A stretch of DNA of 54,796 bases, filler included, from Sluysia triapertura (Eukaryota): the NCBI GenBank assembly GCA_046118255.1. It is 4 parts of 4 records of this genome, joined end to end, with 100 filler letters (N's around TTAATTAATTAA, not from the genome) between each part and the next. Parts side by side here need not be neighbours in the genome. Positions count along the whole stretch, not along the records: positions 1 to 17,818 come from JBJNIA010184723.1; positions 17,919 to 28,879 come from JBJNIA010190818.1; 2 more parts are not named here. One strand, written 5' to 3'. The notes beneath the pieces are model-generated. The model was not told the origin of the DNA. It was given only the letters and a program-made list of their open reading frames with translations, and did not search any database. Below are positions 1 through 54,796 of the stretch, in pieces (the stretch's first letter is position 1; the number at the start of each line of letters is the position of its first letter). The position numbers were made by a program, and so were the translations under genes.

Positions 1-150
1 CAGATAATGTCAAATTGCTAGAAGATTATGAAATATTTAAGAAAAAAGCAAAGTTCTTTCTGTTTCAGAAATACTATAGTGAATGATTTACCTTAAGCGC
101 TTTTGAGTACTTTCGCTGTAGATACGAGCGCAATATAAATTAATATATTA
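1..150 (+). mobile_element. 3' tail of a non-LTR (L2/CR1-type) retrotransposon
   Basis: Translates DNVKLLEDYEIFKKKAKFFLFQKYYSE*. Near-identical copy at ~34653-35160, preceded there by RLPENVK and KKLQLIINQASRLI, which resemble LINE ORF2 C-termini. Confidence 0.6.
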
Positions 151-583
151 TTATTATTTTGATTTAGCGTTGGCTTGATATCAGTAAACAAGTTCGAAAA
201 CAATGTACTGGTTAGTATTTGCATTTCTTTGTGAATGGTTTTATTTAATTTTACAATACAATGAATTGTTACAAGCAGATACAGCTTGCTTTTTATAATT
301 ATATAATAAACTGTTAAAAACATAATATTTTTGTGAAGAATAAAACTGTTTTTTACCATTTATTAAAAATAATTAGTACTATTTATTTAGTGTGATAATG
401 TTGTTTATTTTGTGTACTTTGTTCATTTATATTTTTGTACAACCTCAATAAAATACGATACGAAACTAGAATTCACAGTTTTATTTTTTACTGCGATTAA
501 TTTTCAATTATAAAATCAAAAGGTAATTTTTCCGAATAATAATTAATAATTCAATAATAATTCATTCATTTCTGATGATTCAG

Positions 584-3500
584 TTGGTCCTCCATTTGCA
601 CTTCAGTTTCGCGTGAAATTTTTCAGCAGTGATCCGGTGAATCAATTAACTGACGAATACACGAGGTACTTGTTCGTGTTGCAGTTGAAAAGTATGATCA
701 GAGACGGTGAACTGCAGTGTGACAATGTGGAACAAGCTGCCGAATTATCGGCATTATTATTGCAAGGTTGAGTAATGTCTATTGCTTATTTTAATATAGG
801 TGAACTCGGAGATTATAATGAACAGGAGCACACAATAGCGTTAATATCAGAATTTCGATTTTTACCAGATAATGAGCAAACGGAGGAGTTCGAACTGATG
901 GTTCTGGAAAAATATAAAACTTTAAAGTACGTTTAGTAATAGTAATAATAATTATTATTAATATTAATTTTATTGATATTGATAATTTGATGTTTTATTA
1001 AAGATATTCACTGTAACAATTCTAAGTAGCTCTTGATGATAGTCGAGCATATTCAATTGTTAAATTCGCAGTAGCTGAGTTTAATGTTACATCGCACCTT
1101 CTGAAGTTTATCTTCATCGTAGGTATTGACCTTGAATATTAAATAATTAGCGTAAAGATGAAAATGGATCATCAAATTTAAGATGACCTGGGTTCAATAA
1201 GTGTTTCATTACGTATTAAGGTGCTAGATAAATATATTTAAATCCTTTTATATTTAAATTTAAATTTAAATAATTAATTTTTATTAATAATTAATAATTA
1301 TTCATTATTTGATGTGTGAGTAATTATTTCAAAATAACTGGAACCCTGCAGAGGTCGCGTGCATCTCTCTTATACGAGTATTTAAAAAAGAAACTTCTTT
1401 TTTCTTATTAGATCACCTTTACTTAAATTATAATAAATATGTATATCTTAGAACATATTTATTCAAAGTCATAAAGAACTAAATTCAATGTGGATATATT
1501 TTTACAATGACAATCTGGTAGATGTAAAAAATACAGAAGAGGAAATAAGGCAATAGGTGGTTCAACTTGTGGTCTTCATAAGCATTTACGAACAATGCAC
1601 AATATCAACATTAAAAAGGAGTCCGTCTCCACCAATGAATATAATCAAAAATAACAATCAAGATGATGAGTCGTTTCTGACGGCTTTAGCAAAATTAACA
1701 CCATTTAAAGTTTTCACAACGTCGGTGGAGTTAAGAAAATGGCTTTCGCCTGGAGTAGCGATATCTTAAACAACTATTTCTGATATAAACCTATGAGGTT
1801 CATGAATAAAAGACTTAGTGTATTTTAAAATATTGTTATTCAAAAGGTTATGAGTGCTGAAGAAATATATAGAATGTGTGATATGTTTTAGTATGTTGTG
1901 ACATTCGTACTTGATGTGAATAAGATCCAGTTTTTAATTTCTTTATTTTTATCTGGTTCTAGATATTTTATTTTTATTGAATTGAAATAAAATTTACATT
2001 TACTGAAATATTTGCAAATAAAATTCCTCTCAAGATCAATTCTAATATAATTTAAAGAACCATGCAAGCTTGCCTTAAGTGCTAATGTTTGAAGCTCTAA
2101 ATTAAATGAAATGACGTCAAGAGCATTAACAATTGTTTATTAAAGACATAAATGAAGTGAAAATAATATTTGCTAGTTCTTGAGAAAAGATGCTGCACTT
2201 GGAGATTCTGATGCCGATATACACAAACGGTTATTTTATGAGTTCGACATCGAGTTTTGAGGATGGAATTGATTTTCGACCATTGGATGATGAGATTTGT
2301 GAGCACAAATGGACTTCCATGGCACAAAATGACGCATGCTTGCTGTCACATCAGGCGTTAAGGGATTTAGATATATAACTACAAAGACGCTTTTCGATTA
2401 TTTCCATTTTTATTAATACTCTAACTTAAGCGAAATTGCTTTTTACTGTTTTTATCTGTTCTATGGTATTTAAACAATTGGCTCTAATAGATTTGCAATT
2501 TTCGGAAACTAACTTCCACCGATCATTTGGAATTTTAGCACAAACTAACAAAAGTGAATTAACAGAAACCTGACATAGTATCCAATCAGAATTTTTTGAA
2601 GAACCATCGTTATTCAAGTTTTAATTCAAGTGCAGTGTTAATCTGAAGAATGACACACAAATTCTAACGAAATTACGGATGTGCCATCAATTTACCACAC
2701 ATTAAACATGTTAAACCATTTCATCCAACAATGAAATACTAATTGATCATCCTCGATTACGAATGTCAAAAAGGAAATGTGTCAAAGTGATTCTCAAAAA
2801 TCAATAAATTAAGATGAATGCAGGAGAAAGAAGAAGGTCGAAAAAACTAAAATATTTGTTCAAATTTATGTTTTTTATTTATTGTGAAGAGATGATGTAA
2901 GTGATACTCTTTCAGTGGAATGGAATTTTAGATTATGTAATGAATTATTAAGTATTCATAATTATTATATTATTTTGCCATTGCGTCACTAGAACAGTTG
3001 TTAAATCATCTTCATTGAATGTCTTACATTCGTATTCATTTACATTCTTTGATATTTAATTTATTAATATTATTTCGTACTTTTTCAATTTTCGATACAA
3101 AAAATTTATATTATTTTCAATCTAAATGGGTGTCATTTTTAATTGGATAATTTATTATTTTAAATTGTACTTCTTTCTGACATCTTGGAATAAGAGTGCG
3201 AAATGTGTTTATTATTTCTTTGTTCATCATCTTTGTATCTTCATTTGTGCCAAGTTTAAAAGAACAACTACTTTCTTTCGGTTGTACAATTTGCATCGTA
3301 TTATTTCTGATTTCTTCCTCCATCCATTTCAGTACAATTAAAAGAATTACTTATACAGAAATAACAGAAAATCGTTGATCAAAATTTTTAAGTAGTCCAA
3401 AATTTGACTAAATATTGGTGTGATGCGCAATTTGGAGGATTGTTTAAATAATAATTGTTTAATCTATATTCCTTTCAACCATACGGCTCTTGTGTCGTTT

Positions 3501-6500
3501 GAGGTCTGACTGAGACTCCTTAGTCAGATTCCGTTAGTCCTCCAGTCGCTGTGGCTGGTGTAGTCGCGCTCTTAATCCACCTTGTGTTTTGCCAATGTAC
3601 AAATTAATATTCGTCATTTTCAGAAATCGAAATATGCTACCGGCCAGCGCGGATCGACAGTTCTTGGAAAAGTGCCGCTATCTACCCGATTATGGAGTCG
3701 ACAAGCACAAAATTAAGGTACATCCTAATTCAGCAGTTTAAATGATTAATTTGAATAGGGCAAGAACAACATGGATTACAACTTAGGATTGACTCCTTCT
3801 GGTATTCTAATTTACGAAAATTCTGATAAAATAGGACTGTTTCCATGGAGTTGCTTGACAAAATTGTCGTTCAAAAAGAGTCGACTGAAGATCGTGGTTC
3901 ATGACGCGAAGGAAGATGCAGTTAGTTAATTGATAACAGTTAATTGATGACGTGCTTAATGAATCTCTGCTTCTATTATTGAAATGATTAGTAAATTCAA
4001 ACACATGTATTTTCGTTCCCCCGTTGAAAATTGTCCACCTTGTATTATTTGTCGTGGTCTTACACTAAGCAATCATAAAATGTTATCGATGTTTCAATAT
4101 TGCATCGTTGATGAGGTATTAAAACTCTGAGTTTGTCTCCTTGAAAGTGCGACACATAGTCCCGTAGTTCTAGTTCTAATAAATTATTTCTCTATGGAAG
4201 GATATATTCATCTTTTGGATGTATCTGTTTCAGAATCTGTTGATGCTGATTGTCAACATAGTAGGTTGTAGAATTTAACAATTCCAGAAACAACGTATTA
4301 AAATATTGAGTAAGATCCCTATTTAAGATAGTTAAATTCAAATCTTTGATGTTTCATGATTTTGAGCAATTCTCAAGTAATACGTCTTCGATAAACATGA
4401 GTAAACTCTTAGAATTCAGCGATCTCAATTACTGTTAATCTATAAATGAATGTGCTGTTACTAATTCAGAATGGTCAACTAGAACACATTTTCGTTTTTC
4501 GCAGTTCTGATGTCGGACACTGCAAGCAGTTGTGGAAATCTTGTGTTGAGCATCACGCCTTTTTCCGGTTAGAAGGAGGCCACAAGCCACCAACTAAGTT
4601 GGAGCAATTTTTTAGGTTGAAATCGAGGTTCTATGCTAGTTTGCGAACTGAATATCAGATGGCTGTGCGAAAAAGTCAGTTCGGAAGTACTCGGGGTGGT
4701 CGAAGTGTAACTGGTTCCACTGTTGGAAGTGGATCTAAGGGGTCCAGCTTTCATAGAACTCCTTCCCAGCGATGCGCACCAAGACCAAGTTTCTTAGTGA
4801 AAAATGAAGCAGAAAGGAAGATTGTACAACAGAAGTATCGAGATCAAGTGCGAGAAGAAATGAAGCAGCAAATGTTGAACAAGAAAATGAATAAGTTAGC
4901 CAGTCCGAAACCTACTAGCCAGTTCAAGACAGACGTGAGCACTAACATGCAGTTCAATCAGAATCCACGAGTTCTAGTTCTGAAACAGATGTCCAATATT
5001 TCTGATTCGACAAGTTCCACTTCTGAAGAAAACACTGACAGTCCGAAACAAGCGCATGTTTCTTATGTAGAATCCAGTCAAACAAATAAACCCAAGGTTA
5101 GTTCAGTGTACTTTTTTCATGATAATTAATGGATGATTTTTTAAGTATCATTATTGTCATTCAATTTGATGTCATCCCGAGGTATTGTTTCATATGTGTT
5201 AGATATCTAGGTAACTTCCCTATATAATTCTCTAGTAGCCGCACCGTACTGTTCATCACGCTTCTTATCGCTTGTACCGAGTGTGGTAGACATTACTCGG
5301 ATGAAGCATGGACCCAAATTCGGTACAAATCTAAAATAAAAATAAGTCTAAAAAGGTCCAAGCAAAGAAATGCAAGAGTGAATTCGTGAAATAAAAAGAA
5401 AACAAAAGAAAATAAAACATAATGTAAGAAAGTTAGATTAAAATTCGTCATACTTAATTACCAAGAGTTTTGAGTCGTGATTTCTGTTGCTAACCAACGC
5501 ATATTATCACAGTAATGCGCATATTAGAATCATGTTGAAGAAAGTAGGGATGCATATTAGAATTAACAATATTATAATTATTATTGCTATTCTTTATAAT
5601 GATGGCAATTCGTGTTTAGTGTTTGTTTACACTTTGACACCATTTTGGTGTTAGTGATGATGTTTTATGCTTTAATTTATGAATAATACGCGATTTGTCA
5701 TTATTTATTATCTGAATTATTAATTTGTTGACTTGGTTATTAAAATCTTTATCATCATCACTCTTAATAAAAACATTACTGAAGTGCTTAATGCACTTAG
5801 ACAATTCATTATTATTCTTAACGTTTAAATTGTAAATACGCAAATAACGAAAACAAATTTTATTCCTGTTAAAAACAGTCGCATAAAAAGAGGGCTTATA
5901 ATAATCAAATTGTACACAGGTCACTTTTTGATGTTGAATAAAACATTTTAGTCACTAAGATAAATTTATCTGATAATAGCCTTCATTACTCAACCTGAGT
6001 AATTTCCACTTAAAGATGTCAGAACAGCAACCTTGTCTGGTCGATACAATTATACGTACAAGATGTTTGAGCGATCAATACGTAATCGTAACGACTTGGA
6101 CCATGTGGGCAAGTTGTGATGTTGAGACGAAACATATGACTTTATTTCTAATTGTGTTAACGCGACGAAAAAACTATTTATCTCATTTAAAACGTCGAAT
6201 GCTACGTTGTTTGAAGGGTAGTTAATTATTAAAAAATAAAACCTAAAATTATTGACAACACATACACTCTTTACTACAAATAAGAATGTATGTAGTTAAT
6301 AACTACAAATAAGACAAAACAAATGTACATACTCTTGTATACAGACTAATTTCATACACGTTTAACAATTTTACTAAAACCAAAATATGAACATCGCACC
6401 GCATTAACACGTGAGCCTGACAACATACTCACATTTAGATGATCTAGGATTTTCATGTGTTTCTTGCATCTTAAATTGCCATGTTCGAGAATTAACAAAT

Positions 6501-9500
6501 CTGTTTACTCTCGCATACAGGTAATTTTATAGCACGTCGAACAATATTACTAAAACAAGCAAAACTTCATAATACATCTGACTAAACTAATAATCGGGCA
6601 TCAATTATAAAATTGCAAACAGTGGTCGCATAGTGAACAATCTGAACGTAATAACATAATATCTAGATCTGACATTTTAAATTATCTGTGGTTATCATAC
6701 ATCTCTTACATTTTAAATCTCCCTGTTCATCTAGTTTATCGCATTTCAAATAGCTTGCACGTGACTTGTCATGCCAACAATCTAAAACATTCGTAGGCGA
6801 TCGAATTACTATCGAAATAACAATCGTTCTACATGCAGAGCTGGCGTATTTACGTACTCAAACATTGCGATCATTTTATAAAACATTTTACAAAAATGTA
6901 TAAAAAATGCAAGAACAGAATAAAGCCTAATGTGTGCTATTAGCCGTCAAAGTGTTGTCTGCCATGAAATGGTAAACGGTGCTCATGATGGAGATATGTT
7001 CAAGCACTTCATTGTATCCCATTTTTCAATAGTCACCACGACTATTTATTGAATATGGATAACTGCAGATTCCATCATCGACAATATGTTTTGAGTCGCT
7101 TGACGTCCAATAGAATTGTTTATAAATTCCTTCCACCTTAAATTGCGGAATTTTTTGGAGTAATGAAGGACGTCAGACCTAGGCCAACAAATGCAACCGA
7201 AATTCAGAATGGTGTTGATAAAGAGTGGAGCAGCTATAATGAAAACTTATAACAATATGAAAAGTTACTTGATGCTGGGAATCAAAAGATCGCAGTTTAA
7301 ATAAATATTTGGCAACTTAGTTTTTGTCGACTTATTTGTTTCCGGAGATTATTTTTATATTTCTTAATGTTTTATAAATGCTTTATGAGAACAGATAATT
7401 CTTCCGCGGTTCTAATAGTTGTTCTTCTAATAATTGTTCTTCTAATAATTGTTCTTATAATTAGATAAGCTTGTTGAGAAGCACCACAATCTGTTAGAAA
7501 AAGATTTCCTGAATCCTATTTTTCTCTTAATGCATCATTTTTTCACTATCTATTGAAGCTGAAGAATGCGTTTGCAATGGAACCAAAGTTCTAAAAATAT
7601 CCCGTTCGTCAACGTCAGGATTAAAGCTAATCCTTTAAATAACATAATACTTTTTATTTTTAGAAGCACTTCAATTACAGGAGCTTTATCATGATATATG
7701 AAATTACTGTCATTGGTGCAGCCATTTAATTTCCCGCCAATTATGTTGCTCGAGAAACGAAATGATTCTTCAACTTAGTATCTTGAAATAACTTTGACAT
7801 TTTCCTCATGTGGTACGTTATCCCGTTTGATATCGCGGCTTTCATTTTATTTGGTTCTGCTAACATAGTTTCACTTCTCTTGCAATAAAAGTAATGTTTG
7901 CATATCGCAGAAACAAAATCGAATAAGCACAATATCTTGAACTAGAATGTTATAAAATAACACGATGATTACATCCTTCACAAGGGTTAGAATCAGAATA
8001 TGTTATATGTTTCAGTGGAGATTCGATTTTGATTAAGGAGTTTCCATTTTCATTATTTTATGAGGTCGGAGTTTTGGTGTCAGATGGTACAGGGATGTGG
8101 AGATGTAGCAGTAGCTGGTGCTGTCATTACTGTCTATCGCAAGAATGTTAAAGGTGCTGTATTATTTGTAGATTGTGTCATATTGTGATATTATTACTAA
8201 CTAATGACTTGTGGAGTTCGACTGGTTCTCATTTCTTATTTTATTTGTAGCCTTCTGGGAACACGAAAAATATCAAAAAGAATTTACCAACTGACAATAA
8301 CAATGCGACAGTTGCTGCTACTGTTGCTGGCCAAGATACCAATCAATCACGACCTGGTATCCATGTGACTAGTAACACACTGAGCAGTCCACCGTTAGTT
8401 TTATTTGTATAATTCTTTATGTAATGTTTTGTAGTGAGACTATTTAAGATGTCATTTATCCAAGATCATACCACGAGCCTCCCGCATTCATAACCTCCTC
8501 CATTTCCTATCCAATATAAAATCGGTGAGATGAATAGAACAATTAATAAAAACCGCATCATTTAAATTCTGTAGAATCTTCAAATCAAGCGTAACATTAG
8601 ACCTAGTATCTCGATGATCAATAAACATGATCAGTTTTAGGTGATGAAGTACTCATTTGTGAGTTGTTGAGTTAGCAAACTGCACACTAATAATAAAACT
8701 GAGATGATTAGAGTGATCTGAATTGATGAGTACCTTCACGACATTGCACCACTTTTCAGTAGCTTGTAATACATGCACGACAAAGTGATTAAAATAAGTT
8801 TTCTTCATTGATTATTTTCAAGTATTCATTTCCAAACCATTTTATCAATTCAGATACTAGTTCTATTGTTCTTTGAATAGTATTTTCTATGTTGTTCATT
8901 TCAAATTCAGTACATGTTTGGACGTCATCAGCATTTTTAAAACCATATGATTCGATTACACTTGAAACATCATTGATGCATATTATAAACAATAACGGAC
9001 CAAGTATTGATCCCTGAGGAACTCCATGCTTTCCATATACTTCTTTTGACTTCACATTAATCACATTACAGTTTCGTTTGACTAGCAATCAGAAAGATCT
9101 TCATAAATAAATAAGATAATGAAATGTGTAGTGATAATTATTATTCAACATGGATTGTTCTGTTCTTCGGTTGGATAGATAAGTAAATCACTGTAAACTA
9201 TGAAAATATGAAAAACTTTCTCTTAAAATTAAATTTGTTGAAAATGCAAGTGTCGGAAATTGGCACTGTTATGAAACATGAGTTCTTGCTTGGAACTACG
9301 ACATCGCAGACTGCTCGGAACATTAATAGAGTATCTGGCTCTAGTGTTACCATGGAGCAGTAATTTTGACTTCACGAATGAACCACGCGGTCGGCCAGAA
9401 TCGAAAGTCAGTGATGACGAACTGAAGGAACCTATCTCAGAGTTCCTATGAAAGAGTATTAACTGATTTATCTCAAATCGATGCAGTGGAAAAGTTGGAT

Positions 9501-10827
9501 AAGTGGGTTAAATGAAATGAGTTAAAAATCAAAATTAGAAACATCTGGAAGCTTTTCTAATTTGTGAATCGAATCATCCTTTGTGGTGAGAAATGGATCT
9601 ATACGTTCAGCAAAGTTGCTGGACAAGAGTGAATCACTGAGACACCCCACAAAGCAATGATGAGTGTTTGGTTGATTCATCAATAACAGACCAAGTGGAA
9701 ACAATGTAACAAGCTGAAGATGACGTAAAGGTGGAAATGGAAAAAGCACTTAGCCCTTTTTCGGTCCTATTTTATTTCCATTGAATCCACTACAGGTCCT
9801 ATTTAATTCCAACGAAAAAACAAAATTTTCACAATTAAATGAAATTATTTTCATACATTATTTTGACTAAGCACAAGTCTTGCGATTATTTTGCAGATTT
9901 AAATTAATGAAGTTCATTTTTATACATGATCATTATTTAAGAGTTAAGAAAACTTTAAGTGATGAAAGCTTTTGACCTTTGTTATATTATTGGACTTGAT
10001 GTGTAATCAGAACGGCCATGGTACACTAATCAACAGATTTGAGTTGTTGAAATCCGATTTTTATTTAATTTTACTTACTATTTATTGTTAGTAGAACAAA
10101 TTCTGATAAATTTAGTTTTCTAAATAGCAGATGCGAAATAATATTTTCAGAAATTATTTAATAATTTTTGAACAAAAAATCTAATTTAAAGTTGGGTTTG
10201 TCCGTGTTCATTGTCATTAATTTTTGCATTAAATGCTAATTATTATGCTAATTTTTAATTATAGTTAATTTAATGATGATAATAATTTCAGAGTTTCTCC
10301 CACGGCAGTGAAACCAGGCTATGTAAGTTAATTAAATGAATAACGCCCATTTTAATTGTGATTTTACTAAATAGAATTATTTAATAATGATCTTGCTTCA
10401 GGTTCCTACGGTCCAGAAGAGGACTATAAAACTACAAGCAGTTATCAATAATAGCAATAACAGGCCAGGCCAGCGATATAAGGAGGCTGAAGTTCGTAAT
10501 TTACATATTCTTAATAGTAAATTCATAATTGAGTTTGTCTTGCTGTTTTTCTCGTAAATCAGAAGCACTGTCCGTCCTTGATTCAAGGGTAATTCTTCGG
10601 AACAGCCATGTAGAGAGATTCTTTGAAGAACAAATCATGAAATATTAAAATATTAAAATCACAAATGATAAATTCATCCACTTAATTAATTAATTTATTT
10701 ATTAACTTATTATGCAAATTTAAAAAAAGTTTAATCTCCGCAACTCAATTATTTGTTGATTTTCTACAGTGACATGGTACTGCGCAAGATTAATCTGGAA
10801 CTCAACCAAGTGATCATCACTCACTGA
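584..10827 (+). CDS. FERM-domain protein, Yurt/EPB41L5/EPB41L4B-like (5' exons outside window)
   Basis: GT-AG exons with consistent phases: 584-766, 800-926, 3624-3717, 3759-3920, 4470-5096; less certain tail exons 8251-8393, 10292-10322, 10402-10491, 10563-10588, 10770-10827. Peptides GPPFALQFRVKFFSSDP..TRYLFVLQLK, ELGDY..SEFRF, YGVDKH, LGLTPSG..KIGLFPW, LWKSCVEHHAFFRL..FRLKSRF..RTEYQ match the EPB41L5 FERM and FERM-adjacent region. AATAAA near 10860. Confidence 0.9.
8789..9088 (-). mobile_element. Non-LTR reverse transcriptase fragment (intronic)
   Basis: GVPQGSILGPLLFIICIND followed by NADD (degenerate YADD). Confidence 0.85.
9240..9730 (+). mobile_element. Degenerate mariner transposase fragment
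   Basis: VMKHEFLLGTTTSQTARNINRV, DFTNEPRGRPESKVSDDELKE and KLDKWV motifs in shifting frames; boundaries approximate. Confidence 0.7.
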
Positions 10828-13548
10828 ATTATCTCCCAACAATTTGTCTAGATGTTCGAAATAAATACAAAATGATAAGAAATGATAATTGAAATGTGGC
10901 CCAATATTTGAATTTTATTTATTTACAATTCTGAAATGAAATGTCACTTTGTAAATAGTTTATTCGTATTTTCCAACTATGAGAACCGCACCAGATAATG
11001 AATTACGCTACTAAATAGGTGAAGCAAGTACCGGGATGCTGCTTGATAGATCTTCAGAAAATAGACTGAGTCGCTTTGTTTCGAAGTGACTGACAATTTA
11101 TTGAGGGTCGCAATAGAACAAGAGTTGTATTTGCTGTGTTGCGATACTTGAAAGGCACTTGAATATGTGCCCTGTAACTATGCTCCATTTTATAATTTAT
11201 GAAATATAATTTATGATATTTTTTGCTACTAATGTTAGTCAGTAAATTAATATTATCATTTTATTTAGGTTATTCAAGTATAAATAATCATCGTCTTCTC
11301 TTTCTCTAATTGATAAATTGTCTGAGTTAAGAGGTTCGTTCATTCTTTCATGTTGGCGCGAAGCGTGTCTCCGCATAGCACGCTCTCACATTACATTATT
11401 CCTCTTAATTTCTATTCAAATCGAATGAGATAAAGAATAATAATGTATTGTGGTTTGTTACTTGAAAAATGTCATTGATCGATTTGTTTTATTTCCATTA
11501 TTCTTTTTCAGATCCAGTTGGAAGAGGCGCCCTTGAAACAGTATTCAATTTGATATATACACTACCATATCTGTTTTTACTGTATTCTTTCATAATTTTA
11601 TTTTTGTTTTATCAATCAGTATTAATTTTATTTTATCTATTTCTTTTATTTTTATTTTTATTTATTTATCGAACTAATTTGTGCCTATTTAAACTGTTAC
11701 GATTATTCATTATTGATTCGATATGGAAATCACGACACATCGCACGTATCTGGACAAGTTCATTTGTGAAAAATGAGTGGCTACAAATTATTATTATTAT
11801 TATTATTTCAAGCTGTTCCTTGTTCCAGGACAACAGTCAGCATCTTTCTAATGTTATGTTAATTGTCAATAGAAATTAATTTTTCTTTTACAATTTGATG
11901 TAATAATAAAGGACTTCATTTGTTATTTTGTGTGTGTGAAATGTGTTTGCTCAGAAACCAGTGCCTTGTTTGATTTTTAAGTTTGCGTGACAAAATGATG
12001 CCGGAAGAGCATTTTGAACTGCGTCTTTATGCAACAGTTTTAAACTTGATATAGAAATCGAATATTACGGAAGATATTCGATACTAAACTAACTCGAGTC
12101 GATATGCATGTATATGTATAACGTCATTAACTCATAGCTTGCCGCTAGAAATTCTTGATCGAATGTTTGATGACAACACAAAGTTATTCTTTCACAAAAC
12201 GTACTACTACGTCAGCAGCTACTGAATTTCGAATAAAAAATGACGTATTACTACGTCAACAGTGAGCACCGAGTTAATATAGTGTGTATCGCGTGTAGTT
12301 CAGTTCGTAGTACGAGATTGCATTTTGTTGAATCAGCTGAATCGTATTTATTATATTAATATTTGAATTCGGTTTGGATATTTTACATATTCAATATTAT
12401 ATATAATATAGACATGAGTGGACACTTCTGCGAAGGTTTGATTGTGCTTTCAAGATTGCTTTCTAAATATAGATATTCGAAAATTCGGTGCGATCTGTTT
12501 CAGATCAAAGACACGACCTAATATAATACAGTATCCTACTGCATCGTAAGATATAGGGAGATTCACCAGCTCAATCTATTTATCGACTTTGCATACATGT
12601 ACAGGTAGTCGAACATGCTGTCTATTCATGCATCTGTGAACATGAAACGATTTGGTGCCATGGTGATAACGAATCACAAGTCGAACAGATTTCGTGGAGG
12701 GATGACAGAAACTGCTGTAATTAAATCTATAGTGTGAGGCGCTACAATAATAATTAAATATTATTGCAACAAATAATTTGATTAAATAAAATATATTTAG
12801 AACACAAGCAGAATACACTCTACACGATGGCTAATGCACAATTCATTACAATAGACAATTGATGTAATCGATAGCTCGAGGTCTATATCGAATTTTTAAT
12901 ACTCTATTGATTACTCTACTTCATTTACATGAGTGGTTGAAGTGGTGTAGAGGGAGTGTGTATCAGATGATCTAGATGAGTTTGTTGTGTAGATACTACT
13001 ATTACTACTACGACTAAGAGTAGGTGTTCAGAGTGCAGAAAAAAGTAAGAGAGAGAGAGAGAGACAGGAGTAGTTGTAGTGTTTGTGTTATTTATAAATT
13101 GTCGGGTCGAGTAAACATTCTGATTTATCTACAGATTTGGTATTACATAAAATTATTTACAAACGACGATTTTCAAAACTGATACATTTTAAAAACATTA
13201 CGTGAAGGGTCGAGTAAAGTTATTTTGATTATTTTTATTAAAATAAAATTTTATAGTTGGTACTTACAAAATAGTAGGCAGTCGATGGAACCATAACAAT
13301 GTTTCATTGTTTGATTCATTATCCACTCTTATTACACCTTATTCTGGGGCCCACTAATTTATAAATATTCGCAGCCTTGCGTCAGGAGTCGTTGCAAATT
13401 AGATAGATGCATTTAAAATGGGCGGCCAATCAACATTCAAGTCAACATATATTTACCAATCGTATTTTACATCACACAAGCACATATTGCCTTTGCATAC
13501 TTTTATGTAAAAAAAACGAAATAAGTTCAGCAAACGAGCCACTGTTCG

Positions 13549-13800
13549 TCAGTACACATTCCGCTTCATATCCGCCCGTTTGCCCCATGGCATGTCGTGC
13601 CAAGCAGCTCGTTTGAGCATGCGTATCCATGGATAACTCTCAGGAAATGGTCGTCTCAACATAGCATCATTGTACATACCTTCATCCAAGTGGCCCTGAG
13701 ACGCCTGATCGAGAGAAGCTGCCGCTAACAGTCCAATCATGAATAGCGAACCCATCAATAAAAGAACTTGAGCTCTCATAAATGACAAGCACAAATGCAT
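13549..13800 (-). CDS. npp-5: Neuropeptide precursor, flatworm PWamide (npp-5) family; mature AAWHDMPW-amide
   Basis: Hydrophobic N-terminal signal peptide; KR-AAWHDMPW-G-KR gives dibasic cleavage sites and an amidation Gly; resembles flatworm AAYMDLPWamide / WxDMPWamide peptides. Splice acceptor just upstream of the ATG. Confidence 0.85.
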   Translation of the reverse strand: MHLCLSFMRAQVLLLMGSLFMIGLLAAASLDQASQGHLDEGMYNDAMLRRPFPESYPWIRMLKRAAWHDMPWGKRADMKRNVY

Positions 13801-13965
13801 TATAATTCTGTAATCGAAATTCTGATGAAAACAACCATAGCTTATTATATTTATATAGATTAACGAACATGCTTACTAAAAAATTACAGGATATTGAAAT
13901 AGTCGATTTTTATTGGTTTAATTTATCATACTTGCACATGATTGGTTAATGATTGAATTGTCTCA

Positions 13966-13967
<2 letters not shown>

Positions 13968-14023
<56 letters not shown>
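13968..14023. repeat. (ATT)n microsatellite
   Basis: About 18 perfect units. Confidence 0.95.
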
Positions 14024-15655
14024 TTACGATGCACATAAAATCACTCTGGCTTCTGTAGTGGTACAGAAACGGAGGAAACATAACTCTGAAAAGGAAATAA
14101 TAAAATTTTATTTGAAAACAAATTTTTAGAGCTTGTTTCATACAAAATGAGAATGAATATTCCACCTTGAAATAGTTGCAACAGTTCTCTTTATTGTACA
14201 TATGTTGTTTGAATGAAACATAACAAGAAATAGATTTTCGATTTGTAGGGACGGCAACTGGGGTTTCTGTTGAATTTCGAACAGATAACACATTTGTAAA
14301 CATTATAATTTAAAGGTATAAAAGATTCCAGGACATTCGCATCTACTTAGTAAGAGTTAGTAAGTCAAGTTCGAAACTGGTGGAAATAGTGAGCGCGCTA
14401 TTCAAAAATGAGAATGCATCATTTGTAGTTGTGTAATAATTTTGAATAAGATTTATTTTAGGTTGATGAAACTTCAAAATTAGTTTATAAATGTCAATAA
14501 TTAACAATCAATAATCAATAATTATTATTCTATCACAAATCATATCTTTTCTAAAATTAAAATAATATGAAATAATGTTTACTTATCATTGGGAGTTGTC
14601 GACAATTTTAAATACCTCAGTATTTGTTTATTACTAAATATTATTATTAATTATTATTATTACTATTATTATTAACACTAAAATTATGATAGGGTTTTTA
14701 ATTGTATTCTCAAAAAAATTTATTAATACTTCACAAATATTGACCGATAGGTAATAATGGGACAATTTATTTACAATAATAATAATTATTATTATACGAT
14801 GAATCATATTATCAAAATATAAATAATGCTACAATAAGAAAATACTGATACATCTATCTTCAGTTATTGCGATGTTAATACTAATTGTACTCGACTCTAA
14901 TACTAATCGAATTTTACAAACACTAATCCTATCAGAAATTCTTCCTTATACATGCTGCAATTACTTCAAATTCATTGCCAAATAATTTTCTCTTAATTAA
15001 TAGTAATAAATTCGACTTTGCTCAATATTGATGTGGCTTTTCTGACACTTAACCTATGAAAAAATGTTTTGAGCAAAGTGGGCATTTCTGTAACTTGATA
15101 AGTTAATAAATACTTTAACTTTAATCTTAAAATTCGGATCTAACTAATCAATTAATGCTTAATGCTTACGTAATATATTTATTAAAATCTAAAATAAAAA
15201 CTAATAAATTAACAAATTTATATTGAAACACGATGCTGATAATAATTAACACGGAATTATTAAAAAAATATTGCAAGGGCAAAGCAGATTAGAAGTTAAG
15301 TAGCAGTAAAAATATTAAAATTCAAACCATCCAGGGTATTTAATTTGTATTTTTGATAATTTTGCGTAGATGTAAGCCTCAATATATCGTGAAACTTACT
15401 AAATATATACTTAAAATGGAAATATTTACATGGTTTGGGAAGTGTTGAAATAATTTATTAATTTAATATTACAAACTATTTCAATGATTATTAAAGAATT
15501 AAAATTTATAACTTTAGAATCATGATTTATTATTATAAGAAAATCAAATTGAAATAAATTGTGGTTGAATTTTTTCAAAAATAAATTCATTAAATCAACT
15601 ACAAAACAAAAATTTAACGTTAATAATCTTATGATGTGTAAAGTTTATCAATGTA

Positions 15656-17073
15656 TTAATTGATCCGTCTATATTTCGAACGATTGCTCGATAATTGAAA
15701 TGAATCATTCTGAATAATAGATAAAAATTATAATTGCATGACCAGTTATTGTTAAAATCAAAATTTACTTTAATTAAAGAGTCTTTCGCTATAACGGCGG
15801 GAGCAACTCTGTCATGTTCGTTGGGTTGATCCTCGATGTCTGAAGGGTTGGAGTTCATTTGACTAGTTCCAATAGATGTCAAAAACCACTGAGCCGCTCG
15901 GTATGGTCACGTAGAATATCCTGGTTGAGAGAACCGGTGCACATCTCAGCAACGTTGTGAAAGAATTGACACGAAGCATCATATAGATTGCACATTGCTA
16001 TCCTATTACGTCTTCTATTGAAACCATTTTTATGTATTACTAAATTTGTGATTAATGGCACACTCATGGGTTGAACTTACTGGTCTGTAGCACGAGATTC
16101 ACCGTGTTCCTTGAATTAGTTTCGACATAACTTATCATCTTTTGATTGATCGTAGTTGTTACTAAAACTATCGTGATTGGGAATTCGACACAGAAATGTA
16201 TTTCTAATTGATCTAATATAACCATCACATGTATGTGTTCCGTAATGTTTATCGGATGAATGATCGGTGCAATCTCGACGTGAAACGTCCACTAAGATTC
16301 CATTTGAATTAATAGCCTTAAATTCGACATCATTGACTTCATTGTTAGTTAAATCTGCCGCTGCATGAACATCAAAATCGCTTTCACAATAAAGTTGGAT
16401 GTGACGTGGTAATTCAGTATGCGGTTCATGCTCAGGAGCATCTTGTAATTTAACCGTCTGAAAATTAACATATTGACAGTTTTGTGATACAATTACATAA
16501 GGATCAACAGTTGGCGTATCGTTAGTTTTTCCACTTTTATTTTACATGTTGTATCGGCCCGTTGCATTTCCGTGGTGAGATCAAATAATTAAAACCTGGT
16601 TTCACTGGAAGATTTGACAATTTCTACACTGTAGTGTTATCTTACTAGCTTTAATTCTAGGTTCGGATGCTGATATAACAATTCCACTAACTTTGACTAA
16701 TTTGGATATTTCATCTGATCGAACATTGCGCAAACTTCTTGATGTTGCATTCCACTGTAAGATTACTTGAAAAGTTGGTAAATTCATTGACAACAGATTG
16801 CATTAAGGAAACTATCAAATCTGGTTTTTGAATAAGCTCATTTGCAATGATATGATCGAATTCAGTTGTATGGTCTTATCAATTTCCAAGTAATAGTACT
16901 TATTATGAAAATTGTGAACTAAGTTTTCTCGATACGAATTAAAAGATAACATTTAACTGATTTAAGAAATTGGACAAATTTAGATTTGTTTATAATATTT
17001 TGAGATAGATTATCCAAATCATTAATGCGATCATTAATACTTTAAGCTGTAATGCTTCATCATAATCTGCCAT
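15656..17073 (-). pseudogene. Chimeric gene relic: MCM5 N-terminal domain (no AAA+ domain) fused to an unrelated C-terminus
   Basis: ATG at 17073. Across frameshifts: YRENLVHNF..YYLEID, EFDHIIANELIQKP, FQVILQWNATSRSLRNVRSDEISKLVKVSGIVISASEPRIKASKITLQCRNC, PRKCN, DPYVIVSQNCQYVNFQTVKLQDAPEHEPHTELPRHIQLYC, all colinear with MCM5 residues 1 to ~250. Similarity stops at ~16386. Putative 59-nt terminal intron 15768-15710. Confidence 0.85.
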
Positions 17074-17179
17074 TGTTCTTTTTACATCAAACGATTTATA
17101 AAATTTTTTAAACTTTTTAAAATTTTGTTTTATTTTATTATTTATTTTACATCTATTGTTGTACTTTACAACTTGGAGA

Positions 17180-17695
17180 GAATGTAGCCTTGAGATTGGT
17201 TGGCCAATGAAAGAAAGACGATTATCGTGTTTGTAAAATGCTGCAACCGTGTGACAGTTAATGTACCCTTATAATTCAAATGACTGTCACCGTTGATAGT
17301 ATAAGTAATAAAATAATAATAAATAATAACAATTAAATTATATAAAAATACATAAAAGACTTTGTTTTCTTTTTCTTTGCATAAAATTCTTTCAAATCAT
17401 ATTATCTTTGGAGAAAAATTCATGCAGTGCGACTAAAACATAACATCGTAGTTAAAAGGATAGAAAAAGGAATGATGAATGAATATTTGACTAAGATAAA
17501 GACGTAATTAAAGATGTCACAGAAATTCCATTTGAGTGTAATGTTTAAAAAATGATTTTAAAATGTGAATTTAATGTTTTTCACTGATGTTAATGATTGA
17601 ATGCTGAACAATTTTGAACTTAAAATGTTTTAAATAAAAAGTGAAATGTACATTTAATGGTTTTGATTGTAAGTATAATTTTAATGTGTGAGGTT
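17180..17695 (-). promoter_or_regulatory. Shared upstream module, copy A
   Basis: Reverse complement aligns with 25262-25980 (e.g. acattaaaattatac, aaaaccatta(a)atgtacattt, gaaaaacattaaattcacatttt). Ends in two hairpin-like motifs and CCAAT boxes. A regulatory role is inferred from position only. Confidence 0.6.
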
Positions 17696-17818
17696 GTGAT
17701 GGGTGATTTATGTTTGGAGGGCGTATATTTGTTATATAAACTTAAATTTAAGACTAGTTTGACAAGTTTATTTTTATCTAAGAATTTAGTAAAAGTCTTT
17801 TCATAATTATTTGGATGG

Positions 17819-17918
17819 NNNNNNNNNNNNNNNNNNNNNNNNNNNNNNNNNNNNNNNNNNNNTTAATTAATTAANNNNNNNNNNNNNNNNNNNNNNNNNN
17901 NNNNNNNNNNNNNNNNNN
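17819..17918. other. Assembly spacer N44-TTAATTAATTAA-N44
   Basis: Exactly 100 nt; the 12-mer has stops in all six frames; identical spacers at 28880 and 43665. Confidence 0.95.
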
Positions 17919-18039
17919 ACGTAAACGGTGGGTAAAAATTCTGGGGGGTAAAATTACCCCCCCCCAGGTTGACTAAAACGTCACAATTACATTCGATTGA
18001 CGGACAAAGGTTAAACAATGTTCCAAATACCACTCGCAT

Positions 18040-18620
18040 CATTAAGAGCACGGACTAATCTTGGAATATAACTTTTCCAATGACGTCATTGCAAAATGCG
18101 GTGAACAGGTGATTTTGAAAAACCAAACTCACTGGAAGCCTGTCATAGAGACTTCCTTGGACTTTGCCGAAAACTTTCAAGTACTCTTTCTTCTTGTGTG
18201 GAGCGATTGGTATTCCTGAACGCTGTTTGTGAACATTTTGAACAGTTCCATCGGTTTCAAACTTATCTCGCGTCGGAATTTCAAAATCATCTTTACCTTC
18301 GCGATGTTAGGTCCTGTCCTTCCTTGACGAACACTTGTCAAACAAGTGGATTGGACGAATGGGGTTTTAGTGAATATCCTCCCCGTTCACCAGACTTCAC
18401 ACCACATAACTAGATTTTTTCTTATGGAGATACCTAAAAGACAAGTATATGCCAATAAACCTGCAACAGTGGCTTAATTGAGGGACATGAATGTGGCCAA
18501 ATACCGAAGGAATTGTTTCATGATGTGTGCGATTCCATTGCTTGGCTTTGTGAGCAGTGTCTGGGTCAAAATGGACGTCAGTTTGAGAACAAGCAAGTGA
18601 CATAATCAATAAATGATATT
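18040..18620 (+). mobile_element. Degenerate Tc1/mariner transposase fragment (WPPRSPDL..DFFLWGYLK class)
   Basis: YPPRSPDFTP..LDFFLWRYLKDK..YANKPATV across frameshifts. Confidence 0.75.
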
Positions 18621-20865
18621 TGTAAATACTTTTACAATTTTAAATCAATAAACTTCTGATGTCATGTTTACAATTATTTTTGATGTATATTTTTTGGGGA
18701 AAATCTGTATATTGTATTACGTTCTGTAAATAATTAATGAATTATCGATTTTATTAAGCTATAAATTGTTTTAAATTGTTCTGTAAAGCAAAGTAAAATA
18801 AATTAATGTAATACATACCACCTTGCTCCCTAATTGTGTTTGAAGATGACGTCATCAGCGGATGATTCTGCGGACCTTACATTAATCTGAAATGTGTCTT
18901 TATATTATGTGGTTTAGGAATAATATGAATGTCATTACTGCGGCTTGGATGATAATTTATCCAAGATTATATACGTATCATGAATCCTCATTCAGTTAGA
19001 CATAAAGTGAAGAAAACTATTAAATTATTAGATTCTCAAATAAAGTATTATATTGGTTTATTGAGCTTTTAGATAGCGCACAATTGATGGTATTCCATCT
19101 GTATAATATTGAATAATTTTTGAGCTTCACAGTCTAAACTTTGTTTACATACATTTACTTAAACTGTTGACAACAATCAGTAAGTAAAAATATAAAATAA
19201 ATAATTTCAGTTTTAGATTCTAGAAATATATATAAAACAACGTTTTAATAATTAATTAATAATTATTTTATTAGAAAGCATTTTAAGGTTAAATTAATTT
19301 TATTATTGATTTCCACACATTCAAAATCGATATACTAAACACTCAATCCTGACATTTATAATTGATATAAGTAGCATATTAAACAGAACACCATTGTTCT
19401 GAATAAGAAAGTTTATCCAAAATATATTACTATGAAAACCAAAACATTCTAAGATAATAAATGTAATGTCATGAATGTTACTATCAAAAAGGGGAAAAAT
19501 AGGACTGTGGTAACAGATTACAATATACAGAAAATATATAAAATAAAACCTATAATAGATACTAAAAATAGAACACACAAAGAAGTTTTATACAATAAAG
19601 GATAATTATTCTAACACGATTAGAAATACACTGTAACTGGACTTATGTTAAAAAGAAGTTTAAAACATTTTAAATTATCATTGTGTGTAGTGTTGACTCA
19701 GAAAATTATCTTTAACTTGAAAAGAAATGACGACAAAAATATTTCTATTAGTAAAAATGGACCATATTGAACACAGTGTTTACTAGTGTGTATTAATGTA
19801 GTCTCTCAATCACCAAATTAAAATATAACATTCTACTTAACAGCTAAGAATATTGTTTGTATGAATATTAATGTCATGAACAATTCAGATTTTTAGATTG
19901 GCAAAGTGAGACAACTCTGAAGGAGGGGGAAGTATCAACAAAAATTTTCATAGAGAATAAAAATAATATCGTAATATTTTTTTATTTTTAACACAAGACT
20001 TACCTTAATTTTCTATGGTAAGTAGCAAAGTTGTAATATTTATTTGTTTAATTAGCTTGCCAGCAAGCAGTACGAACACGAAGTGTATCATCTGAGAGAC
20101 AAATAATACAATGTAGCCCGTAGGATTTTCATAAATATAAAATTTAACTTAATTCTAATAGTCGGGACTTTTGAAAAACGTCACGAGACGCGGGACAAAT
20201 TGCGAAAAAGCAAAACGTCTGGTCACTTTAAACATGATATTATGATAAGCAAATTACGGTTAGAGCCGTCATGAGTTTCCGGAAAATATGTGATAATATT
20301 TTAGTTTTTAGACATACAAGTGATGTTTATTTGCTTCAGGCAGCAGCATCAAATAATTTTAAAAAAGGATGATGAAAAAAAGTATATGTCAACATGTTAA
20401 TAATTATCACAAATTTGTAGTAAAAGAATGTTTAGTTGAATAATTAGATCAAACGAAAAATGTGATTCAACATTGTTTCATCTATTTGAAGAACGACTTC
20501 CGGCCCCACTCAATTTGAATTTCTTTAAAGACTATTTTTTAAATTATTTTATTTATAGAACTGAAAGAATGATCACTTACTATTTGATATCTTTGTTACC
20601 TATCCAGGATTATTTATCCATTGATCTGACAAATTTTACCAAATTTTTATTGATAATATTTAAAAAAACACAAAACAGAGTCTTTAATGTTTAATTTTAT
20701 ATTATTATTTAATTTTTATTTAAAATTTGCGATTTTCTGTTAATAGAAATAAAAATCTCCGGAGGATTTTGAATAACTCAAACATATAGCAATAAATAAT
20801 AATACTTTCGATTATAATATAATTCGAAAGAAAACAAAAGTTTGTTCAACTTTATTTTGCTTCAG

Positions 20866-21944
20866 ATGAATCTTCGTCTCTTTTAGTACCCCAGTCAGAC
20901 AAAGATAGTCGTCTAAAACGTAATAATCACTGTTCATTTGCTGTTTGTCTTACTGCTCTTCAAACTGCTGTTATGGCAACTCTTTTAATCGTACTAATAG
21001 TACTTGTCATAATAATAATGTTAGTAATATATCGAAAACATCAACATCAAAATCATCATCACCATCACCATCAACAGCATCAACATCAACAACAACCATC
21101 CTCATCAACACTTTCCTATCGACAAGACTCAAATCCACAATCGAGTCGTCAAGCAACATTATCAAATACATATTCAAATTTACCATTATCTGCCGATATA
21201 AGTGCTCCATCGAATATGACTCTTCCTCTTCCATCATACACAAATAAATTGGATCTCTTTTCATTTCAACCATTCTCGACGAATTTAGATTCGATATCTG
21301 ACGATAAAAAGATCGTCTATCCTTTAGTAAGTCAAAATACTTTATCACAAATACAAGCTTTACAATCTTTACCACAAAGTACAATACCAAATTCTACTTT
21401 TCCGATACGACACAGGTTTCTAATATTTTATTATTTTAATTTTTCATTTAGATGTTTAACAGAAAATGAAGAAGTTATTTACAATAACAGTTCTAATCCT
21501 ATTATTATAACTCAACAAACACCACCTATAACAACGTTATCGACCTCATCAATAATCAACCGTAGTAATAATACTAATACATTATCATGTCCAAGGCATC
21601 CTTACCAACAATTTCCACATCAACGTTTTCATACTCAAACACTACACCAAACACCACCACCACCACCACATCAACACCATCACCAACATCATCACAATCA
21701 TCATCATTATTCGCAACATCGAGACATTCAATTAGTTAATGATTTTGATTCGTCAGACAATCAACCAATCAGAATTATTGATCAACCACAAAAAAATATT
21801 ACACAAACGCCCACGCAACCTTACATAAGAATAATTGAAGATTCCAGTAGTTCAAATAATGCTGTATCACAAAATTTAGTCATAACAACACAACAACAGA
21901 CACATACAAACATATCTCAAACATCAGCATCAAGTATTTTGTAA
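20866..21944 (+). CDS. 3' exons of a single-pass membrane protein with a His/Gln/Ser/Thr-rich cytoplasmic tail
   Basis: Acceptor ttcag at 20865; TM segment LLIVLIVLVIIIMLVIY followed by RK; 36-nt GT-AG intron 21416-21451; stop at 21944. Upstream exons unresolved and family not recognisable. Confidence 0.7.
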
Positions 21945-22626
21945 ATTAATAAAAATCAAACGAAATATTAATATTTTCATTGAAAAGAAACTATATTATC
22001 TATTATTATCAATTATTATTATTATTATTAATATTATTACGATAACTATTACTATTATTATTATTATTGTTATATTTTATATGCAGGTTGTGTATAAAAA
22101 AATTAAAATACTAAATTTAATTAAATGAATTATTTATATGCTGTGATATTGTCTTCTTCAGTTCATCCTCAAGTGAAAGTTCTTTTGAACTTTTTTAAAT
22201 CTCACATTGTTTTCACTCAGAATTTTTTTTCGCTTTTATTTATGCACCTATTTTGTTACCATGGTTACTTTGCTCTTTAAACTACAGTTTTCTGTAAATC
22301 CATTTTTAAAATTATAAAAAACATAAATATGCTGAAAATAAAATATTTTTAGGTTTATGATTTATGATTACCTTGTCTTTGATCCAATAAATGAATGTAT
22401 ATATATATATCTAAAATATAATTGGCGGATATTTTCAATAATCCAATGACTTTCAAAGATGTGTCTATTCATGTTTATTTAATTAAAAATAATTAATTTT
22501 TCTTAGTTTTTAAATATTAATTATAATTCATTTTGATTTGTTAATTTTTAAATATTTTCAGAATCTTCACCTGAAGTATCATAATTTCGAATAAATTTAT
22601 AAACTAATTTAAGTATTGCTCACTAA

Positions 22627-22819
22627 NNNNNNNNNNNNNNNNNNNNNNNNNNNNNNNNNNNNNNNNNNNNNNNNNNNNNNNNNNNNNNNNNNNNNNNNNN
22701 NNNNNNNNNNNNNNNNNNNNNNNNNNNNNNNNNNNNNNNNNNNNNNNNNNNNNNNNNNNNNNNNNNNNNNNNNNNNNNNNNNNNNNNNNNNNNNNNNNNN
22801 NNNNNNNNNNNNNNNNNNN
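22627..22819. other. Sized scaffold gap (193 N)
   Basis: Plain N run without a linker. Confidence 0.95.
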
Positions 22820-24527
22820 TACCTTTTTCTTATTCTCTTATTTTTCTTTTAAATTTCAACTAGTACAAATTATACAAATGACAAATAAGAAAAAGAATGT
22901 TGGAACACATGAATCACCGTTGAAAGGAATTTCTATTAAAATTTCTTTTATGAAGAAAAATACATTTTTGTGATTGTTTTCAATTTAATAATTCGATAAG
23001 TGACACACTATTTCCCGTTAATCAAGAAATATTAATAATATTAATACACTGTAGTATTGTAAACATTGTCACATGTTTTATTCAGGTTTTACTCGGAATA
23101 ATTTTCCCGAAATTAAATAGGTATATAAATTACCACTAGCTAGTATTAGTCACATGCTATAAAAATTGAACCTGAGCGAGTAAATATGCATAAGAAACAA
23201 ACTAAACAAAATTGTTTGACGGGCTGATTGCTCAGTGATCAGAGCATCGAACTGCGCATTTTATGATAAAATAATAAACTCAAGTTTGTATGTGAATTGC
23301 ATAGAAAATTGCAGCAAATTGTTTACTAAAATTAATTAAATATGAAAATTTCTTCTATTATAATCATAATAAAAATGTTTAAAATATTATATAAATTTAT
23401 TTTTCTTTGAAAAAATATATTCATATTTATCATTAAACTAATTAAATTAAGCTTGATATTGACATTTAAGAGCTAATTATAGATTCAGTATAAACTAATA
23501 TTATTACATTTTTAGTATATAAATCTAATTTAATTTTTTTGTTAAATATCAAGTTTAACGTTTTGACATTTACAATATGACGCAGTACGATAAATGATGT
23601 TAACCAATAGAAAGGTTTTAAAATTTCCTTTAAATTTAGATAGTAAAATCCCAATATAATATAATCGTAAAATGTGGATAGGTTTAGGAAATACATATTT
23701 AAATAAAATAAATTGTTTCTGCATAAACTATTTATTAATAAATTAATAAATGATTTTAACATATGGAATTTTTAAAACAAATTTAGAGTGAAATAATTTT
23801 CACATTGATTTTGGTTATTTTTAAATAATGATATTTATCATGTGATAAAATTATTATATTCAAACTTCTCAATTGAAATGATCTAAAAAAAACCCGAAGA
23901 TTATAAAAATATAGAAATGAAAATAAATGCTTACAAGTATAATACTAATAATTTTGATTCTTAAAATAAATAAATATAATGCAAATACATTTTTAAAAAT
24001 ACATTTTCGTAGTTGTCTCCAATAAATTATTAATAAAATTGATTAAATCTGATTAGTTAATCAGTTATGCATAACGTGGTGTATGAGTTAGTGATAAAAT
24101 GGATAAATATTTTTAATTCCACATGGAACTTAAAAAACAAAAGAATTCTTGTGATTCATCGGCAATACGTTTTTAAACTTATTTTATGTAATTAGTTATT
24201 ACGTCTTTTAAAAACAAAAAAATATGTTTGATCATTTTAAGTAACAAAAATTACCGACTACAATGTTAAATTTGAGATAAAAGCAAAACAGCAGTTGCTA
24301 CCAGTGCAATCTTTTTTATACACACTTTACAACTCAAAATATTGTTTAAATACTTAGAAAATTCACCAAATATTGTTTTCTAACTTACTTTGTTTTTAGT
24401 TTCATTATATATCGGTATTATTATATTATTTTAAGATGATAAAGTTATAACATTTTAAATTAATAATATAATGAAATATTATTTTACGTAAAATATCGAG
24501 GAGATAATTGAAATATATACATATATA

Positions 24528-25158
24528 TAACCAAACCGCAAACTTAAATAAAAATTAGATATCAAATACGACAAATGCAATTTCTTCTTTATATTATTAT
24601 CTTCGCTACTATTCATTTCCTTCTGCGAATAATAGTCTTTAGAATGACTTTTGTTGTGTGATCTTATTGATTTTTGTTCAGCGAGCGTTTCTGGATCCGC
24701 ATTCTTAAAAATGCAGTGAAGGACTTTAGATTTAAACGAACGTATCTTCGTTATTATGACTTACTGTGCAAGGACTAGTTATAAGCATGTCGAAGAAAGA
24801 TGGGAGCAAACTTCAGAATACCTGTACCGTGTACGTCGACAATGTTCAATCTTGTATCGAAATTGTAAGTTACTGGAAATATCTCAAAATCTCCTAAAAA
24901 GGTCGTCCGACAACATTTCGTTCATCTGAAAACAGGGATATAGTGACAGCTGCATTTGCTCATTCTTCCAAAAAATCTATCCGTCAGGTATCTTGCATGA
25001 CTTTGGTCTAAAACCATGCCCTAAATGAGGATGACCCAGATAAACGATTCAGAATTTTGTGAGAACTTTGTACTATTTTGTGAAGAATCACAAATTTTTC
25101 CAGATTTCAGAGGAAACTTGCCACAAAGATATTGTGCTTGTATTGAAGTTCAATGTGG
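24528..25158 (+). mobile_element. Left part of an internally deleted Tc1/mariner element (family of the MITE at 38074)
   Basis: aaccaaaccgcaaacttaaataaaaattagatatcaaa matches the TIR at 38091; transposase N-terminal relic (ERIFVIMTYC, GRP, KKSIRQVS) and C-terminal CIEVQ. Confidence 0.8.
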
Positions 25159-25261
25159 TGACCAACCTTTTCATTTAAAATTCAAAATCATTATTTCATT
25201 TGTAATATCACATTTATTAACATTTTACTTTTTACCTTTTCACACTTTAAAACATTGTAAA

Positions 25262-25980
25262 TTCACAATCTTATAACATTAAAATTATACTCATATTGAA
25301 AACCATTAATGTACATTTTAAATTATATCCAAAACATTCCAGGTTCATAATCCTTCAACACTCAATCTTTAATATAACCGAAAAACATTAAATTCACATT
25401 TTGAAACCATTTTAAACATTGCAATTAAATTGGCATTTCTATAACATGTTTATTTATGTATTATTTTCTTAAAACATTCTTTTATCAGCTCTTTCCACAT
25501 TTCATATCTCTGTAATCACCGAATAAGTTTATTTCAAAGAAATTATGAATTAAAACTAATATTGCAAAAAGCAGTTAACGAAAGAAGTTTATTCAAACGA
25601 ATTTAAGCTAAATCGAAATCCATCATTGTTATGTAAAGAACTTTAAAATAATGAAGATAAAAAAGAATTTTATTTTAAAGAAAAGAAATTCAAGAAGTTT
25701 ATGTTTAAAAGAATTTATTTACAATAAAAGATTTGTATGTTAAGAAATAAGGAAATAAATTAAAAGAATACAGTTTATGTATTTCATTTTCATTTTATTT
25801 ATTCAATTTATAATAATAATAATTATTATTATTATTAACATTAATTTGTTAATTGTATTTTTAGTCTGTCCCAGTCGATAGTTTAATTAAAATCAACTCA
25901 ACCTACCTTGTTAACTGCCAACAGATGGCAGTTGCCTAGTGTGTAAATAATTTTATTTATAAATTAATATGATTGGTAGA
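25262..25980 (+). promoter_or_regulatory. Shared upstream module, copy B
   Basis: Homologous to the reverse complement of 17180-17695. Contains an AAAGAANTTT array (25581-25717), a perfect hairpin aactgcca-acaga-tggcagtt (25913-25933) and ATTGG at ~25972. Confidence 0.6.
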
Positions 25981-26154
25981 TATGCTACAGTTATAACACA
26001 ATATACATTACACACATATGTGTATTTTTATTACTAGTCCTACTATCGCTACTCCTACTAAGTAAAAAAGCAATAACATAAGAAGTTATTTTAAGAAGCA
26101 ATTCACATAGTACATTATAAAATCATTTATAATTACTTTCATAGTTCCAAATAA

Positions 26155-27721
26155 ATGTCTTCTGTGGATAAAATCATTTTACAAAAAACATGAACGAAAA
26201 TATGTCGATGCTTCTAGTTCTACTTCTATTTCTAGCAATCCATTTGTTTCATCAAGAATGGTAATTGTGCCTGATGTGGAAGATCACTCATTTACTCATG
26301 AATACACTGAGTACGATATTGAAATAGTTGTTAAAGGAAATTATGATTCAAAACGCTTGACAAAATTAGTAAACTCCAGTAGTGACAAGATGTATTCATT
26401 TAACAATATCTACATGATTGAAAACGATAATAACAATTACGATCAATGCGATGATAAAGACAAGCCTGATTTTTCACTTGAACTCGAAAGTGATTTTTTT
26501 TAGATAAATTAATTAACTGTCAAGGACTTCATGAAAGTAAATATGAAAATATCATACCTATTATTGGTTCTGAAATTAACAAGCAGATTCATTTAGTGAA
26601 AAATATAGAGTCGTATCATTATGAAGCTGGATGTAAACACACAGAAGAACGTAATGTTCTTAATGATGAATTTCTACTCCATCTCTCACGTGACAAACTA
26701 ATATTTAATTTAGTAAAAAAAATGAAAACAGATTCCTGTATTACAGTGACTTGAAATATATATTTCCTACTATCCTAGATGTCGTTGAATTTCATAGCAA
26801 ACAGCAGCATATTTTGTCATCAAAGTCAGATGTAGAAATATATCATCAAACTGATAAGAATTGTATCGTTATTGCTACTAAGTAAGCTACCTGAATCTAA
26901 ATACCGAAAAACAATTACATCAGACCGATTTCATAGAAGTTGCAATGAAATAATTATGAAAGGCTCACATGTATTGCCAAGTCCCTTATGTAGTATGAAC
27001 AAAATTTTAAATGACCTAATTCTTAATGATGATAAAGCATTTTTTAAACCTGTCAAAACAAGTATTAAATTCTTAGTTAAAAAATTCTTGAATTCAAAAA
27101 ATCGATCTTACACTATTCCTACTTATCATTTACAATTGACCGATTCTAAAGATGTATCCGAACGAGATACACCGTTGTGCATCATATAATGAAATTGTAT
27201 GCTTAGAAAACTTTCCCGAATTAGTAACAATATACTATATATGTGATCTAATATCTCAAATAGACCATGATAAAGCTGTTATTAATCGTGCTGTGTCATT
27301 TTTATCATCTAAGCCCATATGGCATATGATTTTACGTAAACAATTAATATTTAAATCAATACAGATTATATCGCCTACAACATTAAAGGAAAAACATATC
27401 GAGTTGATGTTATCATTGTTGAATAATGCTATATGTTTTCAAGCATACGTTAAAGATCAATTTCATTTTATATCTGGTAGTAACGTTATTTTATCCAACC
27501 AAAAATGTATGGGACAATGCCCACCAGAGTTAGATGCATTTGGATTATGCATAAACTTTGACACATGCTGCCAGTATTACCACGACATCTACCAAATGAA
27601 CTGCAGTAAACGAGAAATAGACGAACGCAAACAAAGAGTATACAATCTATTAACGTCATTACGTTCCAGAACAGTGGTTTCCAGCATTGTTTCCAGTACA
27701 AAAACACTAACTCTTATCTAG
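26155..27721 (+). pseudogene. Orphan ~520-codon gene broken by about five frameshifts
   Basis: ORFs 26258, 26872 and 27152 plus the intervening open frames (LDKLINCQGLHESKYENIIPIIGSE.., YYSDLKYIFPTILDVVEFH..) tile continuously from ATG 26155. Cys-rich C-terminus CMGQCPPELDAFGLCINFDTCC. No family recognised. Confidence 0.7.
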
Positions 27722-28023
27722 TTAGTAGTTGTAATTTCCTTCATCCTTATCATTTATATTTCAGGACTCTACAACCGAACAGATCCAGCACGTATCAAAA
27801 GTAACTCAAAATTTTTGATAATATGTGTTATAGAATTTAGTTGTTTTAGATTTAATAATAAAAGTTTATGTTTTGACTTAAATAATGTCTTAAATGATAA
27901 AGTTTAAAAAGTAAATTTATTAAATTCATTTCTTAATAAATCAATAAACTTTCCTAATTTAACATATTGTAATGTGATATTAACTAATAACTTTACAAAT
28001 ATAATTTCAAAACATTTAACTCC

Positions 28024-28120
28024 AAATTCAAAGTGGACATTTTTAAATACTAATTATACCTCTTAATTTCGTCGTTTTTGATATATAATTTTTATTTGTG
28101 TTTATTTTTGGGACAGTCAG
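28024..28120 (+). mobile_element. Right end and TIR of the Tc1/mariner element that begins at 24528
   Basis: ttcaaagtggacattttt..aaatactaattatacc..gtcgtttttgatatataatttttattt..ttttgggaca is colinear with 38422-38535. Confidence 0.8.
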
Positions 28121-28879
28121 CCATTTAAGGCGAAGAATATAGCAGATGCAATAGACAGTTTAATGTTATTTTATATTAGTCAAATAATTATTAATTAATT
28201 TTACGTAGCATTAATATATAAAACTTTACACAAATATATATAAACTAAGAGCATCACAATTAAAATATAATCAAGTTTGAACGAAACAGTAACTAAATTT
28301 AATTCTTCAAAAAAATCGAATCTAATGCAAGGCATTCCACACAATGTCGTTAGAAATAAAATATTCAATTGTAATTGGTTCACTTTATCAATTATTTATT
28401 TGTTGTTGGAAAATTAGAAGTGAAATTTCTCGTAAGTAGAAATTTTCTAATTACACTTGTCCCATTAAACTATTATCGATAAACTGTATGCAATCAATAC
28501 ACACCTAAATCCTTTGACTTTACTTATCTGAAAACTAAATGTCAAACACACACACAATCTAATATTCTAATTATAATTGATGTGACTAATTAATTTCACA
28601 TTATACATTTCTTTCTATTAATTTAATCTACAAGTTGAAATAATGTAAATGTCATACGGTGTAAATTATATATATAAATTATATACACCTTTTTGATAAT
28701 TCATAAGATTAAAGGAATTATTACATGGCAATTTTAACATGAAATGAATAATAATTATTGTAAAAAATAATATTTTAATTAAATTTTTTTAATTATGTGA
28801 TATTTGTATAAAAAATAAAGCAATAAAAGAATTAATAATAATAATAATAATAAATACTATTTGAAATTTAAATAAAAAG

Positions 28880-28979
28880 NNNNNNNNNNNNNNNNNNNNN
28901 NNNNNNNNNNNNNNNNNNNNNNNTTAATTAATTAANNNNNNNNNNNNNNNNNNNNNNNNNNNNNNNNNNNNNNNNNNNN
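28880..28979. other. Assembly spacer N44-TTAATTAATTAA-N44
   Basis: Identical to the other two spacers. Confidence 0.95.
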
Positions 28980-29094
28980 CACCAATATCCATTTTTCTTG
29001 ATACATGATATACTAGGTAGTATCTAAAATCCCCAGTGTAATTTGCTTCTTTAACTATAACAAAATTAAGACAAAATTTAATATTTTGTTACCT

Positions 29095-29210
29095 TCTTTA
29101 ACTTCTTCTTTAACTTGGATTTTTGCTTTTAACTTTTCAATAGTATCACTTAATCTAACTTCAAAAGTTTTATAAACTAATATCTTGAGAGAAGTCAAAG
29201 TTTGCATGTA
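29095..29210 (-). pseudogene. Ubiquitin-like fragment
   Basis: KTFEVRLSDTIEKLKAKIQVKEE resembles ubiquitin [24 protein letters not shown]; no LRGG end visible. Confidence 0.6.
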
Positions 29211-30314
29211 ACCATTAACGGTAAATTGATTCCTATTCAAATGTCTTGGTTTCATCGAAGTTAATTAAAACTTTTTAAAAATTATTGATTGATAAATATT
29301 TATATTTTATTAATAAATTTATCTTAAAGAATAATAATATACACGAGCAGTAAATCAACATTTATAAACTACTGAGTAAAAATTTGTAGACAGCATTGTG
29401 ATAAAATAAAACGATATAAATAAATAAATTGCGATGATTATGTGTGGACTGAAAATGTTAAAACTGTACAAATGGAAGAATAAAAATTAAATTAAATATT
29501 AATCAGTAATAATCAACACAATTTTGACACCATTTATAAAATAAAATCGCTCTATGGGGTTATTTGGCTTTATAAATAGAATTCAATTCAAAACAACTTC
29601 ATCTAATCGCTTTTATTTAAACTGTTTTTTAAATAGTTATAGAAAGTTAATTTTCTAAACCAGCGTTTCTCAAATGCATTTTAAACAATAAGGTTCCTTG
29701 TGGGATTTGTTTGTTAAGACAACATATCACCAATTATAATTTATCAATTATAGAAAATTTCAAATATACTAAATATATTAACTACACATCTATTATATAA
29801 TATCGCAAGTTATATTCAATATGATTAAGTGAACATACTACTAAAAGTTAATGAAAATTAAAAAAAAGTTGTATATATTTAATCTGAATAATGATGATAA
29901 TAAAGATAAAGGACAAGAAAAGAAGAACAATTAACGATAATGATAACAATAGTTTATTTACAATATTTACATATATAAAGTCAGAGATATTTATAATAAA
30001 AATTTGTAAAAATTATTGTTAAAGTTATTATAGAAGTTATTACGAAAGCTATTATTTGTCGAATGTTTTGTAAGGATAAAATCTACAACTTTAATTCGAA
30101 TTTTAGAAAGATATTAATCGTAATAATAATAATAGTTCATGATGGTTAAATGAGATGATAACGTTTATTTTTTGAATGAGTTTAATAGTTCGTTTAGTAA
30201 TTTGTGTATGTGTGTATCGTTTTTAAGTGATAGATTGTGTTGAATTTTATGAGATGACTTATAGTGAATGTTGTGTGATGAATTGTGATTGATACCGAAT
30301 GACGAGTTCCCTAC

Positions 30315-30315
<1 letters not shown>

Positions 30316-30353
<38 letters not shown>
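30316..30353. repeat. (AAT)n microsatellite
   Basis: About 12 perfect units. Confidence 0.9.
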
Positions 30354-31945
30354 GTTTTAATTTCCAAATTACATTGCCTTCTAAGTTACAAATTGTTAAT
30401 AAAAATGTATTATGATAAATTAAATTAATAATACAGCCGTTATGAAACTTTATAAGTTTAGAAGAAGATGGTCAAACAGATAAATATTGTAAACATTTAA
30501 TTGTTATGTTATTATGAGTTGTAAGAATTTGAATGCGCTTGAATGAACTCTTAGTCTTTGGTAATAGTCTAAACTTTAATATTGTTGTCACTTTATATTA
30601 CTAATTAAATTTATCTGAAAGTACAATCTTTTATTAATGTAAATTTACTCTATTAACATATTCTGCAAGTAATATTTGGATATGCTCAAACGAACTTTAT
30701 ATGTATCAGGTAATAGCTCGCTCTATCTTGTAGTTAACTTTTTATATACTTTAAACTCTGAGCAATGTAAATCAAAAGATTCAAAGGCTAAATCTTTATT
30801 GATATAAACTTCTATATCAATAAACTCTGTATCAATATATTGATTCTAATTTATCTGAAGATGTGATCTATTATCATTGTAAACTTCTTCTACTGATATC
30901 GGTATTCTATATTTTATATTTATCTTATCTGGATTCGAATACTTGTATAATATCTTAATTTCTTCATATTACTCTGTTTTTAGAAAATATTGCGTTTTAA
31001 CCGATTCGTTTCAAACAAACATCATATATATACATTAATTAATATAAATAAATAATTATTATTACAGTAAATATATGATTCATTCATCTAAGGTTTTGAG
31101 CGCCCCGGGCAAAATAAAATTTGGCGCCCTTTCATACAATAACATACAAATTTACTGCGAGTTAAAAAAATAGTAAACAAAGGCAAAAAAATCAAACTTA
31201 CACAATAAAGAAGTGTGTAAAAAATTTATTTATTTAAAAAATAATACAATAGTTATTTACTTACAAGCATTACAACACATATGGAATAACATAACGAGCG
31301 CGTTTGAAGTTTGAGCGAGAACTTTGAAAAGTAAGTTATGCTATTCCTATGTGACATACAATATTTTTTGTAATGCTATTTGTCAAAAATTCAATAACAT
31401 AGTTAATTAAATTAATTTTTTTGAAAATCAGTTTGTAAACAGTTTACAATATGAAAATAATTAGCGTTGTGACCTTTATTTGGTATTATTAAAGAAAAAA
31501 AATTATTGCTTTCTAAAAAATCGATGTCTCATGAAAAATGATCGATTTTAATTTATAAAACCTAAAAGTATAATGAATGTAAAAAAATATTTTATTTTTA
31601 TATCGGCGCCCGGCTTGTTCGCCCATTTATTCGACGTTGGATTCACATAGTCCAGTTTTAGATTTATTTTTCTCGGCAATTTGGATTGTCCAATATCTGT
31701 ATTACGATTTGATATATTTCGATACCATATTTTTCATGATGGATTGATGGTATTGTTCGTTAAGTTGATCCACAAAATCTGATATTTGTATCAGTAAATA
31801 AAGAAATAATCGAACCTGGAATGTAACGGTAGCCTGTATTGCACAAAAACGAATATATTTGGCTAATGTAAAGTCAAAATTTCATGCCTAATATGCTTTA
31901 ATAAGTATTTATTTATACTCTTTTACTAAAAAATTAACTTTTAAT

Positions 31946-32292
31946 TTGATGGGAGACCAAGTTGGTGTTATTCATTCCGAAATTTTGCCAAGAAACTTAT
32001 CAATCAATGCCGAACTTTATTGTGAACAACTCAAACGAGGAAACACTGTAATCAAAAAGAAGAGGACCAATAAGAAGCAGATAATTTTAATGTTTTGCCT
32101 CATGTCGCCACATGCGAAAGTTGGCTATTGAAGACTTAACTCCATGTCGAACCATCTTTCTGATCTCACATTTGAAAACGAAGAAGCAATAACAACGTGG
32201 ATTGAAGAATTTTTCGACCAAAAATCACCAAGCTTCTTCAAACGTTGGATTGACAAACTGCCAGAAATGTGGAAGGAAGGCGGAAAATATTA
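31946..32292 (+). mobile_element. Mariner transposase C-terminal fragment
   Basis: GVIHSEILPRNLSINAELYCEQLKR; FENEEAITTWIEEFFDQKSPSFFKRWIDKLPEMW..GGKY. Confidence 0.85.
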
Positions 32293-32599
32293 CTGTTTCA
32301 ACCAATGACACTTGAAGGATATTCTCATTAGTCAACCATGTAAGACTAGATTTTTTAGTGCCAATATGCACTCTTGATTCACTTTTGTTAATATTTGATC
32401 TTTCATTTCGAGAGTAAGTTTACAACCTCGGTTATACTATTGAAATTACTGCTTGAATCTTTGTATCTTTTTATCGGAGAATGTTTAGTTACATTAATAG
32501 ATGTTATTATGGAATAAGTCGGTTGATTTTAATTTAAATTCTTTATTACATAATTTATTTAATAAGTGATTGCAAAGATTACTTAATTGATTGAAAAAC

Positions 32600-33058
32600 C
32601 CTATGTATTCATGCGGTTTTATTTGTTGCAAAGAAAACACACCAACTTCTTGTTTTAACTTATTTGAGTCATATTCATTCCGCTGAATTATCTATTTAAA
32701 TCATTTTAGACTAACTTTCACTTTCATTAAAATGGAATGTCAGGTAGATACAAATGAACATTTCCGGCATCTCTACTCTTTTTCTATTTTAATCAACATT
32801 TAAACGCTGCAGAAGCCACAAGAATGATTTGTTGCGTTTGTGGAGAAACTGCATGAAAGTGGTTTTCGAAATTTTGATTTAAACAATGAACTTCGGTCAG
32901 GTCGACCTAATGACCGATTCAGGATGATCCGCGTCAATCGACAGGAGCACATCGATTGTGGTCACACCACTGTTTCTCGACATCTCAAGAAAATAGGAAA
33001 AGTTCAAAGGCTTCGATCACAATTGTAAAAAATCGCACGAACATATGCACCAACCCAA
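32600..33058 (+). mobile_element. Internally deleted mariner element
   Basis: MECQVDTNEHFRHL.., FDLNNELRSGRP, TTVSRHLKKIGKVQR; right TIR aaaatcgcacgaacatatgcaccaacccaa followed by TA; same family as 34727-35120. Confidence 0.8.
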
Positions 33059-34419
33059 TATAAAAAATATATAACTCGTGTTTTAAGTTTAGATATCATG
33101 GTATTATTACAATGTCTGGTTATTGTAGAAACTAATTTATTTATTTTTAAGAATTTATATCATTTTAAGATTGATACTAAATAATTGGTAATAAACATAT
33201 CAGCAGTGCAATATTTATCATTTTAGTAATGAGACAATTTTGTTTAAATTCTACAATTTATATAATTGGAAATATTTTCTCCAATTTGATTGGATACCAA
33301 TAATGTCATTAATGATGGAAACTATGAAAGATAAATTTTTAATACAGCAATTTTAAAATTTACATATATATGTATATAAAATGTATATATATTCCCGATA
33401 ATAAATATGGCTTTTAACTGTTATAGATCGCTGATATTCATAAAAGAAATATCGAAATGAATAAAGCAATTATAAAACGGTTAGTTTATTACTGTTTTCA
33501 TTGTGATAATTTAATAATTGAATCTCAGGACATGGATTATAGTATTAACTTAAATTACTATAATCAAAGAAAAGTACAAATTCAATGTATGTTAAAAGTA
33601 CATGGTCGAGTGATAAGACATTATAATTGGTTGTTGCTGTTGTTGTTAAATAGTCACATGTCGTGTTTAGTCTTTGTTAATGATGATTAGTAATGATAAG
33701 ACATATTTAAATCGATAAAAATGAGAAAAATTAAATCTATTTTTATTAATTCAGAACATTATTGTTGCCAATTGAATATTTAACATCCAAGGACGTTTCT
33801 TTAACTAGTTCCATTCTCGATATATTCAATTTCCATCATCAAGAATGGAAAAAGAATCGGCAATTAACTGTTAGTTTTTAATGAGATGTTTGAAATTATG
33901 CTTTTTTCTAATAAAAACTGTGGTTTATAAATTAGAATTAAAAAAAGGAATAAAGAGACAATACATCAAGAAATAAAGAAAGAAAATTTTATATTGTATT
34001 TTATTTCTAGGATATCGTACGTATATCAAATCTTTAATAAATTCTTTATCAATAACAAATGGAACTCTGAATTAATCCAATAATGATTAATAATTATTTC
34101 CTTTTCTAATAATGTGAAAAACACTTCGATATTATATTCCTTCGGAATAAGCTTTCGATACGTTTAATTAAAGTTATAATTTTTCCATGTAATACGTCTT
34201 AATTTTGTTCTAAAAAATGAAACTATACTTATATCCGTCTTTAAACTTTTGTGATGTGCAGCAGCTCTTTTCTTCCTTATTTTTCATTTATTAGTTTTTT
34301 GAAATAATTTTTTCTATTTATTTATTTTTATTAATAAAAAAACAGCTAAACTTATTGTTCATTCATTGATAACTAACAACATAGATTTTAACAATGGTTT
34401 ATTGTACTGCATTTCATAA

Positions 34420-34726
34420 GGAAAAGTGAAGAAATTACAATTAATAATTAATCAAGCATCAAGACTAATTCTCCAAGCTTGAAGAAGATCTTATATAACA
34501 CCTTATCTTATTACATTTGTCAATAAAAACAAGAATAGAATATATTTTAGAAATATTAAAAAATTTGAAAACCAAGATGAATATTTCATTGAGACAATAA
34601 TAATAATAATCTATGCAGAATCCACAGTAATAATAAGCTAGATGATAGGTTACCAGAGAATGTAAAATTACTGGAAGATTATGAAATATTTAAGAAAAAG
34701 GCAATGTTCTTTCTGTTAAAGAAATA
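34420..34726 (+). mobile_element. LINE 3' fragment, interrupted by the mariner MITE and resuming at 35121
   Basis: KKLQLIINQASRLILQA; DRLPENVKLLEDYEIFKKKAMFFLLKK; matches window positions 1-150. Confidence 0.65.
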
Positions 34727-35120
34727 TTAGGTTGGTGCATAAATTCGTGCGGTTTTATTTGTTGCGTTTATGGAGATAAGGCAGTCAGTGAAAAGTGGTT
34801 TTCGAAATTTAACAGTGGAAATTTTGATTTAAACGATGCACATCAGTCAGGTCGACCTAGTGACTATGGTGAAGACTGATTGAACCAATTGATTCATGAT
34901 TTTCATCTTTTCAGCTCCATGAAAACGAAGAAGCAATAACAACGTGGAATTTTTCGATTAAAATTCACCAAACTGCTTGTGACGGAGAGAGAGACTGAGA
35001 TATTTATTTTTTCTAATGTTTTAATAAGTTCATTTTGTTATCTTGAATATTTTTATTCTTGATCAGTATATGCATTTTTCATAATTGTAAAAACCCGCAC
35101 GAACTTATGCATCAATCTAA
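34727..35120 (+). mobile_element. Mariner-derived MITE (394 bp)
   Basis: ~30-bp TIRs ttaggttggtgcataaattcgtgcggtttt / aaaacccgcacgaacttatgcatcaatctaa; TA on the left, TG on the right; transposase remnants inside. Confidence 0.9.
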
Positions 35121-35199
35121 TGTTATAGTGAATGCTTGATTTTAAGCACAATATAAATTAATATATAATAATTATTATTTTATGTGCCAATTATTTCAG

Positions 35200-38100
35200 A
35201 ATTCCAAAGATACTGATATGGAAAATATGTCAATTTATTTGAAGTTGCTGGAACTCAACTTTGACAAAAGTCCTGTTATAGACAAGGAAATCGAAATCCA
35301 TGTAATTTACTACAAGTGTGAATTGGATAAAACATTTCGGATTAGTGAAAGGCACTGTTACACATTAAATTGTGGCACCGATCTACAATTTGATTTAAGA
35401 AAAACCAAAGCATTAGTTACCAAGGTTTTTAATTGTTTGGGGAAAGGAAACAATAATAATGATAATAATAAATGAAAATATCATGCTGTTGATTAATTGT
35501 TAACTTATTCAAATATCCCTTTCGATTGATAATAAAATGACCATTTTTATTTAAAGAATTTCGTATGTTACATTTTCAATAGCTTCACACTAAAAAAACT
35601 AAAATTAAAACCAACAAAAAATAAATATAAAAATCATACATCTACTTATATATTGAAGTTACACACATACTGTGAGTCATAATTATGATTAACTAATTCG
35701 CTGACAATCCTAAATTGTTTGAAGTTATTCGCTTTGCCATTTATGTTTTGAATGTTATTGTTTATCTAAGTTTTATTATTTCAAGATAAATACACATATA
35801 TTTTGTCATAAATAAGTATTTACATGTATAAAAATCAAACATATCTCGATATCCTTTTTCTTATTTGTACACACGTTTAAGCAAAAATACAAATCATGAA
35901 TTACACACAAATAAATGAATGAGTATAAAAATATTAAAAACGGGGACACAATTTTTTCTAAATTTGCAAGGGCTGACGATTCTATTTCTGTCTCAGAGAT
36001 AAGGAAATCATGTAATATTGAACAATTTGACTCTAATTGAGTTTATCTGCAACATTTCTTTCATCAGTATCTATCAATAAATTATTAGTTGGGAAATAAA
36101 CAACAAATTAATATATAAAGTAGAATTTTTGTAAAAACAATTAATTTGTAGCCTTTTTTCGAGTTTTTTGTATATATTTATGGTTGTAGCTATAAAAGGT
36201 TCTCCACAAGTTGTACGTTATAATATATATTGAAAGTATCACGAGTATATTCGTGGTTAAATGAAAAATGATCCAAACATAATGACAAACATCACAATTG
36301 ATGAACATGTTTCATTAAATACTTGTTCGTCTTAGTTTTTCATTGATAGCACATACATATCATGAAAGAATTAAACCAATCATCCATGTTCACAATGCAT
36401 AATTCTTTAAAAAATATTTGATTTTCGTCATTAATAAAATATATATTTTTGTCCGGCAAATATATTTGAATAAAACTATTGAAAATTATTTACACAAATA
36501 TTGATAATACGGCACAACCATCTAAATTACTTGTATGTGTACTTACAATGTAACCACCTTCATCCAGTGGCTGTACATCTTTAAATTCATTTTTAAGTGC
36601 AGCTCTACAAATTCGACTAATATTTACAGAACTAATTAAATTATAACAAAAGTACAATTATTTATTTGTATTTCATTATCGAATAGACCAAAACGGTTGT
36701 CAGTACTGCTAATCCTTTAATATTTCATTTGAATTTGTCTAATCGTTAATTTCCTTGTTTAATTTAATTGTTTTTTGGACGATATCGAAATCAGGTGAAA
36801 GTGCAAATGTGAAGAAAGCACAATATTTTTTAAAATCTGCCATACTTCTTCCATTGTTCATGTTCTTATTAAAATACTATTTCTGATCAAAATAATTGTC
36901 TCATTTGACATTTGTTGCTAACTTAACAATATATAAGATGACAATGTAACTCTTTTGTTTATGAATAATAGAGAATCAAAATAACTTTTGGGAAGTAATT
37001 GTTCAGTTTATAATAATTTTATAAATAACTAGCAATTTCTGACATGTGCAATTTTTGGCTGTGTACCAAAATAACACGCTGCTATGTTCTTTTCAATCCA
37101 AAAAGCGTTCGAAAGTTCAATATTAGCTGGAGGAGGCAATAATTATCTACTAGCACATATTGGGAAAGAAGCATTGCGAAGAAAGAATAAACTTCTAGAA
37201 ACAATTATTTGGAAGCAATTGAAACTGCTCGCAATGTATTACAAGATATGTAATATAATATAATTTGTAATAAAATATTTTCATAAATAAAAAAGTTGTC
37301 TAAAGCGAAATTCATTTTAATATACATTGTATATAAAACTAATGAGACAATCATTTTTGAGCTTGAGGAAGTTTCCCGATAGTCGATATTTTGACTGTAT
37401 TTTGCAAAACTGGATGCATCGTTTTTGATACAAATATTGATTGTTTTAGTAGTTCTAACACATTTTAATATTGGTGAATCATCAAAAATTTGATATTTAT
37501 GTAAAGGTGTACATTATTTTATATTTTATATTTCATATTTTAATGATTTTTTAAATTACTAATATAAATAATTATTAAAATTTATATCATTCAAAAAATT
37601 ATTAATTTAATTATAATAAAATTAAAATTATTATTGCAATTTAAAAGACACATAAAAAGAAACTTCTATAAAGAAGTTTATTTAAACGCATCAAATTTCA
37701 AAAATGTCTTTATGACTATATAAAGACAGTCACAAATAAAGCAATCGCTATCATTAAAAATTCGACGCCATTATTATCAAACAAAGAGAGAAACAACAAG
37801 AAAATCAGTGCTCCATTTTATCGACAAGTGAATTCGTGGCATTATCCAGTTAATTATCCATTATTAATTTCTTCTTACAATTATTGTGTGATCCCCGAGT
37901 CTTCAATTAGAGGGATCATACATCTACAGCAGCAATAATTACATTTGGCAGATCGATTTTGAACACTATCTTCGAAAATTTTGAATAATTAATTAAAATT
38001 TGTAAGTTTGGTTTACATAAGTTGTTAACTTCACGTAGAGTTATAAAATATACTTAAAATACAGTGTTAAATACAGGGTGTCCCAAAAGTAACCGAACTG

Positions 38101-50624: not shown

Positions 50625-53077
50625 CTAGTTCCACAAGTTGGTGATGAACTAACTTTATATCAAATGCCAATGTCAAATCAATCATTACAAATTCCAGACT
50701 TACCATTACCAGACATTGTTGAATCTACACTCCATTTATCAGATGTGTCATGGGGATCACCATCAACAATTACATCAGAAGAAAATTCAGATTCAGGAAT
50801 CAACTCAGATATTCAAGACACAATAATGATAATGACTAATATAAGAAAAAGAAACTACAATAATAAATACTGTTTTGGGAAAATAACTTGTTGGTTTACT
50901 ATCTTAATTGCGATTTTTCTGTCACTAATAACTAATGTCGCAGCAACAGAAACGGACGAAGAATATAAAAATGTGAATATATCTATAAATCATGGTAGGG
51001 AGCAGAAAATAATGATTACTGATATTTACAACCAATTTTGGAAATTTGAATTCATTTCTAAGAAAATGATTCTTCGATACAAATTCGAAATTTATTGTGT
51101 CTATTTGAAGCCATTGCAAGTTGGAAAGCCACATCATTTAAACTGTATCCCACATTGTTTACATTACGGTTATATACCAATGTTAATAATTTTCTCTTTT
51201 GATACTCCAAGAAATACACAAGACACACAGAAATTTATTAAACAAATAGATCAGTTGCGAAATAAAGAAACAACGAAAATACAGACAACTCCACCTGTAT
51301 ATAATACAATTAAGAAATCAATAGGTAATTCAAACAATTCAACTACAAAAGATACAATGGAAAACTCCTATAAATTCTTCATAATGTTACTAATTTTTAT
51401 AATACTATATATATTTTGGACCATACTCTATTTGATCCAAGTAAGTAAGAAAATACGGGTTCCCACGAATAATAAAAATCTTATACCTTTAATTTTAATC
51501 AATAATAACGATAGTTCAATGTCACGAAAAATCTTTTAAGACGGAATATTTCGAATTCTATAATGTAGACAATGAAGTAAAAGTAAAAATATTGAATGAG
51601 AACATTCATGCCAAGTTTGCATGTTTGAAACCTGCCAGACTTAATTTTAGCTCATGAATTATACACGAAAATTATATCGATAGTGAATTAAGATAACCAG
51701 TTACGATTTTCTCAGACATTTTACCGATCGAGGATAGACATATTACAGTAAGATTTCGTCATTCATCAAAATATTTACATTTCGCATTTAAAGGAATAAG
51801 AAAAAATCTAACAATATTGGAGATACTACGGAATGACCCAGCGTTAGTAATATTAATTGTAGCGGAAATATTGTTCATAATAGCTTTGGCTATAGTGGTA
51901 TTGACTATCATTATGTTTACCTCGAATAGATGTCGATACCCATGCCTACCACATAACAATAGTAATGATGACAACGACGCATACACAGTTCCACACAGAA
52001 ACAATTACGCTCCTCCTCCAGGTATGCCAATATTTCCACCTCCAATTTACGAATATGCTACAAATAGTCAAATACCGCTCAGGTACGGAGATTGGCAAAT
52101 GACTCAAGTCAAATCTACCATCTTAATATGTATCTACTTATCGTATATATCAAGTGCAAATTATCTATCAGAAAACGCCACACCTAAAGTGATTTTAATC
52201 TCTACTCAAAAAGACGTATATGCTAGGATAATGACTGACAAAATTAAGTTATTTTCGGCTAGAATAAAGTGCTGTATAATGGATTGGTGTGAAATTGAAA
52301 CAAGAGCAATTAAACAGGACTTCTATTGGTTTATACCTTGTATTGATCTTGCCGAATACCAACTAATTAGTGTAACTATAACAATGGAATTAGAATATGA
52401 CTCTCAAAGCGACTCCAGAACTATCCAAATCCGATATTATAAGATAAGAACTAAACCTTTTATCTTTCGACAATCTTCAACAAAAATGGAATTTCCAATG
52501 ATCATCTATCGCGATCCCCGAAATGTTGTACGCATTCATAATCCACTACACAATAATAAATTATTGATTGCTTTCGAACTGAGTAATGGATTACGTTATG
52601 GAATAATATTGCCTAACGAAACCATTCGTTTATATCATATTCCGAACAATGCACTCATGTTTGTTCTGGATAATAAGAAAAGACGAAATACTTAATTCTA
52701 AAGGATTCTGGCCATCAATGAGGTATCACGACGTACAGGTACCAATTATAAATAAAAACGGAAATGATTCGGATTCAAAACCAAAGAAAATACTTCAAAT
52801 CACTAACAATGGTACGAATGTAACGAATAACGAGTATAAGAACATTAATTTGACTACTACTAGTACAAATAAGATCACAATTCTAAATACTACTAGGTTA
52901 AATGAGAAACCGCATAAGGAAAACTCTAACTGCTCAACTATAAAAGAATCCAACAATAATTTCATAACAACTGTAAATTACATTTTAATAATAACCTCTT
53001 TATTAACCGTAATAATCAATTTTATTATTCCAAAGTTTTACCTGTTTATTAGGCATAGGGGACATTTCTTTATATAA
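50625..53077 (+). pseudogene. Membrane-glycoprotein portion of a polyprotein (three signal peptide-ectodomain-TM units)
   Basis: In frame with the protease across TAG 50622-50624. ORFs 50664, 51817 and 52649 join through +1 shifts at ~51500 and ~52680 and stops at 51655 and 51694. Six alternating hydrophobic segments; multiple N-x-S/T sequons. Confidence 0.7.
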
Positions 53078-53351
53078 ACTTTTAACACATATTGCATAAT
53101 TGACCATATGTAATGGCACTCCCATTCATGTTGGGTCATATGTAGTATTAAATTCATTAAAAATAAATTTTGTAAATATAGTAAGGATTGTGCATATGAC
53201 TGTATGTGGTGGATTACCACCCATCTCGAGTCATGCACTTAAAATATTACTTAAATTTACGTATAAGTTTAGGATTTTTAATTTTCTTTTTTAACATTAT
53301 TTATTTATTATCTTATTACATATTTTTATTTTTCAGTTAGTATAACCAATA

Positions 53352-53660
53352 ATGTCCTTTTCAACGTGTGCCATCTGTCTGCGCTCACTTCGTAAGTACT
53401 TCGCAAAAACCTCTCCTAGCTTCCACTGTTTCCACTTTTTTTGCCTCTACCATCTCTTTGATTCTTCTCCTACACCCTTACCAAGCTATCCTTTATGCAG
53501 AGCTACTATTCATAAGTACGATATCTTTTATAAGCGTATCTTTCAACGATCGTATGAATTCACGATCAAGTATATAACAGACGATTCAGAAGAACCTGGC
53601 ATTGATTTATATCAACCAGAATCGCCTGTAAGGAAAAGTAACATAAGTAAAAATGGATGA
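53352..53660 (+). CDS. Small degenerate RING-finger protein (102 aa)
   Basis: CAIC..FHCFHFFCLYHL..YPLCR; two or more ligand positions altered; acidic tail; splice acceptor at 53336. Confidence 0.55.
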   Translation: MSFSTCAICLRSLRKYFAKTSPSFHCFHFFCLYHLFDSSPTPLPSYPLCRATIHKYDIFYKRIFQRSYEFTIKYITDDSEEPGIDLYQPESPVRKSNISKNG

Positions 53661-53926
53661 ATAAGACCGCCTCCAAATTTTCCTAAAGCTTTAACTAAGT
53701 CACAAAGATGCAACAGGAGAAGGCGTCAGTTAAAGCATTTTTATAAACAAAAAGAACAAAAACATCTAAACCTTCTAAAATCCCTAACCCGTTCTTAAAA
53801 AAGAGATGTTAGGTTTTCCAAAAAATTGTTTCCATTGTTATAGTACAATTAAATTACTAATAAGCTTACTTAGTCATAATTTTTTTTGTACAATTTTATG
53901 TTCTATTCTCTTCTATACAGACAAAT

Positions 53927-54796
53927 ATGCAAGCCAAGATCCTCAATCAACCCAACAATTTTTATGTTCACGTGGATAAATTCTGCCACCAGAGTATTAC
54001 CCCCGCCTTCTTTTCTTGCTCGGTCGAGACACCTAATAACCTTAAGTCCGAACTAAATATTAATCTAGCTACACACATTTTTTCTTTAAAACCCGAAACA
54101 CCTTTAGTTTCACTTGATGGTTTATCTCAAATCCCTGAGACAATAGATTCTTTGTATTTGGCTGTGGCACGAGGAGTAGTTAAAGTTGCATTATTCGATA
54201 ATGGCGTTCCATTTCATACTCGTGTCCACATGTTTTCCTCACTGTACATATCAAAAATTCACAAAAAATGTAACATCATTATCGAGGCTACAGAATATCC
54301 TACCTCAATTGCTCTTCTTTTTCCCTTACCTCTCTCTTCTTTTCAGTCCTTTTTGCCCAATTTGTATAAGGATGATAATGCTAATCTAACACGATGGAAA
54401 AATGGAACATCTTTTACTCATGTTCCACCCATGTCGGCTGAGGATGAGGACCGTTTAGTCTTTGTAGCGTACTCGTATGCCTACGATTTTTTAAATCAAC
54501 CCCACATTACTCAAATATCCTTACTCCCGTCAATTCCATACTGATATAAACATAAAACCACGACTGCGTATTAAGAACTTTGTCCGAGACGTTCATGAGA
54601 TGAAGGATTCGGATATTTCCGAAGCAAAGGATATTGATGATGTCCGCCCTTTCTTGCTAGGACATCTTCATGATAAGATAATGGTCTCACTAAATCCATG
54701 CCTTATTATCCATGATTTGGATCTTCCATTTGGTTGGCTCAAAGGGATTATTAATTTATCTAATAATAATCTAGTATCTTATTCCACAGACAACGC
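53927..54796 (+). CDS. Unknown protein, more than 280 codons, one frameshift near 54510-54540, runs off the window
   Basis: The 205-aa ORF overlaps a second frame (KYPYSRQFHTDINIKPRLRIKNFVRDVHEMKD..LPFGWLKGIINLS..) that is open to the window end; acceptor at 53920. Confidence 0.6.

Follow-up and report, generated by a model that had tools for sequence, protein, structure and literature searches.

In this study, we describe a decayed chimera on the minus strand of a 54,796-nucleotide stretch of Sluysia triapertura DNA (the window), in which the front third of the replication gene MCM5 is joined in frame to the first zinc finger of the nuclear receptor tailless/NR2E1. The MCM5-tailless fusion is real. 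Tentatively, and with somewhat less than even confidence, we read it as a chimeric processed gene: a spliced MCM5-tailless RNA would have been retroposed, its copy translated for a time, and the present locus would be the resulting pseudogene. This combination of partners appears unreported, and its kind is already known; a literature search at index level gave no MCM5 pseudogene, captured MCM5 or MCM5-tailless fusion. Save for seven frame changes, the chimera forms a single frame of ~490 codons from an ATG at 17073 to a TGA at 15595, and the MCM5 codons, linker, tailless finger and ~200 coding-like codons all run in one direction. Its parts, followed by two features upstream of it, are listed here.

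16386..17073, minus strand: MCM5 residues 1 to ~245 (Pfam, PDB and frameshift-aware alignments)
16380..16385, minus strand: fusion point, with the last MCM5-like codons reading E for D, then the AG of the R codon
16317..16380, minus strand: in-frame linker of about 21-23 codons, 36% GC
16316-16221, minus strand: decayed first zinc finger of tailless/NR2E1 (protein matches and tailless profiles)
16185..16220, minus strand: perhaps what is left of the tailless recognition helix, carrying in-frame deletions (anchored test, weak)
15924..16184, minus strand: coding-like continuation in the same frame, with two stops (16116-16118 and 16077-16079)
15595..15906, minus strand: 103-codon tail ORF after one more frame change, ending with TGA at 15595
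17195..17208, no strand assigned: two CCAAT boxes in opposed orientation, ~125 nt before the ATG on its upstream side, picked by eye
17400..17699, minus strand: dispersed repeat starting at TC directly after an A, 78% identical over 229 nt to 25263-25487

The minus-strand ATG at 17073 opens MCM5-like sequence that is spread across three frames. Frameshift-aware alignment against two references, one distant MCM5 and a profile from eight animal-type MCM5s, places MCM5 residues 1 to ~245 colinearly on 688-691 nt of the window. This leaves no space for an intron, and the MCM5-like part is indeed intronless, as the earlier note on this DNA had stated. Both references give six frameshifts (near 17039, 16947-16950, 16876, 16773-16785, 16612-16615 and 16539-16563, minus strand), with no stop against the distant MCM5 and one against the profile, so this part is not a single frame. 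When the frame is translated through with X at the breaks, Pfam MCM_OB matches with an E-value of 2.4e-20, while solved MCM5 chains (PDB 8q6o_D and 22vt_5) match at 3e-27 versus 6e-4 for MCM7. The animal-type QLYC motif is present as well. Judged by these matches, the first ~245 residues are clearly orthologous to MCM5, which bears out the earlier view of a copied host replication gene.

The MCM5 piece comprises the helical subdomain, the zinc-finger subdomain and the first part of the OB fold. The chimera covers positions 2-106 of the 126-position MCM_OB model and an intact MCM5 covers 1-124; on this measure the piece is terminated within the OB fold, which is incomplete. From established MCM structure, we take the missing region to include barrel strands and the N-terminal DNA-binding hairpin. 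The AlphaFold model of the intact MCM5 N-terminus had a pLDDT of 40, and its predicted strands past residue 247 were left out of the evidence. The label of an MCM5 N-terminal domain therefore stands as to MCM5 descent and falls as to a whole domain. Three of the four invariant cysteines of the MCM5 zinc finger align, the fourth zinc cysteine does not. The AAA+ ATPase and the winged-helix domain are absent: all nine full-length animal-type MCM5 proteins match only 16946-16383 within the window, and with these queries no C-terminal MCM ORF was found there. The loss of the ATPase described earlier is thus confirmed.

The MCM5-like part ends at PRHIQLYC, again as described, and the same frame continues to 16119 without a stop. 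The fusion point falls where animal MCM5 genes have a conserved exon end, that of the YCD-R exon, and the sequence following it is no GT donor. A pattern scan of metagenome contigs yielded 43 animal-type MCM5 loci, several of them near-duplicates and none of them chimeric. An intron stands straight after YCD-AG in 14 of the 43 (13 with GT, one with GC), and the remaining 29 read through. All 14 intron-bearing loci also break near residue 195 (three judged by match end alone), and those with enough DNA break near residues 52, 94 and 137 too. The window copy lacks these four upstream introns conserved in other animals' MCM5, a loss gauged against those genes and not against the host's own; since many of the 29 read-through loci are intronless across this region, the host MCM5 could itself be intron-poor. 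Mean nucleotide identity to the 23 distinct read-through loci is 0.60 before the junction and 0.34, then 0.27, after it, with a null of 0.30. By a rough estimate (~7 intron sites in 295 codons, 3-codon resolution), the coincidence with an exon end has a chance of ~7%. The end of homology at an exon end, together with the four absent introns, suggests that a chimeric RNA was spliced and then copied back into the genome. Among the scanned loci, one (L030, 598-799) holds two instances of the MCM5 YCD-R exon end, separated by 170 nt, and another (L039, 243-274) carries the GC donor at the YCD-R intron. The linker may derive from a tailless 5' exon, a third gene or a decayed short intron. We rejected decayed MCM5 as its origin, since equally good matches came from 75 of 645 null offsets.

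The sequence beyond the junction had been called novel; it is in part recognizable. Pfam zf-C4 matches the post-junction sequence with E-values of 0.035 and 0.0044, and its weak PDB matches are mostly receptor DNA-binding domains. The 89 post-junction residues found two matches among 1.84 billion representatives. The best, protein P0004 (E 6.6e-4), is a tailless-type exon whose named relatives are mostly NR2E1/tailless; the second is an unrelated repeat protein. Of 120 listed proteins, 115 have a complete P-box; the tailless profiles built from these score E 1.4e-10 and 4.7e-11 in the chimera frame and 0.1 or worse in the five other frames; separate profiles were scored for tailless only among the NR2E subfamilies. 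The finger retains ILxD, DHSS, KHYG and CDG, and 9 of 22 near-invariant residues are changed, including the first cysteine and the SSGK glycine. Two of its four cysteines remain, the first being changed and the fourth absent, so that the nuclear-receptor finger pattern Cys-X2-Cys-X13-Cys-X2-Cys, as given in PMC8363021, is broken.

Further tailless sequence is at best faint. An anchored test of the 12 recognition-helix codons was equalled by 4 of 400 and 3 of 400 nulls with gap costs picked after looking. Over the ~90 codons after CDG, the tailless profile score was reached by 376 of 2000 codon shuffles, and no match to the tailless ligand-binding domain was found in 14100-17072. Alignments made by eye of a second tailless finger, T-box and ligand-binding domain were at chance level and were dropped. 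A separate protein, P0006, joins a tailless exon to an unrelated N-terminus, presumably UvrA-like, and is probably a misassembly or gene-calling artefact.

Past the tailless finger, ~200 codons look coding yet match nothing. In a codon-score test, the post-finger stretch was reached by 8 of 1000 shuffles and the tail ORF (15906-15598) by 3 of 1000, the latter value being subject to selection since this ORF was picked for being open; the neuropeptide 'control' of the test sat in the training set and is not independent. On the strength of the coding-like codon use in the 3' stretch and tail ORF, the original gene was probably one ~490-codon frame, with the tail ORF as its probable original C-terminus. 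Coding-like sequence thus runs slightly past the end at 15656 assigned earlier, to the TGA at 15595. Searches for relatives gave nothing usable for the tail ORF in Atlas or PDB, none of 417 word-index candidates for the 3' part, and three distant MCM5s, none chimeric, among 2204 candidates for the OB-plus-finger combination; exact look-up of three window proteins in the protein collection found none of them. The tailless match and the 3' codon bias nevertheless uphold the earlier claim that the MCM5-like part is joined in frame to coding-derived sequence.

The degree of decay is alike in both parts. In MCM5, 35 of 87 invariant columns (40%) are changed, compared with 1-9 of 92-100 in intact animal-type orthologues; since 28 of 93 such columns also differ in an intact but distant MCM5, part of the change may be lineage divergence. 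In tailless, 41% of the tested columns, each 90-100% conserved in the 115 proteins, are changed. Together with the six frameshifts, these losses agree with the earlier description of the copy as now decayed, and today it would most likely give no protein beyond a short peptide from the first ATG.

The stop count does not match such a degree of change. Within 265 homology-defined codons, one stop is seen where 5.5-9.6 are expected at 40% residue change (P 0.001-0.027), in a test that takes present-day codons and alignment-chosen frames in a region noticed for being open. At 25% residue change 3.4-6.0 stops are expected (P 0.018-0.14), and at 20% change after duplication P is 0.05-0.24; adding the 99 post-CDG codons (three stops in 364) gives similar or weaker values. 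Repeat pairs of the window show 0.09 frameshifting indels per substitution, which predicts 11-15 in the MCM5 part versus the six seen, a count that is only mildly low. With ~40% of invariant residues changed in both parts and yet one stop in 265 codons, the frame was probably held open for some period during which both folds decayed, its death coming later; we regard the evidence from the sequence as moderate. The decay is also uneven: between 17073 and 15906 on the minus strand, six frameshifts fall in the first ~535 nt and none was detected across the next ~600 nt. The 3' part perhaps stayed open longer than the 5' part.

In the explanation we propose, the donor after the MCM5 YCD-R exon would have been spliced to an exon from another gene whose phase matched, so that MCM5 and tailless lay in frame on one RNA; its source may have been a local rearrangement, read-through or trans-splicing. 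This RNA would have been reverse-transcribed and inserted at the present locus, and insertion of such a spliced RNA would account for the missing introns. The frame would then have been kept open for some time as structural residues were lost from both modules, so that any role would not have been that of a ring subunit or a DNA-binding receptor; the frameshifts would have come last, as the death of the chimera. There is no poly(A) tail (the longest A run is 6 in 700 nt) and no flanking direct repeat above null, marks that old copies lose; an N-run gap, moreover, lies upstream. The CCAAT pair, in a window with four close opposed pairs at three places, is possibly a promoter element copied along with the gene, and it counts against a plain retrocopy, which would be without promoter DNA.

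A different origin, as cargo of a multi-copy mobile element, is possible but doubtful. The element would most likely be a non-autonomous Helitron with its 5' end at 17699. It would have picked up the promoter and the 5' coding part of MCM5 along with a piece of tailless and other sequence, and what we see would be one of its copies in a decayed state; selection on the element would have kept the frame open, and the stop deficit is compatible with this. The repeat lies ~625 nt upstream of the chimera, with an N-run gap 120 nt beyond it, and each of 17473-17699 and 25263-25487 has a decayed ORF downstream, to which the two are oriented alike. Each copy begins with TC, the one at 17699 directly after an A as at a Helitron 5' end, a two-base mark that is weak alone. 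After the 25263 copy comes a hairpin+CTAGT (25936, -8.4 kcal/mol) that is the strongest among the 360 CTRRT sites of the window, and other intronless ORFs of the window sit in repeat-bounded units. Helitrons, according to PMC4778049, have 5'-TC/CTAG-3' ends and capture promoters with N-terminal coding pieces. Against this origin, a minus-strand hairpin+CTRR end was not found in 13900-17050 (best rank 94 of 360), the 3' end of the 25263 copy is without match in 11000-17070, and its hairpin lies 2 nt before CTAG versus 11 nt in Helraiser. Terminal inverted repeats are lacking around the chimera (inverted-flank score 76.5, null 95th percentile 77.5), and no flanking LTR rises above null. Self-BLAST gave no second copy in the window, a related-locus scan of metagenome contigs confirmed none of 70 pattern hits and a pattern scan of viral contigs gave none, negatives that are weak insofar as such collections would rarely contain such a host. 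The repeat at 17400..17699 is possibly the 5' end of a non-autonomous Helitron, its tie to the chimera is unproven, and the two may simply lie side by side, without any connection, where TEs are dense; the mobile-element cargo put forward earlier is thus not borne out by any 3' end, terminal inverted repeat or LTR around the chimera. Three further candidates were rejected: a Helitron end at 15866 (rank 279 of 360 sites), downstream flanks shared with the ORF at 26111-27721 (null level), and a Burro-type LTR context as in PMC6431247 (within the stretches covered by the scan, the chimera has neither an LTR nor a pol gene beside it).

It is unlikely that the chimera was dead on arrival, that is, a chance in-frame join of MCM5 and tailless copies, by template switch or repair filler, that drifted neutrally and never made a useful protein. 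Such a join would be in frame once in three by chance, the six frameshifts and the hits to invariant residues (tailless Cys1, the SSGK glycine, the fourth zinc cysteine of MCM5) agree with it, and the stop count is nothing unusual if 20% of the residues changed (P up to 0.24). It has to contend, however, with the 41% change in tailless, at which one stop in 265 codons has P <=0.027, with ~200 further codons that retain in-frame coding bias, and with a junction that falls on an exon end. The simple null posed earlier, a non-coding 3' part and neutrality throughout, is likewise disfavoured by the tailless match, the 3' codon bias and the stop deficit. An assembly misjoin or sequence error is highly improbable. 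Gaps are present, one ~750 nt upstream of the ATG, and P0006 shows that joins of this type arise in assemblies; the junction here, in contrast, is in frame, on an exon end and within gap-free sequence, and similar decay of both halves (41 and 40%) would be unexpected from joined live genes.

Our preferred reading, the chimeric processed gene, has its closest parallel in chimeric retrocopies with two or more parents made by LTR-mediated retroposition. As described in PMC5131818, these likewise hold intronless, sense-oriented, in-frame pieces of host genes; the window chimera differs in that it is without flanking LTR pieces and is old and dead, and its join at an exon end suggests splicing more than template switching at microsimilarity. 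Helitron-captured fragments such as HelibatN3/NUBPL and those of maize Helitrons resemble it in combining promoter-like 5' DNA with an N-terminal coding piece and in carrying several unidirectional gene fragments, and the window has a TC-starting repeat upstream; unlike them, as described in PMC4778049 and PMC6431247, it is without a 3' hairpin+CTRR and its cargo appears spliced. Pack-TIRs such as Ssk-FB4, as described in PMC8277862, also reshape host gene pieces into a young, fast-changing protein, but no terminal inverted repeats surround the window chimera. Drosophila MEI-217, a stand-alone MCM N-terminal domain of the mei-MCM complex, shares the animal MCM N-terminal sequence without ATPase. 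According to PMC6553819, it comes from an MCMDC2-type gene, partners with MEI-218 and has been kept for >250 million years; the window chimera is instead MCM5-derived, cut in the OB fold, fused to a receptor finger and dead. Relative to its own parents, the chimera lacks the AAA+ and winged-helix domains of the MCM5 of MCM2-7 and has an incomplete OB fold, three of four zinc cysteines and a broken frame, and relative to tailless/TLX (NR2E1) it has two of four finger cysteines, with second finger and ligand-binding domain undetected.

A decoy of MCM2-7 would need a folded MCM N-domain. The decoy role suggested earlier is disfavoured for this copy, which has a truncated OB fold, has lost one zinc cysteine out of four and is changed at 35 of 87 invariant columns; as it is also left with half of its finger cysteines, any decoy or tether would have been an earlier or sister version. 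That a Helitron-like family carried a translated MCM5-tailless fusion under selection, with intact copies in the genome or in sister species, and with an MCM front end tethered to DNA by the receptor finger and an MCM5 cell-cycle promoter, is a joint claim we consider very unlikely. If true, such an element could act on its own DNA in dividing stem cells by recruiting MCM2-7 loading there or disturbing it. Should there be intact versions in several copies, nature would have done the experiment of linking components of replication licensing to a protein that binds specific DNA sequences, and host replication would be seen to be tampered with by an animal transposon; otherwise the chimera is a curiosity. 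In its present state, it is a fossil that records exon shuffling between two highly conserved genes, with a hint that a hybrid protein was once kept, and its exact junction is available as a search target in related genomes.

The remainder of the window is AT-rich (GC mostly 20-35%) and holds host exons, a candidate neuropeptide gene, element remnants and N runs.

4446-5129, plus strand: FERM C-terminal domain exon of a host gene (E 1.6e-7)
~8840-9080, minus strand: reverse-transcriptase fragment (Pfam RVT_1, E 1.8e-5)
9260-9700, 17920-18600, 32000-33060, 34740-35120 and 39490-40390: decayed mariner/Tc1-like remnants (by eye and self-BLAST)
13549-13872, minus strand: neuropeptide-precursor-like single-exon ORF (by eye)
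17819-17918, 28880-28979 and 43665-43764: stretches of N enclosing a spacer of 12 bases, which has stops in every frame
about 22628-22819: separate plain N run
25159-28023, plus strand: 2.9-kb block splitting a Tc1-like element, with a degenerate 13-bp direct repeat on its flanks
41533-41892, plus strand: DOCK C2 domain exon of a host gene (E 1.7e-4)
43855-47643: unit with a long inverted repeat at either end, the repeats being 86-92% identical
50307-54544, plus strand: cluster of ORFs, intronless and 104-332 codons long, which include hydrophobic segments

The neuropeptide-like ORF has a signal-like N-terminus and one W-amide peptide with dibasic sites on both sides, which presumably resembles flatworm peptides; a literature search for its motif gave no relevant match. 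The Tc1-like element split by the 2.9-kb block has its left part at 24528-25158 and its right part at 28024-28115, with an intact relative at 38071-38541. The block itself carries the Helitron-like stretch at 25263-25940 and a frameshifted ORF of ~500 codons (26111-27721), which has no Pfam or PDB match and reaches Atlas rotifer clusters at 0.83-0.84, below reliability. Within the inverted-repeat-bounded unit lies an unbroken intronless 496-codon RING-finger ORF (45344-46834, minus strand), and the unit looks like a cargo-bearing TIR element. The ORF cluster at 50307-54544, which includes a protease-like stretch (by eye) and a weak RING match (E 0.007), is possibly a retroelement or virus-like insert.

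Follow-up and report, generated by a model that had tools for sequence, protein, structure and literature searches.

Two gene-bearing stretches in a 54,796-nucleotide window of Sluysia triapertura DNA (assembly GCA_046118255.1; the host is likely a planarian-type flatworm), here called cassettes A and B, are probably gene-carrying mobile cassettes of some kind. The best reading, although a tentative one, is that both belong, as decayed members, to a single family of non-autonomous transposons that carry genes, most likely a Pack-MULE-like one. A Mutator-type mobilising enzyme is possible and is proposed with less assurance. Decayed copies of a jumping element are likely, rather than segments of a virus, because an older transposon surrounds the unit of cassette B, with a nearly identical short repeat on either side.

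Cassette B within an interrupted element

Cassette B interrupts a mariner-type element, a class assigned from the element ends, with no confirmation of a transposase by Pfam. Its two flanks are consecutive parts of an uninterrupted element elsewhere in the window and overlap by 13 bp (Table 1). The overlap is a target duplication at the joints of 11-13 bp (9/11 or 11/13 identical), a single site of ambiguous length. No significant terminal inverted repeat was detected in cassette B, 23 of 300 shuffles being as good; a 17/31 match anchored at GG...CC has a background of 1.3%, but its register was picked among about a dozen. Direct terminal repeats were likewise not significant (98/300), poly(A) was absent from both ends and no ribozyme was found.

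Table 1. Positions in the window of the features of cassettes A and B and of the interrupted element
Feature	Position	Strand	Remarks
Module copy A	17352-17699	-	AT-rich, C-rich/G-poor, non-coding; degenerate 83-bp internal duplication
Hairpin A	17251-17290	-	8-bp arms, 24-nt loop; 26/200 shuffles fold equally well
Inverted pair of CCAAT boxes	17195-17208	-	After hairpin A
MCM5 N-terminal fragment	16371-17073	-	Frameshifted; leaves no space for introns
Non-MCM tail of gene A	15700-16370	-	In frame with end of MCM5 piece
Cysteine motif of gene A tail	15995-15942	-	
Hydrophobic helix of gene A tail	near 15767	-	
Mariner-type element, left part	24528-25158	+	TA-flanked, TIR-bounded; matches uninterrupted copy at 38071-38541
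Duplicated target, left copy	25146-25158	+	12/13 identical to empty reference site
Cassette B	25157-28023	+	2.87 kb; ends GG...CC given 11 bp duplication
Module copy B	25263-25592	+	Deepest part of cassette B
Hairpin B	25913-25933	+	8-bp arms, 5-nt loop; 1/200 shuffles fold equally well
CTAG	25936-25939	+	After hairpin B
Gene B	26190-27790	+	Broken into four frame pieces; multi-copy
Signal-peptide-like stretch of gene B	near 26202	+	
Cysteine-rich part of gene B	about 27500-27605	+	
Hydrophobic helix of gene B	near 27690-27760	+	
Duplicated target, right copy	28024-28036	+	11/13 identical to uninterrupted element
Mariner-type element, right end	28024-28115	+	Includes right copy of duplicated target

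Contigs of one public run (X1, possibly the source of the assembly) were compared with positions 24300-28400, the region of cassette B; the values are summed contig depths and not copy numbers. Listed were 40 of 708 differences, 15 of 92 joints, 6 of 1029 loose ends and 8 of 5468 pieces. Depth was about 11-34 in unique flank, 253-981 in gene B and up to 16,616 in the module (16,616 at 25259-25395; 5,748 at 25396-25532). Gene B is therefore repetitive in its own right, forming a family, which the module far exceeds in abundance; module depth being 17-66 times that of gene B, most module copies are not followed by the gene. Every bin of cassette B (120-16,616) was deeper than the left flank (34), and coding bins were deeper than neighboring non-coding ones. 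Minima of 120 at 25944-26080 and 139 at 27725-27861 came down to the level of the right flank (125-168), so that perhaps only a few copies have the module linked to gene B. At 25993, just past hairpin B and the CTAG, depth dropped to 54 (4 contigs), and the contig with the right junction has single-copy depth, 10.8.

Among the other contigs, at about 90% identity, one covers the module into the spacer and three cover gene B. Of the joints listed, 25235-25726, 25505-25677 and 26068-26153 connect sub-regions of cassette B in other copies. None of the best 8 of 5468 pieces spans the whole cassette. The earlier note had proposed a family of gene-carrying cassettes of about 3 kb, which is supported for copy B, bracketed by the interrupted element and the duplication and multi-copy as a unit. 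The ends of cassette A are placed provisionally.

The shared module and the two genes

The modules of A and B are homologous. Their cores (17473-17699, minus strand; 25263-25487, plus strand) show 77.7% identity over 229 nt (E 1e-41), and homology extends to 17352 and 25592, about 350 bp, with a score matched by none of 300 shuffles. The earlier note had described 17180-17695 (minus) and 25262-25980 (plus) as homologues; this holds over the 350 bp and fails out to 17180 and 25980, where the hairpin-bearing parts could not be aligned (170/300 and 124/300 shuffles equally good). The hairpins, formerly counted as part of the conserved module, likewise resist alignment and lie outside the common region. 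One 10-mer common to the hairpin-bearing parts, picked post hoc, occurs three times in the window, each time within the two cassettes. There is no iteron array, the module having a single degenerate internal duplication of 82-83 bp (60-67% identity vs a shuffle maximum of 65%). The two copies do lie on different assembly pieces, joined in the window by N spacers, and the outer end of copy A is not visible because its piece ends 119 bp away.

Indels between the copies are not multiples of three, on which ground a coding role for the module is rejected. A search with nhmmer, built from the two copies, found no third copy within the window. An exact 23-mer common to both had 0 matches in viral contigs and 0 in metagenome contigs, and Rfam gave 0 matches at gathering and 1 chance match. 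The window as a whole is rich in repeats.

As had been claimed, a same-strand ATG follows each hairpin, at 178 bp in A and at 222 bp in B (the first ATG). The latter opens just 12 codons, and the likely start of gene B is at 26190-26202. The DNA around hairpin A and the CCAAT boxes is likely promoter-type.

The MCM5 similarity of gene A was upheld: 16772-16383 matched residues 125-251 of Xenopus MCM5 (E 4e-27). Its first 100 codons resemble MCM5 by eye only, and a profile search with them gave no match; the MCM5 piece had no relative among 88 candidates at the over-strict cut-off of 1e-20. Even in the best frame of the tail, 8 of 223 codons are stops. Both genes had been presented as largely intronless over about 1.4-1.6 kb; they are intron-free, but their frames are not open, stops or frameshifts breaking both. 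Sequencing error is an unlikely cause of the broken frames, as a 323-bp contig is identical letter for letter to 26090-26412.

With what looks like a signal peptide and a membrane anchor, the product of gene B is predicted to be a single-pass membrane protein. Its 193-aa last piece gave 0 matches among 437 candidates and 0 in 1.84 billion, and neither this piece nor the 117-aa piece found anything in viral contigs. In an atlas search the best score of the last piece was 0.84, to rotifer hypothetical proteins, which is a lead only. Pfam and PHROGs matches of gene B were all sub-threshold, and the single-sequence fold of the last piece had a mean pLDDT of 38.5.

That genes A and B share no visible similarity, as previously stated, is doubtful, since a cysteine motif occurs in both, as does a hydrophobic helix at the C-terminus. 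The motif similarity reached E 0.002 in BLASTP and E 0.011 for the top tblastx match, and was equalled in 4/500 codon shuffles. The tail of gene A and gene B may share this motif, which would suggest kinship of the tails. A common 3' end of A and B was not supported (1, 5 and 105 of 200 shuffles as good under three scorings; 31/300 in another test).

Origin of the cassettes

As a member of a Pack-MULE-like family, cassette B would be a 2.87-kb multi-copy unit of repeat module, spacer and one broken gene. The module would form one end of the family, to which a transposase acting in trans would bind, most likely one of Mutator type; Pack-MULE-like cut and paste would leave the target duplication its length. 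Of the many copies of the module end, most would carry no gene or other cargo. The cargo proper to the family would be gene B, while A would have arisen when a 5' fragment of host MCM5, perhaps together with its promoter, was captured ahead of a related tail. According to PMC6446971, MULEs have duplications of 8-11 bp, some lack TIRs, and flatworms possess such groups. Also in favor is a second family in the window, with the same filled/empty logic around a RING gene. A duplication of 13 bp would exceed the MULE range and count against the Mutator-type reading; no transposase was found among the window ORFs scanned. Moreover, the absence of introns from the MCM5 piece would sit better with an RNA route, unless the host gene has none in that part.

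Such a route is the basis of a rather unlikely alternative, in which the cassettes derive, as pieces or retro-copies, from a giant Burro-like LTR retroelement or some other reverse-transcribing element. The module would be its leader or LTR, gene B an accessory or env-like membrane-protein gene, and A the product of a template switch onto MCM5 mRNA. This would account for an MCM5 piece that is intronless, lacks the 3' end and continues into a tail of possible kinship with gene B. Such chimeras match the pattern of LTR-mediated retrocopies (PMC5131818), and planarian Burro elements have accessory ORFs, RING and env-like regions (PMC6431247). The deeper coding bins of B are as expected of an element's own gene. 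In the last piece of the window a retropepsin-like motif (Pfam E 0.001, below the cut-off) lies beside RING and membrane-protein ORFs, but the module has no match in that piece. Target-primed insertion would suit a duplication of 12-13 bp; LTR elements produce 4-6 bp, less than in cassette B. The missing direct terminal repeat, poly(A) and ribozyme also argue against a retroelement, as does the lack of any gag, pol (protease, RT, integrase) or env match in the cassette ORFs. In addition, an mRNA would not supply the CCAAT boxes upstream of the ATG of A.

It is unlikely that the module is an ordinary high-copy MITE- or Helitron-like repeat, placed independently near an MCM5 pseudogene and a repeated gene family, and in B perhaps ending at the hairpin and CTAG, at 25939. 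Its excess over gene B, the drop in depth at 25993, the unalignable spacers and hairpins and the repeat density of the window would all be explained. Against this, a single target duplication encloses module and gene B, and joints in other contigs connect module, spacer and gene start. In both copies a coding-like block of the same orientation follows the module within 900 bp, for which a mechanical, post hoc estimate gives a chance of about 0.7%. Helitrons have a 5' TC and a 3' hairpin with CTRR and cause no target duplication. Cassette B differs in having a duplication and no CTRR end, its hairpin and CTAG being internal and present in B only; no CTRR lies beyond hairpin A.

An undescribed class is improbable: mobile gene cassettes of about 3 kb without terminal repeats, sharing a high-copy end and carrying one swappable gene, with the enzyme encoded elsewhere, possibly as segments or satellites of a large flatworm virus-like element. 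The swappable genes would then include membrane proteins, RING proteins and captured host genes such as MCM5.

The nanovirus-like, extrachromosomal-segment reading of the earlier note fares worse, and it is very improbable that a multipartite or extrachromosomal virus-like element integrated here as segments, each bearing the common region and one gene. A common non-coding region with one gene of similar size, and genes without cellular homologues, would suit it, and planarians host the extrachromosomal parvovirus-like PEVE and its integrated relative PIVE, according to PMC3198968. The stem-loops, however, lie outside the common region, are mutually unlike and have no flanking iterons, and the nanovirus-type nonanucleotide is absent from both loops. 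The window ORFs scanned gave no Rep, NS1 or capsid match, the viral contigs no matches, and the 15 of 92 joints listed (contigs only) none that closes a circle; depth is very uneven along the unit.

Least probable is that the mariner-type element was itself the vehicle and acquired the module and gene through gap filling: both its ends flank the cargo in the correct order and such Pack-TIRs are known from animals, but the breakpoints carry a duplication where PMC8277862 gives a small gap and short microhomology, the interior is multi-copy with its right junction on a single-depth contig, and BLAST found no mariner end beside cassette A.

Relation to known systems

With Pack-MULEs and non-TIR MULEs, among them the flatworm groups Curupira and Phantom (PMC6446971, PMC8277862), the cassettes share a long target duplication, kilobase size, a probably captured 5' piece of a gene joined to other sequence, the lack of their own transposase and ends far commoner than cargo. 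They differ in having no demonstrable long TIR at both ends and a duplication of maybe 12-13 bp. Cargo B, moreover, is not a fragment of some host gene of known parentage but a complete, membrane-protein-like gene that recurs along with the unit.

Burro giant gypsy elements and LTR-mediated retrocopies (PMC6431247, PMC5131818) resemble the cassettes in their likely host group, in accessory genes behind common non-coding DNA and in an intron-free, 3'-truncated host fragment within a chimera. The cassettes have no LTR pair and no gag, pol or env, are ten times smaller than Burro and show too long a duplication. Segments of Nanoviridae carry a CR-SL with iterons and nonanucleotide (PMC10653810), and share with PEVE/PIVE and the cassettes a common non-coding region ahead of one gene per unit. 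The cassettes differ from Nanoviridae in having no common stem-loop, loop motif, flanking iterons or Rep match, in their chromosomal, decayed state and in a size of about 3 kb against about 1 kb. Animal Pack-TIRs (PMC8277862) likewise hold foreign DNA between the two ends of a TIR element, but the junction of cassette B duplicates its target rather than deleting it, and the filler is a separate repeat family.

Multi-copy gene-carrying DNA transposons are rare in animals; PMC8277862 counts only 4 that are multicopy among Pack-TIRs from 100 genomes. One review aside, a single literature search turned up nothing on elements of Pack-MULE type in planarians; Repbase or Dfam may already list the family. 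If true, a family that distributes many copies of an orphan membrane-protein gene and can pick up the start of a replication-licensing gene would be a new route of gene duplication and shuffling in flatworms. The two copies in the window are both dead, and nothing so far points to a function. Since the ends of cassette B are defined, the family can be tested in a full assembly. The module has no match in the leader of the RING gene of the window (173/300 and 198/300 shuffles).

Insertion of cassette B into a mariner-type element

The DNA to the left (24528-24762 and 25100-25158) and right (28024-28115) of cassette B, which comprises module B, a spacer, hairpin B and gene B, matched consecutive parts of one element, an uninterrupted copy of which serves as reference. 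Only its ends place this element in the mariner-type class, since Pfam gave no transposase confirmation. Left and right parts share 13 bp of the reference, to which they are 12/13 and 11/13 identical; cassette B is a single insertion with a long duplication. Read with an 11-bp duplication, the insert is 25157-28023 with ends GG...CC; in the 12-bp register it ends TG...CA. Neither a terminal inverted repeat (23/300 shuffles) nor a direct terminal repeat (98/300) of the cassette was significant, and poly(A) was absent. A rather unlikely alternative is that the cassettes are part or a retro-copy of a Burro-like element (cf. PMC6431247, PMC5131818 and PMC11410931).

PMC6446971 gives MULE duplications as 8-11 bp, with TIRs missing in some groups, and names Curupira and Phantom as flatworm groups; composite, repeat-rich MULE ends appear in PMC3169594. 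The cassette was not filed as a MULE because its terminal inverted repeat was not significant. On the favored reading, the cassettes would belong to one family of non-autonomous transposons that carry genes, and the enzyme moving them would most likely be a Mutator-type transposase supplied in trans. A narrow search of published papers found no description of such a flatworm cassette.

Positions of the main features
Feature	Position	Strand	Remarks
Assembly piece 1	1-17818		N spacers between pieces
Assembly piece 2	17919-28879
Assembly piece 3	28980-43664
Assembly piece 4	43765-54796
Module A	17352-17699	-	limits under looser scoring
Module B	25263-25592	+	limits under looser scoring
Gene A	ATG 17073 to ~15700	-
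Gene B	~26190-27790	+	four frame pieces
Reference element	38071-38541		uninterrupted, 470 bp, TA-flanked, 68-bp TIRs
RING gene	45344-46771	-	intact, intronless, 475 codons

The shared module and its abundance

Modules A and B were 77.7% identical across 229 nt, and their alignment under looser scoring was equaled by none of 300 shuffles; upstream of them no significant alignment was found (232-285/300 shuffles equaled it). The earlier note had treated 17180-17695 (minus) and 25262-25980 (plus) as homologues; this held for the ~350-bp module and failed for the hairpin-bearing parts, which 124-170/300 shuffles aligned as well. The stretch between module and hairpin parts was matched by 1-2/300 shuffles, but takes in the core end and TAA runs. 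Hairpins A and B are real and represent two of the window's five perfect GC-containing 8-bp hairpins. Equally good folds were given by 26/200 shuffles for A and 1/200 for B, and their arms and loops are not alike. A 10-mer common to both hairpin parts, spotted post hoc, occurs three times in the window. Inside the module, both copies carry one degenerate 82-83 bp duplication of significance at the edge of chance, and an Rfam search of the module region gave no family match.

Depths were taken from one public sequencing run with the region (run X1; share 0.69), possibly the source of the assembly. Contig alignment covered 24300-28400 alone, with 5316 records placed at 80% likeness; summed contig depth does not equal copy number. 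Summed depth was 34 on the left flank, 16,616 and 5,748 over module B, 300-630 over 25533-25943, 120 over 25944-26080, 253-981 over gene B, 139 and 304 over the cassette's 3' part and 125-168 on the right flank; single contigs among those listed mostly had depths of 11-20. The interior is multi-copy and the end module far more abundant. Single gene B sites showed variant letters in up to 44 contigs among the differences listed, and pieces at ~90% identity, among those listed, span module-to-spacer and gene B; gene B is therefore a repeat family. In other copies, joints with deletions connect the module to the spacer and the gene start. The contig with the right junction had a depth of 10.8, and none of the contigs listed spanned the whole unit. 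The cassette is a real but decayed gene-carrying repeat.

Both depth dips (120 over 25944-26080 and 139 in the 3' part) are no deeper in coverage than the right flank, which counts against linkage of module and gene, as does the lack of a spanning contig among those listed. By a mechanical definition, 8.2% of positions/strands fall at most 900 bp upstream of a coding-like block, and the chance of both module copies being so placed was put, post hoc, at ~0.7%. An ordinary repeat is an unlikely identity for the module. No circle-closing joint occurred among the 15 joints listed of 92 (run X1 contigs, 24300-28400). The virus-like segments suggested in the earlier note (cf. PMC10653810 and PMC3198968) are improbable. 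That cassette B is itself a Pack-mariner (cf. PMC8277862) is about as improbable. Summed depth reached the thousands over the mariner parts and 48,000 at the family ends of the 470-bp copy.

Several relics classed here as Tc1/mariner type lie at 38071-38541, 17920-18700, 39490-40390 and 31900-35120.

The genes behind the module

An MCM5 fragment lies behind the same module as gene B. In gene A, 16772-16383 matched MCM5 (Xenopus residues 125-251, E 4e-27; Pfam MCM_OB). If the 300 bp before 16772 encode the beginning of MCM5, nothing in them is left over for an intron; that likeness was seen by eye, and profile searches did not match it. The same frame runs 223 codons past the OB domain and terminates with a hydrophobic helix; it has 8 stops, where the two other frames have 14 and 22. 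About 125 bp upstream of the ATG is an inverted CCAAT pair; the MCM5 piece may have been captured as DNA together with its promoter. On its 5' side cassette A leaves its assembly piece, and no 3' end matching that of cassette B was demonstrated.

Gene B opens on a stretch resembling a signal peptide. Its last part is rich in cysteine and is followed by a Ser/Thr-rich linker and, finally, a hydrophobic helix; its product is predicted to be a single-pass membrane protein. Protein searches with its last 193 residues found no homologue, and an atlas search with the last piece gave weak leads only. The earlier note saw no similarity between the two genes. Their best match, a cysteine motif, is sense-sense and at a similar distance from the helix in both (tblastx E 0.011; BLASTP E 0.002 for a single pair; 4/500 codon shuffles), so that statement needs qualifying; whether the tails are akin is about an even call.

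A second gene-bearing family and clues to the host

That gene-bearing repeat units exist in this genome is shown by another, distinct family on the last piece, in which the RING gene is enclosed by a leader (47643-46933) and a tail (45178-44974). An inverted gene-less copy of leader and tail lies at 43855-44411 (identity 82-93%). The family has no sequence in common with the module. A homologue search with the 475-aa protein gave no match; its atlas neighbors were RING proteins of large DNA viruses (0.90-0.92), with a low recognition score.

The spacers (17819-17918, 28880-28979 and 43665-43764) are identical, each with a 12-base all-frame stop linker between two runs of 44 N; sequences across them are not linked because they are artificial joins. 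GC per kilobase is 16-38%. A single-exon neuropeptide prohormone (13779-13552, minus) carries AAWHDMPWG followed by a dibasic site. This peptide is close to planarian NPP-5 (SAWRDMPWa) and to schistosome NPP-5 in the same table of PMC2953531, and points to a free-living flatworm as the likely host, judged from one gene family rather than a phylogeny. A FERM-domain gene (566-5129, plus) has introns of 33 and 41 nt next to kilobase introns; these short introns and the GC range were further clues to the host. Exons of a DOCK-family gene (38750-43540, plus) are split by transposon relics (Pfam DOCK-C2, E 2e-4 for 41533-41892). An ORF at 20973-21944 (plus) has an N-terminal hydrophobic helix and a long His/Gln-rich low-complexity tail, with weak Pfam matches only.

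The stretch 50290-54544 (plus) may belong to a large retroelement that carries accessory genes. Its retropepsin-like motif is frameshifted and falls below the Pfam cut-off (E 0.001). After the motif come intronless ORFs, some stretches of which resemble signal peptides or membrane segments, together with a small RING ORF (53352-53660, plus) and an orphan (53927-54544, plus).

What the first reader, a model, noticed from the sequence alone, without database searches (positions are those of the whole stretch)
25146..28036. 2.87-kb gene cassette splits a Tc1-like element with a 13-bp duplication
Seen: the intact MITE reads aagttcaaggtgg-acatttt (38422-38434). Here the left half of the same family ends at aagttcaatgtgg (25146-25158) and the right half restarts at aaattcaaagtgg-acatttt (28024-28036). 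The module plus orphan gene (25159-28023) is therefore a discrete insert flanked by a duplicated 13-mer. No clear TIR or poly(A) tail is present; only a 12-bp inverted match taatatcacatt lies about 41-44 bp inside each end, and it may be chance. Inference: the cassette is itself mobile or was captured at a break, and it is now bracketed by Tc1 TIR remnants (Pack-Tc1-like).
Basis: seen in the sequence. Interest (0 to 1): 0.75.

Follow-up and report, generated by a model that had tools for sequence, protein, structure and literature searches.

The report
Repeat block splitting an old mariner-type element
A worn-out mariner-type jumping gene in an AT-rich animal-like genome is split by 2.9 kb of other repeated DNA carrying a broken gene with no known relatives; this is most likely an ordinary nested insertion, not a working gene-carrying transposon.

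Summary
The 13-mers lie at 25146-25158 and 28024-28036 and agree at 11 of 13 places. A perfect 12-nt inverted match lies 44 and 41 nt inside the block. The block ends have no inverted repeat and no poly(A).

The flanks are two parts of a decayed Tc1/mariner-type element. They have paired inverted-repeat arms, and the left part holds weak remnants of the transposase N-terminus. This element can no longer move: its left tip is missing and its right tip is mutated.

The 2,865-bp block is not a single-copy host gene. It begins with a roughly 1000-copy ACATT-rich stretch. The rest is repeated tens of times and holds a coding region of about 520 codons, broken by 4-5 frameshifts. No relative of that coding region turned up in any search.

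The best reading (0.5) is a secondary insertion flanked by an imperfect 13-bp duplication. "Pack-Tc1" mobilisation is not supported.

The decisive test, comparison with other copies of both families, could not be run.

The parts
24528..25158 (+). Left part of a decayed, internally deleted Tc1/mariner-type element. Its terminal ~17-19 nt are missing.
   Evidence: Summed contig depth jumps from 92 to 70,674 at 24527. 97 contigs of other copies continue leftwards with ...TACAGGGTGTCCCAAAAG. tblastn with the transposase of L002 gives collinear weak matches: aa 35-63 at 24812-24898 and aa 123-135 at 25015-25053.
24540..24575 (+). Left inverted-repeat arm of the element
   Evidence: It pairs with 28068-28103 over 36 nt at 86% complementarity (I10).
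25146..25158 (+). 13-mer copy 1 (aagttcaatgtgg). It lies in the remnant of the transposase codons around K-L/F-N-G, in the region of the first catalytic Asp.
   Evidence: Read. The frame comparison with ..DEASFKLNGIVN.. of the L002 transposase uses.
25159..25540 (+). ACATT-rich, degenerate minisatellite-like block present in very many copies
   Evidence: There are 9 ACATT motifs in 250 nt, all on the + strand, against about 1 per 250 nt elsewhere. TRF finds a 23-nt period at 25239-25286. Summed depth is 12,675-14,235 and falls gradually to 233 by 25628.
25203..25214 (+). Left copy of the perfect 12-nt inverted match, 44 nt inside the block
26155..27721 (+). Decayed coding region of about 520 codons with no known relatives, in five stop-free pieces: 26135-26500, 26494-26751, 26709-26882, 26836-27186 and 27140-27718.
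   Evidence: The 193-codon open stretch was never reached in 1000 Markov simulations, and G content falls over codon positions 1>2>3. Neighbouring pieces overlap in different frames. Three breaks lie at A6, T8 and A8 runs and two do not. All homology searches were blank.
27722..28023 (+). AT-rich 3' flank of the coding region, with AATAAA motifs and no poly(A). It holds the right copy of the 12-nt inverted match at 27971-27982.
28024..28036 (+). 13-mer copy 2 (aaattcaaagtgg)
28037..28122 (+). Right end of the mariner-type element, with the arm 28068-28103 and a mutated tip (ttttgggacagtcagcc).
   Evidence: I10. The stretch 28037-28066 differs at 3 of 30 places from the reverse complement of the consensus of 51 contigs that run on behind 24576; I read these as right ends of other copies. 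A 906-nt contig with no differences covers 27946-28200 and so bridges the junction at 28023/28024 (record 8).
24119..24131 (-). Third, 12/13 copy of the 13-mer (aagttccatgtgg), in the opposite orientation and 400 nt upstream of the element
   Evidence: The chance of such a match anywhere in the piece is about 0.02. The sequence around it is only marginally alike.

Best explanation
An old, now immobile, internally deleted Tc1/mariner-type element was split by a later insertion of 2,865 bp from other repeat families. The element belongs to a lineage with long inverted repeats and the tip CAGGGTGTCCCAAAAGTAACC.

The inserted block has an ACATT-rich, very high-copy stretch at one end. The rest is a moderately repeated unit that carries a frameshifted coding region of about 520 codons with no known relatives.

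The insertion left an imperfect 13-bp duplication of the target. A duplication of that length, with no terminal inverted repeats, fits a staggered-nick or target-primed insertion (LINE-endonuclease type), or repair of a staggered break. It fits a cut-and-paste transposase less well.

Shown: the element, the block, the repeats and the copy-number mosaic. Inferred: that the block arrived in one event, and how it was inserted.
For: - The flanks are two parts of one mariner-type element: inverted-repeat arms (I10), transposase N-terminal remnants in the left part only, and the family tip seen in 97 contigs.
- That tip is shared with a full 1.75-kb element, L002, which encodes a DUF4817 + DDE_3 transposase.
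- Both parts differ from other copies by about the same amount: 3 of 30 places for the right part, and 30 of 251 for the left part (loose end at 24576 and record 2). This fits one element rather than two insertions of different age.
- The inner parts of the two halves have similar summed depth: about 5,900 for 25035-25161, and about 6,500 back-calculated by me for 28024-82 from the bins.
- The block has no mariner homology.
- The 13-mers sit exactly at the two junctions, with nothing alike on either side of them.
- The block is repetitive, with summed depth of 160-14,235 against 11-16 for the two exact single-copy contigs.
- The 12-nt inverted match at nearly equal distance from both ends is unlikely by chance. 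This suggests that the ends of the block are real ends of a unit.
- The right junction is reproduced in an independently built contig (record 8).
Against: - The empty-site form of the family (13-mer followed directly by acattt) could not be seen in my data. No joint from 25158 to about 28037 is among the 15 joints listed, though 76 more are unlisted.
- An 11/13 pair near the junctions is not rare by itself (18% of shuffles).
- The high-copy stretch at 25159-25540 has twice the depth of the adjacent mariner part. A relative, L002, also carries an AT-rich minisatellite inside its inverted repeat. So this stretch could be native to the family and continuous with the left part.
- Depth is very uneven along the block, which fits a mosaic better than one homogeneous mobile unit.
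- A third 12/13 copy of the 13-mer at 24119-24131 hints that the motif is a recurrent repeat end and not a random target.
- The block has no poly(A) or other mark of retroposition.
Confidence: 0.5

Rival explanations
1. There was no single insertion. The ACATT-rich stretch belongs to this mariner family's own subterminal region and is continuous with the left part. The coding-region unit and the right inverted-repeat fragment are separate repeat fragments that piled up in a repeat-rich region. The 11/13 match is chance.
For: - Depth of 25162-25415 (12,675-14,235) is higher than that of the adjacent mariner part, not lower.
- L002 has an AT-rich minisatellite just inside one long inverted repeat.
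- An 11/13 pair near the junctions arises in 18% of shuffles.
- No joint across 25158 to 28037 is listed.
Against: - The two mariner fragments have the same orientation, similar divergence and similar depth.
- They carry paired inverted-repeat arms.
- The 13-mers sit exactly at the two junctions.
- The 12-nt inverted match is placed symmetrically inside the block.
- None of the listed joints crosses 25158.
Confidence: 0.25
2. Capture rather than insertion, in the Pack-mariner style. In one version, foreign DNA was copied into the element by template switching while the gap left by excision was repaired. In the other, two neighbouring copies were remobilised from their outer ends. The 13-mer would be the overlap synthesised from both sides. 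The composite may then have moved as a unit.
For: - The block lies exactly where the element's large internal deletion lies, between the transposase remnant at about aa 157 and the inner edge of the right inverted repeat. Gap repair would put filler DNA there.
- Pack-type elements, including Pack-Mariner in rice, and the model of tandem insertion followed by remobilisation are described in PMC8903248 and PMC6379663.
Against: - Both tips of this copy are damaged.
- No host parent gene was found for the cargo.
- Depth of the flanks and the cargo differs by 10-100 fold.
- Gap-repair junctions usually show microhomology of a few nt, not a 13-bp duplication.
Confidence: 0.15
3. Assembly artefact: a repeat-induced misjoin placed the block between two halves of a high-copy element.
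For: - Both junctions lie in high-copy sequence.
- An assembly gap is nearby at 22628-22819.
- All breaks in the coding region are frameshifts, three of them at homopolymer runs, which suggests indel-prone long-read sequence.
Against: - A 906-nt contig from run X1 with no differences bridges 28023/28024 (record 8).
- A 323-nt exact contig lies inside the block (record 4).
- X1 may, however, be the same sample that the window was assembled from.
Confidence: 0.05

Closest known systems
Nested transposon insertion into a MITE or other internally deleted Tc1/mariner element
   Same: The host element has inverted-repeat arms, transposase remnants and thousands of relatives. An unrelated repeat sits inside it, flanked by a short direct duplication.
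   Different: The inserted repeat has none of the marks of a known class: no terminal inverted repeats, LTRs, poly(A) or recognisable enzyme. The 13-bp duplication is longer than that of the known cut-and-paste superfamilies (from general knowledge, not tested here).
Pack-TYPE transposons: Pack-MULE, Pack-CACTA and Pack-Mariner of plants (PMC8903248, PMC6379663)
   Same: Non-transposon coding DNA lies between the ends of a DNA transposon.
   Different: The tips are damaged. The cargo has no identifiable host parent gene and is itself a repeat family. No second copy with the same ends could be shown. The organism looks like an animal-type genome, not a plant.
LINE-mediated (target-primed) retroposition, as for processed pseudogenes and SINEs
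   Same: The flanking duplication is in the 7-20 bp range, the coding region has no introns, and there are no terminal inverted repeats.
   Different: There is no poly(A) or microsatellite tail on either strand. About 1 kb of non-coding DNA lies upstream of the coding region. The high-copy end lies on the side that would be the 3' end only if the RNA were antisense to the coding region.
Long-inverted-repeat Tc1/mariner element L002 (metagenome contig Ga0184627_10057904)
   Same: The terminal 21 nt are identical to the family tip inferred here, the flanks are TA, the inverted repeats are long, and the DUF4817 + DDE_3 transposase aligns weakly with the window's left part.
   Different: L002 is complete (1.75 kb, intact 352-aa transposase) and comes from another organism. 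Apart from the tip, its DNA is not alike.

Membership tests
Tc1/mariner-derived non-autonomous element (the host element) | Terminal inverted repeats of the family | tested here: met
   The arms 24540-24575 and 28068-28103 are 86% complementary. The family tip CAGGGTGTCCCAAAAG is seen in 97 contigs and recurs in L001 and L002. In this copy the left tip is missing and the right tip is mutated.
Tc1/mariner-derived non-autonomous element (the host element) | Remnants of a DDE/D transposase with N-terminal helix-turn-helix domains | tested here: met
   The matches to the L002 transposase (DUF4817 + DDE_3) are weak but collinear, with E = 0.024 and 1.8. Pfam itself finds nothing in the remnants.
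Tc1/mariner-derived non-autonomous element (the host element) | TA target duplication at both ends | tested here: inconclusive
   The left end is truncated at 24528 next to a TA-rich run, and the right tip is degenerate. L001 and L002 do show TA flanks.
Pack-TYPE transposon (Pack-Tc1/mariner) | Both inverted-repeat ends intact so that the unit can be mobilised | tested here: not met
   The left 17-19 nt are absent and the right tip is mutated.
Pack-TYPE transposon (Pack-Tc1/mariner) | Cargo derived from a host gene that exists elsewhere | tested here: inconclusive
   No relative of the coding-region pieces was found in any protein search. The cargo is repeated tens of times, but the places of those copies could not be read.
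Pack-TYPE transposon (Pack-Tc1/mariner) | Further copies with the same cargo between the same ends | not testable with these tools
LINE-mediated retrocopy | Flanking target duplication of about 7-20 bp | tested here: met
   13 bp, agreeing at 11 of 13 places, at both junctions.
LINE-mediated retrocopy | 3' poly(A) or simple-repeat tail next to one duplication | tested here: not met
   Neither end has such a tail on either strand.
Cut-and-paste DNA transposon (the block itself) | Terminal inverted repeats at the ends of the block | tested here: not met
   There is no in-register terminal match. There is only a 12-nt subterminal inverted match, with P of 0.0005-0.006.
Endogenous mitovirus-like RNA polymerase | Similarity to the mitovirus RdRp profile | tested here: not met
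   The Atlas feature hits of 0.93 were not borne out. A profile of 80 mitovirus RdRps from IMG/VR, run with all filters off, scores 26836-27186 at -1.2 bits. That is inside the range of shuffled controls. Pfam PF05919 is also not hit.

The most novel reading that the evidence does not exclude
The 2.87-kb block is a copy of an undescribed kind of mobile element. It would have one protein of about 520 aa with no detectable relatives among 1.8 billion representative proteins, no terminal inverted repeats, LTRs or poly(A), a short subterminal inverted motif, an ACATT-rich array at one end, and 13-bp target duplications.
Probability: 0.1. Interest if true: 0.7.

Novelty: new member of a known kind. 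Interest (0 to 1): 0.25.

Why it matters
If the main reading holds, this is routine repeat archaeology: one repeat nested in another in a repeat-rich genome. Its use would be for repeat annotation and for dating.

Two points have some further value. First, the coding region belongs to a repeat family of tens of copies and has no relative in any library searched. Second, its flanking duplication is unusually long for a DNA transposon. If genome-wide copies showed defined ends and their own 13-bp duplications, that would define a new lineage-specific mobile element.

The finding gives no evidence that mariner-type elements shuttle genes in this genome.

Tried and rejected
- **Other copies inside the piece:** none. 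The mariner remnants at 17919-18610 belong to a different family at the DNA level.
- **Other copies in public collections:**
  - The junction pattern found nothing in metagenome contigs.
  - The family-tip pattern found only L001 and L002, from other organisms.
  - A subterminal 25-mer found nothing in genome contigs or viral contigs.
- **Closed or exhausted tools:**
  - The look-up of sequencing runs gave a single run of contigs and no RNA.
  - Read laying allows one call and prints truncated tables.
- **Identity of the coding region:**
  - Pfam was blank on all five pieces.
  - Three word searches were blank.
  - The full HMMER search of the 189-aa piece gave 0 hits.
  - The search of PDB sequences gave only noise.
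  - The AlphaFold model had pLDDT 35, so I did not run a fold search on it.
  - The Atlas hits to rotifer hypothetical proteins at 0.82 are noise-level.
  - The Atlas lead to viral RNA polymerases was rejected with a filter-free profile and shuffled controls.
  - A read-through of the broken frame with X at the breaks was not attempted.
- **Tiny introns instead of frameshifts:** a 14-nt gt..ag stretch would fix the first break. The matching 19-nt stretch at the second break gives the wrong frame. Rejected.
- **tRNA or Rfam SINE heads:** none.
- **Similarity between the block and the mariner halves:** none.
- **Literature search for the tip sequence:** nothing.

Full report
**Scope.** Only 17919-28879 of the window is real sequence for this finding. 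It is AT-rich (GC 0.13-0.42, mostly 0.2-0.3) and looks eukaryotic. The organism is coded and I could not name it.

**Observation.**
- The two 13-mers are at the stated places and agree at 11 of 13 positions.
- The 12-nt inverted match is real. It lies at 25203-25214 and 27971-27982, that is 44 and 41 nt inside the block.
- The block ends have no poly(A) and no in-register terminal inverted repeat.
- An 11/13 pair somewhere within +-50 nt of the two junctions occurs in 18% of shuffles. Nothing is alike before or after the 13-mers. The 13-mer therefore counts only through its position.
- The 12-nt inverted match has a chance probability of about 0.006, or about 0.0005 if the two offsets must agree within 5 nt.

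**The host element.**
- The arms 24540-24575 and 28068-28103 are 86% complementary (I10).
- I laid the contigs of the only available run (X1) at 80% likeness. Summed depth jumps from 92 to 70,674 at 24527. 97 contigs of other copies continue leftwards with ...TACAGGGTGTCCCAAAAG. This copy therefore lacks its left tip.
- Its right tip (ttttgggacagtcagcc) is mutated relative to that motif.
- A scan of metagenome contigs with the inferred tip found two loci:
  - L001, a 130-bp MITE with TA flanks.
  - L002, a complete 1.75-kb element with long inverted repeats and a 352-aa transposase. Pfam finds DUF4817 and DDE_3 in that transposase.
- This transposase aligns weakly but collinearly with the left part only. 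Residues 35-63 match 24812-24898, and residues 123-135 match 25015-25053.
- The first 13-mer falls on the remnant of the codons for K-L-N-G of ..DEASFKLNGIVN... The left part therefore ends at about residue 157 of 352, and the right part is little more than the right long inverted repeat.
- 51 contigs run on behind 24576. I read them as right ends of other copies laid on the left arm. Their consensus differs from 28037-28066 at 3 of 30 places. A contig of another copy differs from the left part at 30 of 251 places.
- The two halves are thus about equally diverged.

**The block (25159-28023).**
- It has no mariner homology.
- It is a mosaic of repeats:

| Stretch | Summed depth |
|---|---|
| 25162-25415 | 12,675-14,235 |
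| by 25628 (gradual fall) | 233 |
| 25670-27955 | 98-1,772 |
| two exact single-copy contigs, for comparison | 11 and 16 |

- The tool warns that summed depth is not a copy number, so I use it only for orders of magnitude. That gives about 1000 copies for the first part and tens for the rest.
- The first part is an ACATT-rich degenerate array, with 9 motifs on the + strand in 250 nt against about 1 elsewhere. It has a 23-nt period in places.
- From 26155 to 27721 the + strand holds a coding region of about 520 codons in five overlapping stop-free pieces.
  - Its 193-codon piece is never reached in 1000 simulations.
  - G content falls over codon positions 1>2>3.
  - The breaks are all frameshifts. 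Three lie at A6, T8 and A8 runs and two do not. Either the copy has decayed or some breaks are indel errors of the assembly.
- Contigs of other copies differ by about 10% and carry their own indels.

**What the protein is.** No search found a relative.
- Pfam on all pieces gave nothing.
- Three word searches gave nothing.
- HMMER against 1.84 billion representatives gave 0 hits.
- The search of PDB sequences gave only noise.
- The single-sequence fold had pLDDT 35 and was unusable.
- The Atlas gave noise for one piece and a lead to viral RNA polymerases for another (0.93).
- I tested that lead. A profile of 80 mitovirus polymerases taken from IMG/VR, run without filters, scores the piece at -1.2 bits. 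That is inside the shuffled controls. The lead is rejected.

**Reading.**
- The simplest account is a secondary insertion into an old mariner-type element, with a 13-bp target duplication that has since diverged at two places.
- A duplication of that length fits target-primed or staggered-break insertion. This rests on general knowledge of duplication lengths and was not tested here.
- Against a clean single insertion stand four points:
  - the uneven depth along the block;
  - the ACATT array, which is more abundant than the neighbouring mariner part, while L002 also carries an AT-rich array inside its repeat;
  - the absence of a joint from 25158 to about 28037 among the 15 listed joints, with 76 more unlisted;
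  - a third 12/13 copy of the 13-mer at 24119-24131 on the other strand (chance about 0.02).
- The block sits exactly at the element's large internal deletion. That keeps a gap-repair or neighbouring-insertion capture model alive (PMC8903248, PMC6379663).
- This copy cannot move, and nothing shows that the composite ever did.
- A 906-nt exact contig bridges the right junction (record 8). I saw no such evidence for the left junction.

**Limits.**
The decisive comparison with other copies of both families was therefore not possible.

**Verdict.** The feature is real and most likely ordinary. Interest is 0.25.

Noticed in passing
window 17919-18610: Remnants of a second, different mariner-type element in a rearranged state. 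The C-terminal transposase part is on the + strand (18311-18602..PPRSPDFTP....CEQCLGQNGRQFE). The N-terminal part is on the - strand (18038-18211). This suggests an inversion or two head-to-head fragments. At the DNA level it is not alike to the element at 24528.
   Followed up: partly
window 20860-21944 (+): An open frame of at least 323 codons, with one transmembrane-like stretch followed by His/Gln-rich low-complexity runs. It is probably a host gene. Pfam gives only weak membrane-protein noise.
   Followed up: partly
window 24119-24131 (-): A 12/13 copy of the junction 13-mer (aagttccatgtgg), 400 nt upstream of the element and in the opposite orientation. The chance of such a match in the piece is about 0.02. 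The upstream context is marginally alike (35 of 500 shuffles reach the score). It may be a small fragment of the same family that ends at the same ...gtgg.
   Followed up: partly
L002 191-1941 and L001 481-628: Metagenome contigs from other organisms hold a complete long-inverted-repeat mariner-type element and a 130-bp MITE. The complete element has a 352-aa transposase and an AT-rich minisatellite at 300-480. Both share the same 21-nt tip and have TA flanks.
   Followed up: partly
window 22628-22819: An assembly gap (run of N) lies 1.7 kb upstream of the element.
   Followed up: no
window 26305-26431: Inside the coding region, one sub-stretch has several times the summed depth of its neighbours (1,772 against about 180-470, with 33-40 contigs). 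Part of the coding region therefore also exists as many separate fragments.
   Followed up: no
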